This document shows positions 1 through 64,000 of a stretch of DNA of 64,000 bases, piece after piece; within the stretch, counting starts at the first letter, position 1, and each line of letters begins with the position of its first letter. The translations under genes and the position numbers were made by a program. The notes below the pieces were generated by a model, which made no database searches, was not told where the DNA came from, and worked only from the letters and a program-made list of their open reading frames with translations. The DNA comes from Candidatus Levyibacteriota bacterium (lineage in GTDB: Bacteria; Patescibacteriota; Microgenomatia; Levybacterales; UBA12049), in NCBI GenBank assembly GCA_003173895.1, contig PJMG01000012.1, positions 35,448-99,447 of the forward strand. The letters are read 5' to 3'.

Positions 1-503
1 ATGAATTACTTACTGATGGAACTATAAGAATAGATGATGATGATTTTAGAATTTATTCCAGTAGTAATTTTATCTCAGAAGTACAAGCAGCACGAATAAA
101 AGGTGAATCTTTATCTCTTCCTCCTATAGTTATAATTAACGGAGACGCCGGAGATCCAAGTCTGGTAGAAAGTATTATAAATGAATGCTCCAAAGATTCC
201 TCTCTTCTTACTATAGCTAGAAATATAGGAGCATTCCCGTATGAACAAATTGCAGAAATGTGGAGTAAACAAATTACAAAAAAAAATGCTAACCAAAATC
301 CCAGTTTTTTGGCTTTTACAACTCATGTACCTGCTTATAGAGATATGCTTACTGCGCAATTAGACTCAATATTAAAACCTAATCAAATAAATATATTGAT
401 AAATGGGGAGTTATTATCTCATCCTCCTAATTTAATAAAAAGCGGTGGAGGCTGGACAGATCAGTATATTCATCTTATAGGAGATGCACGAACTTTTAAA
501 TAG
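1..503 (+). CDS. Hypothetical protein, 5'-truncated by window edge (frame 3, open from position 3 to TAG at 501-503)
   Basis: Frame 3 is open from the first base: ELLTDGTIRIDDDDFRIYSS...GDARTFK*. The ORF-track entry 258..503 is only the first internal Met. Balanced amino acid composition; no recognised domain. Confidence 0.5.
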   Translation, partial: ELLTDGTIRIDDDDFRIYSSSNFISEVQAARIKGESLSLPPIVIINGDAGDPSLVESIINECSKDSSLLTIARNIGAFPYEQIAEMWSKQITKKNANQNPSFLAFTTHVPAYRDMLTAQLDSILKPNQINILINGELLSHPPNLIKSGGGWTDQYIHLIGDARTFK

Positions 504-552
504 TATTCCAAATTTGAATTTGGTTTAAAAATAGAAATAAATTTTATTTAAC

Positions 553-1080
553 TCATTCCAGTCTTTTTCTATACCAAATAACTTCAAATGAATTACCTCC
601 ACCTTCAGTGTAAAATTCTTTTTTAGTTTTCATTTTTTTGAATCCATGTTTTTCATAAAAATTTTGCGCCATTTTTTGTTGGGTCGAAGTTCGTAGTCTT
701 AGTTCTTTCAAGTCATTATTCTTAGCCACTTTTTCTAATTCATTCAATATTTGACTAGCATAACCTATTCTTCTGTAATCTGGATGTACGCGCATTCGCC
801 TTATATGACCCATCGTATCTGTTATTTTTCTATAACCTCCCATGGCAACAATTTTTTCACCAACGAACCCCACTAGAAATTCACCACCATTAAAATATGT
901 TTCTTCAATATCTTCAAAATCCTTTTCCCACGGTCCGCTTCTATATCCTATTTCAGAATAAATAGATGATAGCTCATAAAGTTTTTTAACTTCTTCTTTA
1001 TCCTCAATGATATATTTTCTTATGATAAGGTCATTCATGAGTGAAGTATAGCAAAATGAAGAGAGTAAATTGTTTTTCAT
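553..1080 (-). CDS. GNAT family N-acetyltransferase
   Basis: Acetyl-CoA binding motif HIRRMRVHPDYRRIGYASQIL (R-x-x-G-x-A/G pattern) and a length of 175 aa, typical of GNAT. Confidence 0.7.
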   Translation of the reverse strand: MKNNLLSSFCYTSLMNDLIIRKYIIEDKEEVKKLYELSSIYSEIGYRSGPWEKDFEDIEETYFNGGEFLVGFVGEKIVAMGGYRKITDTMGHIRRMRVHPDYRRIGYASQILNELEKVAKNNDLKELRLRTSTQQKMAQNFYEKHGFKKMKTKKEFYTEGGGNSFEVIWYRKRLE

Positions 1081-1118
1081 TGTTTAGGATCTAAAAATAA
1101 GCTAAAATATGCATACAT

Positions 1119-1189
1119 TGCCGGATCGTCTAATGGTAGGACGACAGAATCTGGATCTGTCTATCTTGGTTCAAATCCAGGTCCGGCAG
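1119..1189 (+). tRNA. tRNA-Gln (anticodon CUG)
   Basis: Hand-folded cloverleaf. Perfect 7-bp acceptor stem 1119-1125/1182-1188 with U1:A72 (typical of bacterial tRNA-Gln). D stem GTCT/GGAC, D loop AATGGTA containing GG. Anticodon stem ACAGA/TCTGT, loop ATCTGGA, so anticodon CTG at 1151-1153. T stem CTTGG/CCAGG with T loop TTCAAAT. Discriminator G. CCA not encoded. Confidence 0.8.
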
Positions 1190-1309
1190 CTTTGACTTTT
1201 TTCCATAAATTAGCCTCAAATATTATACGGTCCTTACAAACACTAGCTTTGATTTAAACTATTTTCAATAGCTTGCTATGATTAAAATACTATATATAAT
1301 AAATTTAAT

Positions 1310-1642
1310 ATGAGTTTACCGGAAGTAAATTTGGCTATTGAGAGCTGGCAGTTAAATGATGAATTAGCACAATCTCCTGGCTTCTGCAGAAGAACTGCTA
1401 TAGAAATTTTAAAGGTTGGTCAGGAAGCTGATGTCTCAGAGCCGCATGTTAAATTTGAGATTCTGGTTTGGCCGGATGCTAAAGAAGGAGAAGATGTACA
1501 TTATGCAGTAAAGGCAGTAAGTGATAAAGAAACTTTTATTTTTAATCCTTCACCCACGGCACAATTTCCACAGTATAATGGAACTCTTAAAGACGCACCT
1601 TCTAGTTTTAAATCCATGATTCCTACTCCTGAAGTTAAATAA
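1310..1642 (+). CDS. Hypothetical protein (110 aa)
   Basis: ORF with balanced composition; no recognisable motif. Confidence 0.4.
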   Translation: MSLPEVNLAIESWQLNDELAQSPGFCRRTAIEILKVGQEADVSEPHVKFEILVWPDAKEGEDVHYAVKAVSDKETFIFNPSPTAQFPQYNGTLKDAPSSFKSMIPTPEVK

Positions 1643-1646
1643 GAAT

Positions 1647-2015
1647 TTATTTTATAAACTTAAAAATATAGGGGACGAAGATAAGAATGCCAACGATGAT
1701 GGATCCCATTGAGGTAAGTAAAACCATCCCGGCTGCGACGTCTTTAGCTACTTTAGCCTCTTCTCTATGCTCCTTAGTTATTAGATCCACCATTTGTTCT
1801 ATAGATGTATTTATCATTTCAGCTGACATAACGAGTAGAATCATTACACCTAAAATTCCCATTTCGAAATGACTAACATCAAAAATTATACTTAAAATTA
1901 CTACTATTAATGCTATTATGAGGTGAATTCGCAGATTTTGATTATTGGCAAATGCGTATTTAATGCCTTCCCAAGCGTAGCCAAATGACTGAATTAATTT
2001 TCTATGATGAATCAT
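1647..2015 (-). CDS. dgkA: Diacylglycerol/undecaprenol kinase (DgkA family) small membrane protein
   Basis: 122 aa with 3 TM segments. N-terminal W-x-G-x-K-x-A-x-x-N pattern (AWEGIKYAFANNQN) and conserved E/N residues typical of the prokaryotic DAGK family. Confidence 0.7.
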   Translation of the reverse strand: MIHHRKLIQSFGYAWEGIKYAFANNQNLRIHLIIALIVVILSIIFDVSHFEMGILGVMILLVMSAEMINTSIEQMVDLITKEHREEAKVAKDVAAGMVLLTSMGSIIVGILIFVPYIFKFIK

Positions 2016-2030
2016 ATATATATTTTAATC

Positions 2031-2621
2031 TTATATAAAAAAACCGGCAATAACAAAAGTTATTACACAAACCATGGTTCCTAAAACTGCCCCAATTAAA
2101 ACTTCACTTAAAGTATGTTTTTTTAAATAAAGTCTGGAAAAACTCACACCAATAGGAGCGATTATAAAAATAAAAGATGGGATTATTCCATAAAGTAGAC
2201 TAACTGTTATCCAAAAAGCAAAAGCTACTGCTACATGTACGCTAGCTTTTATAAAATAATTTAAAATTTCAAAAACCACAATGCCTATAATTATTCCCAG
2301 TGCCACAAAACTAAGTGGTGAATAAAATCCACGACGAAGTGTAGCAATTAAGAAATAAATAAATGCGAAAATAAGGCTGGTGGTGTAAAAAAATGGTCTG
2401 AGTCTACGATCTGAAATATCTATATCATTTAAAATTTCCCGAGGTTTGGCAAAGAAAAAAACTAATAATGCTATGAGCACGAAAAAAGTAGCAAGTAAAA
2501 ACCACTCAAATCCTTCACCCAAATCGTGAGTGTTATGGTACATAACTATAAAAGGAATAAGAATAGCAAAAATAATAGGATGAAAAACTATAGATAAAAC
2601 TTGGGCCAGTCTTCTAGTCAT
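2031..2621 (-). CDS. PAP2 superfamily membrane phosphatase (undecaprenyl-diphosphate/lipid phosphatase-like)
   Basis: Multi-TM protein. C-terminal PAP2 motifs: S-x-S-R...H (GVSFSRLYLKKHTLSEV). 1-nt spacing from the dgkA stop suggests an operon with gltX. Confidence 0.6.
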   Translation of the reverse strand: MTRRLAQVLSIVFHPIIFAILIPFIVMYHNTHDLGEGFEWFLLATFFVLIALLVFFFAKPREILNDIDISDRRLRPFFYTTSLIFAFIYFLIATLRRGFYSPLSFVALGIIIGIVVFEILNYFIKASVHVAVAFAFWITVSLLYGIIPSFIFIIAPIGVSFSRLYLKKHTLSEVLIGAVLGTMVCVITFVIAGFFI

Positions 2622-2624
2622 TAT

Positions 2625-4013
2625 TTAATGTAAGTTTTTTAATGTTTCTTCTTTACCTAAAATTTCTAACATATCTGGAAGAGGTAAACCTTTATCTTTT
2701 CCTGTAAGAACTTTATACAATAAATTTCCTTTAGCACCTGTAGTTTTAAGAATTTCTCGCATAGCATTTAAAATATTATCTTTATTCCAAATCTTTATAT
2801 TTTCAAATTCTGATTTTAATTTTTTAGCAAAATCTTTCTCTTGAAGAGATAATTCAGTTGGGTTATAAACTACTAAATCTTTAAATTCTTTTAAAGTTTT
2901 CATACGAGATTGCGCAAGTAAAATAATTTGATCCATCTTTGATGCATTTTCTTTAAAGAAACTTTTTATCTCATCATCATCTTTAAAAAATTCTTTTAAT
3001 TTATCACTTAGTATTTCTACTTTAGTGTTTCGTATATATTCTCCATTCATCCATTTTAATTTTTCTAAATCAAAAACCGGACCTACAGGTTTAATATCTT
3101 TAAAATCAAAAACTTCTATAAATTCTTCAAGTGAAAAAATTTCTTTTCCTTCAGGATGACTCCATGAAAGAAGTGCTAAATAATTTCGAATAGCCTCAGG
3201 TAAAAATCCTTCATTTATATACCAATCTACTCCTGTATGACCGTATCTTTTAGAAAATTTAGATTTATCAGGATTTCTGATAGTGGGTGTATGAATAAAA
3301 ATAGGTTTTTCCCAACCGAAATATTCATACATTAACCAATGTTTTGGAAGAGAAGGCAACCATTCTTCACCTCTAACTACATGAGTGGTTTGCATCAAAT
3401 GATCATCTACTACACTACTGGCTAAATGATAAGTAGGGAATCCATCTGCTTTTAGTAAGACAGCATCTTCAATTAAATTAGAATCAAAACTGATTTTTCC
3501 TCTTATTAGATCTTCTACTTCAATAGTTTTATTCTCTGGTACCTTTAAACGGATAATATAAGATTCACCTAATGAGAGTTTTTTTTCTATTTCTTCTTTA
3601 GATAAATTTCTGCAGTGTTTATCATACATGGTGGGTTGATGATTGGTTTCCTGACTTTTACGTAACTGTTCAAGTCTTTCTTTGGTACAAAAACAATAAT
3701 ATGCTCCACCTTTTTCAATTAATTCTAAAGCATATTTCTTATAAATTCCCATTGCTTGTCTTTCTGACTGTCTATAAGGACCAAACTCTCCACCTTTTCT
3801 GGGACTTTCGTCTTCTGTAAGTCCTACCCAATCAAGTCCCGCATAAATTTTATCTTCTGCTCCTTCTACAAATCTAGCTCGATCTGTATCTTCAATTCTT
3901 ATAAAGAATTTCCCATTATTTTTTTTCGCAAAAGCATAATCAAATAGAGCTTGATAAATTAACCCTAAATGCGGAAACCCTGTTGGACTGGGTGCTATCC
4001 TAACTCTTACCAT
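2625..4013 (-). CDS. gltX: Glutamyl-tRNA synthetase
   Basis: Class I HIGH motif (PSPTGFPHLG) and KMSKS-like motif (KFSKR). Full-length similarity pattern to GluRS (462 aa). Confidence 0.9.
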   Translation of the reverse strand: MVRVRIAPSPTGFPHLGLIYQALFDYAFAKKNNGKFFIRIEDTDRARFVEGAEDKIYAGLDWVGLTEDESPRKGGEFGPYRQSERQAMGIYKKYALELIEKGGAYYCFCTKERLEQLRKSQETNHQPTMYDKHCRNLSKEEIEKKLSLGESYIIRLKVPENKTIEVEDLIRGKISFDSNLIEDAVLLKADGFPTYHLASSVVDDHLMQTTHVVRGEEWLPSLPKHWLMYEYFGWEKPIFIHTPTIRNPDKSKFSKRYGHTGVDWYINEGFLPEAIRNYLALLSWSHPEGKEIFSLEEFIEVFDFKDIKPVGPVFDLEKLKWMNGEYIRNTKVEILSDKLKEFFKDDDEIKSFFKENASKMDQIILLAQSRMKTLKEFKDLVVYNPTELSLQEKDFAKKLKSEFENIKIWNKDNILNAMREILKTTGAKGNLLYKVLTGKDKGLPLPDMLEILGKEETLKNLH

Positions 4014-4023
4014 AATTACAATA

Positions 4024-4091
4024 TGTCATCCTGAACTTGTTTCAGGATCTTAAAATTATTAAGAAGATTCTGAAATAAATTCAGCATGACA
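4024..4091. repeat. Palindromic dispersed repeat (TGTCAT...ATGACA family) in divergent intergenic region
   Basis: TGTCATCCTGAAC-ttgtt-TCAGGATC ... GAAGATTCTGAA-ataaa-TTCAGCATGACA. Two hairpins bounded by TGTCAT/ATGACA inverted termini. Related copies at 25784-25849, 45384-45451, 51312-51379 and fragments elsewhere. Confidence 0.6.
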
Positions 4092-4129
4092 CTGTTGATT
4101 GTATCTTAATCAAGAATTATACTCAAGTT

Positions 4130-5173
4130 ATGACCTCTCTGGAAAGAACTGTCGAAATTACTAAAAAAGTTTTAATAGGATTTTTAATTGGGTTAGGTTG
4201 TATTATTTTTATAGTTATTTTAGTTAATATTATTAGCAGTATTAGAAAAGCTTTTTTCCCTCCTACTCCTGCTGGTCCAAGTGTAGCTTTTGGAAAACTG
4301 GATCAAATACCTTTTGATGACAATGGTGAAAAAGGAAATTTCACTTATTCGCTTCAAACGGTAAGTGGAACTTTACCTACTCTATCTGATAGAGAAGAAG
4401 TTTTTAAAATTAATAATGCGGCACCAAGTTTATTAAATTTATCAAATGCTAAATCTATAGTCGCTGCGGGAAATTTTACTAGCGATCCTACTGCTATTTC
4501 TGATACTAATTATGAATGGACTAATTCTACACCAAGTTCCACTTTAGTCATGAATATAATAAATAATAATTTTACTTACTCTTATGATTATAATTCTGAT
4601 CCAAATGTACTACAGGGAATTAATCTAACAGACACTATTGGTGCTATAAATACAGCCACTACGTTTTTTAATACTTATATTTCTACTTTACCCAGTGATA
4701 TCAATGTAGATAATCCCAACACTTCTTTTTTTAGTATTAATAATGGTAATTTTACCTCTGTTCCTAGTCTTTCTCAGGCACAGGCTATCCGAGTAGATTT
4801 TTTCCCAAACAATGTAAATAAATTATCTATTTATTATCCCACTTTCCCTAATTCGCTTATGTATGCTTATGTGGGTGGAGGAGCAGATAATTCTCAAGTT
4901 ATAAAAGCCAGTTATTTCCACGTTAATATTAGTAATCAAAATTCTACTTATCCCATTATTAGCTCTCAAGATGCTTTTAATGATTTAAAAAATGGAAATG
5001 CATATATTTTACCTAGTTATACTGGCAGTAAAAATGTAAATATTAGAAATGTTTCCGTGGTTTATTTCATAGCTAATGATAATCAGAATTACCTCATGCC
5101 AGTTATAGTTTTCCAAGGAGACAATAATTTTTACGCAGTAGTCAGCGCAGTTAAGGGTGAATGGATAAAATAA
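4130..5173 (+). CDS. Membrane-anchored extracytoplasmic protein of unknown function (N/S/T-rich)
   Basis: N-terminal TM anchor (LIGFLIGLGCIIFIVILVNII) followed by a 300-aa Asn/Thr/Ser-rich ectodomain; no catalytic motif recognised. Confidence 0.5.
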   Translation: MTSLERTVEITKKVLIGFLIGLGCIIFIVILVNIISSIRKAFFPPTPAGPSVAFGKLDQIPFDDNGEKGNFTYSLQTVSGTLPTLSDREEVFKINNAAPSLLNLSNAKSIVAAGNFTSDPTAISDTNYEWTNSTPSSTLVMNIINNNFTYSYDYNSDPNVLQGINLTDTIGAINTATTFFNTYISTLPSDINVDNPNTSFFSINNGNFTSVPSLSQAQAIRVDFFPNNVNKLSIYYPTFPNSLMYAYVGGGADNSQVIKASYFHVNISNQNSTYPIISSQDAFNDLKNGNAYILPSYTGSKNVNIRNVSVVYFIANDNQNYLMPVIVFQGDNNFYAVVSAVKGEWIK

Positions 5174-5182
5174 ATACCTTTA

Positions 5183-5677
5183 TTATTTTCTATTTCCCAT
5201 AGGTGTAGGAGATTCATGTTCACGTAAAAGTCTTTGCTGCTCTCTACAAAAATCAACATGAGATTGATATTGACTATTATTGCTGGGGGAATATGCTTCT
5301 CTCATAGCTAATTGATCATAGATATTAGCTACTTCTCCTAAAGTCTTATCTAAAAGATAACGTTTTTCTTCTTCTTTCCAATTAGCAAGATATGGATGAA
5401 ATTCACTTATCATTTTAGAAACAATTACTAAAGCCTCAACTCTAGTCATAGGAGTCGTATAAAGACCTGTTGTAGGAAGATTATCTAAAAAATTATAAAC
5501 CCGTTCTTGAGATGTAGAGGAAGTTAGTCTAGATACGCCTATCATAGCTCTTGCAACACGTGATTCATATTCTTCTTGATCAATTTTAAAAAAATTTGAA
5601 TATTGAGTTTCACAGGCCTGTGCAATGGGAAGGAAATCATGTCCAAATCTTTTTTCTATTTCTGAAGCGTCTGGCAT
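5183..5677 (-). CDS. Hypothetical protein (164 aa)
   Basis: ORF with balanced composition; no known motif. Confidence 0.4.
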   Translation of the reverse strand: MPDASEIEKRFGHDFLPIAQACETQYSNFFKIDQEEYESRVARAMIGVSRLTSSTSQERVYNFLDNLPTTGLYTTPMTRVEALVIVSKMISEFHPYLANWKEEEKRYLLDKTLGEVANIYDQLAMREAYSPSNNSQYQSHVDFCREQQRLLREHESPTPMGNRK

Positions 5678-5726
5678 ATTTTAAAAATTAGCAAATATTT
5701 ATTTTAAAAGCAATAGCTTATTAATT

Positions 5727-6665
5727 TTATAAATTTACTGGTACGTAGTTTACATCTTCCACTACATTATCTATTAATAATTTCGTATCTGCGAAGCGAT
5801 CCTGACTTCCCATAACTATAATAATTATAGTATGCCCATCTTTATTAATAGCTGTTACTAAAACTTGGCCTGCATCTTCTGTGTAACCTGTTTTTATTCC
5901 AAAAACTCCTTTATATCCTAACAGTTCATTTAAACTGATTAGATCAAAACTAGCACTCTGATCGACAGTAGAAATAATTTTTTCTTTAGTTGAAACAATT
6001 TGTCTTAAAACTGGATTCTTAATAGCAAAACTAGAAAGTCTGAATAAATCAATCGGCGTAGTATAATCTCCATCATCTAAAAGTCCGACTGGATCAGAAT
6101 AATGTGTATTATAAAGATGAAGTGCTGAGGCTTTCATATTCATAGCGTTTATAAAAGCCTTTTGGCCTCCAGGATAATTATCAGCGATAGCTATAGCCGC
6201 GTCATTATCTGAAGGTAACATCATAGAATATAAAAGACTTTCAAAAGTTAACTGCTGATTAGGTAAAAATCCAGCGACTACAGGTGGAATATCAGATGAT
6301 TTAATAGTTAAAATTTGATTTAATTTAAAATAATTTAGACCAATAAGTGCGGTCATAATTTTAGTAGTAGATGCTGGTGAAAAATGAAGATTAACATTTT
6401 TACTAGCGATTATTTTTTTAGAATCAGCATCTGCGATGATAAAACTTTGCGCTGAAATATCAGGAATTTGTGAATTTTCAAGTTTGGGATAATAAACTAT
6501 TGTAGGTAAATTCACATTTAATTTTTGGGTCGAAGATTCTTTATAGATTATAAATAGTGTAATGTTAACGGCAACTAGAATAAAAAAAACTACCACTGAA
6601 ATAATAGCTAGTGGGAAATAAAAATTATTTTTCTGCTTTTGGATTAAGTTGAGAAAGTCTTTCAT
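5727..6665 (-). CDS. dacA: Serine-type D-Ala-D-Ala carboxypeptidase (peptidase S11, PBP5-like)
   Basis: N-terminal TM/signal segment. SxxK active site (PASTTKIMTAL), SxN motif (LPSDNDAA) and KTG motif (GIKTGYT) in canonical order. The ORF-track start overlaps the upstream gene by 41 nt; the true start may be downstream. Confidence 0.75.
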   Translation of the reverse strand: MKDFLNLIQKQKNNFYFPLAIISVVVFFILVAVNITLFIIYKESSTQKLNVNLPTIVYYPKLENSQIPDISAQSFIIADADSKKIIASKNVNLHFSPASTTKIMTALIGLNYFKLNQILTIKSSDIPPVVAGFLPNQQLTFESLLYSMMLPSDNDAAIAIADNYPGGQKAFINAMNMKASALHLYNTHYSDPVGLLDDGDYTTPIDLFRLSSFAIKNPVLRQIVSTKEKIISTVDQSASFDLISLNELLGYKGVFGIKTGYTEDAGQVLVTAINKDGHTIIIIVMGSQDRFADTKLLIDNVVEDVNYVPVNL

Positions 6666-8013
6666 CGATTCGTTCCATATCTCGAGGGAAAAGTACTGCT
6701 TTACGAATATTATCTAATTCTAAAATTTTCATGGTTAAACGTTCTAGTCCAAATGAGAATCCTCCTTCAGGTGGCATACCATATTTAAAAGCCATTAAAT
6801 ACATACCAAAGTTTTTAGGATTAACATTTCTTTGTTTCATAACTTCTAAAAGTTTTTCGTAATCATTAATTCTTTTACTCCCACTTAAAATTTCAGCACC
6901 TCTAAAGAGTAAGTCATAACTTAAACTGTACTCTGGATTTTCTGGATCCGGATAAGTATAAAAAGCTCTTTTTTTAGTAGGATAGTGAGTAATAGTTACG
7001 AAATCAGATTTATGTTCTTCGCGAGCCCAAGCACAAATTTCTTTTTCATCTTCAGGATTTAAATCCATTTCTTTACTTAAATCACGCCCAGTCCTTTTAG
7101 TTATTATTTCCTGAGCTTCTCTAAGTTTAAGTCGAGGAATAGAGTTTGGAATAAGTGGCATTTCTATATTTAATTTTTCAAAAATATTTTTATGTTTTTC
7201 TGTAACATTTTTTACGATAGATGATCCTACAAATTCAACTGCATCTAAAAGTTCTTCAAATTTTTCTACGAATGCTATTTCTACATCCATCATAGTCACT
7301 TCTGATAAGTGACGAGTGGTCACTGAAGGCTCTGCACGATAAGCTTTACTAATAGTAAAAACCCGCTCTAAAATTCCCACCATCATCTGCTTATATAGCT
7401 GTGGACTTTGAATCATATAGGCATGATGCCCATAATAATTAACCGAGAATACATCTGCGCCTCCTTCACTAGCTCCAGCTGCTATAGTCGGGACAAAAAT
7501 TTCTGTGGCATCTAATTTTTCAGCAGCATTTCTAAACTCTTCAGCTATAGATGCCTGTATTTTAAAAATATCTCTTTGGGTTTCGTGTTTTAATGTTAAA
7601 GACCTAAAATCAAGTAGAGTAGGCAATTCTAATTTTAAATCAATTCCTCCCATATCAAATGGAAGTGTTTCAGATTTACCAATAACTTCTATATCTTCTA
7701 TTTCTAATTCTACTTTTCCAGTAATAAGTTTAGGATTAACTGCATTTTCTGGTCGAGCATGTACGATCCCTTTTATATAAACCGCTTCTTCAGGTTTTAT
7801 ATTTTTAGCTTTTTCGAAGTTGTCATTTTTAGAGAAAATTACAGTTTGTATTAAAGCACTTCTATCTTCTATATCAAAAAATACTATTTTTCCGTGTTCT
7901 CTTTTAAGTCTTACCCACCCTTTTATCTCTACTTCCTGATCAATTTTTTCAACAGTATCTTTAATTAAAGTTCGCATAAATATAATTTTACCTTTAAAAT
8001 CTCTTCTTGACAA
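6625..8013 (-). CDS. Class IIb aspartyl/asparaginyl-tRNA synthetase (archaeal/compact type; AspRS vs AsnRS not resolved)
   Basis: N-terminal OB-fold anticodon-binding region. Class II motif 2 (FRAEPSVTTRHLSEV) and motif 3 (GGFSFGLERL). QSPQLYKQ signature common to AsnRS/AspRS2. Confidence 0.85.
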   Translation of the reverse strand: MSRRDFKGKIIFMRTLIKDTVEKIDQEVEIKGWVRLKREHGKIVFFDIEDRSALIQTVIFSKNDNFEKAKNIKPEEAVYIKGIVHARPENAVNPKLITGKVELEIEDIEVIGKSETLPFDMGGIDLKLELPTLLDFRSLTLKHETQRDIFKIQASIAEEFRNAAEKLDATEIFVPTIAAGASEGGADVFSVNYYGHHAYMIQSPQLYKQMMVGILERVFTISKAYRAEPSVTTRHLSEVTMMDVEIAFVEKFEELLDAVEFVGSSIVKNVTEKHKNIFEKLNIEMPLIPNSIPRLKLREAQEIITKRTGRDLSKEMDLNPEDEKEICAWAREEHKSDFVTITHYPTKKRAFYTYPDPENPEYSLSYDLLFRGAEILSGSKRINDYEKLLEVMKQRNVNPKNFGMYLMAFKYGMPPEGGFSFGLERLTMKILELDNIRKAVLFPRDMERIDERLSQLNPKAEK

Positions 8014-8096
8014 TAACTTATATGCTTGGTTAAAATAAATATAAATTTATGAGATTCTTTTCTATTGTAAATAAGCAGATTTACTTCCTTAATTAA

Positions 8097-8152
8097 GGGA
8101 GATTTGTATTATTTACATTTTCAATCTCCCCAGATAAAAGGGAGATTTTTTG
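8097..8152 (+). promoter_or_regulatory. Putative attenuator: alternative hairpins (antiterminator A:B vs terminator B:C + U-tract) directly upstream of ORF 8157
   Basis: GGGAGAT (8097-8103) ... ATCTCCC (8124-8130) ... GGGAGAT (8140-8146) followed by TTTTTTGT. The middle segment can pair with either flank. The B:C hairpin plus T-run has intrinsic-terminator geometry on the + strand, yet no + strand gene lies upstream. Confidence 0.4.
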
Positions 8153-8156
8153 TATT

Positions 8157-8402
8157 ATGAGCATAGAGCATTTATCCGATGAAGTATTGAAAGAAAAAGG
8201 AAGTCAATTGTTTAGACTTGAAAGAAGAATTGATAGTTCTCTAGAACAATTAAGGGATGAAAGTTATGAAGGATCTTTACGACATGCTTTAGACGTTGTG
8301 GATGGTATGAGATTAGCTCAAACAGGGCTTTATATAGAATTATACGACGATGGTCATAGTAATGAAGCAAACACTCTTATAAGAAGAGCAAGAGAAAGTT
8401 AA
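8157..8402 (+). CDS. Hypothetical small protein (81 aa)
   Basis: ORF immediately after the structured leader; charged/helical composition; no known motif. Confidence 0.4.
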   Translation: MSIEHLSDEVLKEKGSQLFRLERRIDSSLEQLRDESYEGSLRHALDVVDGMRLAQTGLYIELYDDGHSNEANTLIRRARES

Positions 8403-8481
8403 ATAAAAATGATTATAATTTATAATAAAACTTTAAATTCAGTCAAGCAGAATTATATTCTCTCTCTTTTTATTAGATAGA

Positions 8482-8540
8482 GAGACTGGTTTTTATTTTA
8501 AAATTCCAGTCTCCCAAATAAAAAGGGAGATTTTTTGTAT
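8482..8540 (+). promoter_or_regulatory. Second copy of terminator/antiterminator-like leader element
   Basis: GAGACTGG-(16 nt)-CCAGTCTCCC-aaataaaaa-GGGAGA-TTTTTTGTAT, then ACCCCAGATAAAAAT, which repeats the CCCCAGATAAAAG segment of the first element. Overlapping alternative stems. Upstream of ORF 8663. Confidence 0.35.
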
Positions 8541-8662
8541 ACCCCAGATAAAAATATTTGTAGTATACAATCCACCTATTATTGCTCTGTGAGCCGTGAA
8601 CGAATAGTTCCAAAAGGCGAACAGTAAAATCTGGTGGATAATTCAGAATTATTTTAAAGGAG

Positions 8663-8890
8663 GTGAAAATTATGGCAGAAATAAAACATCCGTGGAGAGA
8701 AGTATTACCAAAATGTGAAGGCTGTGCATTATTTAATTATTGTAAAGAACAAACAGGTATTGTAACTACTAAAAATGGTGAAATTCAAACTGGAAGACGA
8801 GGAAATCCAGAATGTACTCAATGGTTTAGTGCTGAAGGAAGTTTAAAATTAGATTATACTCAACCGGTAAAATTAGCTAATAATAAATAA
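8663..8890 (+). CDS. Small Cys-rich protein of unknown function (likely starts at ATG 8672; 72 aa)
   Basis: Strong RBS AAAGGAGG 8654-8661. Four Cys in C-x2-C ... C-x(n)-C arrangement (CEGCALFNYC ... PEC); possible metal-binding mini-protein. Confidence 0.45.
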   Translation: MKIMAEIKHPWREVLPKCEGCALFNYCKEQTGIVTTKNGEIQTGRRGNPECTQWFSAEGSLKLDYTQPVKLANNK

Positions 8891-8928
8891 CTACCTTTAA
8901 AGTAGCAACTTTATTTATTCATTATTAT

Positions 8929-10581
8929 TTATCGTTTTTTTACATCCTTTATCTTAAGTTGTATGCTTTCTCTTCCATTCCACTCATTTCTATCTATTAC
9001 AAAAACTATATCAATTAAATCCCCTAGTTTAATATTCTGAAACTTATCAACCATATTAAATGCAATCCCATCAATTCTGAATTCTGAATTCTGAATTCTG
9101 AATTTCAATTTCACATGCTTTCTATCTTTTCCAATTAAATTTATTGACTCAATCTTTACATTTTTACTTAAAAATACTGGTTCTGGGTTACTCATTCCAA
9201 AAGGAGAAAGTTTTTGAATTTCATCATAAAAATTTAGATCAACTATAGATAATGGAATTTCCAAATCAATATTTAAAATTCTTTCTAAATGTTCCTCTAA
9301 AATTTCTATTAACGCTAACTCTTCCATTTTTTTCTTTAATACCCCAATTTTTACTGTTTCTATAGTAAAACCAGCAGCCATGGGATGTCCTCCAGCATTT
9401 ACTAAAAACTCAGAATGTTTTCTAATAAATTCAATAATATTAATACCACTTATTGAACGAGCAGAAGCTTTACTAACTCCATCTTTTTTAGAAATTACTA
9501 TTGAGGGTCGATAAAAAGTCTCCACTAATCGTCCTGCTACTAAACCAATAATCCCTTCTTCAAAATCATCTTCGATAATTAAAATATTTTTAATTTTTCC
9601 TCGACTTTTTACTACTTCAATGGCGCGAAGTGTCGAAGCTTGCGTTAATAATTGACGCTCTCTATTAGTTTGACCTAAAGTAAGTGCTAAATTCTGTGCT
9701 CTTTTAATATTTTTAGTACAAAGTAAACGTAAACTATCCATTGCAGATTCCAATCGTCCCATGGCATTAAGACGAGGAGCTATCATATGTCCTACCTCAT
9801 AAATTCCTATTTTTTTAGGGTCAATTCCTGCTTCCTTATATAACATTTGTAAACCTACTCTTTTAGTATCTCTTAAATATTCCAAACCAATTTTTACAAT
9901 CGCTCTATTTGCATCTTTCAGTGGCACTAAGTCAGCGATAGTTCCTAAAGTTACTAAATCTAAAAATTTAGAAGGATCTTCACTTTTTTCTTTACCCTTT
10001 ACGCTTAATACTTTTGTAATTTCTTGCGCAAGCAAATAAGCCACTCCTGCACCACATAGTTTAGTCGTATGAACAGTACTAAAACTTGGAGGCAATTTTT
10101 CACCTCCGCCAGCTGGCGGAGTATGATGATCTGTAATTATTACATCTATTCCATTTTTATTACTAAATTCCACAGCTTCATGTGCCACAATTCCATTATC
10201 AACTGTAATAATTAAACCAATTTTTTCTTTTTCATTTTTATTTATTAAATTTTCTATACCCTTAATCGATAGACCATAACCTTCCTCTACTCTATGAGGA
10301 ATATATGGTTCCACATTCGCACCTAATCCAAATAAAGTTTCCCATAAGATAGCAGTTCCTGTAATTCCATCTACATCATAATCGCCATAAATTATAATTT
10401 TTTCTTTACTTTCAATTGCTTTTTTTATACGTTTTAAACTTTTTTGCAGCTTTTTTTTATCAATCTCAACTGAATCAATTGTTATATCCTCTATTTTGGG
10501 ATTTAAATAATTTTCAATTTCCTTTTTTGTTTTCATTCCTCTATTTTCTAAAAGAATATTTAAAATTTTTCCCATTGTCAT
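8929..10581 (-). CDS. recJ: Single-stranded-DNA-specific exonuclease RecJ
   Basis: DHH motifs (IIIYGDYDVDGITGTAIL; ITDHH) and DHHA1 region (GGHPMAAG). C-terminal OB-like extension. Start chosen at MTMGKIL (10581) rather than ORF-track 10737, to match typical RecJ N-termini and avoid overlap with the divergent NUDIX gene. Confidence 0.85.
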   Translation of the reverse strand: MTMGKILNILLENRGMKTKKEIENYLNPKIEDITIDSVEIDKKKLQKSLKRIKKAIESKEKIIIYGDYDVDGITGTAILWETLFGLGANVEPYIPHRVEEGYGLSIKGIENLINKNEKEKIGLIITVDNGIVAHEAVEFSNKNGIDVIITDHHTPPAGGGEKLPPSFSTVHTTKLCGAGVAYLLAQEITKVLSVKGKEKSEDPSKFLDLVTLGTIADLVPLKDANRAIVKIGLEYLRDTKRVGLQMLYKEAGIDPKKIGIYEVGHMIAPRLNAMGRLESAMDSLRLLCTKNIKRAQNLALTLGQTNRERQLLTQASTLRAIEVVKSRGKIKNILIIEDDFEEGIIGLVAGRLVETFYRPSIVISKKDGVSKASARSISGINIIEFIRKHSEFLVNAGGHPMAAGFTIETVKIGVLKKKMEELALIEILEEHLERILNIDLEIPLSIVDLNFYDEIQKLSPFGMSNPEPVFLSKNVKIESINLIGKDRKHVKLKFRIQNSEFRIDGIAFNMVDKFQNIKLGDLIDIVFVIDRNEWNGRESIQLKIKDVKKR

Positions 10582-10671
10582 CTCAAGCGAAGTCGAGAGA
10601 TCTCGTTCTTTAATCTTTAAATTATTAACTATTTTCCATTTCATATTTGATATAATTTTACCAGAAAATTT

Positions 10672-11145
10672 ATGAAAAGAGGGATTGATTACATAGGCGT
10701 AGGAGTAGGTGCTGCTATTTTTAATAATAAAGGACAATTATTAATTATGCTCCGTGGTAAAAAAGCTAAGAACGAAAGAGGCACATGGGAAATTCCTGGT
10801 GGCTCTGTAGAGTTTAATGAAACATTTGAACAAGCTCTAAAAAGAGAAGTAAAAGAAGAAATAGGAGTAGAAATAGAAATAATAGAACTTTTAGGAATTT
10901 GTGATCATATTATTCCTTCAGAAAAACAACACTGGGTAGCCCCTACATTTATTTGTAAAATTATAAAAGGTAAACCAAAAATAAAAGAAAAAGATAAATG
11001 CGAAAAGCTAGATTGGTTCACCTTAGAAGAAGCAGAAAAATTACCACTATCAATAATCACTAAATGGGATATAGAACAACTTAAAAAGAAATATATTTCC
11101 TTTTTCTCATCAATAAGTAAATCGAAAATACACCAAAAGGAATAA
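10672..11145 (+). CDS. NUDIX hydrolase
   Basis: Nudix box GGSVEFNETFEQALKREVKEEIGVEIE (G-x5-E-x7-REuxEExGu). Confidence 0.75.
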   Translation: MKRGIDYIGVGVGAAIFNNKGQLLIMLRGKKAKNERGTWEIPGGSVEFNETFEQALKREVKEEIGVEIEIIELLGICDHIIPSEKQHWVAPTFICKIIKGKPKIKEKDKCEKLDWFTLEEAEKLPLSIITKWDIEQLKKKYISFFSSISKSKIHQKE

Positions 11146-13099
11146 ATAGAACTGTTACTAATTGTGCTTCTGGATTAGAAAAAGCATCTTCTATTTTATA
11201 GAAAATAAAATTTATAAAAGCTTTTGGCTGATGAATCAATTCTGATTTATTAACAATATAATCACCTTTTATATAATAAGGATTTGTATCCATTAAAATA
11301 TAATCTGCATCAGAAGGATTAGATAAAGTTAAGTCTACTAAATACATTTTATCTTTAGAATTAACTATTGGTGGGAATGCTAATAGATGATTTTTACTAT
11401 CTTTAATTTCTCCTACCGCATAAGAATTAATGGCATACCAATTTTTATCATTTAACTGTTTAATTTTAAAAATTAATTTTTGATTTGTATGGATATTAAT
11501 TTGTCCAGTGGATTTATGGATTATATGTAATATTAAAATCGCAAAATTATTTTCTGTAGATGTAATTTCAAACTTTATAGTGTTATGTTTTTTCATAGAA
11601 ATATATCCACTACTATTTTGCATTTTAGGATTTAAAAAAGTTAAATTTTTAAACTCATTCTGAAGTGAGAAAAGGTTAAAATTAGACTGATATGCTAAGA
11701 AAATAGATAAAATATAAAAACCAATAAAAAATGAAAATATAAATTGAGGAGTTCTAATAATTTTACCTATTTTACTCTCCTTATAATCATCCACATTTTT
11801 ATTTTCATTTTTATCTCTCTTAAAGTAAGGTCTTTCTAGAAAATAATAAGTAATACTGGAAATAATAATAACTAAAATAAAAATAATTATAATTTGAATA
11901 ATATTTATAAATAAATTAGTGGGTAAATTATGATCAATTACCATATGTAAAATAGTTGTATGAGTTAAATAGATGGAATAACTAATGGTCCCTAAAAAAA
12001 CTAAAAAATTAGAACTTAAAAACTTTGATAAAAAAGTTTTATGGTTTAAAGCAAAAGCCATTACAAAAGTTAGCGGAAATGCCCAAAGAATATGAATTAA
12101 AGGACTAAAAGATTGGGGGAAAACCCCTAAGAAAATAGTTTTATAAAATATTAAAAATAAAAATATAAATAAAGTTAAAATTGATAATTTATTAGGAAGT
12201 AATTTATCTAATTTTTCTATTAAATAAGATTTATTTTTATAAATATAACCTAAAATAATTCCTGCTATAAAATAAAAACAAATATAAACTTGTATCATAC
12301 TAAGAACAAATAGTTTTGAAGTTAGGAGAGTTAAACTACAAAATAATGGGATAAGTAAAATTAAAAATGTAATTTTTTCCCATCTTTTTCTTAACTTTAA
12401 AAAATTAATTAATGGTACGCAAATAATAGGATATAAAACGTAAAATAGTACTTCAGCTACTAAACTCCAATAAACTCCATCCAGCATAGGTACATAATTT
12501 CCTAGAGGTAAAGTTAAAGTGGCATTAACTAAAGCTATAGTCGTTTCTCTAAAAATATAGGGAAAATTATAGAAGAAAAATATTGGAGGCTGTCGCATGA
12601 TATAAAATGCATAAAATAATCCCATGAATATTTGAAGAATTAAAAATGAAAAAAACATTAATTTTCTCACACTGGTAGATGCAAACTTCTTAACTAAATA
12701 AACCCAGATAACATAAGTAAAAAGTGAATAAAGTAGAATGATTCCTATTTGAATAAGTGCATTTAAATGTGGCATTAACCATAGATTAAAACGAACGGCA
12801 ACCAAAGTAAGGAATAAAGGAAAAATACGAGTATATCTTTTTTGAAGAAAATGAAGGGAATTAGCAGGATTTGGATAAATACTTGCCATAAAAAATCCCG
12901 ACAGAATAAATAAAAGGGTAACTCCAGTTACTCCGCTCGTGAAAAGTATTTGACTTAGAAATGAACCAATTAAAGGATTTATAAAGAGAGTATTTATATG
13001 ATTTAAAACCACTAGTATTATGGCAAAACCACGGATTCCATCTAAAGCATGAAGACGAAAACTTCTGGAATTTTGTTCCATATTTATTAAATTATACAA
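11081..13099 (-). CDS. Acyltransferase family 3 (O-acyltransferase) membrane protein with C-terminal extracytoplasmic domain
   Basis: About 10 TM helices in the first ~400 aa with the conserved N-terminal R/H region (LDGIRGFAIILVVLNH). ~230-aa non-TM C-terminal domain and a terminal TM helix. Confidence 0.65.
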   Translation of the reverse strand: MYNLINMEQNSRSFRLHALDGIRGFAIILVVLNHINTLFINPLIGSFLSQILFTSGVTGVTLLFILSGFFMASIYPNPANSLHFLQKRYTRIFPLFLTLVAVRFNLWLMPHLNALIQIGIILLYSLFTYVIWVYLVKKFASTSVRKLMFFSFLILQIFMGLFYAFYIMRQPPIFFFYNFPYIFRETTIALVNATLTLPLGNYVPMLDGVYWSLVAEVLFYVLYPIICVPLINFLKLRKRWEKITFLILLIPLFCSLTLLTSKLFVLSMIQVYICFYFIAGIILGYIYKNKSYLIEKLDKLLPNKLSILTLFIFLFLIFYKTIFLGVFPQSFSPLIHILWAFPLTFVMAFALNHKTFLSKFLSSNFLVFLGTISYSIYLTHTTILHMVIDHNLPTNLFINIIQIIIIFILVIIISSITYYFLERPYFKRDKNENKNVDDYKESKIGKIIRTPQFIFSFFIGFYILSIFLAYQSNFNLFSLQNEFKNLTFLNPKMQNSSGYISMKKHNTIKFEITSTENNFAILILHIIHKSTGQINIHTNQKLIFKIKQLNDKNWYAINSYAVGEIKDSKNHLLAFPPIVNSKDKMYLVDLTLSNPSDADYILMDTNPYYIKGDYIVNKSELIHQPKAFINFIFYKIEDAFSNPEAQLVTVLFIPFGVFSIYLLMRKRKYISF

Positions 13100-13210
13100 A
13101 CAAGTAATTTAGTCAATCAATAAGCAAGCCAAAAACTTTAAGTGCAAATAATAAGCTTTACCTAAAATAAATGTTAACCTAAATTTGCTTCGTGTTATAA
13201 TTAATATGTT

Positions 13211-14557
13211 ATGCAAATAAAAATTCCTTCAGAAATCAAAGAAAAAGTTTATGAGAAATTAGAAAAAGCAGGATTTGAAGTTTATTTAGTTGGAGGTTGT
13301 ATAAGAAATATACTATTAGAAAAAGAACCTAAAGACTGGGACCTCACTACTAATGCTACTCCAGAAGAAATTTTAAAAATTTTCCCAAATGGATTCTATG
13401 ATAATAATTTTGGCACAGTGGGAATTCCTGTAAAAAGTCAAATTGTCGAAATTACTACTTTTCGTACAGAACGGGATTATTTAGACTCTCGTCACCCATC
13501 CTCAGTTCAGTGGGGTAAAACTATAGAAGAAGATTTACAAAGACGAGATTTTACTATCAATGCTATGGCTTTAGATTCTAAATTCCAACTAGTTGATCCT
13601 TTTCATGGTCAAGAAGATTTAAAAAATAAACTTATCCACGCTGTCGGAGATTCTTCCAAGCGTTTTAAAGAAGACGCTCTTCGTCTAATGCGAGCTATTA
13701 GATTCGCTACTCAATTAGGTTTTACGATCGAAGAAAAAACTTGGAATTCAATAGTAGAAGACAGTGTTTTACTGGAGAGAATTTCAGGTGAAAGAATACG
13801 TGATGAATTTTTAAAGATTTTAGAAAGTCCAAATGCATATGAAGGAATTATGATGTTAAAAAATGCAGGACTTTTAAAATATATTATTCCCGAACTTTTA
13901 GACGGGATAGGATTATCTCAAGTGAGACCTGGACGTCATCATATTTATGACGTTTTTACACATAATATAATGTCTATGAAACTTTGTCCTTCCATAGATC
14001 CAATAGTTAAATTTGCCGCTCTTATTCATGATATTGGTAAACCATTTTGTCAATCAAAAGATGAAAATGGATTAATAATTTTTTATAACCATGAAATAGT
14101 TGGAGCAAAAATAGCTTATCAAATTTGTGAGCGATTAAAATTTTCTAAAAAAGAGCGAGAAAAAATAACTAAACTTATTCGCTGGCATATGTTTTCTGTA
14201 GATGAAGAACAAACTGATGCAGCTGTTAGAAGATTTATTAGGAAAGTTGGAATTGACAATATTAAAGATATGATTGATCTTAGAATTGGTGATCGTTTAG
14301 GTAGTGGTATACCAGAAGAAAGAGCAGAAAGTTGGAGACTTAAAAAATTTAAAGAAAGAGTTGAGAAAGAACTGGCTCCAGCTGCGTTTTCTATAAATAA
14401 TTTAGCAGTAGATGGAAATGATATTATGAGAATTTTAAATATTAAACCAAGTAGAAAAATTGGTGAAATTTTACAAAAATTATTTGGTGAAGTAGATGGC
14501 CATTTAGAATTAAATACTAAAGAATATTTAGAAAAAAAGATTAAAGAATTAGAATAA
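13211..14557 (+). CDS. cca: CCA-adding tRNA nucleotidyltransferase / poly(A) polymerase family with HD domain
   Basis: Pol-beta NTase head motif (GGCIRNILL...DWDL) and downstream HD domain (HHIYDVFTH ... IHDIGK). Confidence 0.8.
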   Translation: MQIKIPSEIKEKVYEKLEKAGFEVYLVGGCIRNILLEKEPKDWDLTTNATPEEILKIFPNGFYDNNFGTVGIPVKSQIVEITTFRTERDYLDSRHPSSVQWGKTIEEDLQRRDFTINAMALDSKFQLVDPFHGQEDLKNKLIHAVGDSSKRFKEDALRLMRAIRFATQLGFTIEEKTWNSIVEDSVLLERISGERIRDEFLKILESPNAYEGIMMLKNAGLLKYIIPELLDGIGLSQVRPGRHHIYDVFTHNIMSMKLCPSIDPIVKFAALIHDIGKPFCQSKDENGLIIFYNHEIVGAKIAYQICERLKFSKKEREKITKLIRWHMFSVDEEQTDAAVRRFIRKVGIDNIKDMIDLRIGDRLGSGIPEERAESWRLKKFKERVEKELAPAAFSINNLAVDGNDIMRILNIKPSRKIGEILQKLFGEVDGHLELNTKEYLEKKIKELE

Positions 14558-14706
14558 TAGTTTGCTTATTTCGTTTTTAGTATGTATAATAATTTTGTGA
14601 GAAATAATATTTCTCGCATTTGATTAAGGATCTCATAGTTAAAGTTTGCTGATTTAATATATAGTCTCCTCTTTTAAACCGCGGGAAATTTACTCATAAT
14701 TAGTTT

Positions 14707-15609
14707 ATGGATGTTATTCAAGTTAATAATTTAACTAAAAAATTTAAAGATTTTACAGCAGTTAATAATATTTCTTTTTCTATAAAGGAGGGTGAAATAG
14801 TGGGATTACTAGGACCTAATGGTGCGGGAAAAACTACTACTATTCAAATGCTACTAGGAGTTTTAACACCAAGCAGTGGAGAGATAAAATATTTTGGTAA
14901 AAATTTAAAAACTCACAGAGAGATTTTAGAAAACGTAAATTTCTCTACCACTTATACTAATTTACCATGGGATTTATCTGTTTTGGAAAATTTAACATTT
15001 GTATCTTATCTTTATGAAATAAAAAATAGAAAAGAAAGAATTAATGAAATAATTAAAATTTTTCAGCTAGAGGATTTAAAAAATAAAACGATGGGCCAAT
15101 TATCTGCAGGACAATTAACTCGTGTTAATTTAGCTAAAGCATTTATTAATAATCCTAAAGTTTTACTTTTAGATGAACCTACAGCATCCATGGATCCTGA
15201 TATAGCAACCTATTTACGTAATTTTATATTAGAAAGAAAAGAGGAAAATAATATGTCTATTATTTGGACTTCTCATGATATGTTCGAAGTAGAAAAAGTG
15301 TGTGATAGAGTTATTTTTATAAACAGCGGCCAGATTATCGCAGATGATAAACCAGAAAATTTAGCCAAAACTATTCAAAATTCACATATAGAATTATTGA
15401 TTAAAGATGGATTGAAACGACTTATAAACTATTGTGATAAAAATAAACTTAAATACATATCAGAAAAAAGAATTATTACCATTGATGTTAAGGAAAGTGA
15501 AATATCTAAATTTTTGAGAGATATCGCTGATACAAAAATTATTTTTGAGGAAATTAGTATAGAAAAACCAAATTTAGAGGATTATTTTTTGGAGGTGGCA
15601 AAAAAATGA
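14707..15609 (+). CDS. ABC transporter ATP-binding protein
   Basis: Walker A GPNGAGKTT, ABC signature LSAGQLTR, Walker B LLLDEPTASMD. Confidence 0.85.
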   Translation: MDVIQVNNLTKKFKDFTAVNNISFSIKEGEIVGLLGPNGAGKTTTIQMLLGVLTPSSGEIKYFGKNLKTHREILENVNFSTTYTNLPWDLSVLENLTFVSYLYEIKNRKERINEIIKIFQLEDLKNKTMGQLSAGQLTRVNLAKAFINNPKVLLLDEPTASMDPDIATYLRNFILERKEENNMSIIWTSHDMFEVEKVCDRVIFINSGQIIADDKPENLAKTIQNSHIELLIKDGLKRLINYCDKNKLKYISEKRIITIDVKESEISKFLRDIADTKIIFEEISIEKPNLEDYFLEVAKK

Positions 15610-16397
15610 AAGTTAATTTAAGACGAGTTTACGCTATTATTTTGAGATATATGTTTTTATTTAGAAGAAGCTATGATCGCTTAACTGATGCTTTTTATTG
15701 GCCTGTTATTGATTTATTTGTGTGGGGTTTAACCAGTAGTTATCTTAAAAGTTTTGCGCCAAAAGCCTCACCTATTATTCTAATGGTCGTTTCAGGAATT
15801 TTACTTTGGCTTATTGTTTGGCGAGCCCAGTATGAAATTAGTGGAGGAATTTTAGAAGATTTATGGAATAAAAATTTAATCAATATTTTCGTATCTCCAC
15901 TTACATTCTTAGAATGGAATTTAGCATTTATAACAGTTGGTTTAATTAAAATTATCGTAAGCGTACCCTTTGCTATGTTAGTAGCTTATCTTTTGTATCA
16001 TGTTCAAATTTTTCTTTACGGTTTTTATTTAATTCCTTTTGCCATTTCATTAACCATATCTGGTTGGTGGATAGGATTTTTAGTAGCGGGAATTATTTTA
16101 AGATATGGAACTAAAGTTCAAACTATCGCATGGGCGAGTGTAGGTCTTATTTCTCCATTCGCAGCTATTTATTATCCAGTATCTATATTACCCATGTGGG
16201 CTCAAAAAATTGCTTATCTTATTCCTATGACATATATTTTCGAAGGTTCTAGACAAATAATTTTTCAGCATAAATTAGATCCTGAAAAATTAATAATGAG
16301 TTTTGTATTAAATGCAGTATATTTAATAGCTACTATTATTTTTGTAAGATCTTCATTTAAAAAGATCTTAAATAAAGGACTTATAAGGCTAGCATAA
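15606..16397 (+). CDS. ABC-2 type transporter permease
   Basis: 6-TM polytopic protein translationally coupled (4-nt overlap) to the ABC ATPase. Confidence 0.7.
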   Translation: MKVNLRRVYAIILRYMFLFRRSYDRLTDAFYWPVIDLFVWGLTSSYLKSFAPKASPIILMVVSGILLWLIVWRAQYEISGGILEDLWNKNLINIFVSPLTFLEWNLAFITVGLIKIIVSVPFAMLVAYLLYHVQIFLYGFYLIPFAISLTISGWWIGFLVAGIILRYGTKVQTIAWASVGLISPFAAIYYPVSILPMWAQKIAYLIPMTYIFEGSRQIIFQHKLDPEKLIMSFVLNAVYLIATIIFVRSSFKKILNKGLIRLA

Positions 16398-16416
16398 AAA
16401 CTGATATAATTTTTTT

Positions 16417-16872
16417 ATGGAAAACTGTATTTTTTGTCAAATCGTAAATGGTAAAGCTCCATCGCATAAAGTTTGGGAAGATGAAAATTATTTAGCATTT
16501 CTTTCTATATTCCCTAATACTGAAGGAGTAACAGTAGTAATTCCAAAGAAACATTATTCCAGTTACGTTTTTGATTTATCAGATGAAGTATTATCAGAAT
16601 TTATTTTAAAAGTTAAAAAAGTGGCTAAAATACTAGATGCTAAATTAGAAGATGTGGGAAGAACTGGTTTAATTTTTGAAGGATTTGGAGTAGATCATTT
16701 ACATGCTAAATTATATCCTATGCATCGGACAGCTAACATGAAAGAATGGGCTAAGATTGAATCTCAAATAGATAAATATTTTGAAAAATATGAGGGTTAT
16801 TTATCTTCACACGATGCTAAAAGAGCAGATGATCAAATACTTGCAAAATTAGCAGAAAAATTGAGAAAATAA
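16417..16872 (+). CDS. HIT family hydrolase
   Basis: N-terminal CIFCQI and histidine triad-like HLHAKLYP. Confidence 0.65.
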   Translation: MENCIFCQIVNGKAPSHKVWEDENYLAFLSIFPNTEGVTVVIPKKHYSSYVFDLSDEVLSEFILKVKKVAKILDAKLEDVGRTGLIFEGFGVDHLHAKLYPMHRTANMKEWAKIESQIDKYFEKYEGYLSSHDAKRADDQILAKLAEKLRK

Positions 16873-16876
16873 AGAT

Positions 16877-17329
16877 ATGTCAAAACAAGAATTACGTGAT
16901 CAACTAAAAACTTCTATGTTCGCGAAAGACGAATTAAAAACGTCTGTTCTTCGTATGCTACTTTCTGCTATTACCTATTATGAAATAAATAAAGGTGGGG
17001 CTGGATATGAAGCTACAGATGAAGATGTTTTATCAGTTATTCAAACTCAAATTAAACAAAGGAGAGATAGTATAGAACAGTTTGAAAAAGGTGGACGACC
17101 AGAATTAGCTGAAAAGGAAAAGAAAGAATTAGAATTATTACAAGTTTACATGCCTGCTCAAATGAGTGAAGATGAGATAAAAGCTTTAGTTAAAGAAGCA
17201 ATTAGTCAAACAGGAGCAGCAACCATGCAAGATATGGGAAAAGTTATGGGTGCTCTTATGCCCAAAACTAAAGGCAAAGCAGATGGAAGTTTAGTAAGTA
17301 AAATCGTTAAGGAAGAATTAAATAAATAA
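16877..17329 (+). CDS. GatB/YqeY domain protein
   Basis: Typical YqeY N-terminus (LRDQLKTSMFAKDELKTSVLRMLLSAI) and a length of 150 aa. Confidence 0.75.
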   Translation: MSKQELRDQLKTSMFAKDELKTSVLRMLLSAITYYEINKGGAGYEATDEDVLSVIQTQIKQRRDSIEQFEKGGRPELAEKEKKELELLQVYMPAQMSEDEIKALVKEAISQTGAATMQDMGKVMGALMPKTKGKADGSLVSKIVKEELNK

Positions 17330-17330
17330 T

Positions 17331-17738
17331 TTATCTATCTTCAAGTCTATAAACGAATTTTAACCCTGACCAAGTTTCATCAATAGCGCATACTTTTACA
17401 TCCACTACTCCATGAGATAAACCAATTTCTCGAATTATATTTTCATTTAAATCAGTTAATATTTTTGATGTTTTCTTGGACCAAGAAATCCAGAGCATTC
17501 CTGATCTTTTTAAAGATTTAATTAAAAATGGAAACATTTTTTCTAGTTGTTTTTTATCTGTAGCGAAAAAATGAATTATATCCCACATACTCCCATCGAT
17601 TTTTAATTTTACATTTTTAGGCAGTGGTCCTAAAAGTTTAAAGTAGTTTTCTGGTTCGTTCAAAACAAGTAGAGAATTTCCATCTTTTATTCCAAGTTTT
17701 TCTATAAGAGTTTTTTTTGAATAACCTGAAGTAATCAT
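17331..17738 (-). CDS. Hypothetical protein (DUF3052-like)
   Basis: N-terminus GYSKKTLIEKLGIKDG resembles DUF3052 family starts; assignment from memory only. Confidence 0.35.
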   Translation of the reverse strand: MITSGYSKKTLIEKLGIKDGNSLLVLNEPENYFKLLGPLPKNVKLKIDGSMWDIIHFFATDKKQLEKMFPFLIKSLKRSGMLWISWSKKTSKILTDLNENIIREIGLSHGVVDVKVCAIDETWSGLKFVYRLEDR

Positions 17739-18622
17739 TTTTTCTTTTTACCTAAATCGTTCCAAACTATTAAAAGTTGTGAGGCATTAAAAATAGATGA
17801 GTAGGTTCCACTTATAGTACCTATAAGTAAAGCAATTATAAACCATCTTACACTACCTGCTCCAAATAAAAGAAGTGATGTTAAAACTAAAATAACAGTA
17901 AGTGAAGTTTTTAAAGATCGTCCTAATGTTTGAAGTAAAGAATCATTAACTACTTGATCAAAATCATTAATTAAATTCTTTTTTAAATTTTCTCGAATTC
18001 TATCAAAAACTACGATCGTATCATGAACTGAAAATCCTACTACTGTTAAAATCGCAGTAACAAATAAACTATCTATCTCAATGCCAAAGAAATGTCCCAA
18101 AATAGAGAATATCCCAACGACCACTAATACATCATGAAGTAAAGCGATTATGGCACAAATTCCGAATTTTAAACTACTGGCGGGTTTGGGCACTTCGCGA
18201 AAAGCAAACCAGATATAAAGTACAATTAATAACGAAGCTAATAATACTGAATAGAATGCGTTTTTAGTAGTTTCAGCTCCAATTACTGGTCCTACTGTTT
18301 GGAAACTATCTTCACTAATATTTTCTTTTTTAAGAGTAGAAACAATTATTCTATTTTTAGTATCTATTATAACTTTAGACTTTACTAAGATTTCATTATT
18401 GGATTGAACTATGGAACCAATTTCAATATTTTCATTTTTTAAATTTTTTTGAATTTTATTTTTGGCATCATTATATGATCCTTTATATGAAAAACTGGAT
18501 TGTGATCCCCCACTAAAATCAATGGCTGGATTTAGTCCCCATATTAAAAGAGAAATTAAACCTGGAATTATAATTATTAACGAAATTGCAAAATATATTT
18601 TTTTAAATTTAATTAAGTTCAT
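17735..18622 (-). CDS. secF: Protein translocase subunit SecF
   Basis: N-terminal TM, periplasmic domain, C-terminal 5-TM RND-like bundle. Immediately downstream of secD with a 1-nt gap. Confidence 0.85.
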   Translation of the reverse strand: MNLIKFKKIYFAISLIIIIPGLISLLIWGLNPAIDFSGGSQSSFSYKGSYNDAKNKIQKNLKNENIEIGSIVQSNNEILVKSKVIIDTKNRIIVSTLKKENISEDSFQTVGPVIGAETTKNAFYSVLLASLLIVLYIWFAFREVPKPASSLKFGICAIIALLHDVLVVVGIFSILGHFFGIEIDSLFVTAILTVVGFSVHDTIVVFDRIRENLKKNLINDFDQVVNDSLLQTLGRSLKTSLTVILVLTSLLLFGAGSVRWFIIALLIGTISGTYSSIFNASQLLIVWNDLGKKKK

Positions 18623-18623
18623 A

Positions 18624-19979
18624 TTATTTATTAAATAAATTCAATAATGTTCTAGTTACAAATATGGCTGAGAACATAGAGACTCCTACTCCAATAGCGA
18701 GGGTTAGTGCGAATCCTTTTACTATCCCCTCTCCAAATCTAAATAAAATTAGACATGTAATAAGAGTTGAAATATTTGAGTCTCTTATGGATGACCAAGC
18801 TCTACTAAAACCTAGACTTTGAGCTTGTTCATGATTTCTACCTCTACGTAATTCTTCTTTAGTTCTTTCGAAAATCAAGATATTCGCATCTACAGCCATA
18901 CCTACTGATAAAATAAAACCAGCAATACCTGATAATGTTAAAGTTATAGGAATCATTTTAAAAATAGCTAAAGCCATTATGGTATAAATAATTAGAGCTA
19001 CTGTAGCTATTACACCAGATTTTTTATAAAGTGCGATCATAAATATAGCTACGATTATAAATCCTACTAAACCTGCGAAAATGCTTTCATTTAAAGAATT
19101 TTGCCCCAGTGTAGCACCTATAGTTTGTTCTGATAAAACATGCAGAGGAACTGGTAAGGTTCCTGCTTGTAACTCAATAGCTAAATTATTCGCAGTGTCT
19201 TGAGTAAAATTACCAGTTATAACTGCATTTCCAGTTAAAATAGGTTGTTGCACTACAGGCGCTTCTATAACTTGATTATCTAAAACTATAGCTATAGGTT
19301 TTTTAATATTTTTAGTAGTTAAATTTGCGAATTTTTGTGTTCCTGAATTATTAAAAATTAAATTCACTTGTGGCTGTCCAGTATTAGAATCATAAGTAAC
19401 CGAAGCACTTTTCAGATCCTTACCCGTTAGATTAGTTAGTTCAGCTGTGTTTCCCAAAACTTGTATCATGCCAACAGGTAAAATTCCAGAATTTGAGGCT
19501 ATACCACTCTCCCAAAATGATAACTCAGCCGTAGAACCAATAACTGATAAAGCTTCTTGATTACCCACTCCAGGTAAATCTACTATAAGTCGATAATCTG
19601 AACCATCTTTAGCAGTTTGAATGGTAGGTTCTGAAACTCCAAGTAAATTTATTCTATTACTAATAACTGTTTTAGCAGCATTTAATGCATTATCACGATC
19701 TGTGATTGCGATATTTTTCATATCAGCACTCAAAGTTATGCTAGTTCCACCTGCTAGATCAAGTCCTTCTCTAAACTGAAAAATTTTAATAAATTTAAAC
19801 TTACTGTAATTAAGAAAAATTACTGAACCTCCAAATGGAAGCGTTAGATTAAAACTTCTATTAATACCAGGTAGTTTTGGAATAGAAATAGAAAACAAAT
19901 TTGTCAGAGGCATATCAATAATGACTCCAACAAATATTATTAAAGCTATTAAAAAAAGAGAAAATTTATGATGTCTCAT
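18624..19979 (-). CDS. secD: Protein translocase subunit SecD
   Basis: 451 aa with N-terminal TM, large periplasmic domain and C-terminal 6-TM bundle containing conserved SecD/SecF motifs (AGIAGFILSVGMAVDANILIFER). Confidence 0.85.
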   Translation of the reverse strand: MRHHKFSLFLIALIIFVGVIIDMPLTNLFSISIPKLPGINRSFNLTLPFGGSVIFLNYSKFKFIKIFQFREGLDLAGGTSITLSADMKNIAITDRDNALNAAKTVISNRINLLGVSEPTIQTAKDGSDYRLIVDLPGVGNQEALSVIGSTAELSFWESGIASNSGILPVGMIQVLGNTAELTNLTGKDLKSASVTYDSNTGQPQVNLIFNNSGTQKFANLTTKNIKKPIAIVLDNQVIEAPVVQQPILTGNAVITGNFTQDTANNLAIELQAGTLPVPLHVLSEQTIGATLGQNSLNESIFAGLVGFIIVAIFMIALYKKSGVIATVALIIYTIMALAIFKMIPITLTLSGIAGFILSVGMAVDANILIFERTKEELRRGRNHEQAQSLGFSRAWSSIRDSNISTLITCLILFRFGEGIVKGFALTLAIGVGVSMFSAIFVTRTLLNLFNK

Positions 19980-20569
19980 GAGAGCATATCTTCTTCGTCT
20001 CCGATCAACATGACGCGAGAACCTGAAAGCACTTGATTTATAAATGGATCATTTCTGGTTTTTCTAAAGTGAAATTCTTCTTCAGTCATAACAGTATAAT
20101 TTATTTCTGTGTCTAGTCTTGCTTCTTCATTTTTTACCAGCAGTGCAATTTCAGGCAAAACTACTTTTCCTACTATAAGAAAATCTACTTCTTCAGGGTT
20201 TTTATTCATTCTCCTAATAAATTTGCCAGAAAGCATGGCATAATTTATCTTGCCTAATTTTATTTTATTTTTTAATATTTCATAACCTAAACCTATAGAT
20301 TTAGCACCTATCTTTAGTAAATCAAAATAAAAAGTATAATTTTTATTTAAATAATAATAAACACGATTAGCACGAGGTTCTCGAATTAAAATCCCTTTTT
20401 TTTCTAATATTTCTAATTCTCGTCTTACGGCATTTATTTCCTCATTTGTCTTACGAGATAAGTCTCGTACATGATACATCTCAGAAGGATAAGACAAAAA
20501 TATTTTTAAAAGCTTTATTCTAGTCTTAGATGTAATTAAATCTTCTAGCATGAAGTTATTATAGTACAA
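19976..20569 (-). CDS. Putative winged-helix DNA-binding protein
   Basis: N-terminal wHTH-like segment (RIKLLKIFLSYPSEMYHVRDLSRKTNEEINAVRRELEILEKKGIL). 4-nt overlap with secD suggests co-transcription. Confidence 0.35.
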   Translation of the reverse strand: MYYNNFMLEDLITSKTRIKLLKIFLSYPSEMYHVRDLSRKTNEEINAVRRELEILEKKGILIREPRANRVYYYLNKNYTFYFDLLKIGAKSIGLGYEILKNKIKLGKINYAMLSGKFIRRMNKNPEEVDFLIVGKVVLPEIALLVKNEEARLDTEINYTVMTEEEFHFRKTRNDPFINQVLSGSRVMLIGDEEDMLS

Positions 20570-20612
20570 TTAAACAAGTTTTGTGAACAATTAATAATAT
20601 ATAATATAAAAA

Positions 20613-21719
20613 ATGTCTGAAAATGATTCTTATGCTGCTACAGGAGTTGATTATTCTATATTAGATACTGCTAAAAGATTAGCTCAAGAACAAGCTAGCT
20701 CCACAGGAAACAATGCTAGAAGAACTGGAATCGTAGAATTATCAACTAGTCGTGGAGAATCTGCTTTTGTTTGGGAAGATGGGAATGTATACAGAGCTAT
20801 GGTTATGGAAGGATTAGGAACTAAAAGTCTAATTGCAGATAGTATGAGGACTATTACTGGAAAAACTTATTATGATCAAATTGCTCAAGATACTGTTGCA
20901 GCTATTATTAATGATTTAATTGTCGTAGGAGCAGATCCACAAATTATTACTGCTTATTGGGGAGTAGGTAATTCGGATCGGTTTTCAGATTTACAAAGGG
21001 TTGAAGATTTAGTTCGCGGATGGAAACAGGCATGTGATTTAGCTGGTGTTACATGGGGTGGTGGAGAAACACCAACTCTTACAGGAATTATTAATCAAGA
21101 CACTATAGATTTAGGAGGATCTGCGGTGGGAGTTATAAACCCTAAAGAAAATTTAGTATTAGGTGATAAATTAACCGAAGGTGATGAAATTCTTTTAGTA
21201 GAAAGTAGTGGAATACAAGCAAATGGTTTGACATTGGTTAGATCAATTGCAGATAAATTACCCCAAAGTTACGCGACATCTATGGCAGATGGGAATTTAT
21301 TTGGAGAGGCATTATTAACTCCTACAAATATTTATGCTTCATTAATTAGGGATTTACAAGTTAACGCTGTTGATATTCATTATATGGTTAATATTACTGG
21401 TCATGGCTGGAGAAAATTAATGAGAGCCACTAAAGATTTCAGTTATGTTATAGACCAAACTCCAAAACCTCAAGAACTTTTTAATTTTATACAAAAAAAG
21501 GGAAACTTAAGCGATATTGATATGTATGGTACCTTTAATATGGGAGCAGGTTTTGCCATTTACGTTCCACCTGAATATTCTGAACAAGTAATTAAGTTAG
21601 GTCAAGAAAATCATAATCTTAAAATTATTAAAGCAGGAAAAGTCCAAAAAGGACCAAAACAGGTAATTATAAATCCTTTAAATATTACTTTTGAAGAAAA
21701 AACTCTTCAAGTTCGCTAA
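20613..21719 (+). CDS. AIR synthase-related (PurM-like superfamily) protein
   Basis: PurM-like N-terminal domain (GVDYSILDTAK...AMVMEGLGTKSLIA) and C-terminal domain. Exact family (PurM/ThiL/HypE/SelD-like) not resolved. Confidence 0.6.
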   Translation: MSENDSYAATGVDYSILDTAKRLAQEQASSTGNNARRTGIVELSTSRGESAFVWEDGNVYRAMVMEGLGTKSLIADSMRTITGKTYYDQIAQDTVAAIINDLIVVGADPQIITAYWGVGNSDRFSDLQRVEDLVRGWKQACDLAGVTWGGGETPTLTGIINQDTIDLGGSAVGVINPKENLVLGDKLTEGDEILLVESSGIQANGLTLVRSIADKLPQSYATSMADGNLFGEALLTPTNIYASLIRDLQVNAVDIHYMVNITGHGWRKLMRATKDFSYVIDQTPKPQELFNFIQKKGNLSDIDMYGTFNMGAGFAIYVPPEYSEQVIKLGQENHNLKIIKAGKVQKGPKQVIINPLNITFEEKTLQVR

Positions 21720-22865
21720 TTATTTTGTAGTTACTTGATTATATGTTGGTTGAATTTCAAACCAAATTTTACCTCTGTTAAATGAAATTTCATTTCCATT
21801 GGTATCGTAAAGTAATGTTCTAGCTGTTTGACTGGCTTTTTTCCATGTAGCTGTTATTTTCTTTCCGTCTATAAAGACTAGCGCATCTCCAGATCCGATA
21901 TTTTGATAAAGTAAATGTTCGTTATTAGCATATCCATCATTAGCATGTGATTCTTTCATATATAAAACAACTACATTTTTAGCATAAACAGGTTTTTTAG
22001 TATCTACATCTATAAAGTCTTCGCCACCATTTTTTCTAAGATAACTATCTGTTTTAGGATCAAAAACCCATTCTACTACATATCCAGGATCATTCCAGAA
22101 CGGAATTGTAATATCTGTAACATTACCAAATGAGGTAGCATCATCTTTAAATGTATAAGGAGTAAAATTAGCATCCCATGGAGCACCTTTTACTAAATTA
22201 GTTATACTTCGTGTTTTAGCAATAGCCCAGAGTTTAGAAGTAGTGGAATACATAGTGTGTTCTGTAGCTACAGTGTGACCCTGTCTAGAATAATCTCTCC
22301 AATATGTAGGAAAACCTAGAGAAAATTGATTTAAATCATTATATCCATCCCAACCTAGATTACTAATTTCTCCCAGTGCATCTGCATCTCCATCTGCATT
22401 TGCTCCTCCCACATGTGCATAGAGTGGATAAGGACCGTATTCCATGAGCCATCCTATAAAATAAACTCTAGCTGATCTGATAGGACCTATTTCGGGCGCA
22501 TCCTGACAATAGAAAATATTTAGTGTTCTAGTTATTCCACCTTCTGCCACTGCTTCATAAACTATATCTGCATAAGAAATACCAGATTGAGGTCTGGCAT
22601 CTGTACTATTTTCTATCATTACACCTAGTGGTTCATGAGTTTTCCACCAATTTTCTTGCTGTACTGAATATTTAACGCCATTAATAGGACAAGCTTGAGT
22701 TTTAGGAAGATTCTGATCAAAAGCCATAGTACCATTAGCACCTGGCTTGGCAACTGGAATATTTGTACTAATGACTGTAGGATTTTTTAATTTGAAAATT
22801 AAATATGATACCAATGCTGAAATTATAAAAAGAAAAATTCCAATAATTAATATTTTTTTATTCAT
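21720..22865 (-). CDS. DUF3048 domain lipoprotein (YerB-like)
   Basis: Signal/TM N-terminus and overall resemblance to DUF3048 proteins; recalled from memory. Confidence 0.5.
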   Translation of the reverse strand: MNKKILIIGIFLFIISALVSYLIFKLKNPTVISTNIPVAKPGANGTMAFDQNLPKTQACPINGVKYSVQQENWWKTHEPLGVMIENSTDARPQSGISYADIVYEAVAEGGITRTLNIFYCQDAPEIGPIRSARVYFIGWLMEYGPYPLYAHVGGANADGDADALGEISNLGWDGYNDLNQFSLGFPTYWRDYSRQGHTVATEHTMYSTTSKLWAIAKTRSITNLVKGAPWDANFTPYTFKDDATSFGNVTDITIPFWNDPGYVVEWVFDPKTDSYLRKNGGEDFIDVDTKKPVYAKNVVVLYMKESHANDGYANNEHLLYQNIGSGDALVFIDGKKITATWKKASQTARTLLYDTNGNEISFNRGKIWFEIQPTYNQVTTK

Positions 22866-22871
22866 ATAATA

Positions 22872-23324
22872 TCAACTTTCTAATGCTCTTTTTTCTTCTT
22901 CTGATAGATCATGATCTGTACCTTTACCGTTTTTTATTTTTTTGGCATACCAACGAGTTCCTGCTCTGGAATAAAGGCCAGAAATAATTACTCCATTTTC
23001 TTCACTGTCTGTAAGGGATAAAATAAAACTTTGATCGCCTCCTGTATCCTTAAATGGATTAAATCGAAGCAGTCCTAGCTTTTGGATATGTTTTTTCCCC
23101 TCTTCTTCTATCTTATCATATCTTTCTTTTAAAATATCAATATCCTTTTTTGTATTATCATGAGAACTAAGAATCATTTCTAAAAGAGATTGTAAAGTAT
23201 GTCTAGAGGTAGCTTTTAAAAGTTTATTATAATGAGAAGAAAGTTTAAAAAAAATAAAACTTAAAAAGATAAGCCAGATAGTTATGATTCCAAGTAGTAT
23301 TAAAATAATTTGATTAATATTCAT
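22872..23324 (-). CDS. DUF4446-like membrane-anchored protein
   Basis: N-terminal TM helix then coiled/charged region. Co-oriented with DUF3048, a common pairing. Confidence 0.45.
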   Translation of the reverse strand: MNINQIILILLGIITIWLIFLSFIFFKLSSHYNKLLKATSRHTLQSLLEMILSSHDNTKKDIDILKERYDKIEEEGKKHIQKLGLLRFNPFKDTGGDQSFILSLTDSEENGVIISGLYSRAGTRWYAKKIKNGKGTDHDLSEEEKRALES

Positions 23325-23388
23325 ACCGTTGTTTTTTTATGGTATCCTCTTGACAGACACGCTGTCAATAGTGTAGCCTGAGGCAAAT

Positions 23389-23640
23389 ATGGCTAAAGTT
23401 AAAAAATCAGAAAATAATAATAGTCAAAATATAATAAATAATATTACCTATTCTTTTTCTAGTTCTAATAATTCCCCTATTATTAAAAACAACGTAAATA
23501 AAAATTCATCAACTCAAAGTTATACTTATGTTATAAAAGATCTATGGCAGACTTTTTTTATTTCTATTTTTCTATTTGTACTAGAAGTAGTAATTTTTAT
23601 ATTATTAAAAAATAACGTTTTTAAAATACCATCAATTTAA
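23389..23640 (+). CDS. Small Asn-rich protein with C-terminal TM helix
   Basis: ORF of 83 aa. Upstream perfect palindrome TTGACAGacacgCTGTCAA (23351-23369) overlapping a -35-like TTGACA. Confidence 0.3.
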   Translation: MAKVKKSENNNSQNIINNITYSFSSSNNSPIIKNNVNKNSSTQSYTYVIKDLWQTFFISIFLFVLEVVIFILLKNNVFKIPSI

Positions 23641-23697
23641 AATTCTTAACTATAAATTTTGAATTTTAAATTGTTTTTGAAAGGGGGTGATTAAAGA

Positions 23698-23835
23698 ATG
23701 CAAATGTATTGTGTAAAATGCCGACAAAAAAGAGAGGCAAAAGATCCTAAAAAAATTACCATGAAAAATGGTAAGCCAGCAACTGAAGCAATTTGTTCAG
23801 TATGTGGTACAAAAATGTTTAGAATTGGAGGCTAA
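23698..23835 (+). CDS. Zinc-ribbon mini-protein (DUF5679-like, 45 aa)
   Basis: Not in ORF track (short). RBS AGGGGGTGA 8 nt upstream. Sequence MQMYCVKCRQKREAKDPKKITMKNGKPATEAICSVCGTKMFRIGG, with two C-x2-C pairs. Confidence 0.5.
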   Translation: MQMYCVKCRQKREAKDPKKITMKNGKPATEAICSVCGTKMFRIGG

Positions 23836-23853
23836 TTAGCTTTTCCAAGTCTC

Positions 23854-23901
23854 AAAAACCCCCAACTAATACGACCAATTGGCGAATTAATTGGGGGTTT
23901 A
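23854..23901. terminator. Bidirectional intrinsic terminator hairpin between convergent mini-genes
   Basis: AAAACCCCCAA-(25 nt)-TTGGGGGTTT, flanked by an A-run on the left and a T-run on the right. Confidence 0.45.
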
Positions 23902-23907
23902 ATTTAA

Positions 23908-24045
23908 TTACTCACAACAAGGGTCTTTGAAACCACAATTCTGACAATATGCATCGCGACTTCCAGGCATATCGCCCATAAGGGTATAACAAATAGGACA
24001 GAGTTGTGTACGTAAATCCGGATTTAATTTAATATTTAAGTCCAT
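23908..24045 (-). CDS. Cys-rich mini-protein (45 aa), zinc-ribbon-like
   Basis: Not in ORF track. Reverse strand ATG at 24045 gives MDLNIKLNPDLRTQLCPICYTLMGDMPGSRDAYCQNCGFKDPCCE*, with C-x2-C ... C-x2-C plus a terminal CC. Confidence 0.45.
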   Translation of the reverse strand: MDLNIKLNPDLRTQLCPICYTLMGDMPGSRDAYCQNCGFKDPCCE

Positions 24046-24077
24046 AACTTAAAATATAAAAAATGAGATTTAAATTA

Positions 24078-25787
24078 TTATTTTTTACCTTGATAGTGTT
24101 CTAATTTATAGATTTCTATAAAGCTAACATTCTTTTTATCTACTATTTCTGCTTGACCAAAACCTGCTATTTCAAAAAGTGGATTACCTAAAGGATAGCA
24201 TGGAATACTCTCACAAATGACTATTAATTGATTAGTAACTGAAGTTCTTTGAGGATCTAAATAGGGAGGTTGTATAGTTACCGGAGGATGTCCCCAAATA
24301 GTTAAGAAATAACGATAGGCAAAATCAGAATTTCCACCTGTAATTAGAGCTAAATTAAAGGGTTTATTATCTACTTCATTTAAAACTACTTTAGATATTA
24401 ATCTCGCTTGATTAACTTGTTCATTAGGAAGAATTCTTATAGGACTATAATAAATACTAGTAAATATTATCGCTCCTAAAATTAAAATTCCACCAATTTT
24501 ACTTGATATATTTATTACTTGATAGAGCTTGTTATTCTGAGCGTTAGCGAAGAATCTCGTCCTTTTCCAATTATTTTTCCATAAAAATCCTATAAAATTA
24601 CTAATTACTAAAATTACTACAGGATATAAAAATTCAAAATAATAATCATAAATATTTTTTTTATAAAATCCAAAAATTAAGAGTGGTGGAATTAACCAGG
24701 CAAAGATTAAAAAATATTTTAGAAACTTATTTTTATTTGTCATTCTGAGCGTTAGCGAAGAATCTCGTCCCTTTTGTTTTAATAAGCTAACAAATTCAAT
24801 TAAAAAGTAGATTAAACTTCCTAAGGACACGATGGAAATTAAAATAGCAAAAATATCTAGCTTACCAAATGTTGAAACTGCTGTATTGGAAGGTGGGTAA
24901 TAGAATAAAGTTTTCCCAAAAACAGTTATAAATACATCCCAAGTTTTCATCAGGATATTCCCACTTCCTCCTACGTCAGGAGAATGAAAAATAAAATTAA
25001 TAATATTTAATGTGTTTACGAATTTATGTCTTACTTCAAATGCTAAATAAGGAGAAAACCCTATTAAAAATCCTAAAATGAAAAAGAAAAAAATCTTAAT
25101 GTCATCCTGAACTTGTTTCAGGATTTTCTTCATCATCCTAGCTGGTCCAGAATTAATGCTAAAAATAAACTCTGCTCCAATAACATATAAAATTATCGAC
25201 ACTCCTAAAAATGTTTCTATGTAGTGAAGTTGAAGTAAAATTCCATAGCAGATACCGGATAAAATAACCCATTTATTTTTCCCCTCAAACAAACTTCTAT
25301 ATAAAAACCATAAACATAATATGGTAAAAAATGGCATAGGATTTGGATTCCATGAAGATTTAGAATAAATTACTACGAGTGGTGAAATAGCATAAATAAA
25401 TGCTGCTATAAATCCTGTAGTTTTATTAAAAATATTTTTACCAAGATAATAAACTAGATAAACAGTTATTATTCCAAGTAATGCAATCATTACAGCTGGC
25501 CCCACAGGATTATAATTAAATAACCATAAAAATGGTGCCATGAAGTAGTAATAAATAGGACCTAAGAAAAAACCGCCAACAGAACTGGTTGGTCCCAGTA
25601 AAGTTAGATGTCCATGTAAAATATTATAAACAGTTAAGACATCTCTTCCTTCATCTCCTAAAAAAGTCATGTAATCACCAATCCTATAAAATCTTAGGAA
25701 TGCAGCTAACAGTAAAATTAAAAATAAAAGAAAATTTGTTTTAGTAAGATATTTTTTTAAAGCACTTATCATAATATCTAATGCCAT
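24078..25787 (-). CDS. GT-C fold glycosyltransferase, PMT_2 / ArnT-like (GT39/GT83 family)
   Basis: About 12 TM helices. DE motif in first extracytoplasmic loop (TFLGDEGRD). 569 aa. Contains three in-frame copies of dispersed-repeat fragments (24531-24568, 24739-24781, 25101-25124). Confidence 0.75.
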   Translation of the reverse strand: MALDIMISALKKYLTKTNFLLFLILLLAAFLRFYRIGDYMTFLGDEGRDVLTVYNILHGHLTLLGPTSSVGGFFLGPIYYYFMAPFLWLFNYNPVGPAVMIALLGIITVYLVYYLGKNIFNKTTGFIAAFIYAISPLVVIYSKSSWNPNPMPFFTILCLWFLYRSLFEGKNKWVILSGICYGILLQLHYIETFLGVSIILYVIGAEFIFSINSGPARMMKKILKQVQDDIKIFFFFILGFLIGFSPYLAFEVRHKFVNTLNIINFIFHSPDVGGSGNILMKTWDVFITVFGKTLFYYPPSNTAVSTFGKLDIFAILISIVSLGSLIYFLIEFVSLLKQKGRDSSLTLRMTNKNKFLKYFLIFAWLIPPLLIFGFYKKNIYDYYFEFLYPVVILVISNFIGFLWKNNWKRTRFFANAQNNKLYQVINISSKIGGILILGAIIFTSIYYSPIRILPNEQVNQARLISKVVLNEVDNKPFNLALITGGNSDFAYRYFLTIWGHPPVTIQPPYLDPQRTSVTNQLIVICESIPCYPLGNPLFEIAGFGQAEIVDKKNVSFIEIYKLEHYQGKK

Positions 25788-25849
25788 CCTGAACTTATTT
25801 CAGGATCTTCTTAATTCAGAGAGGATGCTGAAATAAATTCAGCATGACA
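25784..25849. repeat. Palindromic dispersed repeat (TGTCAT...ATGACA family)
   Basis: CATCCTGAAC-ttatt-TCAGGATC ... GGATGCTGAA-ataaa-TTCAGCATGACA. Near-identical architecture to 4024-4091. Confidence 0.6.
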
Positions 25850-25853
25850 AGAG

Positions 25854-27005
25854 TTATTTTTTCTTCCAAATAAATTTAGAATAAATAAAGAAGTTCCAGA
25901 TTAAAAGTAGTGCCGTTCCAATTACAAAATAAAGATAATAATATTTAATATTAATTAAAAAATGGAAATTGCCATTATTACTTATAAAAGTATCACCTAA
26001 AAATATAGTTCCTGTTTGAATAAAAATAACTCCGAAAATCGATGTAACATAAAATTGCAGCATTTTCCAGAAGTAGATTCCTATTCCTGTTATTTTTTGA
26101 TGACTAAAAGTCCAGATATTATTTAAATTATAGTTAGAGAAAATGGCTACAGCTGCGCCGACTAGATTAGCTAATGAATGATCCCAGTGAAAAGAATCTG
26201 ATAAAACTTTTAGAATTATAAAATTAATTACGAAACCTGTTCCTCCAACTACTAAAAATTTAAAGAAACTGGATAATTCTATTAACCTCTGAGTAATGAC
26301 AAATTTTAAAGTATTTACAATGGTAGAACCTGATGGAATTTTAGATTCACCCGCTACTCTTTCACCAAAAGCAAATGGTACTTCCGCTACTTTAAATCCA
26401 TCTTCTACAGATTTTAGTAAAAATCCTACCTGAAAATAATAACCAGTTAATTTTTTAATTCTTTCTTTTTCTTTTATAAATACTTCTTTTTTAATAGCTC
26501 TATAGCCGCCTGTCCAATCATGAATATAAAAACGCCCCAAAACAAATCTTATAAATTGATTTCCTACTACGGATAAAAATTTACGATCTATACCCCAATT
26601 TTGAGGAATTGATCCACCATCACTATATCTGGTACCAATTACGAAATCATATCCGGCGTCAATTTTTTTAAGAAATTGAGGAATTTTATCAGGATCATGT
26701 TGGAAATCCGCATCCATTTCAAAAACCACATCTACTTTTAATGCATCAATCGAAAAACTCATAGCTCTTATATATGCTGCACCTAAACCTTTTTTTGGTC
26801 CACTATCTACTCTAATATTTTTATATTTTTTATTTAAACTTTCTGCTATTTTAGCTGTACCATCAGGTGAATTATCATCAGCTACTACAATTAACATTTC
26901 ATAGTCTTTAATACGTGGAAAAACTTTTTCTTCGAGGTAGGTAATAATTTTTTCTATATTTTCTTTTTCGTTATATGTAGGAAGAATAATAGCTGCTTTT
27001 TTCAT
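25854..27005 (-). CDS. GT2 glycosyltransferase fused to GtrA-like membrane domain (polyprenyl-phosphate sugar synthase, DPM1/ArnC-like)
   Basis: N-terminal GT-A domain (ILPTYNE ... VVADDNSPDGT ... EMDADFQHDP = DxD). C-terminal 4-TM GtrA-like domain. Confidence 0.8.
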   Translation of the reverse strand: MKKAAIILPTYNEKENIEKIITYLEEKVFPRIKDYEMLIVVADDNSPDGTAKIAESLNKKYKNIRVDSGPKKGLGAAYIRAMSFSIDALKVDVVFEMDADFQHDPDKIPQFLKKIDAGYDFVIGTRYSDGGSIPQNWGIDRKFLSVVGNQFIRFVLGRFYIHDWTGGYRAIKKEVFIKEKERIKKLTGYYFQVGFLLKSVEDGFKVAEVPFAFGERVAGESKIPSGSTIVNTLKFVITQRLIELSSFFKFLVVGGTGFVINFIILKVLSDSFHWDHSLANLVGAAVAIFSNYNLNNIWTFSHQKITGIGIYFWKMLQFYVTSIFGVIFIQTGTIFLGDTFISNNGNFHFLINIKYYYLYFVIGTALLLIWNFFIYSKFIWKKK

Positions 27006-27955
27006 ATGCTCTTAAAATATTCTATCGTTTTATTAAGTCCTTCTTCAAGTGATACTTTCGGTTCCCAATTTAAAAGTTGTTTAGCTTTAGAGATATCTGC
27101 TTTACGTTTTAGTGGATCATCTAAAGGGAGCTCTTCACTAAAAATTATCTCACTTTTAGAATCAGTTAATTTTTTAACTATTTGAGCATATTCCAGAACT
27201 GTATGTTCAGATGGACTCCCTAAATTTATAACTTCACCTTTTACATTATCATTAAACATAAATTTCATCAGTCCATCGACTAAATCATCTATAAAACAAA
27301 GAGAACGCGTTTGACTTCCATCACCAAAAACTGTAATTGATTCTCCACTTAATGATTGATTAATAAAACTTATTATCATTCTCCCATCTTCCTTTAACAT
27401 ATTTGGTCCATAGGTATTAAAAATGCGAACTATTCGTCCATCTAAATTTTTATCACGAACATAATAAGCAGTTAAAGTTTCACCAAATCTTTTCGATTCA
27501 TCATAAATAGAACGAGGTCCAGTGGTAGAAACATTTCCTCGATAAGTTTCTTTCTGTGGATGTTCTAATGGATCACCATAAATTTCTGATGTCGAAGCAA
27601 ATAAAAATCGCGCATTATTTTTTAAAGCTAAATCAAGTAATAAATGTGTTCCGGTAGTATTAGCCATCATAGTTTGTATTGGAAGAGCCAAATAGCTAAT
27701 AGAACTATGATGATTAGGAGATGCAGGGGATGCTAGATGAAAAAGAAAATCAAATTTTAAATCTCCTTCAACTGGCTTTGTAATATCTGCTTCTATAAAA
27801 GTAAACTGCGGATTATTTAATAAATTTTGTATGTTTGATTTTTTACTAGTTATGAAATTATCTATACAGATTACGCTGTAGTTTTGCTCTAAAAGTCTTT
27901 TACATAAATTAGAACCAATAAATCCTGCTCCCCCAGCAACCAGAACTGTCTTCAT
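27002..27955 (-). CDS. UDP-glucuronate decarboxylase (UDP-xylose synthase) / ArnA C-terminal-like SDR
   Basis: Rossmann GGAGFIGSNL. Catalytic S-x(n)-Y-x3-K region (STSEIYGDP ... YDESKRFGE). 317 aa, typical of UXS. 4-nt overlap with the GT2-GtrA gene. Confidence 0.75.
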   Translation of the reverse strand: MKTVLVAGGAGFIGSNLCKRLLEQNYSVICIDNFITSKKSNIQNLLNNPQFTFIEADITKPVEGDLKFDFLFHLASPASPNHHSSISYLALPIQTMMANTTGTHLLLDLALKNNARFLFASTSEIYGDPLEHPQKETYRGNVSTTGPRSIYDESKRFGETLTAYYVRDKNLDGRIVRIFNTYGPNMLKEDGRMIISFINQSLSGESITVFGDGSQTRSLCFIDDLVDGLMKFMFNDNVKGEVINLGSPSEHTVLEYAQIVKKLTDSKSEIIFSEELPLDDPLKRKADISKAKQLLNWEPKVSLEEGLNKTIEYFKSI

Positions 27956-28002
27956 TAAAATAATTCTAGCAGAAAAAATAATTTCAAGAAAGCAATGAAG
28001 TT

Positions 28003-28755
28003 TTAAAAGTTTTTTGCTCTGTATTTATCTTCAGTTATTTTAGTTAAACTTTGAGTATCTGAGTCAAATTCAAATAAATCTGAGAATGGTGCAACTTTTG
28101 TAGAAGTCATCATACCCTTTATATAATTAATTATTATACCTGGTTCCTGGGTTGTTACTTCTTGTCTACCAACATTACATGCTGCAATAATAATTCTATC
28201 TATAGGTTTACCTTGCTGCTTAGATGTAGAAATAATATGATTAATTAACTCTTGTATTGGTGCACCATGAGGAGTATCTGCGTTTTTAAAAACTTTCCAA
28301 GGTTTACCTCCTCCTTCACCAACAATAACTACTATGTGTTCTTTTCTTCCCAATTCTTCCTCTCTCGTTTTTACTCTCTCTTCTACCATGGTTAGTCTAT
28401 ATTTAGAATCACTAAGCACCCAACTAATAGCATCCTCTCTATTCTTTTCATTTGCACGCTTACCAAATCTTCTTGTTGCAGTTATTGCTAACCTACCTAC
28501 TAACTCCCTTACACCGCTAGGCACATAATATGTAATATCACCTAAGCCTGAAGTATTATTCAAGGAAGATAATGCTGAAATTCCCTCAAAGTTATTATCC
28601 AAATTATATGACACAATATCAAATTGCACATTGTTAATCGCAAAAGCTCCTCTTTTTAGAGTAAATGCTCTTTCTTCCTCATTTATTGAGAACATTCTTT
28701 CAGCAAATTCATTTGGCATATAGGTAATGTTAGCACCCATTCTCATAAATGTCAA
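28003..28755 (-). CDS. Hypothetical protein with caspase-like H-G ... A-C-x-x-G dyad signature (candidate clan CD cysteine peptidase)
   Basis: Beta-strand HIVVIVGEGGG then ADTPHG, and ~35 aa later IIIAACNVGRQ. This arrangement resembles the His-Gly / Ala-Cys catalytic dyad of caspase/CHAT/gingipain-like folds. Composition differs from neighbouring K/N-rich genes. Confidence 0.35.
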   Translation of the reverse strand: MTFMRMGANITYMPNEFAERMFSINEEERAFTLKRGAFAINNVQFDIVSYNLDNNFEGISALSSLNNTSGLGDITYYVPSGVRELVGRLAITATRRFGKRANEKNREDAISWVLSDSKYRLTMVEERVKTREEELGRKEHIVVIVGEGGGKPWKVFKNADTPHGAPIQELINHIISTSKQQGKPIDRIIIAACNVGRQEVTTQEPGIIINYIKGMMTSTKVAPFSDLFEFDSDTQSLTKITEDKYRAKNF

Positions 28756-28910
28756 TATTATAGGCTATCTAGTTTCATTCAAAGAAATAATAAGAGTTTA
28801 TTTTATTTTGCAAAATTTTTTTTAGATATTTCTTAAAGATATAGATTTTCTTTCTTACAATTCTCTAACTTGTAATCATTATTACATTTATGTTAAATTG
28901 TAATAATTAT

Positions 28911-29915
28911 ATGGCCAAGAAAGCTTTAATAATTGGAATAACTTCCCAAGATGGATCATATTTAGCGGATCTTCTTTTAGAAAAAGGTTATGAAGTAATT
29001 GGAACATTAAGACGCAGCACTAATTATGTACATGAAAATATTAAACATCTTTATGGAAAAGTAAATTTAGAATTTGCCGATTTACTTGATTTTGAGAGTA
29101 TTGCCAGACTTATTAGAATTTATAAGCCAGACGAAATATATAATATCGCTTCTCAATCAGTCCCTGCTGATAGTTGGAATTTACCTTATTACACTGCTGA
29201 AATTACAGGAATTGGTCCACTTCGGGTTTTAGAAGCAGTAAGACAATTTCATCCGGAAGCTAAACTTTATCAAGCTACCACTCGCGAAATTTTTGGAAAT
29301 ATTACAGCAGATTCTGCTAATGAAGATACACTTTTTGATGCAAATAATCCTTATGGAATTGCGAAAACATATGCACATCTTATGGTTAAATGTTATCGAG
29401 AATCATATGGTATGTTCGCAACTGGTGGAATCTTATTTAATCATGAAAGTCCTCGTCGTGGACTTTGGTTCGTAACCCGAAAAGTGACAGCAGCCGTAGC
29501 TTGTATTAAAAATGGAGTTAAAAATCCACCCATGAATGAAATGGGTGAACCGTTAATCACACCTGACTTTAAGTTACACTTAGGAGATTTAACTTCTCAA
29601 AGAGACTGGGGTTATGCTAAAGAATATGTAGAAGCTATGTGGCTTATCTTACAGCACGATAAACCTATGGATTATATTATAGGCACTAATACCACTCATA
29701 ATGTGGAAGAATTATGTAAAGTCGCATTTGCACATGCAGGATTAAATTATAAAGATCATGTAGTTTCTAATAAAAAGTTTTTCAGACCGACTGAAATTAA
29801 ACCTCTAAAAGGTGATTATTCCAGGGCTAAAAAAGAATTAGGTTGGGAACCAAAAACTTCTTTTGAAGATTTGATAAAACTTATGGTCGATTCCGATCTC
29901 CAAACCTTCAAGTAA
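28911..29915 (+). CDS. gmd: GDP-mannose 4,6-dehydratase
   Basis: MAKKALIIGITSQDGSYLADLLLEKGYEV start; NHESPRRG motif; RDWGYAKEYVEAMWLILQ. The ORF-track start at 28890 adds 7 unlikely residues. Confidence 0.85.
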   Translation: MAKKALIIGITSQDGSYLADLLLEKGYEVIGTLRRSTNYVHENIKHLYGKVNLEFADLLDFESIARLIRIYKPDEIYNIASQSVPADSWNLPYYTAEITGIGPLRVLEAVRQFHPEAKLYQATTREIFGNITADSANEDTLFDANNPYGIAKTYAHLMVKCYRESYGMFATGGILFNHESPRRGLWFVTRKVTAAVACIKNGVKNPPMNEMGEPLITPDFKLHLGDLTSQRDWGYAKEYVEAMWLILQHDKPMDYIIGTNTTHNVEELCKVAFAHAGLNYKDHVVSNKKFFRPTEIKPLKGDYSRAKKELGWEPKTSFEDLIKLMVDSDLQTFK

Positions 29916-29916
29916 T

Positions 29917-30489
29917 ATGGCAGAAGTATTATTAATAAATCCCTTTAATTTTATTCAAAGTATCCCAAGACGTGTTGAAAGAGCCAACAATTATGATCTT
30001 TCTCATACTTCATATGAAATAGCTTTAGAAGTAACTAGAGAATATTTAGATTATGTAGAAAATGAAGGAAAAGAACCCCAGCGCTTAAGTGAATTTCAAA
30101 TTCATCAATCAGCCAATGGAGAAATTTTTTTACAAACAATGACAGGTTTAGTAAAAGAAATCACAGAAAATCCATCTAATGAATATAATAGGAGACGAAT
30201 AGAAATTGCTAAGGAATTAAATGCTAATACTTCTGATGAAGAAAGATATAATCTAGCAAAAAGATTTTTAGATGAGTCAAATAATTATTATGCTTCTCTT
30301 AGTGGTTTAGCAGCAACGGGAGCGGTTGAAAGAAGAGCCAAACTTTTAAAATTGCAAGATACAGATATGAATTTATTTCAAGTAAATGTAATTATTGGCT
30401 CTATGTTAGTTCTACAGAGTGAAATAGCTGATATTAGTGAACATCCTCAAGATACAAGACATAAAAGAATACAGCAAATAGGAGAATAA
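29917..30489 (+). CDS. Hypothetical protein (190 aa)
   Basis: ORF 1 nt after the gmd stop; helical/charged; no motif recognised. Confidence 0.4.
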   Translation: MAEVLLINPFNFIQSIPRRVERANNYDLSHTSYEIALEVTREYLDYVENEGKEPQRLSEFQIHQSANGEIFLQTMTGLVKEITENPSNEYNRRRIEIAKELNANTSDEERYNLAKRFLDESNNYYASLSGLAATGAVERRAKLLKLQDTDMNLFQVNVIIGSMLVLQSEIADISEHPQDTRHKRIQQIGE

Positions 30490-30490
30490 G

Positions 30491-31447
30491 TTAATTCTGA
30501 TTTCTCCACCACTCTAATATCTCTCCCAAACTTTTTTCAAAAGGAATTTCGGGGGACCAACCGGTTAGATTTTTTAGTTTAGAAGCGTCACAAATAAGAT
30601 CAGGAATATCACTAGGACGAATTCTGGTTGGATCGGTTTCGACTTTAATAGTCATTTTAGCATGAGAAATGAAAAAATCTAAAATTTCTTTTATTTGATG
30701 AGAAACTCCTGAACCGATATTATAAACTTCCCCGATTTCTCCTTTTTCCATGAGAAGTACGTAGGCTTTCACTACATCTCGTACATCTATAAAATCGCGT
30801 TTAGGATCCAAATTGCCTACTTTAATAATTGGCTCCTGTAAACCTTTTTCTATTTCTGCTATCTGTTTAGCAAAATCTGATGTCACAAAACCGGTTTTTT
30901 GACCAGGTCCTATATGAGTAAAAGGACGAACGCGAATAATAGGCATTTTATAGCTTTTACCGTATTGATAAGCTAAAGCATCACACGCTACTTTAGAGAC
31001 TGCATATGGATTACCGGGTCTAAATGGAGTTTCTTCATCGATAGGTAAATCTTCAGGTTTTACATACCCATAGACATCAGCTGATAAAACGATTAATGTT
31101 TTAGTTTCTGTCAAACCTAATTCTTTTAAACTTTCAAAAAGAAATAACTCTGAATCAATATTATTATGTAACGTCTCTAGTGGATTTTTAATACTTTCCC
31201 CTATAGCTGCCTGAGCTGCCAAATGATAAATTTGATCAGGTTTAATATCTTCTAAAACTTGTTTTAAGTTTTCTCTATTGGTTAGATCTAACTGTACAAA
31301 TTTTATTTTATCTTTAACTGGAGAATTATTTTTAGAATCTTCTGAGTGGTAAGTTCCATAAATTTCGCAGTCACCCAAAGTTAACAAGTGTTGAGCTAAA
31401 TAAGTTCCTACAAATCCTGAAGCACCTGTGATTAAAACTTTCTTCAT
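30491..31447 (-). CDS. NAD-dependent epimerase/dehydratase, GDP-4-keto-6-deoxy-D-mannose reductase (Rmd)-like
   Basis: Rossmann GASGFVGTYL; Y-x3-K (YAVSKVACD). ~318 aa. Genomic linkage to gmd. Confidence 0.6.
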   Translation of the reverse strand: MKKVLITGASGFVGTYLAQHLLTLGDCEIYGTYHSEDSKNNSPVKDKIKFVQLDLTNRENLKQVLEDIKPDQIYHLAAQAAIGESIKNPLETLHNNIDSELFLFESLKELGLTETKTLIVLSADVYGYVKPEDLPIDEETPFRPGNPYAVSKVACDALAYQYGKSYKMPIIRVRPFTHIGPGQKTGFVTSDFAKQIAEIEKGLQEPIIKVGNLDPKRDFIDVRDVVKAYVLLMEKGEIGEVYNIGSGVSHQIKEILDFFISHAKMTIKVETDPTRIRPSDIPDLICDASKLKNLTGWSPEIPFEKSLGEILEWWRNQN

Positions 31448-32736
31448 CTACCTACTCCAACATAATTAAATCCTAATTCTTTTGCTTTTTCGGGTTCATA
31501 AATATTTCTTCCATCGACTAAATTAGGCTCTTTCATAACTGACTTCAATTCTCTTAAGTCTAATTGTTTAAATTCATTCCAATCAGTCACTATTATTAAA
31601 ACATCTACATCTGTAGCTGCTTCGATAGCATTATTAGTATAAACAATATTTGGCAAGATTTTTCGAGCCTTTTCCATCGCAATAGGATCAAAAGCTTTAA
31701 CCGAAGCACCATGATTTAAAAGTTCATTAATTATTATAATCGAGGGCGCATCTCGCATATCGTCAGTATCAGGTTTAAATGAAAGGCCTAAAATACCTAC
31801 TGTTTTTCCTTCTAATTCACCTACTAATGATTTAGTTTTCTTTACAATATTTAAAATAGTTTGTTTATTTACTTCCTCAGCAGATTTCAATAAGGTAAAA
31901 TCATAATCTTCTCCTTTAGCTATATGAATTAAAGCTTTAACATCTTTAGGAAAACAGGAACCACCATAACCAGCTCCAGGACTTAAAAAATATCCACCAA
32001 TACGTTTATCTAAACTTATACCTTCCAGAACTTGCAATCCATCTGCTCCTAATTTTTCAGCTAAATGAGCTATTGCATTAGCGTAGGAAATTTTAGTCGC
32101 TAAGAAAGAATTAGCCGCATATTTTATAAGCTCAGCTGTAGGAATATTAGTTAAAACTCTTTTACCACCAATAGGTTTATGTAATTCTACTAAAATATTT
32201 CTGGCTTTATCTGAATATGTACCGATAACTACACGATCTGGATTTAATGTATCTGAAATAGCTTGACCTTCTCTTAAGAATTCTGGAGTGGAAGCCATAT
32301 CAAACTCAGCTTTTTCAGGTTTTACTTTATTGATTACTGCTTCTAGTTCTTTATGCGTTCCTACTGGAACTGTACTTTTAGTTACTACTACTGTATATCC
32401 ATCTAAATTTTTACCAATCTCCTCGGCTACCTGCTTTACTACAGTAAGATCTGCTTCTCCTGTAACAGGTTTAGGTGGAGTACCAACTGCTATAAATACT
32501 ACTTCTGACTGTGGAATGGCTTCTTTAAAATCTAATGTAAAATGAAGACGATTAGCTGCTAAATTTCTTTTTACTATTTCTTCCAGTCCTGGTTCATAAA
32601 TAGGTAGAAATCCTTTTTTTAAACCTTCTACTTTATCTGGAGTATGTCCAACTACAAAAACATCATTACCTAAGTCCGCGAAAATAGAAGCTGTAACTAA
32701 ACCTACGTATCCATGTCCTATAAATGCTATTTTCAT
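31444..32736 (-). CDS. ugd: UDP-glucose 6-dehydrogenase
   Basis: N-terminal NAD-binding GHGYVGLVTA. Catalytic Cys region (GGSCFPKDV). 430 aa. Confidence 0.85.
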   Translation of the reverse strand: MKIAFIGHGYVGLVTASIFADLGNDVFVVGHTPDKVEGLKKGFLPIYEPGLEEIVKRNLAANRLHFTLDFKEAIPQSEVVFIAVGTPPKPVTGEADLTVVKQVAEEIGKNLDGYTVVVTKSTVPVGTHKELEAVINKVKPEKAEFDMASTPEFLREGQAISDTLNPDRVVIGTYSDKARNILVELHKPIGGKRVLTNIPTAELIKYAANSFLATKISYANAIAHLAEKLGADGLQVLEGISLDKRIGGYFLSPGAGYGGSCFPKDVKALIHIAKGEDYDFTLLKSAEEVNKQTILNIVKKTKSLVGELEGKTVGILGLSFKPDTDDMRDAPSIIIINELLNHGASVKAFDPIAMEKARKILPNIVYTNNAIEAATDVDVLIIVTDWNEFKQLDLRELKSVMKEPNLVDGRNIYEPEKAKELGFNYVGVGR

Positions 32737-32804
32737 AAATTGATATTAATATTTTAACATTACTTTAAAATATATGAAACTATTATTTTGAAAACTAAGT
32801 ACTG

Positions 32805-33257
32805 TTAGTTTAATTGTTTAATTATTTTAAATCCACTACCTTCTGCTTCTAATTGAAACCCATTTTGTGTATAAAAATTTGGTAGCCAAGGCTGTGTCTG
32901 AATATCGCTTGCTGAAATCTGTCCGTCAATTCTTTTAGCACCAAATCGGCGGGCTCGCCTTTCTAATTCTGCTAAAATTGCTGTACCTACTCCTCTTCTT
33001 CTGTTAACTTTAGTTCCTTGATTGGAATCAACATCAATCCTAGCTAAATAAACATATCTATCTCTTTCTTCATATTGATTTGAAGATATATTAAATTCTT
33101 TTTTTATACTAAATGTGGCTGTTGCTAAACCCACTTTAGTTCCATCTAATAACCCTTCTATCTGAATTGTTTCAAAGAGATTATTTCTTAGCTCATTTTC
33201 CCATGAACGATCGTCAAAAATGTATGCAGTGTTATCTGTAATTTGTGCTTCTACCAT
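32805..33257 (-). CDS. GNAT family N-acetyltransferase
   Basis: Acetyl-CoA motif RRRGVGTAILAELERRA. 150 aa. Confidence 0.6.
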   Translation of the reverse strand: MVEAQITDNTAYIFDDRSWENELRNNLFETIQIEGLLDGTKVGLATATFSIKKEFNISSNQYEERDRYVYLARIDVDSNQGTKVNRRRGVGTAILAELERRARRFGAKRIDGQISASDIQTQPWLPNFYTQNGFQLEAEGSGFKIIKQLN

Positions 33258-33340
33258 AGAGGAGATTTTATCTATTTTTCTTTAAAAAAGCAATTTGTTA
33301 AGTGTTTGTATTTTTTATTTTATTCACAGAATTTTAGTAA

Positions 33341-35401
33341 TTAAGATCTAGGAATACAAAAAATAAATTCATTAAAAAAAAAGCGTCTGTCATAAGGTGT
33401 ACCACGATAGGAACTTAATTTCAATTTATCTTCTCTACGACGAATATCAAATATTAAACCCAATATTGGTTTCATTGCTATATTAACAGTCTCATCATTT
33501 TGTAATTCATCCCCATAATGAAGTGCTAGATATGGCCCTATTTCTGGAGGACAAAGATCTAATCCTAAATCTGTTGCCGCCTGATAAATATCTCCAATTG
33601 CTACATAAGGAGGAGAAAAATAAGAAGGTAAATCATTTGCTCTTAATCTTATTAAATCTAAATCTATCGGAGATTGTAATGTCGTAAAATCTGTATTTAA
33701 CATCATAGCCTTTGCCTCTTCACCTATACTAATACCTTTTAACTCTAACTCACGTAGTAATTGTGCAGGAGTTTTAATTGGATCAATTTTAAGCTTTTCT
33801 ATTTTTATTTTTCTACCTGGGAATGATAAATATATTTCATTAACATTATATAATTGTAATTTTTGGAAAATTCCAGCTTCTAAAGAACCTATACTTCCTG
33901 TGTGTATATATACCTTTGTAAATGCATTAATGCTTTCTAAGTTAAGAGCAATTTGCTCTGGTTTATATTCTAAAATAATTGCTGCATCAACGTTAAGATC
34001 TCTGGTCTTTCTTAATTCATAAACTCTTGGATCATTACCTTGTCCAAATCCTTCAATAGGACCATCAAGTTCATATAAAAATCGTACTTCTTCTCGCGTT
34101 AAATCTTTATCAGCTTTTGATTTATTATAAATTTCTGTTAATCGTTTCATATTTTCGGTTCGTTTTTGATAAGCTTTACCATCAGGGAATTCTTGAAGTT
34201 TTTTCTCAACAACCGAATAGATATAGGGGTCTAAATTTTGATTTTCTGTAACTCCTCGTACTTCACCAATCTTATCTCCTTCCATTCTAATTGCTACTCT
34301 AGGAATAGTTGGATTTCCAGCTCTATCCAACGAATAATAAACATAGAAATCTCCTCCTTTCAATTGCTGTCTAGCAGTTGATTCACCTGCGGTACACCAA
34401 CCTGTACTATATCCTATCCTAGATGCTTTTTGTAATGAAGGAACTAATGGTTCAGCTTCAATTGCTTTAGAATCCATTTCTATATGTGGTCTATAAGTCA
34501 TAGGATCAGAATTTCTTGGAAATTTAATCCATACACCTTCTGTTTTATTTAAGAGTTCTCTTGAACCATGTATAATTTTTTCAATTGCCCATGCATATAG
34601 CTTTGCAAAATTTTCTCCTGCTAAAAGTTGTTCAAATCTTTGGCGATCATTTATATCTAAATTAGACAGATCTGTTTGTTTAACTATGTATTTTTTTTCA
34701 ATTGCATCAAGTACATAACTAAGTGCCTCTGGATTAAGCTCAGGAAATGTTTTAGTAGTATCATAAGAACGATTACCAAATGCTTTTTTATCCTTATCAT
34801 ATGTACTCATTTGTAAGATACTACGAAAAGTCCAATATTTTAACCAATCTGGGTAAGGTGCATAACTAGAAGAAAGATAGTCAATCCAACTATCAAGAGA
34901 GTTTTTTTGATCAGTAATAGTTGCCTCCGCAAATTGCCTTGGAAGATCGCTTAAGTCTGTAGCTACTAAATCACCACCTTGTCCACGTTCATACATTTGT
35001 AGTATTTGTTTATCAATTGCACTTAATTTATATAGCTTACCTTCTGTATCTATTGGTTTCCCAGCATTATCTCTTTTTGCCACCATAATATCTCTAATTT
35101 CAGGATTGATAGAGAAAGCAGGATTATCAGGTTTTATAATAAATTTTTCATATAAAACTCTTTTTAAAATATCTAGATTTCTTTTCTTCCGATCAAAATC
35201 AGGATAATCTTCTAGTGAAGGAGGATTAATAAGAGAATTTAAACGATCCAGAAAATTTTGGATTCTGGCAGAAGGATTATTTTGAGCGAGATTTTCTCCT
35301 ATATGTAAATAATTATGTTTAGCTGCTGATTGCACTTCAGAACTCGTACGCAAAGAGGAATATTTTTTATCTAAAAATTTAGGACCTGCACTTTCTGGCA
35401 T
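33341..35401 (-). CDS. Large uncharacterised soluble protein (686 aa) embedded in dTDP-rhamnose operon
   Basis: Starts 3 nt after the rfbD stop. No TM, no recognisable catalytic motif (no Walker A, HExxH, DxD). Non-K/N-rich composition unlike the genome background. Confidence 0.5.
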   Translation of the reverse strand: MPESAGPKFLDKKYSSLRTSSEVQSAAKHNYLHIGENLAQNNPSARIQNFLDRLNSLINPPSLEDYPDFDRKKRNLDILKRVLYEKFIIKPDNPAFSINPEIRDIMVAKRDNAGKPIDTEGKLYKLSAIDKQILQMYERGQGGDLVATDLSDLPRQFAEATITDQKNSLDSWIDYLSSSYAPYPDWLKYWTFRSILQMSTYDKDKKAFGNRSYDTTKTFPELNPEALSYVLDAIEKKYIVKQTDLSNLDINDRQRFEQLLAGENFAKLYAWAIEKIIHGSRELLNKTEGVWIKFPRNSDPMTYRPHIEMDSKAIEAEPLVPSLQKASRIGYSTGWCTAGESTARQQLKGGDFYVYYSLDRAGNPTIPRVAIRMEGDKIGEVRGVTENQNLDPYIYSVVEKKLQEFPDGKAYQKRTENMKRLTEIYNKSKADKDLTREEVRFLYELDGPIEGFGQGNDPRVYELRKTRDLNVDAAIILEYKPEQIALNLESINAFTKVYIHTGSIGSLEAGIFQKLQLYNVNEIYLSFPGRKIKIEKLKIDPIKTPAQLLRELELKGISIGEEAKAMMLNTDFTTLQSPIDLDLIRLRANDLPSYFSPPYVAIGDIYQAATDLGLDLCPPEIGPYLALHYGDELQNDETVNIAMKPILGLIFDIRRREDKLKLSSYRGTPYDRRFFFNEFIFCIPRS

Positions 35402-35404
35402 ATA

Positions 35405-36286
35405 TTATATATTATAATTTAATTGCCTTTTTATTTCTTCCAATCCTTCTCTAAATGTCTTTAAATTTACGCCCAATTTTTTTATTTTATTGTTATTAAG
35501 CGATGAGTTATATGGTTCTTTTGGCTTATCAATTAAAAATTCTGCTCGTGTTGTAGAAGCTATTAAACTTTTATCCAATCCGGAAACGTTGGCTATTTCT
35601 AAAGCCGCATCATAAATACTTAGTGAAGTATCACCCACTACATGATAAATACCGTTAGCGCTATTTTCGATCAAGATATCAACTGCTGTTGCTATGTCAT
35701 CTATAAAAGTAGGAGTAATAATTCTATCTTTTAAAACTGTTAATTGTTCTTTATTTTTAAGTTTTTGTATAAATAGCCTGACAAAATCATTTTTCTCATA
35801 ATTAGCTCTGTATGGATAAGCTACGCGAGTAATAGTCCATAGAGTTTTTATATTTTTTACTCTTAATTCTCCTTCATATTTAGTCTGAGCATACCAGTTA
35901 AGTGGATTTTCGCGATCTCTCTCTGTATAACCTCCCTCGGGCGTATTTTCTCCATCGAAAACTAAATCTGTAGAAAAATAAATAAGCGGAATATTATTCT
36001 CTTCACAAACTTGAGCCACATTTTCTGTCCCTAAAACATTTATTTTCCACGCTTCACTTTTTTCACCCAAGTTTCTATCCAATTCTGCCTGTTTTACATT
36101 AGTATATGCTGCTAAATGTAAAACAAAATCTGGTCTTAAATCCTGAAGAGATTTTTGAACACTTTCTTTACTCGTTATATCTACGCCTGTACTTCTACTA
36201 ATATTTTCAAAAGTATATTTATCTTTAAGAAGTTCTAAAATTCTGGAACCAATTAATCCATTTAAACCAGTAGCTAAAATTTTCAT
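35405..36286 (-). CDS. rfbD: dTDP-4-dehydrorhamnose reductase
   Basis: N-terminal Rossmann GLNGLIGS; Y-x3-K (YAQTKYEGE). 293 aa. 4-nt overlap with rfbB. Confidence 0.8.
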   Translation of the reverse strand: MKILATGLNGLIGSRILELLKDKYTFENISRSTGVDITSKESVQKSLQDLRPDFVLHLAAYTNVKQAELDRNLGEKSEAWKINVLGTENVAQVCEENNIPLIYFSTDLVFDGENTPEGGYTERDRENPLNWYAQTKYEGELRVKNIKTLWTITRVAYPYRANYEKNDFVRLFIQKLKNKEQLTVLKDRIITPTFIDDIATAVDILIENSANGIYHVVGDTSLSIYDAALEIANVSGLDKSLIASTTRAEFLIDKPKEPYNSSLNNNKIKKLGVNLKTFREGLEEIKRQLNYNI

Positions 36287-37308
36287 AATTGGTCAATATT
36301 TCCGCCTAAGTTATTACGCATTATTTCTTCATAATCCTCTTTTTTTATTTGCTCCCACCAGCTTCTATTTTCTATATACCAATCAACAGTTTTTTTAAGC
36401 CATGTATCAAAATCATGTAAAGGTTTCCATCCAAGTTCTTTATTAATTTTAGTCCAGTCCACATTATATTTTCTATCATTACCTTGTCTATCTTTAACAA
36501 ATTTAATATGCTCTTCACCCATATCTAAAACTTTTAAAATCCTCTTAACTACTTCTAAATTAGAAATTCCTTTATGCATTCCACCGATTAAATAAGTTTC
36601 ACCTATTTTACCTTTATTTAAAATTAGCTCAATAGCACGTACATGATCTTCTACATATAACCAATCTCGAACATTTTTACCATCACCATGAACAGGAACT
36701 TTTTTACCCTCTAATAAATTGGTAATCGCGATAGGAATTAATTTTTCCGGATACATCGCAGGTCCAAAATTATTAGAACAGTTACTAATAGTAATCGGCA
36801 AATTATATGTATGATGATAAGCTCTAACTAGATGATCAGCTCCTGCTTTAGTGGCTGAATAAGGACTAGAAGGATTATATGGAGTTTTTTCACTAAACTG
36901 TGAAGTTGTCTCTAAGTTTAAACTACCAAAAACTTCATCAGTAGAAATGTGATGAAATCTTTTTATTTTATGTTTCTTAGCTGCCTCAAGAAGTACATAA
37001 GTTCCGACAATATTAGAATTTATAAAAGGAAGTGGATCCATTATGGAACGATCTACATGTGTTTCTGCTGCAAAGTGAACTACTATATCTACACCACGCA
37101 TAATTTCATCTACTACTTCTGCATTACAAATATCAGCACAAACAAATGAATAATGTGGATTTTCCTGTACGCCTAGGAGATTAGCTAAATTACCTGCGTA
37201 AGTTAATTTATCAATATTAATGATTTTATCTTCTGGATGATTTTTCATCCAATAAAGAATAAAATGCGAACCTATGAATCCTGCCCCTCCAGTTACCAAA
37301 AGCTTCAT
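36283..37308 (-). CDS. rfbB: dTDP-glucose 4,6-dehydratase
   Basis: GGAGFIGSHF; Y-x3-K (YSATKAGAD); classic RfbB length and motifs. Confidence 0.9.
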   Translation of the reverse strand: MKLLVTGGAGFIGSHFILYWMKNHPEDKIINIDKLTYAGNLANLLGVQENPHYSFVCADICNAEVVDEIMRGVDIVVHFAAETHVDRSIMDPLPFINSNIVGTYVLLEAAKKHKIKRFHHISTDEVFGSLNLETTSQFSEKTPYNPSSPYSATKAGADHLVRAYHHTYNLPITISNCSNNFGPAMYPEKLIPIAITNLLEGKKVPVHGDGKNVRDWLYVEDHVRAIELILNKGKIGETYLIGGMHKGISNLEVVKRILKVLDMGEEHIKFVKDRQGNDRKYNVDWTKINKELGWKPLHDFDTWLKKTVDWYIENRSWWEQIKKEDYEEIMRNNLGGNIDQL

Positions 37309-37375
37309 ATTGATTAATTTATCTTAACATTTCTGCTATACCAAATACAATATTAAATGTGTTAATATTATTTCT

Positions 37376-38011
37376 ATGGATCAAACAAATAATTACGAAT
37401 TAGTTATTAAACCCACAGACCCAGATTTTCCCAAAATGATCGAAACTACAGATATTCCAGGATTACTAATTTACCAACGTGAAACTTTCGAAGATAACCG
37501 GGGATTTTTTAGAGAAGCCGTAGAACTACGTGATCTGGAAAAAGTTTTAGGTAAAAAAATAACTGTAACTCAGTGGAATCATTCTTTATCACATTCTAAA
37601 GTTATACGAGGATTTCATGCAGAACCATGGGAAAAAATTATTTATGTGTTAAGAGGTGAAGTAATGGCTGCTATAGTGGATTTAAGATTGGATTCTCCTA
37701 CTTTTGGAAAAGTAGTTACAGTGACTTTAGGAGAAAATAATAGAAAAACTCTTTATTTACCTAAAGGTATGGGAAATTCTTTTTGCGTAACCAGCTCTAC
37801 AGATGCTGAATATATGTATATGATCACTGATTATTTTGAGGGCAAACCCACACCTGCAGTTGCATGGAATGATCCTGTTTTAACCAAACAGTTTGGTGGT
37901 TGGCCTGTAGAAAATCCTATCGTTAGTGAAAAAGATATGAATTATCCTACACTTAAGGAAAAATTTGGTGATCAAGTAGACTTCTCTAAATTTCCCTGGC
38001 TAAATAGTTAA
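37376..38011 (+). CDS. rfbC: dTDP-4-dehydrorhamnose 3,5-epimerase
   Basis: Cupin fold motifs (QRETFEDNRGFFRE ... SKVIRGFHAE ... MYMITDYF). Confidence 0.85.
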   Translation: MDQTNNYELVIKPTDPDFPKMIETTDIPGLLIYQRETFEDNRGFFREAVELRDLEKVLGKKITVTQWNHSLSHSKVIRGFHAEPWEKIIYVLRGEVMAAIVDLRLDSPTFGKVVTVTLGENNRKTLYLPKGMGNSFCVTSSTDAEYMYMITDYFEGKPTPAVAWNDPVLTKQFGGWPVENPIVSEKDMNYPTLKEKFGDQVDFSKFPWLNS

Positions 38012-38019
38012 ATTTCAAT

Positions 38020-38044
38020 GTCATCCTGAACTCGATTCAGAATC
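38020..38044. terminator. Hairpin (TGTCAT repeat-family fragment) between convergent rfbC and kinase genes
   Basis: GTCATCCTGAActcgaTTCAGAATC followed by TTTTAATATT; possible bidirectional terminator. Confidence 0.4.
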
Positions 38045-38052
38045 TTTTAATA

Positions 38053-38562
38053 TTAACTTTTATTTAAAATATTTACTATTTGCTTCACAGTTTTTTCAGG
38101 CGTTTTATCAGTGTTGTCTATTTTATATTCGTTTGTAAAATGTAAATCATCTCTTAATTTTTTATTAAATTTAATAGATTCTTCAAAATCTCTGAATCCA
38201 CTATCTCTAGTTTCTGTCAAAACTCTTTTTTTAAGTTTATCGTCGTCAGTAAGATAAAAAGTAAAAACTATATTTCTATAATCTTTTAACTCTTCTAGAA
38301 TTCTCTCAATATTCTTTTCTGTAAACCCACCAACAATTACATTTTTATAATTATGTTTTGCATAATTTCTTAATAAGAATACAAGGTTTTCAATAGACAT
38401 TTTTTCTTCTATATCATTAGTATTTGTCCAAGTGTTATTTAAGTGAAACCCTCTAATCCAATCAAAATCAATATGAACAGAATTAAGTTTTTCTTTAAGA
38501 AGTCGAGCAAGTGTAGTTTTTCCTGCTCCTTGTGCACCTAAAATGAAAATAAAATTATACAT
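38053..38562 (-). CDS. P-loop NTPase / small nucleotide-or-sugar kinase-like protein
   Basis: Walker A GAQGAGKTT at residues 9-17. 169 aa. No lid/signature allowing specific assignment. Confidence 0.5.
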   Translation of the reverse strand: MYNFIFILGAQGAGKTTLARLLKEKLNSVHIDFDWIRGFHLNNTWTNTNDIEEKMSIENLVFLLRNYAKHNYKNVIVGGFTEKNIERILEELKDYRNIVFTFYLTDDDKLKKRVLTETRDSGFRDFEESIKFNKKLRDDLHFTNEYKIDNTDKTPEKTVKQIVNILNKS

Positions 38563-38571
38563 ATAAGAATT

Positions 38572-39513
38572 CTAATTATTTACTCTCAAACTTTTAATGG
38601 TTTTATTTTTTAAATAATCTATACCTTTTTCCACTAACCAGAATAACCATTTTGGATATTTATTTTTATAATTTTTTTCATAAAAAATTTTCATCGCATT
38701 AAAACGTTCTGTTTGAAGCATTATTTTTGCATCAATGTTTGCAGTAGTTATATTGGCCGTTTTTTTCTTAATTCCACTTGATGCACCACCTATGTGCATA
38801 ATACTAACTTCGCCTACATAATAAATTTTATAACCTAATTTTTTTATGTTATAACAAAATTGTAAATCCTCACCATAAAAAAAATAATCTTCATCCCACC
38901 AATCCACCTTTTTACCTACTTCATAAGGAACTAACATAAATGCACCTTCTATAGCATCTACTTCATGTGTAGTATTTAAATTTTCCCAACCCTGTGTATA
39001 ACCTGCAAAAAATTTACTGCGTGGAAAAATTCTTTGAAGATGGGAGAAATAACAAAATGAATTCCAAGGAGTAGGAAATCCACGATGACAATTAAAATCT
39101 ATTTCTCCATCTTTATTAATTAATTTACAAGAAGCTGCACCTGCATCTGGATGTGCTTCCATAAATTCCAACATATAATTTAGACTGTCTTTATAAACTA
39201 TAGTGTCATTATTTAAAAATAAAACATATTTTCCATGCGCATAAGGAATTCCTTTATTATTACCTTTAGAGAACCCAATATTCCCACCGTTATCAATGAT
39301 ATCAAAATTTTTAATTTTGGTTTTCTTTTTATAATTTTTAAAAAATTCTAAAGTCCCATCTGTGGAAGCATTATCAGTAACTATTATTTCAAATTTCCCA
39401 TTTTCCACTTCTTTTAAATAATTTTTTTCGATAGAAGATACAGCATCTAAAGTAATTTCTTTAGCATTGTAAGTCAAAATAATTATAGAAAGTAAAACAT
39501 CGTTTTTATTCAT
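38572..39513 (-). CDS. GT2 glycosyltransferase
   Basis: ILTYNAKE ... VTDNASTDGT ... DxD-like LNNDT; GT-A fold signature. Confidence 0.8.
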   Translation of the reverse strand: MNKNDVLLSIIILTYNAKEITLDAVSSIEKNYLKEVENGKFEIIVTDNASTDGTLEFFKNYKKKTKIKNFDIIDNGGNIGFSKGNNKGIPYAHGKYVLFLNNDTIVYKDSLNYMLEFMEAHPDAGAASCKLINKDGEIDFNCHRGFPTPWNSFCYFSHLQRIFPRSKFFAGYTQGWENLNTTHEVDAIEGAFMLVPYEVGKKVDWWDEDYFFYGEDLQFCYNIKKLGYKIYYVGEVSIMHIGGASSGIKKKTANITTANIDAKIMLQTERFNAMKIFYEKNYKNKYPKWLFWLVEKGIDYLKNKTIKSLRVNN

Positions 39514-39533
39514 TTGCTTATTAGTTTATTGGA

Positions 39534-40421
39534 TTATTTATTAATTACCTCTAAAGCTTCTTTATAAGTGTTTTTTAAATAATTATTATTAGTTATTGTT
39601 CCTAAAATAATTAATAATACTGCTTTTGAACTCATTAAAAATTTAGCTATTAAATATTCGATAAATGATTTATGTTTTTTATAGAAATATAAAAGATTTT
39701 CATAAATATGAACTATCGCAAAAGTTCTATTAGTACTACCATGATCTTGATGTAAAATATTAATGTTAGGATAAAAATAGGTATTAAAACCGTTTAATTT
39801 AGCTCTATAACATAACTCCATATCTTCTGTATACATAAAAATCTTTTCATCAAATCCTTTTAATTTTTCAAAAACATTTTTTCTAATCATTAATAATCCT
39901 CCTTTAACCCAATCTACTTTAGAAATATTTTCAGGACTTTTATCTAAAATTCCATATTTTTGAAAACCTAAAAGTAAAAGTAAAACTTTATCCAAATTAT
40001 AAAAATCACCAGTGGAAGCTTGTAGAGTATCATCCATATTTTTCAGCTGTCCTCCTAAAATAGAAACTTCATTATGATCTTGCATATACTCTGCCATTTT
40101 TAAGATCCCCTTATCTTTAATAACTGTATCGTTATTTAAAAATAAAATAAAATCTCCTTTAGAAAATTTCGCTCCTAAATTACATCCTTTACTAAAACCT
40201 GCGTTTTCTGAATTTTCAATTATTTTAATATTTTGATATTTATTTTTTTTAATTATTGATTCCAGTTTTCTTACTGAGTCATCTCCAGAAGCATTATCTA
40301 CGATAATTAATTCAAAAATATTATTTTCAAATTCTGGTTTAAATTCTTTATAAAGCGATTCCATACACGTAATGGTTAAATTAGCTTTTTTATAATTTAA
40401 AGTAACGATTGAAACAAACAT
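39534..40421 (-). CDS. GT2 glycosyltransferase
   Basis: IVTLNYKK ... IVDNASGDDS ... LNNDT; GT-A fold signature. Confidence 0.8.
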   Translation of the reverse strand: MFVSIVTLNYKKANLTITCMESLYKEFKPEFENNIFELIIVDNASGDDSVRKLESIIKKNKYQNIKIIENSENAGFSKGCNLGAKFSKGDFILFLNNDTVIKDKGILKMAEYMQDHNEVSILGGQLKNMDDTLQASTGDFYNLDKVLLLLLGFQKYGILDKSPENISKVDWVKGGLLMIRKNVFEKLKGFDEKIFMYTEDMELCYRAKLNGFNTYFYPNINILHQDHGSTNRTFAIVHIYENLLYFYKKHKSFIEYLIAKFLMSSKAVLLIILGTITNNNYLKNTYKEALEVINK

Positions 40422-40425
40422 ATAT

Positions 40426-40680
40426 TTATAAACCTACACTAATGATGAAGTATAAAAGAGAGATACCTAAAATTCCAACGGCAAAATACTCTATCATTAC
40501 TTTAAATGAAAATGTGTGATGAAGTGCTTGATGTAAAATTCCCCATAAAACATAAAAGAGTGCCGTTAATGAAAGTATTTCTAATTGATAATTAATATTA
40601 CCTTTTAGACTACTAGCAAAACCAAATCCTAAAACTAGAATTAAGATAAGTATTGTATAGTGAAAAATATGTTTTTTCAT
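40426..40680 (-). CDS. Small 2-3 TM membrane protein
   Basis: 84-aa hydrophobic ORF with 4-nt overlap to the upstream CAP-domain gene. Confidence 0.35.
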   Translation of the reverse strand: MKKHIFHYTILILILVLGFGFASSLKGNINYQLEILSLTALFYVLWGILHQALHHTFSFKVMIEYFAVGILGISLLYFIISVGL

Positions 40681-41585
40681 GGCGTTATACTACCTGCTGT
40701 TAAAAATATTATAAATACTAAAATACCAGCAAAAAATAAAATGTGATCTAAATTGTGTCCAGATAATCTATAAATTTTTTTTCGCTGGACTATAAATAGA
40801 TCTAGTGAAAAAACTATAATAAATAGAATTATAAGAATTTGTGCTAAATTTTTAGCGAAATTAAATCTATTAATAAGTGATGCTTCACTTACCATTTCAT
40901 TTACAGGATTATTACTAGCATAAGCATTATTAATCAAATTTTTAGAATTATTATTATTGGACAATGGTGCATTTCCTTTACCCCCAAACATTTCGACTAT
41001 TAAAACAGTGTTTTTTTCACCTGTTAAAGTTCCTTCTTTAACGGAAAATCCTATATCTTGATAGTCAGGAGATAAAATATTTTCTCTATGAGATGGGCTA
41101 TTCATCCAAGCATCCATCACATCACCAGGTGTAGTAAATCCGCGAGCTAAATTTTCACCAGCATATGTATAGTTATAATTTTCTTTTTGTATAAAATACC
41201 ATGGAGTTTTACCACTGGGAGATATATGTGCCCAATAATTTTCTGCGAACATATTATCTGCTTTTAAATCAGCAGCTTGAGCTAATTCAGCATTATAATT
41301 TAGAGGTTTTAATCCATTTTCTTCTCTCTGCTGATTAGTTAAAACTAAAAGTTGTTGGGTAGAAATATTTACAGACAAACCTAAAACTTTAGGATAATTA
41401 TTTTTAACATAGGATAATGAAATAGAAGCAATTAAAAATATTCCAGCAATTAAAAGTAAAATATCGTTGTGGAGAATTTTAGGTTTATGATTATTACTTT
41501 TATGAGGAATAAAAAAGTGTCTAAAAATATTACGATAACTTCTATTCATAGAAACAGTATAACGTTTATGAATAAATGGGTGCAA
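40677..41585 (-). CDS. Membrane-anchored CAP/SCP/PR-1 domain protein
   Basis: TM anchor then CAP motifs (HISPSGKTPWYF ... GENLARGF ... VMDAWMNSPSHRENIL). C-terminal TM. The real start is probably the internal Met (MNRSYR) near 41549. Confidence 0.65.
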   Translation of the reverse strand: MHPFIHKRYTVSMNRSYRNIFRHFFIPHKSNNHKPKILHNDILLLIAGIFLIASISLSYVKNNYPKVLGLSVNISTQQLLVLTNQQREENGLKPLNYNAELAQAADLKADNMFAENYWAHISPSGKTPWYFIQKENYNYTYAGENLARGFTTPGDVMDAWMNSPSHRENILSPDYQDIGFSVKEGTLTGEKNTVLIVEMFGGKGNAPLSNNNNSKNLINNAYASNNPVNEMVSEASLINRFNFAKNLAQILIILFIIVFSLDLFIVQRKKIYRLSGHNLDHILFFAGILVFIIFLTAGSITP

Positions 41586-41889
41586 TAGATTTTTTTATAT
41601 TAAACTTTTTACTATTTAATTTAATCCCTAATGCATAAGAAATGGCCTGAGCGACAGAAATCCCTACTCTAAGTCCAGTAAAAGATCCAGGTCCTGTAAA
41701 AACCTCTATATCATCTAAATCTTTAAATTTTAATTTATTTTCTTTTAAGATTTCAACAATTAGTGGTAATAAAGTCTGACTTTTACGATTAGCAACTTTA
41801 GTTTTTTTTATTTTTTTAATACCAATACTTAATTTTACTTTAGCCAAATCCTTATCAGATGTGTCAATGAATAATTTTATATTTTTCAT
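41566..41889 (-). CDS. tsaB: TsaB (YeaZ) N-terminal fragment, 107 aa; possibly truncated
   Basis: LFIDTSDKDLAKVKL ... LPLIVEILKE ... DIEVFTGPGSFTGLRVGISVAQAISYALGI matches the TsaB N-terminal half. Full-length TsaB is ~220 aa. The ORF ends inside the CAP-domain gene. Confidence 0.55.
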   Translation of the reverse strand: MKNIKLFIDTSDKDLAKVKLSIGIKKIKKTKVANRKSQTLLPLIVEILKENKLKFKDLDDIEVFTGPGSFTGLRVGISVAQAISYALGIKLNSKKFNIKKSIAPIYS

Positions 41890-41930
41890 ATTTATTAATC
41901 AAATCCTATAGATATTTATCTTTTTAATAA

Positions 41931-42095
41931 AAAGTGAGCAAATATATATTTTAAAATGCATTGAAAGTTTGCTCTATGATAATTTTTAAATTTAATTTAA
42001 GTTTGGTAGCAAACTTTCACGAGCAAGAATGATATTTAATATTAATTTACAAAGCAATGTTTTCGAGCGTCTTTTAAAATATATTTTGCGAACTC
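41931..42095. repeat. Long (~165 bp) imperfect-palindrome dispersed repeat, copy 1 (upstream of tsaB)
   Basis: agtgagcaaatatatattttaaaatGCATTGAAAGTTTGCTctatgataattt...aagtttggtAGCAAACTTTCacgagcaagaatgatatt...gcgtcttttaaaatatattttgcgaactc. Internal GAAAGTTTGCT/AGCAAACTTTC and terminal tatattttaaaa/ttttaaaatata inverted segments. Confidence 0.6.
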
Positions 42096-42131
42096 AAAAC
42101 AAAATCAATCTTATTACAAACCTCTGCTAAC

Positions 42132-42713
42132 TTATAAATTAATTTTAATTACTCCTTCTCTTATAATTTTCCACTCTTTCCTTGTCACGTCAATTATAGT
42201 CGAAGACAACGAACCTTTACAAACTCCAGGTAATACAAAATCCACTTTCTCTAAAAGTTTTTGATCTAAATCTTCCAATTTAGAACTGGAAGGTTTACCA
42301 TGAAAATTAGCAGAAGTACCTATAATAGGAACACTGATTTTTTCAATTATCTCAAGCAGATTTTTATCATCAGGCATGCGAACTGCTACAGTATCTTTAT
42401 TAGAACGAACAATTTCCAGAACTTTATCTTTCTTAACTTTAGTTACAATTGTTAATCCTCCTGGCCAATATTTATTAATTAATTCTTCAATAACATTTTT
42501 ATTAAATGGCTCTACATACTTTTGAGCCATTTCTACTGAAGAAATTAAAATCGGTAAAGGTACCTTTTCCTTTCTTTTTTTAATTTCAAAAATTCTTTTT
42601 ATAGCTTTTTTATTATCAATCCTACACCCAATTCCAAAAACAGTATCTGTAGGAAAAATCACTACTCCACCATTTTTAAAAACCTCGATGGCTTTTTCTA
42701 AACTAGGATTCAT
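42132..42713 (-). CDS. tsaC: L-threonylcarbamoyladenylate synthase TsaC/YrdC
   Basis: YrdC fold signature (GGVVIFPTDTVFGIGC ... PLPILI ... VAVRMP ... GTSANFHGKP). Confidence 0.8.
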   Translation of the reverse strand: MNPSLEKAIEVFKNGGVVIFPTDTVFGIGCRIDNKKAIKRIFEIKKRKEKVPLPILISSVEMAQKYVEPFNKNVIEELINKYWPGGLTIVTKVKKDKVLEIVRSNKDTVAVRMPDDKNLLEIIEKISVPIIGTSANFHGKPSSSKLEDLDQKLLEKVDFVLPGVCKGSLSSTIIDVTRKEWKIIREGVIKINL

Positions 42714-42740
42714 AATTCAAACTATATTATAGTATAAAAA

Positions 42741-42800
42741 GTTTAATCAAAAGCGAGCAGAAGTATATTTTAAAACGCATTGAAAGTTTGCTCTATGATA
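42741..42800. repeat. Partial copy (left half) of the ~165 bp repeat, upstream of tsaC / overlapping tsaE 3' end
   Basis: aaagcgagcagaagtatattttaaaacGCATTGAAAGTTTGCTctatgataatttc, near-identical to the left arm of the copies at 41931 and 50763. Confidence 0.45.
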
Positions 42801-43300
42801 ATTTCTCTTTTATTCTCATCTAAAATCTCAAATTTTATTTCCCATCTTTTCTCAGGTAAAAATTTACCTAACTTTTCCGGCCATTCAATGGCTACAATAT
42901 TATTCTTTTCTTTTAAAATATCTAATAATCCTGTAGATTCTAAATCATTTTCATTTTCTAAACGATATAAATCCGCATGATAAAAATTACTAAATTCTTC
43001 AATCTTAACCTTATTTACATTTTTCACTTTTAACTTTTCACTTTTAACTTTATAGCTTCTTACTATTATAAATGTTGGGGAGATAATTCTGTGCTTTATA
43101 CCTAAACCTTTAGCTAACCCTTTAACAAATTGCGTTTTACCTGCTCCTAAATTACCATATAAACAAATGACATCTCCTATTTCTAATTTTTTTGCAAAGT
43201 CAAATCCTAACTTCTCAGTTTCTTCACTACTATTAGTTACCAAAATTTTTTTAAATTTATTTTCCCTTTTTTCCATAACTGAAATCCTAATATACCACAT
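42770..43300 (-). CDS. tsaE: tRNA t6A biosynthesis ATPase TsaE
   Basis: Walker A GNLGAGKTQFVKG; SPTFIIV; YHADLYRL motif. Contains a K/V-rich ~20-aa insertion encoded by a 14-nt tandem duplication. The annotated start overlaps the upstream gene by 64 nt; the true start may be a downstream non-ATG codon. Confidence 0.7.
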   Translation of the reverse strand: MWYIRISVMEKRENKFKKILVTNSSEETEKLGFDFAKKLEIGDVICLYGNLGAGKTQFVKGLAKGLGIKHRIISPTFIIVRSYKVKSEKLKVKNVNKVKIEEFSNFYHADLYRLENENDLESTGLLDILKEKNNIVAIEWPEKLGKFLPEKRWEIKFEILDENKREIIIEQTFNAF

Positions 43301-44118
43301 GATAATAGCAAAATAAAAACTCCAATAAAAATATAGATCACATTTGCGCTATTATTCACATTCTTAGTACTGTTTTTATTAGTTTTTTTAACACTTGTAC
43401 CTAGTACTTCACCTTTCCATAAATTATTATCAATGGTCACTGAAGGAGAATCTGTAGCTGTAGAGGACTTTGTAGCAGCCGTATTCGGTTTTAAATCAAC
43501 TTTCGTAGGATTTCTAGTCGGAATTTTCGTCGCTGTAGGAATAGGAGTATTGGTAGGAGACTTAGAAGTAGGCAAAGGCGTAGGCGTATTCGTAGGGTTT
43601 GGTGTTGGTGTGGGAGTATCAGTCGGGGTAGGCGTAGGAGGAACTGTAATATTTACAGTCACAATATTAGACCAAGTAGCAGTACTTCCCGTTTCAGTAT
43701 AACGCCCAATTTTCAGGTCGTAAGATCCACTTCCTGTTGTAAAGTTTGGATCGTCAGAGTCTATTCTTCCTTGAATATCACCATTCCAAACTCCATTATT
43801 ATCAGTAGTAATACTTAAAAAACTGGAATAATTTATAGGAGGTGGTGTCCCGTTATACCAACCAGTACCATTATAAGTGGATCCAAAATAATTAGAAGTT
43901 CCAGTTGGGGCTAAAGCCAGACGTAAACGATAGATCGCATTTTTAGAAAGTCCACTCATAGTAGCAGTTACATTAAAAGAAGTATCCAGAGTTAGAGTAT
44001 CCGTTGGGTAAGAAATAATAGTTGGTGCGGAAGCAAGAATTTTATTGGGGAAAAATAGAAAGATTAAAAGTAAAAAAAGAATTTCAAAAAATTTTCCAAG
44101 CTTCAGGGCAGCTCTCAT
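43237..44118 (-). CDS. Secreted/membrane-anchored protein with Pro/Thr-rich linker
   Basis: Signal peptide, beta-rich N-domain, (PTxT)n linker PTPTPTDTPTPTPNPTNTPTPLPT, C-terminal TM + basic tail. Confidence 0.5.
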   Translation of the reverse strand: MRAALKLGKFFEILFLLLIFLFFPNKILASAPTIISYPTDTLTLDTSFNVTATMSGLSKNAIYRLRLALAPTGTSNYFGSTYNGTGWYNGTPPPINYSSFLSITTDNNGVWNGDIQGRIDSDDPNFTTGSGSYDLKIGRYTETGSTATWSNIVTVNITVPPTPTPTDTPTPTPNPTNTPTPLPTSKSPTNTPIPTATKIPTRNPTKVDLKPNTAATKSSTATDSPSVTIDNNLWKGEVLGTSVKKTNKNSTKNVNNSANVIYIFIGVFILLLSCGILGFQLWKKGKINLKKFW

Positions 44119-44156
44119 AAATTAATTATGTTTCAATTTTTATATATTTGCAAATT

Positions 44157-45365
44157 TTATAATATTTGCACTCGATCTACTTCTACGATAGGCTCTGTGG
44201 GATATGTACCTCTGAAAGAAATATCATGTCCATTTGGAGTAAAAGGATCATTCATTTGATAGTTACCATTAGATCCACTTATTAAAACTACGAAATGATC
44301 TGCTATTGGTCCACCATCATAACTAATACCTACGATTACTGGATCACCACCTGATAAAACACTATCTATAGAAGCATTAGCTCGTTGAGCACTTACGCCC
44401 CCTGCAGAAATGGTAAATAAAAGATAAGCTGTAGAAGAGAAAAAGTTTGAGGAGTTAGAATTTATATCCAAAGGTGTAACTTTATGTCCATAATGGGTTA
44501 TTACCATAGCCATACTAGTCATCAAGCACCCATAACTAGCTATAGACGAATCTGTTCCATTAATTCCTATACCTCCCCACTGTGAATCTCTTTGATTATA
44601 ATAACAGCCCCACCCATCACAAACTGTTTGATTAGACAGAAGACTAGCTCCTCCCTGAGCAGCTACGAAATTTCCAAAACCAGCCAATTGTGCTTTAGCT
44701 TGGTTCAGTAAATGTTGATAATTTTCTTCACTATTTTGAGTTTCTGTAAGTAAAGTCTGTTTTTGAGTTTTTTGTGTATTTAATTGATCAGTATATTGTT
44801 GAAGCTGAGCTTGTAAAGATACCACTTGCTGTTTTTTAGTTTCTAGAATTTGTTTTTGGTTAGTGTAATCATCTTTAGCCTGCACTGTAGCGAATGCTAC
44901 TTGTCTATCATTAGCTTCTACTATTTGTAAATAATTCTCGCGATTCACAAAATCGCTTATATTATTAGATGCTAAAATAGATTGAATAGGCGGTTGTGTA
45001 CCTACTTCATAACTTTTTCTAATTCTATTATAGAAAATCTTACTTAAAGTCTGAAAAGCATTATTCAAACTTCCTATTTTTTGAGTTGTACTATCTATAT
45101 CTTCTTCAAGAGAAATAATTTGTGCTTGAGTCGCATCTATTCTAGCTTGGGTTAATTCAATTTGCCCATTCATTACGGCTATTTGATTAGAAAGTGTATT
45201 AGCTTGCCCTTTCAAATCCGTAAGTTTACTTTGGAGAGAATTTATAAGATTTTGACAGTCAGCTTGAGAAGAACACGAAACATCGTCAGCTAAAGTTTTA
45301 TTGGCTGATAAATTAAATACGATAAATAAAGCTAAAACAATGGTAAAAATCTTCAGAAATTTCAT
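44157..45365 (-). CDS. Secreted coiled-coil protein with C-terminal papain-like (peptidase C39_2/CHAP-like) domain; PcsB/EnvC-like FtsEX partner candidate
   Basis: Signal peptide and ~230-aa coiled-coil rich in Q/L heptads. C-terminal domain has a Cys motif (SYGCLMTSMAMVITHYG) and His motif (ADHFVVLISG). Located directly downstream of ftsE-ftsX. Confidence 0.55.
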   Translation of the reverse strand: MKFLKIFTIVLALFIVFNLSANKTLADDVSCSSQADCQNLINSLQSKLTDLKGQANTLSNQIAVMNGQIELTQARIDATQAQIISLEEDIDSTTQKIGSLNNAFQTLSKIFYNRIRKSYEVGTQPPIQSILASNNISDFVNRENYLQIVEANDRQVAFATVQAKDDYTNQKQILETKKQQVVSLQAQLQQYTDQLNTQKTQKQTLLTETQNSEENYQHLLNQAKAQLAGFGNFVAAQGGASLLSNQTVCDGWGCYYNQRDSQWGGIGINGTDSSIASYGCLMTSMAMVITHYGHKVTPLDINSNSSNFFSSTAYLLFTISAGGVSAQRANASIDSVLSGGDPVIVGISYDGGPIADHFVVLISGSNGNYQMNDPFTPNGHDISFRGTYPTEPIVEVDRVQIL

Positions 45366-45383
45366 ACTTCTAAATTTTTAACT

Positions 45384-45451
45384 TGTCATCCTGAGCAACG
45401 CGAAGGATCTCATTCTATAGATAGAGATTCTTCACTTCGTTCAGAATGACA
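45384..45451. repeat. Palindromic dispersed repeat (TGTCATCCTGAGC...GTTCAGAATGACA)
   Basis: 68-bp element with perfect 13-bp terminal inverted repeats and central cgaaggatctcattctatagatagagattcttcac palindrome. Inverted-orientation twin at 51312-51379. Confidence 0.6.
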
Positions 45452-45479
45452 AATGAGTTTTAACGAAGCAAATTTAAAT

Positions 45480-46349
45480 TTATTTTAAATATCTATAAAC
45501 CGCAATCAAGCTAGAATAAAGACCTAGTAGTACTGCTAAGATAATTTCAAAACCTAAAAGAGCCAGTAAAAAGTAAGGATTTGCAGGAAGCACTGGAATA
45601 CCTTTTAGAAATGACATTAAATAGGGAGTAGCATATAAAAGAGTACCTGTAGTAATCACCCAACCTAAAACTGCTCCTACTAAAGCATAAAAAATTCCTT
45701 CATACACAAAAGGCCAAGCTATGTATAAATTAGTCGCGCCAATTAAACGCATTATTTCTATATCTTCTCTTTTTTGTGAAACTTTAATGCCAATTATGGT
45801 AGCCATTATAAAAAGTGAAACTAGGATTAATGTACCTATTAGCACTAATCCTATTTTTCGAACGGCACCAGTCCAAGAAACTAAAGTAGAAACTATATCT
45901 TGTTGATAAACTACTTGATCTACGATAGTAGAACTTTTTACTTGCGAGGCCAGGCTAGCTAAATCATCTATATTATTAGCGGAAATTTCTAAAGACGCGG
46001 GAAGTATATCTGCTGTTACTAGTTGCAATAACAAGGGATCATTTTTATTTTGTGCTTTATATAATTGTAATGCTTGTTCTTTAGAAACAAATTTTAAACT
46101 GGAAACTTTACCAGTAGCTTTAAGTTGATTTTCTAAAGTAGTTATTTGAGCTGGAGTAGCTGCATCTTGGAAAAATGCAGTGACTTGAGGTTTGGATTCA
46201 AAATAATTAATTACTATTTGTGATCCAACAGTTATAAAACCAAATGCTGAAATTACCATAAAAGTAAGAAGCATTATAAAAATAGCAGCTAGTGCCTGAT
46301 ATGGCGAACGTCTGATATGATGATATGCTGTTTTTATATGTTTTTTCAT
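45480..46349 (-). CDS. ftsX: Cell division permease FtsX
   Basis: N-terminal TM, periplasmic domain, C-terminal 3-TM FtsX-like bundle. 2-nt gap to ftsE. Confidence 0.8.
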   Translation of the reverse strand: MKKHIKTAYHHIRRSPYQALAAIFIMLLTFMVISAFGFITVGSQIVINYFESKPQVTAFFQDAATPAQITTLENQLKATGKVSSLKFVSKEQALQLYKAQNKNDPLLLQLVTADILPASLEISANNIDDLASLASQVKSSTIVDQVVYQQDIVSTLVSWTGAVRKIGLVLIGTLILVSLFIMATIIGIKVSQKREDIEIMRLIGATNLYIAWPFVYEGIFYALVGAVLGWVITTGTLLYATPYLMSFLKGIPVLPANPYFLLALLGFEIILAVLLGLYSSLIAVYRYLK

Positions 46350-46351
46350 AT

Positions 46352-47365
46352 CTATTTTTTAAACTTAAATCTCTCAGCTAATTTTCCACCAAAAAGTCCT
46401 TTTTTAATCTGAGGTTTTTCTTCATCTATTCTATCTTTTTCAATTGTTTCGTCCTCTAAATTTTTTTCTTTTTTATGATCTTCTTTATGTTTGGATTTAT
46501 CTACTGGTATTTTTTCATCAACTTTTTCATGTTCTACTCTATCTTCAACTTCTTCTTTTTTATCTTTATTTTTTTCATCCAAAGGATGATCAGCCTTTGG
46601 ATGAATTTTCTCATGTTTATCTTTTACTTTTTCTTTAGCTTCTTTTACATTTTCCATTTTCTCTTCATCCAATTTTTCCTTCTCATTCTTACCATTTTTC
46701 TTAGAATCTGAGATCATTTTTCCACTATCTAATTTTATAACTCTATTTTTAGGATATTTTTTTAAAATTTCTAAATTATGTGTAGCCATAATTATTGTTG
46801 TGCCTGCTGCCTTATTAATAGTATCTAAAAGCTCTACTATTCCAAATGCTGTATCAGAATCTAAATTACCAGTTGGTTCATCAGCTAAGATCATCAAAGG
46901 ATCTAAAGTTAAAGCACGAGCTATAGCTGCTCTCTGAAGTTCTCCTCCTGAAAGTTGAATAGGAAATTTATCTTTATGTTCCATAATCCCTACTTTTTCT
47001 AGAAGTTCTAAGGCTTTATTCAAAGCCTCTTTTGGATGAGATCCTCTGATCTCAAAAGGTAGTAGAACATTTTCTAGAATGGTCTTATCATTTAAAAGTT
47101 TTAAATCTTGGAAAACCACTCCGATTTTAGACCTTAAAGCAGGAATTTTATTTTTAGGGAGTTTAGAAATATCTACTTCTTCTATAGTTATAACTCCGCT
47201 ACTAGGAAGATATTCGCGAATTAAAAGTCTAAGAAGTGTAGTTTTACCCGAACCAGTGTGTCCTACGAGAAAAACAAATTCCCCTTTATCTATTTCTAGA
47301 TTTAGAGTATCTAGTCCAATAGTACCTGTGGAAAAAGTCTTTGAAACATCAGTTAAAACAATCAT
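46352..47365 (-). CDS. ftsE: Cell division ATP-binding protein FtsE with ~120-aa K/E/D-rich C-terminal tail
   Basis: Walker A GHTGSGKTT, signature LSGGELQR, Walker B ILADEPTGNLD, H-loop ATHN. Residues ~215-337 are a low-complexity charged extension (KEKVKDKHEKIHPKADHPLDEKNKDKKEE...). Confidence 0.85.
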   Translation of the reverse strand: MIVLTDVSKTFSTGTIGLDTLNLEIDKGEFVFLVGHTGSGKTTLLRLLIREYLPSSGVITIEEVDISKLPKNKIPALRSKIGVVFQDLKLLNDKTILENVLLPFEIRGSHPKEALNKALELLEKVGIMEHKDKFPIQLSGGELQRAAIARALTLDPLMILADEPTGNLDSDTAFGIVELLDTINKAAGTTIIMATHNLEILKKYPKNRVIKLDSGKMISDSKKNGKNEKEKLDEEKMENVKEAKEKVKDKHEKIHPKADHPLDEKNKDKKEEVEDRVEHEKVDEKIPVDKSKHKEDHKKEKNLEDETIEKDRIDEEKPQIKKGLFGGKLAERFKFKK

Positions 47366-47833
47366 CTAGTTTTCCACCTCCACACGTCCTACATCCATGA
47401 GCCAACCTGCTGTTTGAGCTTTTTGTGTGGCTCCATTGACTTTAACTTTATGATTTATAAACATAGATAAATCAACTGAAGATGAGGTTAAATAAACATA
47501 TTGAGATGGGCCTCCACTCCGGACTAAATGATATTGTCCTTCGTTATTAATGCCTCCTTTTTGTAATACACCTTCAGCACTATCAGGGAAGGAAGATAAG
47601 TTACTAGCTCCAAAAACCATTCCTTTTGAGACAGCTGTTTTACTACCTGTAGTCGATGACATTACCTGACTCGCTGAACCAGTAGTCATTTTAAATACCA
47701 AATAACCCACAGAAGCTCCAACTACTATAGTAAATATTAAAAATAAAATGGCGCCCATTGGAGGATTTTTCTTATTTTTCTCCTCAAATTTATGAAACGC
47801 CTGATTATTACTTTGTGCACTTTGTTCTTCCAT
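47366..47833 (-). CDS. Membrane-anchored hypothetical protein upstream of ftsE
   Basis: Single N-terminal TM (AILFLIFTIVVGASVGYLVF), ~100-aa extracytoplasmic domain; stop abuts the ftsE start. Confidence 0.4.
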   Translation of the reverse strand: MEEQSAQSNNQAFHKFEEKNKKNPPMGAILFLIFTIVVGASVGYLVFKMTTGSASQVMSSTTGSKTAVSKGMVFGASNLSSFPDSAEGVLQKGGINNEGQYHLVRSGGPSQYVYLTSSSVDLSMFINHKVKVNGATQKAQTAGWLMDVGRVEVEN

Positions 47834-47929
47834 AATTCACCTACCTTTAAATTCTCTACTGGGATATATATTTAGTAAAACATATTTACTGTTCTTTCGC
47901 AACAGATTAGTAGATATTTTTGATATAAT

Positions 47930-48238
47930 ATGTTTGTGATAAAAGATGTTTTAATCACTTTGATCTCTGTATTAGGTGGTTATAAATTTAGCGACTATAT
48001 TATCGGTAAAAAAGCTAAAAAATTACATTTTTTGGGTTATAAGATTTCTAAAAAACATCATGTTCATCACAGTATGTATGGATTAGTTCCCTTCTTTATC
48101 GCTCCTTTTACTCTGGCTAATATTACACTCACTATTACTATAGTAGGATTTGGTATAGGAATTATAATAGAACACACAGTACATGAAGGATTTGTTTTTA
48201 TAAATAAAGTAGAAAAGGAATTAAGTAATATTGATTAA
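47930..48238 (+). CDS. Small membrane protein (102 aa)
   Basis: Three hydrophobic segments; no motif. Confidence 0.3.
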   Translation: MFVIKDVLITLISVLGGYKFSDYIIGKKAKKLHFLGYKISKKHHVHHSMYGLVPFFIAPFTLANITLTITIVGFGIGIIIEHTVHEGFVFINKVEKELSNID

Positions 48239-48924
48239 TTTAGTATTTCAATAATCTCAGGATCCCATGTAAGTGAAGCATTAGTTAGTTGATCACATTC
48301 AATATCATATTCTCCGTGTCTATTCTCAATATTAGTTGGAAATGGATCTAAAACATGAAACATATTATCTTTGTATCCTGTTACTAAAACAAAGTGTCCT
48401 TCAAGTCCTCCTTTAATATCATCTACTATTCTTTCTTTTCCTACCATTTTTAGTCTATGACCCCATGCCCAATCTTCATCAATGCAAAGAATTACTAAAG
48501 ATTTTTTATCTAACATGTCTTTAATAGTTTGGGATGAATATGATTTCTGTTCTAGATCTCCACCGTCTTCAAGATAATCTAAAATATATGTAACTTCCTT
48601 ACGCCAGAGATTCTTTGGATGAAAATTAAGCCATTCCTTAATATTTTCAATTAATTTATCTTTTGGTAAATCTCGCCAAGCGTAGGATAATACCTTGCTA
48701 GTTGAAGTAACTAGTTTTGTTTTTATTCCGTTCTTATGTACATGTGAAACAAGTTGAGCTGCATAGGTTGGTTTACCTCTTTTAGGATGCCCAAAGTCTT
48801 TTAGAACATCTCCTAACTTTATATCTTTACCTTTCATGGAATATACCATAGCTACACAACATGGGCCACACGTATATGAGTTTGATGCTTGAAATATATG
48901 AATATTTTTATATTTACTATCCAT
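48235..48924 (-). CDS. Cytoplasmic papain-like cysteine peptidase, C39-like (peptidase_C39_2-type)
   Basis: Q-x9-C nucleophile context (IFQASNSYTCGPCCVAMV), His motif (EGHFVLVTGY), downstream Asp (VLDPF). No signal peptide. Confidence 0.5.
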   Translation of the reverse strand: MDSKYKNIHIFQASNSYTCGPCCVAMVYSMKGKDIKLGDVLKDFGHPKRGKPTYAAQLVSHVHKNGIKTKLVTSTSKVLSYAWRDLPKDKLIENIKEWLNFHPKNLWRKEVTYILDYLEDGGDLEQKSYSSQTIKDMLDKKSLVILCIDEDWAWGHRLKMVGKERIVDDIKGGLEGHFVLVTGYKDNMFHVLDPFPTNIENRHGEYDIECDQLTNASLTWDPEIIEILN

Positions 48925-48928
48925 AAAC

Positions 48929-49687
48929 TTATTTTAACATTTTCCTTATTTCTTTTAAATTATTTTCAAGTATTTTAAATTTTTCATTTTTATCAATAGT
49001 TTCAAACTTGAAAATTTCAAATGCTATTGTTCCATTCCAATTTAACTTTTTAATTAGTTTCAATAATTTTTTGATTGGTAAATTCCCTGTAAATAAAGGT
49101 AGATGTTGATTTCCATTTTTATAGTCACTTAAGTGAATTAATTTTATTCTCTTATGATACTGATTAAAAAAATCAATAATATTTATATCAAACGTTCCTA
49201 AATGTGATGTATCCATGGTCATATTTAAATCATTCTTAATACAAAAATTAGCAAAGGCTTCAGGATTAGTCCCTTCTTTATTTACTAAAGAGGCCATGTT
49301 AGTAGTTCCACTTTCAAATGAAATAATTACATTATTTTTTTCACCCCATTTATTAATTTTTTCAATCAAATTTAATCCATTTAAAAATATAGGTTTTCTA
49401 AAATTAAATAAATGAAAATTTAGGACTGGATTTTTAGTATTTGTTAGCTCTAATGCTTTTTTAAGAGTTTTTCTGAGAAAAAAATCACTTTCAAAAAAAA
49501 ACATTAAACGGGGTTCATGTAAACAAACTACAAATTTTTTTTGTTCTTCGGTTAATTTAGTATTTTTATAAAAATCTGAAAGACCCATGTCATAGTCTAA
49601 TCCATCAAAACTAGCTTTTTTCGCGAAATTATAAATTTCATTAAACGAAGAATCTTTAAGAGTGGTAGATAGAGTAATTTTTAGCAT
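48929..49687 (-). CDS. Xylose isomerase-like TIM-barrel (sugar phosphate isomerase/epimerase) family protein
   Basis: Weak: IKLIHLSDYKNGNQHLPLFTGNLP ... GTIAFEIF resembles the H-L-x-D ... E metal-site segments of AP endonuclease 2/xylose isomerase-like folds. Confidence 0.4.
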   Translation of the reverse strand: MLKITLSTTLKDSSFNEIYNFAKKASFDGLDYDMGLSDFYKNTKLTEEQKKFVVCLHEPRLMFFFESDFFLRKTLKKALELTNTKNPVLNFHLFNFRKPIFLNGLNLIEKINKWGEKNNVIISFESGTTNMASLVNKEGTNPEAFANFCIKNDLNMTMDTSHLGTFDINIIDFFNQYHKRIKLIHLSDYKNGNQHLPLFTGNLPIKKLLKLIKKLNWNGTIAFEIFKFETIDKNEKFKILENNLKEIRKMLK

Positions 49688-49688
49688 C

Positions 49689-50696
49689 TTAAGTCAATAA
49701 GCGTAGTTCTTCTTCTATAAATTTATCCAAATTTCCATTTAAAACACCTGCAGTATCAGAAGTTTCATACTGCGTCCTTAAATCTTTAACCATGTGATAT
49801 GGGTGTAAAACATACGAGCGAATTTGATTTCCCCATCCAGGCGTTTTATATCCACCTTTTAGTGCTGCTTCAGCTTTTTTACGTTCTTCTTCCTGAATTA
49901 ACCAAAGTTTAGCTTTAAGCATACGTAGAGCATATTCACGATTCTGAAGCTGAGATCTTTCTGTTTGGCAAGTTATGACAATTCCTGTAGGTTTATGTTT
50001 TAAACGAACTGCAGAAGAAACTTTATTTACATTTTGTCCTCCGTGTCCACCTGCTCTAAAAAATTCCCATTCTAAATCTTCATCTTTTACTTCTACATCA
50101 CTATCATTTTCTATTTCTGGAAGGACTTCTACTAAAGCAAATGAAGTCTGACGTAAATTATCCGCGTTAAACGGAGATTGGCGAACCAGTCTATGAGTTC
50201 CTGCTTCAAACTTTAAAAATCCATAAGCATAAGATCCTGTTATTTCTATAGTTATACTTTTAAATCCTGCTTCATCACCTGGTGTTTGATCTATAATTTC
50301 ATATTTCCAACCTTTTTTTTCTATAAATCTGGTATACATACGAAATAAAATTTCACACCAATCCATAGCTTCAGTTCCACCCTGGCCCGAATGAATAGAT
50401 AAAATAGCATTACTCTGATCATGAGCTCCAGAGAAATACAAAAACATTTCCAGTTTTTCTACTATTTTTTCAGCTTCTTCTAAATTATTTTCTTCAAGAT
50501 ACAGCTGAAGCATTTCTATTTCCTCTACTTCTTTTTGCAAATCAGAAAGTTGCTTCATCTTTTCAGATGCGCTTTTATGATCTTGCCAGAAAACAGGATT
50601 TTCACTCTCTTTTTGAAGAGATGTAATTTTTTCTTTTTTAGAATTTATATCCAGTTTTTCTATTATTTTTTCAGCTCGGGCTTTTAATTCATCCAT
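49689..50696 (-). CDS. prfB: Peptide chain release factor 2
   Basis: GGQ motif ([17 protein letters not shown]) and SPF tripeptide (RQSPFNADN), which is RF2-specific. ORF is continuous with no programmed +1 frameshift site. Confidence 0.85.
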
Positions 50697-50762
50697 GTAC
50701 CTATTTTCTCACAGAAAAACTTAAATTCCAAATTCTACAGAATAAATTGATTATTAATTACT

Positions 50763-50928
50763 AAAAGAGAGCAGATGTGTATTTTAAACAGCATTGAAAG
50801 TTTGCTTTATAATAATTTGAAATCTAATTTAACTTTGGTAGCGAACTTTCAAGAGCGAGAATGATATTGAATATTAATTCACAAAGCAATGTTTTCTAGC
50901 GTCTTTTAAAATATACTCTGCGAGCTAT
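50763..50928. repeat. Long imperfect-palindrome dispersed repeat, copy 3 (upstream of prfB)
   Basis: aaagagagcagatgtgtattttaaacaGCATTGAAAGTTTGCTttataataattt...AGCGAACTTTCaagagcgagaatgatatt...gcgtcttttaaaatatactctgcgagctat; ~90% identical to copy 1. Confidence 0.6.
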
Positions 50929-50965
50929 AGTAAAAGAGGTTATAAAAGTCCATTTGTTTCAAAAT

Positions 50966-51310
50966 TTATAATTTATCGCAGATTTGAAGGCAGGCGTTTT
51001 TAGCATTATTTAAAGGTGTTTGCGGTAACTGTTGAAGCTCCTGAATAATCTGTCTTACTTGAGGTGAACTGCTAGCTAATTGATTTAAATTAATATTTTT
51101 TGCCTGATCTTGAATAGAGTTAATAGTTCCAGCTACCGCAGAATTTGTAGATGAATTATTAGTAGAAATTTCTATTCCCTTTACCTCTTTTTGTAAAACT
51201 AATGGAACAACAGTCTGCTTTTTATTAAAATAACCATTTTTGTATAAATAAAATCCTCCAACTCCTATTCCAATTAAAAATAAAAAAAGAAAAAATTTCA
51301 TATTATCCAT
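50966..51310 (-). CDS. Small secreted/membrane-anchored protein (114 aa)
   Basis: N-terminal hydrophobic segment; Q/N/S-rich; no motif. Confidence 0.3.
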   Translation of the reverse strand: MDNMKFFLFLFLIGIGVGGFYLYKNGYFNKKQTVVPLVLQKEVKGIEISTNNSSTNSAVAGTINSIQDQAKNINLNQLASSSPQVRQIIQELQQLPQTPLNNAKNACLQICDKL

Positions 51311-51311
51311 C

Positions 51312-51379
51312 TGTCATTCTGAACATAGTGAAGAATCTCTATCTATAGAATTAGATCCTTCACGTTGCTCAGTATGACA
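51312..51379. repeat. Palindromic dispersed repeat (inverse-orientation twin of 45384-45451)
   Basis: TGTCATTCTGAACatagtgaagaatctctatctatagaattagatccttcacGTTGCTCAGTATGACA is approximately the reverse complement of the 45384 copy. Confidence 0.6.
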
Positions 51380-51382
51380 ACT

Positions 51383-52243
51383 TTATCTTAGAAGAAATAT
51401 TACCAAACTTATCCCTCCTGCGATAATACAATAAATTCCAAAGGGAGTAAGTTTATTGGTCTTAAAATATTTCACTAAAAATTTATTTGATAGATATGCA
51501 AATATTCCGGCCATCGCTGCACCAATTAAAATCTGATGCAAATTCCCTCTTTCTGCCTTTCCTAAAATGTGAGGTAATTTTAAAAGTGCTGCGCCACCTA
51601 TGATCGGAGTTGCAAGTAAAAATGAGAATTTAACAGCATCCTCGTGGGATAAACCTGATAATAATCCACCCGATAGTGTCGCTCCAGTTCTAGAAAATCC
51701 CGGTAGAAGAGCTAATAGCTGAGATAATCCTACTTTAAATGATTGCATAAATGAAATTTTAGAAATTCTGGAATCACTTTTAACTAAACTCTCCTCTATC
51801 ATTTTTTTCTTTCTAAGTCCTTCAGCAAAAAGTAGCATAATTCCATTTAGAATTAAAAATATCGCCGCCTCAGATGAAGATGCAAATAATCCCTGAATTT
51901 TTTTTTCAAATATTACTCCAACTAATCCTGCAGGAACTGTGGCAATAATTAAAAGCCACCCTAGTTTTTCATTAATATCATTTTCATTTATTTTTCTATT
52001 TTTAATAGTACGAATAATTCCACTAATTATCGCCATCCAATCTTTTCGATAAATCATAAATAGAACTAAAGCAGTAGCAAAATGTGTAGCGACTAAAAAA
52101 TCTAAAAATGATGAGGAATTCTGGTTAATATGCCAATTAAGCAAGCTAGGTAAAATTACACTGTGGCCCAGACTGGATATAGGAAAAAGTTCTGTAATTC
52201 CTTGAAAAATTCCTAGAATGATTGCTTGAGTAACTGTTAGCAT
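51383..52243 (-). CDS. uppP: Undecaprenyl-diphosphatase
   Basis: GFSRSGATLSGGLL-type motif (GFSRTGATLSGGLLSGLSHEDA) and N-terminal TELFPISSLGH; 8 TM. Confidence 0.85.
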   Translation of the reverse strand: MLTVTQAIILGIFQGITELFPISSLGHSVILPSLLNWHINQNSSSFLDFLVATHFATALVLFMIYRKDWMAIISGIIRTIKNRKINENDINEKLGWLLIIATVPAGLVGVIFEKKIQGLFASSSEAAIFLILNGIMLLFAEGLRKKKMIEESLVKSDSRISKISFMQSFKVGLSQLLALLPGFSRTGATLSGGLLSGLSHEDAVKFSFLLATPIIGGAALLKLPHILGKAERGNLHQILIGAAMAGIFAYLSNKFLVKYFKTNKLTPFGIYCIIAGGISLVIFLLR

Positions 52244-52275
52244 GTATTAATATTAACTATTTATATAAAACAAAA

Positions 52276-52423
52276 CAAGATTTAATTGAAAATTTGCTGT
52301 TTAGTAATTTCGTAATTTAATTAAAGTTTGGTATCAAACTTTCAAGAGCGAGAATGATATTCTATATTAATTTATAAAACAATTTTTACGAACGTCTTTT
52401 AAAATATACTCTGCGAGCTATAG
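52276..52423. repeat. Long imperfect-palindrome dispersed repeat, copy 4 (upstream of uppP, left terminus shortened)
   Basis: attgaaaatttgctgtttagtaattt...aagtttggtATCAAACTTTCaagagcgagaatgatatt...gaacgtcttttaaaatatactctgcgagctatag. Confidence 0.55.
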
Positions 52424-52455
52424 ACAAGCCATAAAAACATACTTATACTAAGTTT

Positions 52456-52788
52456 ATGAATTTAAAAGATTTACAAAAAAGATTAGATACTACACTTTCA
52501 CAAATTAAACCAAAATATAAATTATATACTCCCATGGAAAAAGAATTATTGACACAAACTGTAAAGTTAAACGAAGAAGTAGGAGAATTATGTAATGATA
52601 TTTTATCTGTTTTAAAACTTCAGAGAAAATCAAAATTGGAAAAATTTGAAAAGAAAAATTTTTATGAAGAATTCGCTGATGTAATAATTTCTACTATACA
52701 ACTCGCAAATACTGCACATGTAGATATTCAAAGAGCAGTAAATGATAAAGTTAAAAAAATTGAAAAAAGATATATAAAAGACCACTAA
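52456..52788 (+). CDS. MazG-like nucleotide pyrophosphohydrolase domain protein (small, 110 aa)
   Basis: All-alpha. E-E-x-x-E-x(n)-E-x-x-D pattern (LNEEVGELCNDI ... EEFADVIIS) typical of MazG/HisE-like NTP pyrophosphatases. Confidence 0.45.
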   Translation: MNLKDLQKRLDTTLSQIKPKYKLYTPMEKELLTQTVKLNEEVGELCNDILSVLKLQRKSKLEKFEKKNFYEEFADVIISTIQLANTAHVDIQRAVNDKVKKIEKRYIKDH

Positions 52789-52835
52789 GTCTTATTGCAG
52801 AAAAATTTACTTAGAAGTATTATGTTCCTACTCCC

Positions 52836-53987
52836 ATGAATGACATTACTTGTCCAAACTGTGGTAAACCAATTGAAATATCTCAAGCACTTCAACATCA
52901 AATTGAAGAACAAATTACTATTAAATTAAAAAATCAATATACTGAAGAATTTGAAAAACAAAAAGAGAAAATAAAAAAACAAACAGAGGATAAAATTAAA
53001 GAAGATTTAAATCTTCAAATAAAAAATTCTGCTAATGAAGTAGAAGAATCTAAAAAGAAAAATGAACAGTTACAAACACAACTTCTAGAACTTACTAAAA
53101 ACCTTCGTGAATTAAAAGATAAAGATCAAACCAGAGAATTAGAAATGCAAAAAAAACTTTTAGATGAAAGAGAAAAAATGAAAGATGAAATTTCTAAAAA
53201 TATCCAAGAAAAATCAAATTTAGAAATTCTCGAAATGAAAAAGCAACTAGATGATACTAAAAAAGCTCTAGAAGAAGCACAGAGAAAAGCAGCTCAGAAG
53301 TCTCAACAACTACAGGGAGAAGTTTTAGAATTGGAATTAGAGGAACTTTTAAGAAACGCTTTCCCGCTGGACCAAATAGAACCTGTAGCTAAGGGTGTAA
53401 ATGGAGCTGACATCAAACATTTGGTTAAAACCCCTATGGGAAATATTTGCGGCATTATTCTATGGGAGTTTAAAAGAACCAAACATTTTGATGACAAATG
53501 GACTCAAAAACTTAAAGATGATTTAAGAAATGCTAAGGCCAATATCCCAGTTATCGTAAGTATGGAATTACCTCTAGAAGCCAAAAGTGGTATGGGAATT
53601 AAAGATGGAGTTTGGATTTGTAATATGCAATTAGTTATTCCTTTAGCAGAATTATTACGTAAAAATTTATATGATATAGCCCGTCAAAAAGCTATTAATG
53701 ATAAAGCATCAGAGAAAGCAGATTTAATTTATCAGTATATTACTAGTCATGAATTTCAACAACAAGTTGAATCAATTATAGAAACATATACTAGCATGCA
53801 ACAACAATTAATGAAAGAAAAAACTGCATTTGAAAGAATCTGGAAAGTGAGAGAAGGACAAATAGATAAATTACTTCGGGGTACTGCTAATATTATTGGT
53901 AGTATCCAAGGAAAAGGTGCTACTTTACCATCAATTAAAGGATTAAATTTAATTGAAGATGTAGATCAACAAAATTTATTAGAATAA
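52836..53987 (+). CDS. Zinc-ribbon + long coiled-coil + C-terminal PD-(D/E)xK-like domain protein (DUF2130-like)
   Basis: N-terminal CPNCG zinc ribbon. ~150 aa K/E-rich coiled coil. C-terminal GADIKHLV ... ILWEFKRTK fits D ... E-x-K restriction-endonuclease-fold spacing. Confidence 0.45.
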   Translation: MNDITCPNCGKPIEISQALQHQIEEQITIKLKNQYTEEFEKQKEKIKKQTEDKIKEDLNLQIKNSANEVEESKKKNEQLQTQLLELTKNLRELKDKDQTRELEMQKKLLDEREKMKDEISKNIQEKSNLEILEMKKQLDDTKKALEEAQRKAAQKSQQLQGEVLELELEELLRNAFPLDQIEPVAKGVNGADIKHLVKTPMGNICGIILWEFKRTKHFDDKWTQKLKDDLRNAKANIPVIVSMELPLEAKSGMGIKDGVWICNMQLVIPLAELLRKNLYDIARQKAINDKASEKADLIYQYITSHEFQQQVESIIETYTSMQQQLMKEKTAFERIWKVREGQIDKLLRGTANIIGSIQGKGATLPSIKGLNLIEDVDQQNLLE

Positions 53988-53988
53988 T

Positions 53989-55494
53989 CTATTGATTTAG
54001 CATAGTAGTATTTTCTAGCATCATTTTAGCCTGTTCATAATTTATAACCCACCCTGTATGTAACATACTTTTATAAAATGGTGTTTTAAAAATATTTCCG
54101 TTTTTATCGTATAGTTCAGGATATCCCCCATATTTAAGAATATTATTTTTATACGCATCTAAACCACTCTCAGCATCTGATAAAAATTTAGGATCATAAT
54201 TACCTAAGAGTATTAGAGTCTCTATATATTCCTGGCCTAAATGGCTCCAAATAGATTGTCCCATGTAAGAAGTAGCAAAATAATGAACAAAAAAGTAAAG
54301 ATTATTTACTTCATCTTTTTGAGCATAAAAAAGTGGAAAAGGTTTATCTAAGTTATTTTTCTGAACATAATTTACCATTTTAATTAATTTAGCTCTATCA
54401 TCAGAATTCCTAAAATCTAAAAAATTTAATGAAGTCACTATAAATTCTTCACCAGTATATTCATGATTTTTTATAGATTCTGATGATAAATCATTTATAA
54501 ATAATCCATCCCTATCATCCCAGAAATTTTTTATAATATTTTCTTTCCATTTATTAAAATCACAAGAATTACTATTTAAATAAAAATTCGGACAATTTAT
54601 TTTCAGTCCTAGTGATATAGCATCTTTAGCAGTTCCCCACGCAATTACATTATCATAAAAACTACTTTGTCTTTTTATACTATCTCTAGCACTGGAAAGG
54701 GTAATATCTTTTTTAATTAAGCCTGTATTGGAATCAATAACATAAATTAAATAATTATTTATTGCTTTTGTTAAGGTAAGTTTATAAGTGGAAACTAAAT
54801 TTTTAGCTGCATTTGTAGTTTGTAAGGAATAATTAAAATCATTAATTTTAGCGGGTAAAGAAATAGAAATAAAATTAGGATTTATAGCTGCGTTTAAAGT
54901 ATAAACAATAGCAAAAAGTGAATCCGAAGGATAAGTATTAAAATTAGTTCCTACGAAAGTATTACTGTTTATAGGCGTAAAAGTGGTGTATTCCTGACCA
55001 TTAGTTTGTTTAAGTAACTCTAAATCTATGGCAATTGTTTGTAAAGTGACCCTTTGGCGAGTTTCCCAATCAGATTTAGAACTAGGGATTCGAGAATCAA
55101 GCATAGCACTATAAAAAACACCAAAATTTCTTACATATAGATCAGGAAAATGACCTCCACTTATCGTATATGGGGTATTCACATTAAAACGTTCATTATG
55201 AATTTGATCTATTATCTGTTGCTCATTTCCTTTAAAGGGTCTCTCGGAAAAATAGACATCAGTTTCTACTCTAAATATGGATTGGAAATACATTAATAAT
55301 TTAGAAAATGGACTATTAAAGACATAAAGATTTCTAGTTTTTTTAAGAATTATTTGTCCATTTTTATCAAAAGAAGTAGTAAAAAATGGTTTTACCCAAG
55401 TATTTTTACTATATGGATTATTTTTATCTACCCACCAAAAACCAAGTGAGAAAATTATTATTAAAAAAACAATCAAGCTGAATAACTTCTTCAT
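53989..55494 (-). CDS. Secreted hypothetical protein (501 aa)
   Basis: Signal/TM N-terminus; N/S/T-rich. Possibly a glycoside hydrolase-like fold, but no motif secured. Confidence 0.35.
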   Translation of the reverse strand: MKKLFSLIVFLIIIFSLGFWWVDKNNPYSKNTWVKPFFTTSFDKNGQIILKKTRNLYVFNSPFSKLLMYFQSIFRVETDVYFSERPFKGNEQQIIDQIHNERFNVNTPYTISGGHFPDLYVRNFGVFYSAMLDSRIPSSKSDWETRQRVTLQTIAIDLELLKQTNGQEYTTFTPINSNTFVGTNFNTYPSDSLFAIVYTLNAAINPNFISISLPAKINDFNYSLQTTNAAKNLVSTYKLTLTKAINNYLIYVIDSNTGLIKKDITLSSARDSIKRQSSFYDNVIAWGTAKDAISLGLKINCPNFYLNSNSCDFNKWKENIIKNFWDDRDGLFINDLSSESIKNHEYTGEEFIVTSLNFLDFRNSDDRAKLIKMVNYVQKNNLDKPFPLFYAQKDEVNNLYFFVHYFATSYMGQSIWSHLGQEYIETLILLGNYDPKFLSDAESGLDAYKNNILKYGGYPELYDKNGNIFKTPFYKSMLHTGWVINYEQAKMMLENTTMLNQ

Positions 55495-55745
55495 ATATTA
55501 ATTATACTAAAAATTAATTTGATATACTTTAGAAAGAAGAAATTTTATTAAAAAAGATTAGAGATGTTGTCTTTTCAATTTTTGGTGAATTGGAATTGTC
55601 TCTTAAATAACTATTATATTATCAATAAGTTTGGCGAGAAAATTCCACTAGCGAAGTCCGACACTTTATTTTAAATCTTAATAAACTTTCCCTGAGCACC
55701 GCCAAAAATTGTGAAAGCAAACATCTCAATAAAATTTAATGTTTA

Positions 55746-56552
55746 ATGTTAAATTCATTTGAAAAAACCATTTTAGAAATAGAAAATTATTGTAATAAAA
55801 ATAATCTTGACCATAGATTTGTTGGTGGTTCTTCTTTTGGAGGTTTATTAAATAAAAAAACCACATGGAAAATAAATATTAAAAATAGAGAAGTAATTTT
55901 AACAAATAATAATAAATTAACTTCACTTAGAAAAGATAAAACCTTAAAGGATATAGATTTAATTATTTTTGAAAAAAATAAAAATAAATTAAAAAGCTTA
56001 AAAAAAATTTATAATAAAAAGTCAAATAAAAAATCACGTTTAAGTTTAGAGAATGCAGTTTATTTTCCGAATAAAATTAATTCTCTCTTACAATTTGTAA
56101 CTACTATTTATATAGATAAAGATAATGAGTATTATCTGCAATTTGGAAATATAAAAGAAAAAATTTTGAAAAAATCACTAGAGGCTTGGACTGTAATTCT
56201 AAATGATAAGTTAAAATATTCTGTCCGGAATCCTATAGCTGATTATTTCGCATATCAATTTCGAAGTCCTGGCGGAATAAAAGAAAAAGATAAAAATAAA
56301 TTAATTTTGCTTAAGAAATTAAGTGATGATGTAATTAAAAACGGGAGGAAAAATAATATCGATTTCTTATTAGATCAGTATTATAATTCCTGGTTTAATT
56401 TTATTCAAAAATTACAAACGTCAAATGATTATAATATTAGAATAAAAAGAACTCTTATGAAAATTTATTGGAAAACTATTGGTGAATATTTAGCACATGG
56501 TAAAGGAATTACAAAATATTTCCAATTTTTATCAGATAAGTTCACAGGATAA
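55746..56552 (+). CDS. K/N-rich hypothetical protein with Pol-beta-type nucleotidyltransferase-like G-S ... D-I-D-L motif
   Basis: FVGGSSFGGLL ... (low-complexity insert) ... KDIDLIIF resembles the GS-x(n)-DxD head of minimal/ANT-type nucleotidyltransferases. Spacing is atypically long. Confidence 0.3.
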   Translation: MLNSFEKTILEIENYCNKNNLDHRFVGGSSFGGLLNKKTTWKINIKNREVILTNNNKLTSLRKDKTLKDIDLIIFEKNKNKLKSLKKIYNKKSNKKSRLSLENAVYFPNKINSLLQFVTTIYIDKDNEYYLQFGNIKEKILKKSLEAWTVILNDKLKYSVRNPIADYFAYQFRSPGGIKEKDKNKLILLKKLSDDVIKNGRKNNIDFLLDQYYNSWFNFIQKLQTSNDYNIRIKRTLMKIYWKTIGEYLAHGKGITKYFQFLSDKFTG

Positions 56553-56557
56553 ATATT

Positions 56558-57418
56558 TTACAATACTTTTTTAATTAATTTTTCTGTGTTAGTTAACGTT
56601 TGAGTTAATGCAAAATGCATTAAAGTTTGAGTTATTGGTAGAGCCTTTTGCATGTTTACAAATCCACTATCTAGAAGCATTAAATGATATTCATCATTAT
56701 TCCTAATTATTTCTAGATTCCCTTCTCCTAAAAGATCTGGCTCTAATTCATAATCTTTTAAGAGTGTATTACACAATTTTTTAAAAGCATTAAATTCTTT
56801 AATTAAAATTTTTCTTTGATCATCATTTAATTTTTTCTTTACTCTTGATGGTTTTACTACATGTAAAAATGGTTGTAACACTAATGTTCTTTCAGTTGTA
56901 ATTCCTTCCTCTTGTAATTTAGCCCAGATAATTTCTTCGGGTTTTGGCAGTAAATTATTTAATTCTTTGTATTTCTTTAATTCTTTCTTTAAAATATCTA
57001 AGTGTTTTTTCCTTTCTTTATAATAATCCTCTGTAGATGGATCGCCAAAATCTACTACCAATGATAATTTATATCCTATTTTTAAAACCCACTTTTTTAT
57101 ATCCTCACCAACAAATGTTTTAAAAGTTATTAATTTACTATTAAACCCTTTTTTAAAATGTTTTACTTCAAAAAACTCTCCACTTTCTCCAAATATTTCT
57201 TTAAAAACTAGATTTGAAGCTTTATTATTTTTTAGATAATTTCTAAAGTAAATCAGAAAACCAATTGCTTCTTCCATTTCTGTATGAGTCCAGATAAATT
57301 TATCTTTTATTTTTCCGCCTATTCTATATAGAAATGATGTGGATTCTCTATATAGAGCTTTAACAATATTTTTAGTTTTCATTGTCTTAATTTTACCTGT
57401 ATTTGATAAAATATGCAC
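56558..57418 (-). CDS. K/N-rich hypothetical protein (286 aa)
   Basis: ORF only; convergent with 55746 and divergent/overlapping with 57403. Confidence 0.3.
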   Translation of the reverse strand: MHILSNTGKIKTMKTKNIVKALYRESTSFLYRIGGKIKDKFIWTHTEMEEAIGFLIYFRNYLKNNKASNLVFKEIFGESGEFFEVKHFKKGFNSKLITFKTFVGEDIKKWVLKIGYKLSLVVDFGDPSTEDYYKERKKHLDILKKELKKYKELNNLLPKPEEIIWAKLQEEGITTERTLVLQPFLHVVKPSRVKKKLNDDQRKILIKEFNAFKKLCNTLLKDYELEPDLLGEGNLEIIRNNDEYHLMLLDSGFVNMQKALPITQTLMHFALTQTLTNTEKLIKKVL

Positions 57419-58329
57419 ATATGAATCTTTCTAAAGCTCAAAATAACTCTATGCGAAAAATTCTTCAAATTTTTGAGCCAATACTTAATAGAATTATTGA
57501 TTCTAAACTTTCTCCCAATGAAATTTCACTTTTAGGACTTAATAAATCAATTCATGGTTTAAATAAAATTTTTAATTCTAAAAATATATCGGTTAAATTT
57601 TATGGTTTTTATTTATTCTCTTTTGGTGAATTCCTAGATCTCTTAGATGGCATCCGCGCCCGATCTCAGGGTAAAGCAAGAAGCGTAAAGGGTAAAGAAA
57701 AAACACATCAAAAACTTTACATTTCACCCTTAACTCTTAACACTTTAAACGGTCAGCTTCTCGATGGTTTCTGTGACCGTGTTAAAGAATTTTATTATTT
57801 TTATAAAAAAACAAATTTTAATAAGCAATTTGGAATTTCTTGTATTTTACCTAGCATTGCCCGTGCTGCTAATGAACTTTTAAATCAAACAGTTTCTGAA
57901 AAAGATGAAAAAGGTGGAAGTATGTTAGATAGAACCAGATTAATTTTTATTTCATTATTTTTTTACATTTTAGGTTTTACCAAAAAATCTCTACAAATAG
58001 ATCAAATAATTTATGAAAGAAATTTAGCCACTTTTAGTAATAGAATTAATAAAATAAATTTTGAAAAATTAGAAAAATATCCACCAGCTGGCGGAGAAAA
58101 GGATTTAAATGAATTTCAAAAAAAAGCACTAATTCGTTTGAAATTTTATTTAAAACTATATAAAGAAGAACAGTTAGTTTGTCATTCTGAACAAGGCGAA
58201 GAATTTCAATTTATAAAAAAATTAGATCAATTAAAAATTTTAAAATCCGTAAATTTAAAAAATGAAGAAAAATTATTTAGCTTATTTAATAATTTTTTTC
58301 CGATAAATAAATGCTATCATTCCCAATGA
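57403..58329 (+). CDS. K/N-rich hypothetical protein (308 aa) with CDP-alcohol phosphatidyltransferase-like D-G-x2-A-R ... G-x3-D-x3-D segment
   Basis: DLLDGIRARSQG ... GQLLDGFCD fits the D-G-x2-A-R-x(n)-G-x3-D-x3-D motif order, but with a 29-aa rather than 8-aa spacer and weak TM content. Contains an in-frame repeat fragment at 58181-58207. Confidence 0.3.
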   Translation: MIKYAHMNLSKAQNNSMRKILQIFEPILNRIIDSKLSPNEISLLGLNKSIHGLNKIFNSKNISVKFYGFYLFSFGEFLDLLDGIRARSQGKARSVKGKEKTHQKLYISPLTLNTLNGQLLDGFCDRVKEFYYFYKKTNFNKQFGISCILPSIARAANELLNQTVSEKDEKGGSMLDRTRLIFISLFFYILGFTKKSLQIDQIIYERNLATFSNRINKINFEKLEKYPPAGGEKDLNEFQKKALIRLKFYLKLYKEEQLVCHSEQGEEFQFIKKLDQLKILKSVNLKNEEKLFSLFNNFFPINKCYHSQ

Positions 58330-58845
58330 ACAAATCATAATATAAATTTGGAATATTGACGCAGATTCCAGTTTATATGCTATTAAACTTAAAAATGCCG
58401 CAACAGCTGCTAATAAATAAAATAAAGGAGCTTCAGTATGAGGATGTTTCCATGTTTTTATAAATGCTGGAATATAAGCTGCAAAATCAGCAAGTATGGA
58501 AAACCAGACTCCAACCAGTGGATTTCCTGTTAGCTTCCACCCGATTATACCAATAGTAGCAATTGCTAAACATAGATAATCTAATTTACTTGATCCTCCC
58601 ATACCTCGCCATAGACTCATTAAAAAAATAATAAGACCTTGAAGAAAAGTTACTCCCGCAAAAATTTCAGCGCCTAGATTTCCTTTCGCTGCTAGTATGC
58701 TAAAAAAATTGAGAGTTAAAACAAAAGCTAAAATAAATCTAGTCATTCTATGAGGTTTTGTTTTACCATGAGCAATACTAATAATGTAGGTAATGGGAGA
58801 AATTATAACTAAGATCGTACTTAAAGCTAATAAAATTGCTTGCAT
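58282..58845 (-). CDS. Polytopic membrane protein (187 aa)
   Basis: Five to six hydrophobic helices; no motif. Confidence 0.4.
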   Translation of the reverse strand: MQAILLALSTILVIISPITYIISIAHGKTKPHRMTRFILAFVLTLNFFSILAAKGNLGAEIFAGVTFLQGLIIFLMSLWRGMGGSSKLDYLCLAIATIGIIGWKLTGNPLVGVWFSILADFAAYIPAFIKTWKHPHTEAPLFYLLAAVAAFLSLIAYKLESASIFQIYIMICSLGMIAFIYRKKIIK

Positions 58846-58865
58846 CGATAAATATTATAACAAAT

Positions 58866-61049
58866 TTAAATAACTATTTTTCCATTTTCAATCTTAGGAC
58901 TAATTGTATCTCCAGATTTAATTCTATTTTCTAATATTCTCATTGCAATTTCATCGACTAATTTTTCTTCTATTAATCTTTTCAATGGACGAGCACCAAA
59001 ATCCACATCATATCCATTTTCTGCAAAGTAAAAAACTAAATCATCAGAAATTTTAAAAGTTATATTATTTTCTTCTAATCTTTCTCCTACTTCTTTTAAT
59101 TGAAGTCTGGAAATTTCTATCATATCGCGAGCAGTTAAGCTATTATAAATTACTACTCCATCTAGTCTATTTAAAAATTCTGGCTTAAAGGAGCGTCTCA
59201 AGATTTGCCAAATATCCCTGTCCACCGAAGCTTTAGCGGAGGTGGATTTTTCATTATTTTTCCCCAAAATTATATCTGATCCTAAATTAGAAGTCATAAT
59301 AATAATGGCATTCCTAAAATCCACAGTTACTCCTTTAGCATCAGTTAATCTTCCTTCATCAAAAATTTGGAGAAACAAATTAAAGATTTGTGGATGAGCT
59401 TTTTCTATCTCATCAATTAAAATAACAGAATATGGTTTTCGACGAACTGCTTCTGTTAACTGTCCACCTTCTTCATAACCCACATATCCAGGAGGAGCAC
59501 CTATAAGACGCGCTACTGTATGAGCTTCTTGATATTCACTCATATCAATCCTAGTCATAGCATGCTCATCACTAAATAATATAGAAGCTAGTGCTTTAGC
59601 TGTTTCTGTCTTACCTACACCTGTAGGACCTAAGAAAAGAAATGAACCAACTGGTTTATTATGAGAAGCGAGTCCTGATCTAGCACGACGAATAGCACGA
59701 GCTAATAGAACTAAAGCTTTTTCCTGACCAATAACTTTGGACTTTAGTTCTTCTTCTAAATGCGAAAGTCTTTCTGCTTCTGTAGAAAGCATACGATTGA
59801 CTGGGACTCCCGTCCAACGGGATACTACGCGAGCTATATCTTCAGAATCAACTTCTTCTCTTAAAACTTTTTCTTCAGTCGGAATTTTATCCCACTCTCC
59901 ACGTAAAGTAGAAAGTTGTTTTTCTAATTCTGGAATTTTACCAAATTTTAACTCTGCCGCTTTTTCTAACATTACATCCCTCTCTGCCTGTTCTAATTCG
60001 ATTTTTAATGAGTCAATTTTAGCTCTAACATCCTGAATTTTTTGAATAATTCCTTTTTGTTCTTGCCATTTTTTTTCTAAAGTTTCAGCAGATTTTTTTA
60101 AGGTTTCCAGTTCTTTCTTTTCATTTTCTACTTTTGCCTTTGAGCTTTCTCCTTTATCTTTTTTAAGAGCAGTTATAGTTATTTCATGCTGAGTAATTTT
60201 TCGCTTTAATGTATCCAGTTCTGCCGGCATACTTTCTGCTTCTATTTTGATAGCCGCTGCTGCTTCATCTACTAAATCTATCGCTTTATCGGGTAAAAAT
60301 CTTTGAGGAATATATTGAGCTGAAAGTTTACTAGCGGCAATTAATGCATCATCCGTAATTCTTATTCCATGATGAAGTTCATATTTTTCTTTAATTCCAC
60401 GCAGTATAGAAATAGTATCTTCTACTGTAGGTTCATTAACCATTACTTGTTGGAAACGTCTCTCAAAAGCAGGATCTTTTTCTATATACTTTCTATATTC
60501 ACTAAAAGTAGTAGCACCGATCATACGGAGTAAACCTCTAGCCAGTGATGGTTTTAAAATATTAGCAGCATCAATACTTCCTTCACTCGCTCCACCACCA
60601 ATTATCGTATGAAGTTCGTCTATGAAAATGATGTACTTACCATTTGCGTCTTCAATAGCTTTAATAACTCCCTTTAATCTTTCTTCAAACTCTCCTCTAA
60701 ATTTAGCTCCGGCCAAAAGTGCTGCAAAATCTAACACTACTAATTCTTTTTCGCGAAGAGTAGTAGGAACCGTACCTTCAATAATCTTTATAGCTAGACC
60801 TTCCACGATAGCAGTTTTCCCAACTCCTGGATCACCTATAAGTACAGGATTATTTTTAGTCCTGCGAGATAAAATTTCCATTACTCTACGAATTTCTTCC
60901 TCACGACCTATAACTGGATCCAGTTTTCCTGCCCTAGCAGAATCGGTTAAATTAATAGTATATTTTTTTAGGGCTTCTTCGGGATTTACTGGTTTTAAGA
61001 AGTCCGGAATATTAGAATTATCGTTATCCACATTTTTATAATACCACAA
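58866..61049 (-). CDS. clpB: AAA+ chaperone ClpB (lacking N-terminal domain)
   Basis: Two AAA modules. D1 Walker A GDPGVGKTA, D2 Walker A GPTGVGKTE. Long coiled-coil M-domain between them (ClpB-specific). Protein starts directly at D1 (727 aa). Confidence 0.85.
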   Translation of the reverse strand: MWYYKNVDNDNSNIPDFLKPVNPEEALKKYTINLTDSARAGKLDPVIGREEEIRRVMEILSRRTKNNPVLIGDPGVGKTAIVEGLAIKIIEGTVPTTLREKELVVLDFAALLAGAKFRGEFEERLKGVIKAIEDANGKYIIFIDELHTIIGGGASEGSIDAANILKPSLARGLLRMIGATTFSEYRKYIEKDPAFERRFQQVMVNEPTVEDTISILRGIKEKYELHHGIRITDDALIAASKLSAQYIPQRFLPDKAIDLVDEAAAAIKIEAESMPAELDTLKRKITQHEITITALKKDKGESSKAKVENEKKELETLKKSAETLEKKWQEQKGIIQKIQDVRAKIDSLKIELEQAERDVMLEKAAELKFGKIPELEKQLSTLRGEWDKIPTEEKVLREEVDSEDIARVVSRWTGVPVNRMLSTEAERLSHLEEELKSKVIGQEKALVLLARAIRRARSGLASHNKPVGSFLFLGPTGVGKTETAKALASILFSDEHAMTRIDMSEYQEAHTVARLIGAPPGYVGYEEGGQLTEAVRRKPYSVILIDEIEKAHPQIFNLFLQIFDEGRLTDAKGVTVDFRNAIIIMTSNLGSDIILGKNNEKSTSAKASVDRDIWQILRRSFKPEFLNRLDGVVIYNSLTARDMIEISRLQLKEVGERLEENNITFKISDDLVFYFAENGYDVDFGARPLKRLIEEKLVDEIAMRILENRIKSGDTISPKIENGKIVI

Positions 61050-61114
61050 TTAGCAATCTTGTCAAGCGAGTGATAAAATAGCAGACAATAACCTCATTTT
61101 GATATAATTTAGCT

Positions 61115-62095
61115 ATGAGCAATCTTACAAATATCCTCCCTGAAAAATTTTTAGAAAAATTGCCTGATATTGTCGGAAAAGAAAATCTAGATCAAATTTT
61201 AGAATCTTTTTCTACCAACAAACCATCTACTTTCCGAACAAACACTCTTAAAATAACTGCTGATCAATTAGAAAGTGAATTAAATAAATTAAATATTAAA
61301 ACTGAACGTGTTTCCTGGTATAGAGATGCATTCATTCTAAAAAATGTACCCCAAAAAGTTCTATCAGAAACTAAATTTTATCAAGAAGGCTATTTATATA
61401 TTCAAAGTTTATCTAGTATGCTTCCACCTCTTATTTTAGAACCTAAAGCTGGTGAAAAAATTCTAGATCTTTGTGCTGCTCCTGGAAGTAAAACTACGCA
61501 AATAGCCTCGCTGATGGAAAATAGTGGTGAAATCATCGCTAATGATTTAAGTCGAATTAGAAATTTTAGACTTATCGCTAATTTAAAATTACAAGGAGTA
61601 AATAATACAAAAGTAACAAGCTCTATGGGCGAAATAATTTGGAAAACATATCCAGAATATTTTGATCGCGTATTAGTAGATGTTCCTTGTTCTATGGAAG
61701 GAAGATTTAATACAAATGATGAAAAAACTTATAAAGATTGGACTCCAGGAAAAGTTCGTCAATTATCACAAAAGCAAAAATTTTTACTCCGCTCTGCTAT
61801 ATCTAGCACGAAAGTTGGTGGAATTATAGTTTATTCAACCTGCACACTTTCACCTGAAGAAAATGAAGAAGTTATTAATTGGATTTTAGAAAAAGAAAAA
61901 GGAAATATAGAATTAGAAGATATTCAAAAATCATTACTCTTAAATCATAAATCAATTTTCACAAAGGGTTTAACAAAATTTAAAAACAAAGTTTATAATA
62001 CAGACTTAGAGAAAACTATTAGAATTAATCCATCTAAAATGATGGAAGGATTTTATGTAGCAAAATTGCGAAAAATTAAATCTAATATTATTTAA
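61115..62095 (+). CDS. RsmB/RsmF (NOL1/NOP2/Sun) family RNA cytosine-C5 methyltransferase
   Basis: SAM motif I (LDLCAAPGSKT). Catalytic Cys motifs (DVPCSMEG; YSTCTLSPEENE). No N-terminal NusB domain. Extended -10 TGATATAAT at 61090-61098. Confidence 0.8.
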   Translation: MSNLTNILPEKFLEKLPDIVGKENLDQILESFSTNKPSTFRTNTLKITADQLESELNKLNIKTERVSWYRDAFILKNVPQKVLSETKFYQEGYLYIQSLSSMLPPLILEPKAGEKILDLCAAPGSKTTQIASLMENSGEIIANDLSRIRNFRLIANLKLQGVNNTKVTSSMGEIIWKTYPEYFDRVLVDVPCSMEGRFNTNDEKTYKDWTPGKVRQLSQKQKFLLRSAISSTKVGGIIVYSTCTLSPEENEEVINWILEKEKGNIELEDIQKSLLLNHKSIFTKGLTKFKNKVYNTDLEKTIRINPSKMMEGFYVAKLRKIKSNII

Positions 62096-62414
62096 GAAGT
62101 TTTTCCATATCTTTTTCAAATTCTGCTATAGTTTTTTCAATATTTTTAGATATTTTTTCTTTAGGATTATCTATTTTATGATAAAGAAAACTCCAGATTA
62201 TTTCATGTTTATCAACATATACATGTGAAAGAAAAATTTTCTTATCCTCTTTATCTAATTCTGATAAAATAGTATCCATAACTACTGTATGAACACTAGA
62301 ATGTAAAACATTTAGCAGATGTTTCCTTTCATTTTCTGAAAGTTTTAGTTTTCCTAATTTCATTTCTAAATTTTCTATTTGTATTAAATTTGAATAAAAA
62401 GTTTTTTGTTTCAT
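62088..62414 (-). CDS. Hypothetical protein (108 aa)
   Basis: ORF, helical/charged. Confidence 0.3.
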   Translation of the reverse strand: MKQKTFYSNLIQIENLEMKLGKLKLSENERKHLLNVLHSSVHTVVMDTILSELDKEDKKIFLSHVYVDKHEIIWSFLYHKIDNPKEKISKNIEKTIAEFEKDMEKLLK

Positions 62415-62416
62415 AT

Positions 62417-63316
62417 TTATTTCATACTAATAGGCCCAAGCGAAACTGTGTTATTTGGATCATCAATAAAAAAGTATAGCACTGGACCCTTTTGTGCACC
62501 ATCCACTCTTTCTAAATAATCCATTACTTCGGGAGAACCTCCTAAATTTTTACCAGTAAAAGGCGCAGGTCCGCTATCTGCTATATCAGCTATTATAGCT
62601 TTTCCATTATCTGGATTAACTACTAACATTTTTCTATACTTAAAAAATGCACTATATGTTGCTACATTTTCATTAAAATTAGGTGCTAAAAATGTAGGAA
62701 CTGCAATATAATATTTTTCTCTTAAATCATCTTCTGAGGTTAATTCTGACTGGGAAGAAGCAAAATATCCCCAAGCTCCTAACCCAGGTGCCATGCCTGT
62801 GTCTGCATATTTATCTGATTCTCCACTGGAGTCAAAATGAATAGATATTTGATCTCCTGGAAAACGAGCTAGATGTTGTTCTTTACCAATAAGGCCATAA
62901 TTTCGATCCAGACGTATTCCATTCAATTCAGCCTTTACCGACAAATTAAAATCTTTAGAGAGCATATCAGTTATTTTATTTTCCTGGTCAGAAGTCAAAG
63001 GTTGAACCTGAGATGGTAATACGTTTGCTAGATCAGACATCATAAATGTATTGGGATCAATTTCACGAAAAGTACTTTGCTGAACCTGGCTGGCTGAGTT
63101 AGAAGAAACCATAGCGTTTGCAGGAGTTGTAGTTAATAGAACCATCCCTGCCAATGTACTCATCGCTAAATTTTGAGGTTTAGATAAAAATGAATGAATA
63201 GTGTCTCCGTGTTTAGTCCAGAGATTTTCTTGGAGTTCTTTATGACGTTGACTCCATTTGCTATGTAAATATTCAAAGTGTGACTTTTTTTTATTAAAAA
63301 AGGACAGGCGGAGCAT
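62417..63316 (-). CDS. Secreted RlpA-like double-psi beta-barrel (DPBB) domain protein
   Basis: TM/signal segment. C-terminal KMLVVNPDNGKAIIADIADSGPAPFTGKNLGGSPEVMDYL matches the RlpA/3D-domain DPBB signature (V-x-N-x-x-NG ... DRGP ... DLS). Confidence 0.5.
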   Translation of the reverse strand: MLRLSFFNKKKSHFEYLHSKWSQRHKELQENLWTKHGDTIHSFLSKPQNLAMSTLAGMVLLTTTPANAMVSSNSASQVQQSTFREIDPNTFMMSDLANVLPSQVQPLTSDQENKITDMLSKDFNLSVKAELNGIRLDRNYGLIGKEQHLARFPGDQISIHFDSSGESDKYADTGMAPGLGAWGYFASSQSELTSEDDLREKYYIAVPTFLAPNFNENVATYSAFFKYRKMLVVNPDNGKAIIADIADSGPAPFTGKNLGGSPEVMDYLERVDGAQKGPVLYFFIDDPNNTVSLGPISMK

Positions 63317-63337
63317 ATATCTATAATAACATAGAAA

Positions 63338-63796
63338 TTATATTTTTCCGTATAATCTTTCTGAAAGTAATTTTTTACCCGCTGGTCCTTCTAGAATATT
63401 TATTTCCATCGATTGCAAATGCAATTTTTCTTCATTAGATAATAATTGAGATTTATCAAATATCTCTAATATTTTAGAAGGAGAATCATCCGCTGCTACT
63501 CTATTTACCACATATTTATTACATCCTAGACATCTATGTACTAACATAACATCTCCTAGCTTTTGATTACCTGTGTATTTATCTTGTCCTTCTATTTTTA
63601 GAGTTACAGCAATAGGTTCCATTCCAGCTCCACATTTTGAAGCACGATCTCCAGGATTATTATCTACGTGTTTAGACCATAAACAATTATTACAATGATT
63701 TCTATGAATAGTTCCCATTTCTGGATTTATAGGAACAAAAGATTTACAATTCATACAGATAAATCCTTTTATATTTTCGTCCTTTATAGTTTTCAT
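63338..63796 (-). CDS. RNHCP domain protein (multi-CxxC zinc-binding)
   Basis: Contains the eponymous R-N-H-C motif (IHRNHCNNC) plus further C-x2-C pairs (CMNC, CLGC). Confidence 0.5.
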   Translation of the reverse strand: MKTIKDENIKGFICMNCKSFVPINPEMGTIHRNHCNNCLWSKHVDNNPGDRASKCGAGMEPIAVTLKIEGQDKYTGNQKLGDVMLVHRCLGCNKYVVNRVAADDSPSKILEIFDKSQLLSNEEKLHLQSMEINILEGPAGKKLLSERLYGKI

Positions 63797-64000
63797 ACTA
63801 TTTCTACTACTTCAGAGTTTACTAATTTTTTATAATCCGAAGCAAGCATACCAATAGAAAAACTTCTATCCCCTGCATTAAATCCAATTTTTTCATTATT
63901 AAAAAGTGTTTTATCTGCATATACTTTAAGATTAAATAAATTCCCAAATGGCGGAACTCCTCCTCGTTCTACTCCATTAGTTATTTTTAATAATTCTTCA
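63793..64000 (-). CDS. YbaK/ProX-like aminoacyl-tRNA deacylase, 5'-truncated by window edge
   Basis: Reverse-strand frame open to the window end. C-terminus ...GVERGGVPPFGNLFNLKVYADKTLF...SEVVEIV*. TGA stop overlaps the ATG of the downstream gene (ATGA). Confidence 0.4.
   Translation of the reverse strand, partial: EELLKITNGVERGGVPPFGNLFNLKVYADKTLFNNEKIGFNAGDRSFSIGMLASDYKKLVNSEVVEIV

Follow-up and report, generated by a model that had tools for sequence, protein, structure and literature searches.

RPE are selfish palindromic repeats which, as Ogata et al. are said to have described in 2000 and 2002, reportedly lie in frame within protein-coding genes of Rickettsia. Such elements are tolerated where the position is not critical, a single gene can contain several of them, and they are missing from the orthologues. 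The CGTC-tagged REP superfamily has been described by Di Nocera, De Gregorio & Rocco (2013, BMC Genomics 14:522, PMC3733652), and that paper defines the unit as an unpaired CGTC (or TGTC/CCTC) tag, an 8-9 bp stem starting A-T, T-A, a loop of 4-5 nt and an unpaired 3-nt tail with the consensus CCA. According to the same paper, head-to-head dimers predominate and most of the repeats lie in intergenic DNA whose neighbouring genes are unidirectional or convergent; in-frame intragenic units are documented, a dedicated transposase is not known, and the superfamily is equated with the Rickettsia RPE-4/-6 and the Neisseria dRS3. The 2013 survey covers five phyla, and Patescibacteria is not among them (PMC3733652). 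In Neisseria, SsnA is a GIY-YIG single-stranded DNA nuclease that cuts NTS hairpins; its gene lies in an NTS-ssnA-NTS architecture, NTS clusters around surface and virulence genes, and Ssn affects transformation (Nat Commun 2025, 16:2388; PMC11893778). The published pattern for the sites, SRM, reads HGTCWYN(0-2)YYVSBRHN(0-5)WNVSBRGN(0-2)RNCYNB (PMC11893778).

The results of the current study place the repeats of a 64-kb window (the whole stretch of DNA that was analysed) beside these systems. A profile scan of the window identified 13 REP units and nothing further above noise. They form four inverted doublets, all intergenic, and five singlets, which are given here together with the gene that carries three of them.

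4024..4091, no strand: REP doublet, B-type, head-to-head, between divergent genes; -29.2 kcal/mol, z=-7.8
24078..25787, minus strand: GT-C (PMT_2 / GT39-like) membrane glycosyltransferase ORF of 569 aa, from ORF, Pfam and model
24530..24563, plus strand: site 1, A-type singlet; tag TGTT, stem ATTCTGAGC/GCGAAGAAT, loop GTTA, tail CTC and shared flank
24735..24773, plus strand: site 2, 39-nt in-frame insertion by codon alignment, with the A-type unit at 24738-24766
25100..25127, plus strand: site 3, B-type singlet; tag TGTC, 8-bp stem ATCCTGAA/TTCAGGAT, loop CTTGT
25782..25849, no strand: REP doublet, B-type, head-to-head, in the 66-nt spacer from the GT2/GtrA gene to the GT-C gene; -32.5 kcal/mol, z=-6.6
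38019..38048, plus strand: REP singlet, B-type, with a degenerate stem, in the 41-nt spacer of convergent genes
45384..45451, no strand: REP doublet, A-type, head-to-head, between co-directional genes; -33.1 kcal/mol, z=-6.6
51312..51379, no strand: REP doublet, A-type, head-to-head, filling the 72-nt spacer of co-directional genes; -33.2 kcal/mol, z=-6.8
58180..58208, plus strand: A-type singlet in ORF 57403-58329, translated as CHSEQGEEF

Each unit is about 28 nt long and consists of an unpaired TGTC tag (in 11 of the 13; the remaining two carry TGTT and TGCC), a stem of 8-9 positions beginning with AT, a loop of 3-5 nt and a 3-nt tail, CTC or CTT. The B-type stem, ATCCTGAA/TTCAGGAT, has 8 perfect pairs and encloses a loop of 5 nt, whereas the A-type stem, ATYCT-GA-GC / GC-GA-AGRAT, has 9 positions with tandem G.A and a loop of GNA (3 nt), or of GTTA (4 nt) in the copies of the GT-C gene. 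The short core GTCATYCTGARC has 12 matches in the window against 0.4 expected; for the A-type sequences GTTATTCTGAGCGTTAGCGAAGAATCTC (24531-24558) and GTCATTCTGAGCGTTAGCGAAGAATCTC (24739-24766) shuffles expect no match, and the B-type sequence GTCATCCTGAACTTGTTTCAGGAT at 25101-25124 is identical at 24/24 positions to 4025-4048, again with 0 expected. In all four doublets the tags lie outside, and the resulting hairpins of about 70 nt fold with -29 to -33 kcal/mol (z -6.6 to -7.8). The A-type single units have no significant stability under nearest-neighbour energy models, and their pairing rests on covariation. Among 184 units from other genomes, compensatory changes occur at pairs 3 and 8 of the A-type stem: pair 3 is T-A in 87, C-G in 86, G-C in 4 and non-Watson-Crick in 7, and the inner pair 8 is G-C in 150 and A-T in 26. 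The loop is GNA in 136 of these 184, and the tag, counted with a search pattern that left the base before GTC free, is TGTC in 137 and CGTC in 31. No consistent target-site duplication was found at the unit flanks.

The same repeat family is present in many phyla. Elsewhere we counted 39 doublets with the tags outside (spacers up to 94 nt), and all but one of the 59 units in other low-GC loci lie outside the deep interior of long ORFs. In-frame units do occur on other contigs, in genes for a class I tRNA synthetase (two), a type III methylase (two), SecA, TatD, a solute-binding protein and CoaBC. The window repeats resemble the CGTC REPs in the tag, the stem starting with AT, the head-to-head dimers, the mostly intergenic position, the in-frame intragenic units and the spread over several phyla. 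The loop and tail agree in part: the loops are short, with 5 nt in the B-type as described but 3-4 nt in the A-type, and a 3-nt tail is present but reads CTC/CTT instead of CCA. The repeats also differ from the published description in the stems, which in the window are ATYCTGAGC with tandem G.A or ATCCTGAA, and in the published account are others.

The likeness extends to the Neisseria system, since the window units, like NTS/dRS3, are oriented hairpins of 28 nt with a conserved HGTC-AT 5' part (NTS = CGTCATTCCCGCGMAVGCGGGAATCYRG), and units in other genomes flank single-domain GIY-YIG genes on both sides in the manner of NTS-ssnA-NTS. In 1.5 Mb of loci, selected solely for carrying the unit, we found 11 Ssn-like GIY-YIG ORFs, 9 of them no more than 225 nt away from a unit; five loci (L003, L095, L144, L225, L226) hold small GIY-YIG ORFs of 93-96 aa with units on both sides, and the Pfam GIY-YIG E values of the Ssn-like ORFs are 5e-15 to 5e-17. 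The published SRM pattern, by contrast, matches nothing in the window and no representative A- or B-type unit, while the Neisseria NTS, as a positive control, matches. For those who work on Ssn nucleases, we note that a repeat which spans many phyla and flanks Ssn-like GIY-YIG genes is missed by that pattern. Within the 64 kb no Ssn or GIY-YIG gene was found by a motif scan, by Pfam on 20 small ORFs or by tblastn with three Ssn-like proteins, and an Ssn partner for the genome of the window is therefore only putative.

Several other identities were considered. The inverted doublets of short hairpins, the singlets that are likely remnants, and the single-copy enzyme gene flanked by units all recall REPIN/RAYT, but the tag is TGTC instead of GTAG and the flanked gene encodes a GIY-YIG nuclease instead of a Y1 (HUH) transposase. 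An IS-derived MITE with an autonomous parent was rejected, as the stretches of 2-4 kb bounded by inverted units contain GroES/GroEL or GatB and no transposases; none was found in the 64-kb window either. No Rfam family covered the repeats at gathering or permissive thresholds, in the window or in 18 loci with GC-rich doublets. Plasmid and phage collections gave 4 and 1 weak matches with uninformative annotation, a full-text literature search for the repeat sequence returned chance primer matches alone, and in the literature on CPR/Patescibacteria we found nothing relevant on palindromic repeats or MITEs.

The three units at 24531, 24739 and 25101 are read as protein inside one gene, and their sequences, coordinates and peptides are as the sequence-only reading had given them, within the continuous ORF 24078..25787(-). 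The product matches Pfam PMT_2 (E=1.4e-15), has 2948 homologues with a typical length of 520-530 aa, and its AlphaFold model (pTM 0.78) matches AglB/ArnT/PMT/ALG structures. The annotated ATG is supplied by the tag of the doublet at 25782..25849, but translation probably begins at M6 (25772).

Site 2 provides the clearest case. Its peptide, KGRDSSLTLRMTN (aa 339-351, in loop 331-354), faces a clean gap of 13 codons in the nearest homologue, P0002, when the codons are aligned, and the insertion is missing from 119 homologues; the loop is 37 aa long, where the median is 25. At site 1 the peptide TRFFANAQN (aa 410-418, in loop 403-423 between TM helices) sits in a loop that was already expanded, with 65 aa against a homologue median of 45 and 60 in P0002; insertion is demonstrated here in part. 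Site 3 encodes KILKQVQDD (aa 221-229, in loop 217-231) and its hairpin reaches z=-3.9 both as RNA and as DNA. Relative to P0002, the nearest relative, there is no length change at this site, and residual peptide similarity is seen (KRIYDQIKSD in P0002, KKILKQVQDD in the window protein). The loop is 8 aa above the family median in the window protein, P0002 and P0003 alike, which is compatible with an old insertion; the P0002 DNA has no significant similarity to the unit that would mark a decayed ancestral copy. As had been noticed from the letters, a fourth copy, at 58181, is also read in frame, as LVCHSEQGEEF in ORF 57403..58329(+). This ORF is real, with 5 conserved homologues; the unit falls in its divergent C-terminal region, where the alignment is weak and no length change against the homologues is evident. 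The view that these are nucleotide-level insertions thus holds in part. The same DNA in two frames and the identical intergenic units show that the repeats are nucleotide-level, but insertion is demonstrated only at site 2 and partly at site 1, because the net length at 25101 and 58181 is the same as in homologues.

The two A-type copies in the GT-C gene are separated by 208 nt, a distance equal to 1 mod 3, and they are therefore translated in two reading frames, as ...KRTRFFANAQNNK... and ...KGRDSSLTLRMTNK...; this, with the identical units between genes, bears out the exclusion of protein-domain duplication. Mapping onto the predicted structure places all three sites in loops between TM helices. 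In the model these loops are short, K/R-rich and probably cytoplasmic, and they would lie away from the catalytic first loop. Site 2, as an exact 39-nt in-frame insertion that is absent from orthologues and structurally tolerated, is RPE-like. The differences are that RPE-1 measures 100-150 bp whereas the window has single half units of about 28 nt, that the host is Patescibacteria-like and that the target is a polytopic membrane protein. The proposed mini-intein-like tolerance finds nothing that resembles an intein: the segments are 9-13 aa long, in different frames, and identical to non-coding copies. Nor is an element selected for frame-safe insertion needed. Of the three frames that a unit offers on the coding strand, only two are open, about chance for an AT-rich 27-mer, and survivorship under purifying selection is enough.

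We consider it likely that the repeats are CGTC/TGTC-tagged REP units, passengers whose survival is limited to places that the frame and the fold allow. The copying of a unit would involve a single-stranded DNA hairpin and a cognate small GIY-YIG nuclease of the Ssn type, encoded elsewhere in the genome. With a genome this dense in genes, some units came to lie within them, and the copies that persist are those that kept the frame, brought no stop codon in the frame used and fell at a tolerant position. The units in the GT-C gene would then simply be translated, adding or replacing 9-13 residues of a loop, and would be neutral; no evidence was found for a protein-level role of the repeat-encoded residues. 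The absence of a length change at 25101 and 58181 goes against this explanation, as simple insertion does not account for it. Other points against it are the lack of an Ssn gene or transposase in the 64 kb, the failure of the published SRM pattern to match the units, the lack of an evident target-site duplication and the low computed stability of the A-type single units.

These two copies might instead have arisen without insertion, an equal-length loop having been replaced by short-tract gene conversion or by in-situ drift toward the repeat consensus, in the way of DNA uptake sequences. This alternative, which we regard as unlikely, would explain the shared length and residual similarity of site 3 and P0002 and the unchanged length at 58181. 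Singlets in genes together with inverted pairs between genes are a pattern that resembles DUS/USS, and the window recalls it. Against conversion or drift stand the site 3 loop, already longer in all three proteins, the lack of significant similarity to the unit in the P0002 DNA and the weakness of the alignments in these divergent regions. The conservation of the repeat across phyla argues against a species-specific uptake tag, and a DNA uptake sequence was rejected because the same sequence recurs across phyla. A more doubtful proposal still is that the repeat peptides were co-opted as functional cytoplasmic loops; the added K/R-rich residues do fit the positive-inside rule, but two frames of the same DNA give unrelated peptides, these peptides are absent from the 119 homologues, and other parts of the window have identical units in non-coding DNA. 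Hardly credible is the suggestion, also raised from the letters, that the genes are decaying, or that the inserts are assembly artefacts. That a single gene contains three foreign segments, and differs at 12 of the 147 columns with a conservation of 95% or more, could be read in that sense. However, most of the 12 substitutions are conservative, the ORF is uninterrupted and aligns end to end, the catalytic-loop motif is conserved, the GT-C fold is confident, and site 2 is exactly 39 nt with the frame preserved, whereas artefacts would not respect codon phase. The GT-C gene retains 135/147 of the highly conserved positions and is therefore intact and not decaying, and ORF 57403-58329 likewise has conserved homologues.

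It is possible, albeit doubtful, that the units are kept for an action in cis on DNA or RNA (Ssn cleavage, recombination control, RNA hairpins) near envelope-glycosylation genes, which would be compatible with the passenger explanation. Four of the nine REP sites lie inside 1318 nt in or beside the GT-C gene (P~0.004), in an operon of GT2/GtrA, GT-C and an epimerase-like protein, and the intragenic share is 4/13 in the window against 1/59 in other low-GC loci (P=0.003). This clustering and the high intragenic fraction hint at more than random neutral scatter, and the link of the family to Ssn-like genes, with the NTS clustering and the effect of Ssn on transformation reported for Neisseria (PMC11893778), points the same way. 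But no Ssn gene was found in the window, the argument has a single locus as its basis, and the clustering may be local duplication, as both A-type copies of the GT-C gene share a private GTTA loop and CGTCC flank. Moreover, this operon recurs in the nearest relatives, where the units are missing. The spacer syntenic with the doublet at 25782..25849 is 4 nt in one relative (L002) and 45 nt in another (L001), and the latter matches the doublet at 13/15 positions, a score equalled by 29 of 2000 shuffles; this is no more than suggestive of a doublet remnant. Quite improbable, in our judgement, is the more far-reaching proposal that Ssn-type repeats colonise coding sequence unusually often here (4/13 against about 2-7% elsewhere), perhaps concentrated at the envelope-glycosylation operon as sites of strand-specific single-stranded DNA cleavage or of recombination control that tune the exchange of surface-glycan genes in DNA uptake, with some copies (25101, 58181) made by conversion.

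The case presented by the window is thus a further example of a known phenomenon and no new kind of element. For annotation, the peptides RFFA..AQND, DSSL..LRMT, CHSE..EE and KILKQVQDD are to be read as signatures of the repeat and not as protein homology, and the same holds for start codons that a unit supplies with its ATGACA end. The passenger explanation adds a Patescibacteria-like genome and a polytopic membrane enzyme to the known cases of a documented process, the survival of in-frame REP hairpins in genes, and it indicates where such inserts are tolerated, namely in short, probably cytoplasmic, inter-helix loops.

The ORF at 24078..25787 on the minus strand encodes a PMT_2/GT39-type GT-C glycosyltransferase (Pfam), and carries three copies of a short hairpin repeat. 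Re-inspection of the window confirmed the sequences, coordinates and peptides described by the sequence-only reading, and also its claim that the three copies lie in one continuous ORF, which is uninterrupted over 569 aa:

24531-24558, tagged strand +: A-type unit, site 1, GTTATTCTGAGCGTTAGCGAAGAATCTC
24739-24766, tagged strand +: A-type unit, site 2, GTCATTCTGAGCGTTAGCGAAGAATCTC
25101-25124, tagged strand +: B-type unit, site 3, GTCATCCTGAACTTGTTTCAGGAT

The two A-type sequences are the sole matches in the window at up to three mismatches, and the B-type sequence is identical to 4025-4048 and close to the units at 25783 and 38020; shuffles gave an expectation of zero in both cases. The A-type copies are spaced 208 nt apart (1 mod 3), and therefore the same DNA repeat is translated in different frames at 24531 and 24739, as had been proposed, yielding the peptides KRTRFFANAQNNK and KGRDSSLTLRMTNK. 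A unit can be read through without a stop in two of its three coding-strand frames, and these two copies use both. The further in-frame copy claimed at 58181, in ORF 57403..58329, was likewise recovered (peptide LVCHSEQGEEF).

A profile made from the copies identified 13 units in the 64 kb, the remainder not rising above noise:

4025/4090: inverted doublet
25783/25848: inverted doublet
45385/45450: inverted doublet
51313/51378: inverted doublet
24531: singlet (site 1)
24739: singlet (site 2)
25101: singlet (site 3)
38020: singlet
58181: singlet

The four doublets are intergenic, occupy most or all of each spacer and fold into hairpins of ~70 nt (-29 to -33 kcal/mol, z -6.6 to -7.8). A-type units read TGTC-ATYCTGAGC-GNA-GCGAAGRAT-CTC and B-type units TGTC-ATCCTGAA-CTTGT-TTCAGGAT-CTT, the latter pairing perfectly over an 8-bp stem; Rfam has no family that covers the units. 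Judged by sequence, the repeat has the architecture of the published CGTC-tagged REPs: their tag is CGTC or TGTC, their stem starts AT and is 8-9 bp long, their loop measures 4-5 nt and their tail 3 nt. They occur mainly as head-to-head dimers, have known intragenic units, and include Neisseria dRS3 and Rickettsia RPE-4/RPE-6; a dedicated transposase has not been found for them (PMC3733652). Loops here measure 5 nt in B-type units and 3 nt (GNA) in A-type units, or 4 nt (GTTA) in the GT-C copies. The GTTA loop, longer by 1 nt, and a CGTCC flank are private to the two GT-C A-type copies, each of which is the other's closest relative.

The A-type pattern gave at least 120 matches in species-representative genomes, and those listed include Saccharibacteria, Curtissbacteria, Omnitrophota, Chloroflexota, Acidobacteriota, Nitrospirota, Bacteroidota (including Pedobacter isolates), Verrucomicrobiota, Planctomycetota, Cyanobacteria, Bacillota, Proteobacteria and others; the B-type pattern recurs in metagenomes, where the matches listed are a lower bound. 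Of 184 units, 137 carry a TGTC tag and 31 a CGTC tag, 136 have a GNA loop, and the stem covaries (pair 3: T-A 87, C-G 86, non-Watson-Crick 7; an inner pair: G-C 150, A-T 26). Tags-outside doublets number 39 in other loci. Units lying well within ORFs of 200 codons or more account for 1/59 (A-type) and 8/112 (B-type) in other low-GC loci, and the intragenic fraction in the window (4/13) exceeds the A-type figure (Fisher P=0.003). Pfam-confirmed genes with in-frame units encode CoaBC, SecA, TatD, a solute-binding protein and a HEAT-repeat protein, with two units each in a class I tRNA synthetase and a type III methylase (loci L169:2-2038, L139:273-2339, L149, L213, L220, L221 and L116:3926-5209). 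Two of these other genes read ...ILKQVQDD... in the same frame as site 3.

The GT-C protein has 2948 homologues, mostly of 520-530 aa, whose sources name them as Patescibacteria, Microgenomates or Levybacteria proteins. In alignments with 20 and with 119 homologues, few sequences have residues in the columns of GRDSSLTLRMTN (aa 340-351) and WKRTRFFANAQNNKLYQ (aa 407-423), and neither segment is present in any homologue. Loop lengths were taken between conserved anchors:

Loop lengths in the window protein, 119 homologues (median), the nearest homologue P0002 and the homologue P0003
Site 1: window 65, median 45, P0002 60, P0003 66
Site 2: window 37, median 25, P0002 24, P0003 39
Site 3: window 37, median 29, P0002 37, P0003 41

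By codon alignment with P0002 (66% identity; locus L001), site 2 is an exact 39-nt, 13-codon insertion. On these sequence comparisons site 2 is therefore a demonstrated insertion, and site 1 lies within a loop that is already expanded in this small clade. The expectation that the inserts would be absent from orthologues held for site 2 and in part for site 1; site 3 shows no length change against P0002, KKILKQVQDD standing opposite KRIYDQIKSD of P0002. Different unusual peptides occur in the site 2 loop of P0006 (...SFAKASAGRQS) and at the N-terminus of P0012, and seem to be translated from dispersed repeats of other kinds; the alignments suggest that this loop and the N-terminus are recurrent landing sites for repeats.

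The sequence-only reading had proposed checking whether the inserts fall in loops; all three units map to inter-helix loops. An AlphaFold model from a 21-sequence alignment (pLDDT 72, pTM 0.78; matching AglB, ArnT, ALG9/12, PMT and AftB structures) and hydropathy place them in short, K/R-rich loops between TM helices (217-231, 331-354, 403-423), each with 5-6 Lys/Arg. The modelled loops are probably cytoplasmic by the positive-inside rule, on the assumption that the C-terminal domain sits outside the membrane as it does in ArnT and PMT enzymes. From GT-C architecture, the catalytic site is predicted to lie in the first loop, around the invariant DE pair (D45-E46).

Upstream, synteny with a GT2/GtrA gene is kept in L001 and a second locus, L002; the spacer is 66 nt and doublet-filled in the window, 45 nt in L001 and 4 nt in L002. 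The annotated GT-C ATG (25783-25787) lies within the doublet's tag, as the reverse complement of tag TGCCAT. Homologues align from M6 (ATG at 25772), and the N-terminus of the homologue P0101, MGFRNKFGMT, also appears repeat-derived; starts placed in repeat tags are therefore probably mis-called. The L001 spacer (L001:627-671) contains CATGTTAAATTTATT, which matches a doublet arm at 13/15 positions (29/2000 shuffles equal) and could be what is left of the same doublet after decay.

The pattern is best explained by dispersed hairpin repeats, of a class already described, having been copied at the DNA level into this gene-dense genome (about 93% coding). Intragenic copies would persist solely where they keep the reading frame, bring no stop codon into it and suit the protein fold, and in the GT-C gene the permissive places would be the three inter-helix loops. 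Protein-domain duplication, which the sequence-only reading had already set aside, is excluded because the frames differ, identical copies are non-coding and orthologues lack them. Its suggestion of gene decay did not hold for the GT-C gene, as the ORF is intact and conserved, the consensus residue being kept in 135/147 columns of at least 95% conservation. An intein-like element was rejected; the inserts have no intein-like feature. The copies at 25101 and 58181, which show no length change, could stem from conversion or from old insertions, and clustering at the GT-C gene (4/9 REP sites within 1.3 kb, P~0.004) could be due to local duplication or to a function in cis. REPs and RPEs inside genes are already established; the present case adds a Patescibacteria-like host and a membrane glycosyltransferase.

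The window also holds a second, unrelated intergenic repeat of ~175 nt (41923-42110, 50756-50940, 52262-52440; 77-83% identity; partial copy at 42742-42804) with long internal inverted repeats (one copy -28.5 kcal/mol, z only -1.5) and no Rfam match, which could be a MITE or structured RNA. A 44-nt segment at 8112-8155 and 8497-8540 (82% identity), in which a T-run follows a TCTCCC...GGGAGA hairpin, looks like a terminator unrelated to the REP family.

In Neisseria, the 94-aa single-domain GIY-YIG protein SsnA binds and cuts the NTS repeat CGTCATTCCCGCGMAVGCGGGAATCYRG, an extended dRS3, solely as single-stranded DNA; NTS repeats flank its gene, and such pairs are widespread (PMC11893778). Among loci picked solely for carrying our repeat there are 11 small GIY-YIG ORFs, and nine of these have a unit within 225 nt. 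Five have units on both sides (93-96 aa where full length; Pfam GIY-YIG E values 5e-15 to 5e-17), the same layout as NTS-ssnA-NTS:

L003:7098-7376 (Saccharibacteria)
L095:3377-3664 (Chloroflexota)
L144:3365-3652
L225:276-548
L226:351-623

Therefore, as far as gene neighbourhood indicates, the family behaves as an Ssn-associated repeat in other genomes. We found no Ssn-like GIY-YIG gene within the 64-kb window; by analogy, this genome may encode a partner. The tagged strand is + in all five singlets, which is not significant at n=5; orientation is relevant for a strand-specific ssDNA nuclease. The published degenerate SRM string (PMC11893778) matched 0/13 window units and matched the NTS control; since the pattern misses units of a family that flanks Ssn-like genes, the published search probably undercounts such repeats. 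The more interesting by-product of our analysis is that this exact repeat is widely distributed and is associated with Ssn-like genes although the SRM pattern misses it.

Follow-up and report, generated by a model that had tools for sequence, protein, structure and literature searches.

What is the repeated sequence that lies upstream of tsaB, tsaC, prfB and uppP in the 64-kb stretch of DNA analysed here (the window), and does it serve these genes in any way? The initial annotation described a single imperfect palindrome of ~165 bp, and saw in it either a promoter-carrying MITE or a conserved structured 5' leader. The host is a Levybacteria-type (Microgenomates/CPR) bacterium. We think it probable that the repeats of this Levybacteria genome form a family of non-autonomous, MITE-like insertion elements which is lineage-specific. 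The best reading of our data is a selfish repeat family which is new as a family, belongs to an already known kind (MITE), and is co-transcribed with its neighbours within operons.

When a profile of copies A, C and D was run over the 64-kb window, it gave four matches, all on the + strand (41928-42106, 50760-50939, 52266-52431 and 42746-42806), and no repeat beyond copies A-D (Table 1). The matches agree within a few bases with the four positions given in the initial annotation, and the common orientation reported there was also found. The pairwise identity, previously given as 85-90%, was 80-88% when measured (A-C 85%, A-D 80%, C-D 82%, A-B 88%). The conserved extent of the three full-length copies (A, C and D) is ~175-187 bp, of which the arm-bounded core makes up 151-152 bp, and the GC content is 22-27%. 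Identical orientation of four copies has a chance of 1 in 8, and their confinement to 10.5 kb of the 64 kb corresponds, by our estimate, to a p of roughly 0.02; neither the single orientation nor the clustering is predicted by a purely neutral model. Positions 52394-52423 in copy D are identical to 50901-50930 in copy C, 30 nt without a mismatch. An independent assembly (Logan, run SRR490139) recovered window positions 50901-52422 at 100% identity in a contig whose two ends both fall within the 30 nt common to C and D. Because this independent assembly matches, the inner junctions are not an assembly artefact.

Table 1. Copies of the repeat, their parts and the flanking genes (window coordinates).
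Feature	Position	Strand	Evidence and remarks
Copy A, full length	41922-42108	+	nhmmer E 1e-51, alignments; between tsaC stop (42132) and tsaB start (41889)
Copy A, core between inverted arms	41938-42089		152 bp; arm coordinates
Copy A, left inverted arm	41938-41956	+	GCAAATATATATTTTAAAA; 18/19 complementary to 42072-42089, one indel
Copy A, right inverted arm	42072-42089	+	TTTTAAAATATATTTTGC
Copy A, inner palindrome	41960-42021	+	ATTGAAAGTTTGCT at 41960-41973, complement at 42008-42021, ~34 nt between
Copy B, half copy	42742-42806	+	nhmmer E 1e-11; left arm (42747-42765) and first arm of inner palindrome
Copy C, full length	50754-50940	+	nhmmer E 1e-55; between stop of 114-aa gene (50966) and prfB start (50696)
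Copy C, core between arms	50771-50921		
Copy C, arms	50771-50788 (left), 50904-50921 (right)		16/18 match, one indel
Copy D	52262-52433	+	nhmmer E 1e-45, alignments; divergent spacer, uppP start 52243 (-) / mazG start 52456 (+)
Copy D, right arm	52397-52414		left arm deleted or degenerate
tsaB (short, 107 aa)	41566-41889	-	Pfam PF00814, E 2e-15; downstream of copy A
tsaC (Sua5/YrdC)	42132-42713	-	Pfam PF01300, E 1.5e-54
tsaE	42770-43300	-	Pfam PF02367; C-terminus rebuilt from copy B
prfB (RF2)	49689-50696	-	Pfam PCRF and RF-1 domains; downstream of copy C
uppP (BacA)	51383-52243	-	Pfam PF02673, E 4e-72; downstream of copy D

Instead of one palindrome that could form an ~80-bp hairpin, as had been claimed, we found inverted repeats of 18-19 bp (GCAGAnGTATATTTTAAAA) which bound the core of the element and enclose a 13-bp inner palindrome (ATTGAAAGTTTGCT / AGCAAACTTTCA). 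The centre of this palindrome is offset from the centre of the outer arms, and ~46 nt adjoining the right arm have no pairing partner. Since the conserved sequence runs on for 6-14 nt on each side beyond the arms, the inverted repeats may be subterminal. On the minus strand of copy A the second arm of the palindrome can pair locally instead (AAGTTTG-CTAC-CAAACTT), and in copies C and D the inner palindrome is mutated. Compared with shuffled sequence, A and C folded better (z -2.1 to -4.3), the best fold being that of the + strand of copy C (z -4.3), whereas copy D folded no better than the shuffles (z +0.9 / -0.5) and showed no arm pairing.

The gene identities in the initial annotation agree with Pfam for the short TsaB (98-105 aa in relatives), TsaC/Sua5, TsaE, RF2 and UppP/BacA. 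The distance between the element and the downstream ATG, put at 30-70 nt, was 42, 28, 67 and 33 nt. The description of the copies as lying upstream of gene starts is correct as far as these distances go, but copies A and C are equally near, ~24-35 nt, to the stop codon of the upstream gene, and with a median intergenic gap of 15 nt in the window such a position is true for any intergenic insertion. The gaps that carry the element rank among the nine longest of 65 in the window. The tsaC gene has copy B on its 5' side and copy A on its 3' side; in the tsaC-tsaB spacer ~60 of the 242 nt are beyond what the conserved element accounts for.

In three close relatives (L004, L005 and L006), which have the same gene order and a TsaC 64-69% identical to that of the window, tsaE and tsaC overlap by 8-11 nt and the tsaC-tsaB spacing is 4-14 nt. 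Taken over 48-50 Levybacteria loci, each of the two junctions has a median gap of -4 nt, as against 56 nt (tsaE/tsaC) and 242 nt (tsaC/tsaB) in the window; thus copies A and B are lineage-specific insertions, as judged from an empty-site comparison between species, not between strains of one species. Similarly, the 114-aa gene and prfB are separated by -4 to 16 nt in 14 of 38 relatives and by 269 nt in the window. The syntenic loci of 80 relatives (1.3 Mb) contained no copy of the element, and there was no match in GTDB representative genomes, nor in plasmids, phages or E. coli genomes. The matches obtained in JGI metagenomes and IMG/VR were chance matches, and the translated element had no matching predicted protein among 5.8 billion.

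The sequence comparison shows that the copies entered junctions which in relatives overlap or are a few nucleotides wide. They are now decaying independently, copy B being without the distal two-thirds and copy D without one arm. Outside the conserved block the flanks of the copies are unrelated (shuffle p 0.09-0.83), which shows that each copy was inserted separately and that none arose by segmental duplication. All six reading frames contain stop codons, and no ORF is common to the copies. Of the earlier proposal of a promoter-carrying MITE, the MITE part agrees with what we found (inverted ends, lack of coding capacity, independent decay, insertion of A and B at junctions tight in relatives), and the promoter part is not supported. 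The one target-site pattern that recurs consistently in the copies is a flanking GA, seen at both arms wherever an arm is present. A direct repeat of 8 bp (TAAAAGAG) surrounds copy C only, its left copy being within sequence conserved between the copies; no comparable flanking repeat was seen at copy A. There was no transposase domain in the 20 of ~65 window ORFs scanned against Pfam, and in the window the arm sequence occurs nowhere else, nor is there a longer element with the same arms.

We suggest that a transposase acting in trans would have spread the copies, and that short-range hopping was the probable route, because all four are located within 10.5 kb. As the genome is ~90% coding, presumably only intergenic insertions survive. 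Copies A, B and C lie inside a co-directional string of genes and would, for this reason, be transcribed as part of a polycistronic mRNA, in which pairing of the arms would give a ~20-bp double-stranded stem. Effects on expression would then be a side-effect of insertion rather than the reason for the element's existence; candidates are uncoupled translation, processing by RNase III or RNase E, and fortuitous promoters in the spacer that holds copy D.

Copy B overlaps the 3' end of tsaE, the stop codon included. Comparison with the TsaE C-termini of relatives shows that the element supplies the last seven codons of the gene and its stop (..REIII|EQTFNAF*). The break in copy B falls within an 11-nt stretch, AAATTATCATA. 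The truncation would best be explained by a deletion between two occurrences of AAATTAT(C)ATA, one in the element and the other at the 3' end of the native tsaE, and this deletion would have left behind element sequence encoding a new TsaE C-terminus and its stop codon. The TsaE Pfam domain, PF02367, is complete by residue 167 of 176.

It is unlikely, in our judgement, that the element is an exapted MITE which provides tsaB, tsaC, prfB and uppP with a common promoter, or with a terminator plus promoter, on the model of the Correia elements. Correia elements and other prokaryotic MITEs are known to carry sigma-70-like promoters (PMC10969869, PMC2649163), all copies are oriented alike relative to the genes, and a CTTTT run following the arm on the sense strand is conserved in all of them. 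Of the 212 nt that separate the divergent starts of uppP and mazG, copy D fills ~150-170, so that one promoter there, if not both, has to overlap the element or lie right beside it. A TAGACA-17-TATACT site, directed at mazG, straddles the right end of D, and in copy B TTGATT-18-TATAGT extends from the conserved element tail to 7 nt before the tsaC ATG. However, the 12 promoter-like matches found compare with 10.8-10.9 expected from shuffles, the positions of those near A, B and D are not homologous, and A, B and C conserve a single site (TTAAAA-18-TATGAT/TATAAT), which faces inward, antisense to the genes. Among the predicted sites there was no sigma-70-like outward one conserved at the element end and pointing at the downstream gene, a search of the copies for a canonical terminator found none, and the tails between element and ATG are not significantly similar between copies. 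The extended -10-like TTTTAAAATATACT of the initial annotation is the AT-rich inverted arm, which is present at both ends. In the relatives tsaE, tsaC and tsaB overlap and are coupled without an internal promoter, so no promoter is required at A or B. With matches at the shuffle level and the same genes expressed in relatives without the element, the idea of a shared promoter for essential genes is not supported. We consider it distinctly unlikely that the element is a domesticated "operon splitter", kept in fixed orientation between translationally coupled essential genes, in which the double-stranded RNA stem, possibly joined by a start site, would serve message processing or re-initiation. 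If this were true, a single control, transcriptional or post-transcriptional, would be shared by t6A synthesis (tsaE/C/B), RF2 and UppP in a genome where regulators are very few, and the orientation, the clustering and the double-sided arm changes in A would reflect selection, not chance.

A structured RNA appears very unlikely, whether as a leader or processing signal acting in cis within the operon mRNA or as a set of independently transcribed small RNAs, which might come from the + strand and be antisense to the upstream genes at their 3' ends. The z values of A and C speak for it, as do the higher stability of the + strand fold (-45 vs -31 kcal/mol for the minus strand of C), the + strand location of the promoter-like site conserved in A, B and C, and related motifs (GAAAGTTTGCT, its complement and GAAAACATTGCT) permitting mutually exclusive pairings. 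Between A and C two paired arm positions differ on both sides with pairing kept, which hints at some constraint on arm complementarity. Good folding is, however, explained by the inverted arms alone, copy D, in which one arm is missing, folds no differently from random sequence, and the inner-stem substitutions in C and D break pairs or give wobbles. RNAalifold counted 0 compensatory pairs, and covariation on the tested structure was not above that of shuffles (150/500 and 293/500), in a test which with three sequences has very little power. The Rfam scan proposed in the initial annotation found no family at the gathering score, and at E <= 10 only chance-level matches to eukaryotic miRNAs and snoRNAs. 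As the element is also absent from the orthologous junctions of all relatives, a conserved structured 5' leader is not supported by the data: there is no significant covariation and the stem changes are mostly disruptive. Highly improbable, finally, is a non-mobile repeat, whether one spread locally by gene conversion or recombination or one whose clustered copies are binding sites for a protein, with the inner palindrome as operator. Four copies in one orientation within 10.5 kb would suit it, and so would the lack of a clean target duplication and of a detected transposase; the 30 nt identical at one end of C and D suggest homogenisation, and a 13-bp palindrome with fixed spacing is the kind of site a dimeric protein could bind. 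But unrelated flanks offer no homology that could drive recombination into these sites, and inverted arms together with an insertion footprint are the signature of transposition. The operator idea is further weakened by the mutations of the palindrome in C and D, by the lack of a regulator gene associated with the copies, and by the four flanking gene sets being functionally unlinked.

It is instructive to compare the element, taken as a MITE-like insertion, with known repeats. The Correia elements of Neisseria (CREE/NEMIS) are similarly non-coding, ~100-155 bp long, with a conserved core between inverted repeats of ~20-26 bp; both are intergenic, near gene starts, co-transcribed with their neighbours (our element presumably so), and present or absent at orthologous sites. 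To our knowledge there is no evident sequence relationship to the Correia consensus. Unlike Correia, our element gives no evidence of a TA duplication, an outward promoter or an IHF site, is found in a different phylum, and has four copies in the 64-kb window where Correia has hundreds. When paired, the arms of Correia elements serve as substrates for RNase III, and promoters can be present at the ends (PMC2649163, PMC10969869). ERIC/IRU elements of Enterobacteriaceae and Vibrionaceae are also imperfect palindromic units (~127 bp) in the intergenic spacers of operons, a transposase is known for neither, and ERIC is transcribed with the flanking genes and, depending on its orientation, affects mRNA stability through RNase E (PMC10969869). 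Our element is longer and more AT-rich and its inner palindrome is off-centre, and it had no blastn match in 5,426 E. coli genomes (28 Gb; word size 11, E <= 0.01).

The coding of the last seven TsaE residues and the stop codon by copy B recalls the Rickettsia palindromic elements (RPEs), which, like intragenic ERICs, make in-frame fusions with host genes (PMC10969869). In contrast to an RPE located in frame inside a protein, here a C-terminal tail was replaced after a deletion, and copies A, C and D are strictly intergenic. The RUP, BOX and SPRITE repeats of Streptococcus pneumoniae are likewise small, AT-rich, structured and intergenic in a compact genome, and some of these families are mobilised in trans by an IS (PMC3049150, PMC2229807). 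Our element differs from BOX in not being modular and from SPRITE in lacking a terminator-like stem followed by a T run. REP/BIME repeats are GC-rich hairpin units of 20-40 nt, often arranged as mosaics and associated with a RAYT transposase; membership in this group was rejected for our element, a unit of >150 bp with 22-27% GC. The same window contains another repeat family, of the hairpin-mosaic type, which fits REP/BIME better.

Repeat search, MAFFT and a profile search (nhmmer) recovered copies A to D of the AT-rich non-coding repeat alike, and the profile search found no further copy in the 64-kb window. The copies are 80-88% identical in pairwise comparison and all four lie on one strand, thus the repeat family and its shared orientation, as described in the initial annotation, were borne out. 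The element had also been described as one long palindrome, but it consists of two mutually complementary arms, each 18-19 nt long (GCAGAnGTATATTTTAAAA and its complement; 18/19 positions paired in A, 16/18 in C), around a 13-bp palindrome (ATTGAAAGTTTGCT ... AGCAAACTTTCA). This inner palindrome is off-centre, leaving ~46 nt adjoining the right arm without a partner. The arm-bounded core is 151-152 bp, a full-length cognate IS would be expected to carry GCAGAGTATATTTTAAAA ends, and sequence conservation extends 6-14 nt beyond each arm. The left arm is gone from copy D, and of copy B nothing is left past the first inner arm. No clear target duplication was seen: every surviving arm of the four copies has GA on its flanks, and an 8-bp repeat flanking the element was seen only at copy C. 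Compared with dinucleotide shuffles, copies A and C fold better (z -2.1 to -4.3), whereas D does not (z +0.9 / -0.5).

Coordinates of the element copies, neighbouring genes and other repeats (window positions unless a relative's locus is named)
Feature	Position	Strand	Basis
Copy A, full-length	41922-42108	+	nhmmer E 1e-51
Copy B, half copy	42742-42806	+	nhmmer E 1e-11
Copy C, full-length	50754-50940	+	nhmmer E 1e-55
Copy D, full-length	52262-52433	+	nhmmer E 1e-45
Promoter-like site in A	41951-41980	+	
Promoter-like site in B	42770-42799	+	
Promoter-like site in C	50785-50813	+	
TsaB, short	41566-41889	-	Pfam
TsaC	42132-42713	-	Pfam
TsaE	42770-43300	-	Pfam
Element-derived end of tsaE	42770-42806		
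FtsE-like ABC ATPase	46352-47365	-	
RF2	49689-50696	-	Pfam
UppP	51383-52243	-	Pfam
MazG	52456-52788	+	Pfam
Second repeat family	45380-45455; 51308-51383		
Second repeat family, further members	4023-4107; 25781-25865; 24529-24597; 24737-24805; 58178-58218		
Two longest stretches lacking ORFs >= 110 aa	8014-8928 (915 nt); 23325-24077 (753 nt)		
Paired 44-nt repeats	8112-8155; 8497-8540		
Hairpin mosaics at tsa junctions, L013	19984-20086; 20666-20742		
Hairpin mosaic, L050	16044-16164		
Hairpin mosaic, L041	17437-17540		
Hairpin mosaic, L048	11132-11220		
Hairpin mosaic, L020	12643-12714		
Hairpin mosaic, L030	12316-12422		

Pfam confirmed the gene names proposed earlier, and the TsaC, UppP and RF2 homologues put the genome in Patescibacteria, the Levybacteria/Microgenomates group. 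The window has a GC content of 25-33% and a negative GC skew throughout, and it is very compact (median distance between genes 15 nt). The gaps with full copies (tsaC/tsaB, 242 nt, ~60 nt of it outside the conserved element; 114-aa gene/prfB, 269 nt; uppP/mazG, 212 nt) are all within the nine longest of 65, and the tsaE/tsaC gap with the half copy is 56 nt. The gene order ftsE-ftsX-...-tsaE-tsaC-tsaB-CAP is common to the contigs of the three closest available relatives (TsaC 64-69% identical); in these three (L004-L006) the tsaE and tsaC genes share 8-11 nt, and the tsaC-tsaB spacing is 4-14 nt. Synteny is widely kept among 80 further loci around prfB, taken from GTDB representative genomes, both tsa junctions have a median gap of -4 nt in relatives (n=50 and 48), and in 14/38 genomes compared the 114-aa gene lies directly next to prfB (-4 to 16 nt). 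Because the window gaps are wide compared with these closed junctions, copies A and B must have arisen as insertions in this lineage, and copy C probably did so too.

The element appears restricted to this lineage. The profile search found no copy in 1.3 Mb of relatives' loci, and an exact-pattern scan of the GTDB representative genomes for the conserved core gave 0 matches. The same pattern had 3 matches in JGI metagenomes, all by chance and within unrelated coding sequence, the 10 matches of the inner-palindrome pattern in IMG/VR were all judged chance by nhmmer, and copy C had no blastn match in plasmids, phages or E. coli genomes.

Copy B has left its mark on a protein. Element sequence now supplies the final seven codons of tsaE together with its stop (..REIII|EQTFNAF*). 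TsaE of the relatives ends in ..REIKIKYE* or ..REIIIKKYDG*, with the tsaC start inside the tsaE end; the native end (..KREIKIKYE* in relatives) has become ..KREIIIEQTFNAF* in the window. The switch to element sequence falls within an 11-nt stretch, AAATTATCATA, which is common to the native tsaE end and the element interior. This shared stretch points to a microhomology deletion, which would account for both the loss in copy B and the new TsaE tail.

The initial annotation offered two readings, a promoter-carrying MITE giving unrelated genes common control or a structured 5' leader. The latter was not borne out. Rfam at the gathering score found nothing in the whole window except one tRNA, and at E <= 10 copy A matched only eukaryotic miRNA and snoRNA families at chance level. 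RNAalifold on A, C and D gave zero compensatory pairs and several broken pairs in the inner stem. In the minimum-energy structure of copy A pairing was found in 86% of cells, and covariation on this structure was not above that of column shuffles (150/500 and 293/500). Double-sided changes occur at two arm positions only (A-U in copy A, G-C in copy C); they are only suggestive, because all four substitutions are GC-to-AT transitions and the genome is very AT-rich. The common promoter fared no better: a sigma-70-type scan found 12 sites in the copies vs 10.8-10.9 in shuffled sequence, and the copies have no promoter-like site in common that faces the downstream gene. A, B and C do have a conserved promoter-like site at the same element position (TTAAAA/TAAACA, 17-18 nt spacer, TATGAT/TATAAT), which faces inward, antisense to the genes on either side, and may be due to chance in 75% A+T DNA. 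No terminator-like sites were found in the copies. The 'tails' before the ATGs (TAGGATTTGATT and similar) look alike, but not significantly so in a shuffle test, and a Fur-box-like stretch (AGAATGATATTTAATATT, 13/19 by eye) is of a kind expected at 75% A+T. Each copy does lie upstream of a start codon, as had been noted, but this does not distinguish them: A and C are equally near the preceding stop and B overlaps the tsaE stop; in a co-directional gene string any intergenic insertion is near both a stop and a start. Shared control, if true, would be a rare case of a mobile element wiring regulation in a minimal genome. Annotators should not take spacers holding this element, or the second hairpin-repeat family described below, for conserved leaders or promoters.

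Other kinds of repeat fit less well. From the edge of the conserved block to the adjacent gene, no significant similarity was seen between copies (p 0.09-0.83), which rules out segmental duplication. Small-protein genes were rejected because stops occur throughout all six frames of every copy, with no ORF in common, and the translated element, used as protein query for spurious ORFs called on other copies, found no match. Integron attC sites with gene cassettes do not agree with flanking genes that are syntenic housekeeping genes in all relatives, nor TIGR or CRISPR-like arrays with copies that are dispersed, not tandem. IS200/IS605-type palindrome-associated elements have a separate hairpin at each end, whereas here both ends pair with each other. 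The MITE part of the initial proposal, by contrast, is supported: several copies of a lineage-restricted, non-coding element with inverted repeats at its borders occupy junctions which relatives keep closed, and the copies decay independently.

The element is thus most likely a MITE, a non-autonomous transposon whose transposase would be supplied from another locus. No partner transposase was found among twenty window ORFs scanned against Pfam, and the arm sequence has no other occurrence in the window. All the copies fall in a 10.5-kb stretch (p roughly 0.02, estimated under a uniform model), making short-distance movement probable, and their uniform orientation has a chance of 1 in 8; together, orientation and clustering exceed what a purely neutral model explains. 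Probably only junction insertions survive, because nearly all other sequence is essential coding. Operon transcription would run through A, B and C, and in the resulting RNA the arms would pair into a ~20-bp duplex. The analogy with Correia and ERIC elements suggests that this duplex could be a target for RNase III or RNase E (PMC10969869, PMC2649163). Copy D occupies most of the divergent uppP-mazG spacer, so that at least one promoter of this spacer must overlap the copy or adjoin it.

In build and working the element is like the Correia, ERIC and RUP-type bacterial MITEs, but it is unrelated to ERIC in sequence (blastn vs E. coli genomes, no match), and sequence tests did not detect the defining features of Correia elements, promoter and TA duplication. 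We regard it as a new family among known kinds of bacterial MITE. MITE-like repeats are routine in many bacteria; CPR/Patescibacteria have roughly 1-Mb genomes with almost no intergenic space, and a full-text literature search found no description of such repeats in them. The empty sites in relatives make this a clean case of an element wedging into overlapping, translationally coupled essential genes (tsaE/tsaC/tsaB), where insertion was tolerated and a protein C-terminus was even rewritten.

The Logan assembly of SRR490139, built independently from short reads of the source sample, contains a 1.5-kb contig (L007) that matches window 50901-52422 exactly, thus the element structure is not an assembly artefact. 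The contig terminates at both sides within 30 nt shared exactly by C and D, which means that the element breaks short-read assemblies of this organism; together with a second hairpin-repeat family it accounts for the assembly break positions.

This second family, unrelated to the element, consists of 70-76 nt near-perfect palindromes built of hairpin modules, TGTCAT(C/T)CTGA(G/A)C...GAAG(G/A)ATCTC / ...TTCAGAATGACA. The members at 45380 and 51308 are 91% complementary, and several members fill intergenic junctions (e.g. uppP/114-aa gene, spacer 45366-45479). A pair of 44-nt repeats in the longer of the two ORF-free stretches, each a CTCCC..GGGAG hairpin followed by TTTTTT, look like duplicated terminators. 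Among the genes, as seen in the window TsaB and the homologues P0005, P0014, P0028 and others, TsaB of the clade is only ~100 aa (N-terminal part of PF00814) and in a number of relatives is joined to TsaC in one ~300-aa protein. The FtsE-like ABC ATPase has a lysine-/glutamate-rich, low-complexity C-terminal extension of ~100 aa, the relatives' alignment being confined to residues 1-236. GC-richer, strongly folding hairpin mosaics widen the tsaE/tsaC and tsaC/tsaB junctions of several other Levybacteria, some with '...ATGACA' modules resembling the second repeat family of the window, and small palindromic repeats appear to have landed repeatedly in these operon junctions.

What the first reader, a model, noticed from the sequence alone, without database searches (positions are those of the whole stretch)
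44157..47833. FtsE-FtsX followed by a secreted coiled-coil protein with a papain-like (C39_2/CHAP-like) domain; FtsE carries a long charged tail
The gene order ftsE, ftsX, coiled-coil hydrolase reproduces the PcsB (Streptococcus) / EnvC-amidase logic, in which FtsEX ATP hydrolysis activates a peptidoglycan hydrolase through a coiled-coil partner. Here the catalytic domain looks like peptidase_C39_2 (Cys in SYGCLMTSMAMV, His in DHFVVLISG) rather than CHAP or LytM. FtsE also has an unusual ~120-aa K/E/D-rich C-terminal extension not present in model FtsE proteins. A small membrane protein gene (47366-47833) abuts the ftsE start and may be a fourth component.
Basis: partly seen in the sequence, partly recalled or inferred. 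Interest (0 to 1): 0.5.

Follow-up and report, generated by a model that had tools for sequence, protein, structure and literature searches.

The report
FtsEX-linked C39-type cell-wall hydrolase cassette
An ultrasmall (Patescibacteria/CPR) bacterium carries a cell-division operon in which the FtsEX membrane motor sits next to a secreted coiled-coil enzyme whose cutting domain is a C39-type cysteine peptidase rather than the types known from model bacteria, together with a conserved small membrane protein of unknown function.

Summary
Window 44157-47833 (minus strand) encodes four tightly packed genes:
- a 155-aa single-pass membrane protein ("small155");
- FtsE, with a 121-aa K/E/D-rich tail;
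- FtsX;
- a 402-aa secreted protein with a PcsB/EnvC-type coiled-coil hairpin and a C-terminal Peptidase_C39_2 domain, in which Cys280, His357 and Asp373 are invariant.

In 80 related genomes (mostly Levybacteria/Microgenomates), 75 have ftsX immediately upstream of the hydrolase gene. All 65 loci with enough upstream sequence have small155 abutting ftsE. The four-gene core is never interrupted, whereas both flanks often are.

The FtsE tail is real but is a variable low-complexity spacer (5-118 aa in relatives), not a conserved domain.

Most likely this is an FtsEX-driven peptidoglycan peptidase for cell division. That makes it a new variant of a known kind: a fourth partner-domain type plus an undescribed accessory protein. 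No biochemistry exists.

The parts
47366..47833 (-). small155: 155-aa bitopic membrane protein with a short K-rich cytoplasmic N-terminus, a TM segment at residues 23-50, and a highly conserved extracytoplasmic domain of about 85 aa. Candidate fourth subunit.
   Evidence: ORF and TM segment. It has 792 homologues, none with a Pfam domain or a name. 30 positions are invariant across 32 sequences. It lies adjacent to ftsE in 65 of 65 loci with enough upstream sequence, with a median gap of 18 nt and never an insertion. It has no Pfam, NCBIfam or PDB sequence relative.
46718..47365 (-). FtsE ATPase core (residues 1-216), with Walker A G35-T43, LSGGE at 138, Walker B ILADE at 159-163 and H-loop at 194-197.
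   Evidence: ABC_tran 115.7 bits. TIGR02673 FtsE is the best hit at 235 bits with full model coverage. Motifs located.
46352..46717 (-). FtsE C-terminal tail (residues 217-337 plus stop). It is a low-complexity K/E/D-rich spacer ending in a short basic-hydrophobic motif, KKGLFGGKLAERFKFKK.
   Evidence: Composition: K33, E23, D13, net charge 0. The coding DNA is 73% purine. Tails in 68 relatives range from 5 to 118 aa, with a median near 30, and cannot be aligned. The nearest relative has a 47-aa tail ending KGGKAIFAGKIKDREK.
45480..46349 (-). FtsX permease-like subunit (289 aa), with four TM segments and an extracellular domain at about residues 49-158.
   Evidence: Pfam FtsX_ECD 68.2 bits and FtsX 49.9 bits. 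NCBIfam FtsX_Gpos 179.7 bits and FtsX_Gneg 173.1 bits, both below equivalog cutoffs. PDB FtsX chains match at E 1.8e-16 to 1.4e-7. TM segments.
45385..45450 (.). 66-nt palindromic repeat element inserted in the ftsX-hydrolase spacer. It is not a conserved part of the system and explains the unusually long 114-nt gap in this window.
   Evidence: The RNA hairpin folds at -39.2 kcal/mol, z -6.6. A second copy lies at 51313-51378 and a half copy at 58181-58205. It is absent from all 80 related loci. The median ftsX-hydrolase gap elsewhere is 14 nt.
45285..45365 (-). Signal peptide of the hydrolase (residues 1 to about 26; likely cleavage after TLA).
   Evidence: Hydrophobic segment at residues 1-26. 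This is the least conserved part of the family. The cleavage site is judged by inspection only.
44658..45266 (-). Coiled-coil domain (residues 34-236). Two long antiparallel helices (58-122 and 136-209) are joined by a low-confidence tip (121-131), with shorter helices at 34-52 and 213-236. Predicted FtsX-binding module.
   Evidence: AF2 secondary structure. The family profile matches EnvC residues 31-233 at E 2.3e-6. CC_PcsB matches 32 of 36 members, best E 4.5e-8. The top Foldseek hits are 8tzl_E EnvC, 4cgk PcsB, 8idc_E RipC and 6tpi_A EnvC.
44160..44657 (-). Conserved linker (residues 237-247) and Peptidase_C39_2 catalytic domain (248-402). Features: invariant C249/C254 hairpin (probable disulfide), the YYNQRD motif (Q258 is the candidate oxyanion residue), catalytic Cys280 (44526-44528), His357 (44295-44297) and Asp373 (44247-44249).
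43237..44118 (-). Downstream 293-aa surface protein with a signal peptide, a globular N-domain, a Pro/Thr-rich linker and a C-terminal TM anchor. It is a frequent but not universal neighbour, and its association with the system is uncertain.
   Evidence: No Pfam family. TM-like segments at both ends. About 52 of 69 loci have a protein of the same design (260-300 aa) directly downstream. tblastn recovers it in only 35 of 80 loci, at 25-59% identity.

Best explanation
This is a four-gene operon (small155-ftsE-ftsX-hydrolase) encoding a Type VII ABC 'mechanotransmission' machine that controls a peptidoglycan peptidase.

Proposed mechanism:
- FtsE dimers bind and hydrolyse ATP in the cytoplasm.
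- FtsX transmits the conformational change to its extracellular domains.
- Those domains clamp the tip of the hydrolase's roughly 10-nm antiparallel coiled-coil hairpin.
- This releases or positions the C-terminal C39_2-fold Cys-His-Asp peptidase, which cleaves a peptide bond in the stem or cross-link of the cell's own peptidoglycan during septation or growth.
- small155 is most likely an extracytoplasmic accessory subunit. It would be analogous in role, not in sequence, to the SweC/SweD cofactors of B. subtilis FtsEX-CwlO.
- The FtsE tail is a disordered charged spacer. In this subclade it may carry a short terminal basic-hydrophobic motif.

Shown: gene content, domain identities, invariance of the triad, homology of the coiled coil to EnvC/PcsB, and uninterrupted synteny.

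Inferred: physical FtsX-coiled-coil contact, ATP-dependent activation, the peptidoglycan substrate and the bond cleaved, and the roles of small155 and the tail.
For: Domain calls.

Coiled coil. The family profile aligns with the EnvC coiled coil over about 200 residues (E 2.3e-6). Whole-model Foldseek puts the EnvC, PcsB and RipC chains of FtsEX complexes at ranks 1, 2, 4 and 11.

Catalytic domain.
- C280, H357 and D373 are invariant in 36 sequences. The motifs are retained in 33-40% identical relatives.
- The model has pLDDT 92.9.
- Distant members of the domain family are fused to two LysM peptidoglycan-binding domains or to a PcsB-type coiled coil.
- The closest viral structural matches are virion-associated lytic proteins.

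Synteny. 75 of 80 loci have ftsX upstream, 73 of 80 have ftsE, and 65 of 65 testable loci have small155. Median intergenic gaps are 18, -2.5 and 14 nt. The core is never interrupted, while RF2->small155 is interrupted in 22 of 55 loci and hydrolase->tsaE exceeds 1 kb in 20 of 69.

The FtsE ATPase motifs are intact.
Against: - There is no biochemical or genetic evidence for any member of the family.
- The whole-model Foldseek E-values are marginal (1e-3 to 1e-1), and coiled coils attract spurious matches.
- Five of 80 relatives, plus one distant one, are not next to ftsEX. The same is true of pcsB and cwlO in their organisms.
- Nearly all evidence comes from one lineage in which unrelated housekeeping neighbours (prfB, tsaE/C/B) are also syntenic.
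- C39 peptidases classically cleave peptide leaders, not cell wall.
- A recent C39-like archaeal protein was reported with glycosidase-type activity, so the fold does not fix the substrate.
- Catalytic geometry and any autoinhibitory contact could not be inspected because no coordinates or PAE are exposed.
Confidence: 0.7

Rival explanations
1. The C39_2 domain is not the cutter. Like the degenerate LytM domain of EnvC, it would act as a regulated activator or adaptor that recruits and switches on a separate hydrolase such as an amidase.
For: The coiled coil is most similar in sequence to EnvC, which is an activator and not an enzyme. PcsB itself shows no in vitro activity as isolated, according to the review read.
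Against: EnvC's LytM domain has lost its catalytic residues. Here the Cys/His/Asp triad and the YYNQRD motif are invariant in 36 sequences and kept at 33-40% identity, which argues for selection on catalysis. No amidase gene is linked to the cassette in the window or in the 80 loci.
Confidence: 0.08
2. The protein is an extracellular protease for proteins or peptides, for example maturation of surface or secreted proteins as in classical C39 leader-peptide processing. Its position next to ftsEX would then reflect FtsEX-type regulation of a non-wall substrate, or mere neighbourhood.
Against: Classical C39 domains are cytoplasmic N-terminal domains of ABC exporters, whereas this one is secreted and fused to an EnvC/PcsB-type coiled coil. 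Pfam Peptidase_C39 proper is below threshold at 14.6 bits against 22. The top structural match is a cell-wall peptidase that does not cleave double-glycine substrates. Relatives carry LysM domains.
Confidence: 0.1
3. The hydrolase is aimed at the host's cell wall rather than the bacterium's own. It would be a weapon or feeding tool of an epibiotic CPR cell, with FtsEX-type gating to protect the producer.
Against: The cassette sits among housekeeping genes (prfB, tsaE/C/B). It is single-copy in each locus and nearly universal in the lineage, as expected for a core division function. All characterised FtsEX-coiled-coil systems act on the cell's own wall. No immunity-like gene is evident.
Confidence: 0.07
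4. The FtsE tail and small155 have no functional connection to the system. The tail would be neutral low-complexity expansion in an AT-rich genome, and small155 merely a conserved neighbour.
For: Tail length varies from 5 to 118 aa with no alignable sequence, and its DNA is 73% purine and 27% GC, typical of slippage-prone AAA/GAA runs. Unrelated genes are also syntenic in this lineage.
Against: For small155: there are 30 invariant positions, 47% identity is retained where the hydrolase keeps only 40%, the gaps to ftsE are overlapping or tiny, and there is never an insertion even though both flanks are interrupted. For the tail: some charged tail is present in most relatives, and a similar terminal motif recurs in the nearest relatives.
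Confidence: 0.3

Closest known systems
PcsB-FtsEX of Streptococcus pneumoniae
   Same: Both are secreted proteins of about 400 aa with a signal peptide, a long coiled coil, a linker and a C-terminal papain-superfamily Cys-His hydrolase. CC_PcsB Pfam matches 32 of 36 family members. PDB 4cgk is the rank-2 Foldseek hit. A prfB-ftsE-ftsX neighbourhood is also seen in pneumococcus (own knowledge).
EnvC-FtsEX of E. coli and Vibrio cholerae
   Same: EnvC gives the best sequence-profile match to the coiled coil, over about 200 residues including the hairpin tip that binds the two FtsX ECDs (E 2.3e-6). 8tzl_E is the rank-1 Foldseek hit.
   Different: EnvC ends in a catalytically dead LytM (M23) domain and works by activating the amidases AmiA/AmiB. 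Here the C-terminal domain is a different fold with an intact catalytic triad.
CwlO (B. subtilis) and RipC (M. tuberculosis), with the cofactors SweC/SweD
   Same: Both are direct FtsEX-activated coiled-coil endopeptidases. 8idc_E and 8jia_E (RipC) are among the top Foldseek hits. JGI names family members 'peptidoglycan hydrolase CwlO-like protein'. B. subtilis needs extra small membrane cofactors (SweC/SweD; mentioned in the review, and own knowledge), which is conceptually like small155.
PeiR, C39-fold pseudomurein endoisopeptidase of a methanogen virus (PDB 8z4h)
   Different: PeiR is an archaeal-virus lysin acting on pseudomurein. It has no coiled coil and no FtsEX link. Sequence similarity is too low for HMMER to detect.
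Classical C39 bacteriocin-processing peptidase domains (ComA, PCAT1, LahT) and C39-like proteins (B. anthracis 3erv)
   Different: They are cytoplasmic N-terminal domains of ABC exporters that cleave double-glycine leaders. PF03412 is below threshold here. This protein is secreted and carries an EnvC/PcsB coiled coil.

Membership tests
FtsEX-associated coiled-coil cell-wall hydrolase/activator class (EnvC, PcsB, CwlO, RipC) | Secreted protein with a long antiparallel coiled-coil hairpin homologous to those that bind the FtsX ECDs | tested here: met
   The profile matches the EnvC coiled coil at E 2.3e-6. CC_PcsB matches 32 of 36 members. The AF2 helices and top Foldseek hits point the same way.
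FtsEX-associated coiled-coil cell-wall hydrolase/activator class (EnvC, PcsB, CwlO, RipC) | C-terminal peptidoglycan-hydrolase-type domain, active or degenerate | tested here: inconclusive
   The domain is a papain-superfamily fold with an invariant triad. Its nearest structure is a cell-wall peptidase, and relatives carry LysM fusions. No activity on peptidoglycan has been shown.
FtsEX-associated coiled-coil cell-wall hydrolase/activator class (EnvC, PcsB, CwlO, RipC) | Physical binding to FtsX and ATP-dependent activation | not testable with these tools
   Only genetic linkage could be tested: 75 of 80 loci are adjacent to ftsX, with a median gap of 14 nt. No multimer modelling was available.
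PcsB (NCBIfam NF046104 equivalog) | Full-length match above the cutoff, and a CHAP catalytic domain | tested here: not met
EnvC (NCBIfam NF008644 equivalog) | Full-length match above the cutoff, and a degenerate LytM/M23 domain | tested here: not met
   20.4 bits against a cutoff of 270, confined to the coiled-coil region. There is no Peptidase_M23 hit.
CwlO/RipC type | NlpC/P60 catalytic domain | tested here: not met
Pfam Peptidase_C39_2 (PF13529) | Score above the gathering threshold | tested here: met
   29.0 bits against 24 for the window protein. 35 of 36 family members match at E up to 0.001, and distant members reach 54 bits.
Pfam Peptidase_C39_2 (PF13529) | Catalytic Cys and His, with a third acidic residue, in papain-like topology | tested here: met
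   C280, H357 and D373 are invariant. Cys lies at a helix N-terminus, and His and Asp flank adjacent strands. The inter-residue distance was not measurable.
Classical Peptidase_C39 (PF03412; bacteriocin-processing) | N-terminal cytoplasmic domain of an ABC exporter, with a score above threshold | tested here: not met
   14.6 bits against a gathering score of 22. The domain is C-terminal in a secreted protein.
FtsE (TIGR02673 equivalog) | Score above the equivalog cutoff, and pairing with FtsX | tested here: inconclusive
   It is the best of 200 ABC families, with end-to-end model coverage, but scores 235.3 bits against a cutoff of 264.85. It is adjacent to ftsX with a 2-nt gap in the window, and overlaps it in 35 of 68 relatives.
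FtsX (Pfam FtsX_ECD + FtsX; NCBIfam FtsX models) | FtsX-type extracellular domain plus a C-terminal permease-like 4-TM module | tested here: met
   Both Pfam domains are above gathering scores. PDB FtsX chains match down to E 1.8e-16. The NCBIfam equivalogs are below cutoff (179.7 against 225 and 173.1 against 255), as expected for a divergent lineage.

The most novel reading that the evidence does not exclude
Microgenomates-type Patescibacteria divide using a four-subunit wall-cleaving machine unlike any characterised one. FtsEX would drive a C39_2-fold cysteine peptidase, a fold not previously tied to FtsEX or to bacterial septal hydrolysis. It would do so together with an obligatory, entirely undescribed extracytoplasmic membrane subunit (the small155 family: about 800 members, no Pfam). 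The hypervariable charged FtsE tail with a terminal basic-hydrophobic motif would act as a lineage-specific tether to the membrane or the divisome.
Probability: 0.35. Interest if true: 0.65.

Novelty: new variant of a known kind. Interest (0 to 1): 0.5.

Why it matters
FtsEX-coiled-coil systems are the paradigm for how bacteria gate dangerous wall hydrolases from the cytoplasm. Only three partner domain types are described: dead LytM, CHAP and NlpC/P60. The 2024 review read does not mention C39, and no paper in the held library pairs FtsEX with Peptidase_C39.

A fourth, C39_2-type partner would have several consequences:
- It would show that the coiled-coil/FtsX interface is a portable module onto which different cutters have been grafted.
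- It would assign a wall-remodelling role to a large 'C39 family peptidase' or 'hypothetical' family. That family has more than 1,000 close members and 2,433 representative clusters for the domain.
- It would give a concrete, testable handle on cell division in uncultivated CPR bacteria.
- The conserved small155 protein would be a candidate new regulator that can be tested by co-expression.

Tried and rejected
- The look-up of encoding contigs on the window's own hydrolase found no record, and the listing of cluster members gave no accession or name. The source organism is therefore inferred only from its relatives.
- A literature search for the PDB codes 9JG8, 9JDD and 9JG9 returned only irrelevant papers. 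I suspected 9jg8 might be an FtsEX complex, but a PDB search with FtsX shows it is not. I could not find the paper on the T6SS effector 9jdd. The one hit, on giant Omnitrophota genes, mentions C39 only as a putative self-processing domain.
- phmmer of the catalytic domain alone against the PDB found nothing. The domain profile gave only weak hits, some spurious (MS2 coat protein).
- The promoter/terminator scan was uninformative, with fewer promoter-like sites than in shuffles.
- The AFDB50 fold library was unavailable, so the taxonomic spread of the full architecture in UniProt could not be surveyed.
- small155 has no remote homologue by Pfam, NCBIfam or PDB profile search.
- I expected the coiled-coil tip to be the most conserved part of the coiled coil, and it is not (0.68, against 0.69-0.70 for the arms). 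The linker and the start of the domain are the most conserved.
- The hairpin between ftsX and the hydrolase gene looked at first like a regulatory attenuator. It is a genome-specific repeat that is absent from relatives.
- Several record titles of related loci (Gammaproteobacteria, Methylomirabilota, Eisenbacteria and others) conflict with the shared synteny. I did not trust them for taxonomy.

Full report
**Observation**

The window is AT-rich (about 30% GC). Region 44157-47833 carries four co-directional minus-strand ORFs:
- small155 (47366-47833, 155 aa);
- FtsE (46352-47365, 337 aa);
- FtsX (45480-46349, 289 aa);
- a 402-aa protein (44157-45365).

The gaps between them are 0, 2 and 114 nt.

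Pfam and NCBIfam confirm the identities.
- FtsE matches ABC_tran at 115.7 bits. Its best NCBIfam family is TIGR02673 FtsE at 235 bits, with model positions 1-214 of 214 aligned to residues 1-216. This is below the equivalog cutoff of 264.85.
- FtsX has FtsX_ECD (68.2 bits) and FtsX (49.9 bits), both above gathering scores.
- The 402-aa protein has Peptidase_C39_2 at residues 255-374 (29.0 bits against a gathering score of 24), plus many coiled-coil hits including CC_PcsB and the PcsB and EnvC NCBIfam models.

The FtsE nucleotide-binding motifs are intact, FtsX has four TM-like segments, small155 has one (residues 23-50), and the hydrolase has an N-terminal signal-like segment.

**Family and distribution**

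The hydrolase has at least 1,097 homologues in the 5.8-billion-protein collection. The top 120 are all 53-67% identical and about 400-445 aa long. Where named, they are called 'peptidoglycan hydrolase CwlO-like protein' (JGI), 'C39 family peptidase' or 'hypothetical protein' (NCBI), from Patescibacteria, Levybacteria and Roizmanbacteria MAGs.

A pattern scan of one genome per GTDB species found 328 genomes with a relative.

A 36-sequence alignment (A1) shows 63% mean column identity. Invariant residues include C249, C254, Q258, R259, D260, C280, H291, H357 and D373. Across the family, 35 of 36 members match Peptidase_C39_2 and 32 of 36 match CC_PcsB.

I ran tblastn with the window's proteins against the 80 best loci.
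- ftsX lies immediately upstream of the hydrolase gene in 75 loci, and ftsE in 73.
- small155 is present in 65. The loci that have ftsE but lack small155 are all cut off by the contig end, so small155 is present in 65 of 65 testable cases.
- Median intergenic distances are 18 nt (small155->ftsE), -2.5 nt (ftsE->ftsX, overlapping in 35 of 68) and 14 nt (ftsX->hydrolase).

Unrelated housekeeping genes (prfB upstream; tsaE, tsaC, tsaB and a CAP-domain gene downstream) are also syntenic in this lineage, so I ran a control.
- The three internal junctions essentially never contain an insertion: 0 of 65, 0 of 71 and 1 of 75 exceed 400 nt, and none exceeds 1 kb.
- The prfB->small155 junction exceeds 400 nt in 22 of 55 loci.
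- The hydrolase->tsaE junction exceeds 1 kb in 20 of 69.

The four genes therefore behave as one unit.

The arrangement persists in more distant relatives. L082 (hydrolase 40% identical) has RF2, small155 (47% identical), ftsE, ftsX and the hydrolase. L081 (33% identical) has ftsX directly upstream.

Five of the 80 loci and one distant relative are stand-alone copies in other contexts. This parallels pcsB and cwlO, which are unlinked to ftsEX in their hosts (own knowledge).

**Coiled coil**

The full-length AF2 model has mean pLDDT 81. It shows two long antiparallel helices (58-122 and 136-209, roughly 10 nm) joined by a low-confidence tip (121-131), plus shorter helices at 34-52 and 213-236.

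A profile of A1 hits the E. coli EnvC chain from the FtsEX-EnvC cryo-EM structure (8hd0_E) at E 2.3e-6. The alignment runs across about 200 residues, including the segment that corresponds to EnvC's FtsX-binding hairpin tip.

Foldseek of the whole model against the PDB ranks these chains highly:
- V. cholerae FtsEX-EnvC (8tzl_E), rank 1;
- PcsB (4cgk), rank 2;
- M. tuberculosis FtsEX-RipC (8idc_E), rank 4;
- EnvC-FtsX ECD (6tpi_A), rank 11;
- the RipA N-terminal domain (6ewy), rank 18.

The E-values are only 1e-3 to 4e-2. Taken together with the HMM match, I regard homology of the coiled-coil module to the FtsX-binding modules as well supported.

The tip is not more conserved than the arms. 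The most conserved non-catalytic stretch is the linker 226-247, with 10 of 22 positions invariant. This hints at a regulatory or autoinhibitory role, which is an inference.

A domain-only model of residues 236-402 has pLDDT 92.9 and pTM 0.89.

In the model, Cys280 begins helix 280-291, His357 begins strand 357-365, and Asp373 follows strand 368-372. This is the canonical papain-like layout. Coordinates are not exposed, so distances were not measured.

- no CHAP domain in the top 60.

PeiR is described as a C39-scaffold enzyme with a Q-C-H active site. It cleaves methanogen cell-wall stem-peptide analogues and does not cleave double-glycine leader peptides (PMC13642728). This is a direct precedent for a C39 fold acting on wall peptides.

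An exhaustive profile search with the domain finds 2,433 representative clusters at E up to 1e-3, and 312 at up to 1e-10. Most of the top 150 are about 400 aa with the domain at the C-terminus. Among ten distant representatives sampled, several keep the coiled coil and C39_2 architecture, and two carry two LysM domains plus C39_2. LysM is a peptidoglycan-binding module (established knowledge), which supports a wall substrate.

The best viral structural matches are a tail tape-measure protein and a multidomain 'lysozyme', that is, virion-associated lytic proteins (E 1e-4 to 5e-4).

The invariant C249/C254 pair lies in a β-hairpin at the start of the domain and probably forms a disulfide, consistent with secretion. 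It is absent in distant relatives.

**FtsE tail**

The 121-aa extension is real. Its composition is K33, E23, D13, net charge 0, and its DNA is 73% purine and 27% GC.

In 68 relatives the tail ranges from 5 to 118 aa, with a median near 30. It is K/E/D/H-rich and cannot be aligned. The closest relative (hydrolase 67% identical) has only 47 aa.

So a charged tail is typical of the lineage, but it is a hypervariable low-complexity spacer. The window's copy is the longest seen, together with L002.

A short basic-hydrophobic motif recurs at or near the tail end in the nearest relatives: KKGLFGGKLAERFKFKK, KGGKAIFAGKIK and GNGLFSAFKKVSFGL. Other subclades end in GKISL[DE]xL or DDFEEALK. Its function is unknown, and a membrane- or divisome-tethering peptide is speculation.

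**small155**

The family has 792 homologues, all unnamed and without Pfam domains. The extracytoplasmic C-terminal domain of about 85 aa has 30 invariant positions in 32 sequences, with the consensus ...GS.DT.TFKDTAEG.L..GGI.GEGQYHLVRPGGDSQNVYLTSS.VDLS.F...KVKVWGQTQKAQ.AGWLMDVGRVEV.

No remote similarity was found in Pfam, NCBIfam or PDB sequences. Given the uninterrupted, often overlapping junction with ftsE, I consider it a probable accessory subunit. By analogy only, it could play the role that SweC/SweD play for B. subtilis FtsEX-CwlO.

**Mechanism and rivals**

The best explanation (confidence about 0.7) is an FtsEX-gated peptidoglycan peptidase acting on the cell's own wall during division or growth.

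The rivals are:
- an EnvC-like non-catalytic activator, disfavoured by the invariant triad;
- a protein or peptide protease, disfavoured by secretion, the coiled-coil homology, PeiR and LysM;
- a host-directed lysin, not excluded but disfavoured by the housekeeping context and near-universality.

The tail and small155 might also be functionally irrelevant. That is plausible for the tail's bulk and unlikely for small155.

**Comparison with what is known, and novelty**

The protein works like PcsB, CwlO and RipC but is not a member of any of those families. The PcsB and EnvC equivalogs score 23 and 20 bits against cutoffs of 450 and 270. CHAP, M23 and NlpC/P60 domains are all absent.

The 2024 FtsEX review lists only LytM, CHAP and NlpC/P60 partners and never mentions C39. 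No paper in the held library combines FtsEX with Peptidase_C39, or CPR with PcsB, CwlO or COG3883. CPR papers only record the presence of ftsE and ftsX.

Database annotation already recognises each half separately. I therefore rate this as a new variant of a known kind, of moderate interest (0.5). It would rise if small155 proves to be a real subunit.

**Limits**

- All functional statements are inferences from sequence, models and synteny.
- Taxonomy rests on the record titles of relatives.
- AFDB50 was unavailable.
- No multimer modelling or coordinate inspection was possible.

Noticed in passing
window 45385-45450, 51313-51378, 58181-58205: A palindromic intergenic repeat of about 66 nt, with arms GTCATYCTGARC...GAAGRATC and loop TCTATCTATAGAAT. 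There are two full copies and one half copy in the window. The copy between ftsX and the hydrolase gene folds into a -39.2 kcal/mol hairpin (z -6.6). It is absent from all 80 related loci, so it is a genome-specific REP/MITE-like element.
   Followed up: partly
window 47930-49687: A window-specific insertion lies between prfB and small155. It comprises a xylose-isomerase-like TIM-barrel protein (48929-49687), a 229-aa C39/C39_2 peptidase without a signal peptide (48235-48924; Pfam 41.9 and 34.6 bits) and a 102-aa plus-strand membrane ORF (47930-48238). None occurs in the 80 related loci. The C39 protein belongs to a rare family of 25 proteins and is only distantly related to the hydrolase domain (22% identity).
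   Followed up: partly
window 43237-44118: A gene for a 293-aa protein with a signal peptide, an unknown N-terminal domain, a Pro/Thr-rich linker and a C-terminal TM anchor lies directly downstream of the hydrolase gene. It has no Pfam match. A protein of the same design occupies this position in about 52 of 69 relatives but evolves fast. It could be a fifth associated surface component or just a neighbour.
   Followed up: partly
window 46574-46605: A perfect 12-bp-stem inverted repeat (TTCATCCAAAGG ... CCTTTGGATGAA) lies inside the FtsE tail coding region, where it encodes ...IHPKADHPLDE.... It was picked up by the terminator scan on the opposite strand. Its significance is unknown, and it may relate to the tail's expansion.
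   Followed up: no
window 40677-43300 and 49689-50696: The conserved housekeeping flanks are RF2 (prfB, apparently uninterrupted at 335 aa) upstream, and tsaE, a Sua5/YciO/YrdC-family gene (tsaC), a short tsaB-like ORF (107 aa) and a CAP/SCP-domain membrane protein downstream. The same order is seen in most relatives. The presence of RF2 fits the standard genetic code.
   Followed up: no
L001-L080 (record titles): Many related MAG contigs with the same Patescibacteria-type synteny carry titles such as 'uncultured Gammaproteobacteria', 'Methylomirabilota', 'Eisenbacteria', 'Acidiferrales' or 'Sulfotelmatobacter'. These are probably placeholder or mis-assigned taxonomy in the third-party assemblies.
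   Followed up: no
P0357 (3803 aa), P0379 (3691 aa), P0367, P0387: The same C39_2-type domain also occurs inside giant proteins of 1,000-3,800 aa among the representative hits. A preprint on giant Omnitrophota genes mentions C39 domains in such proteins. I did not examine these further.
   Followed up: no
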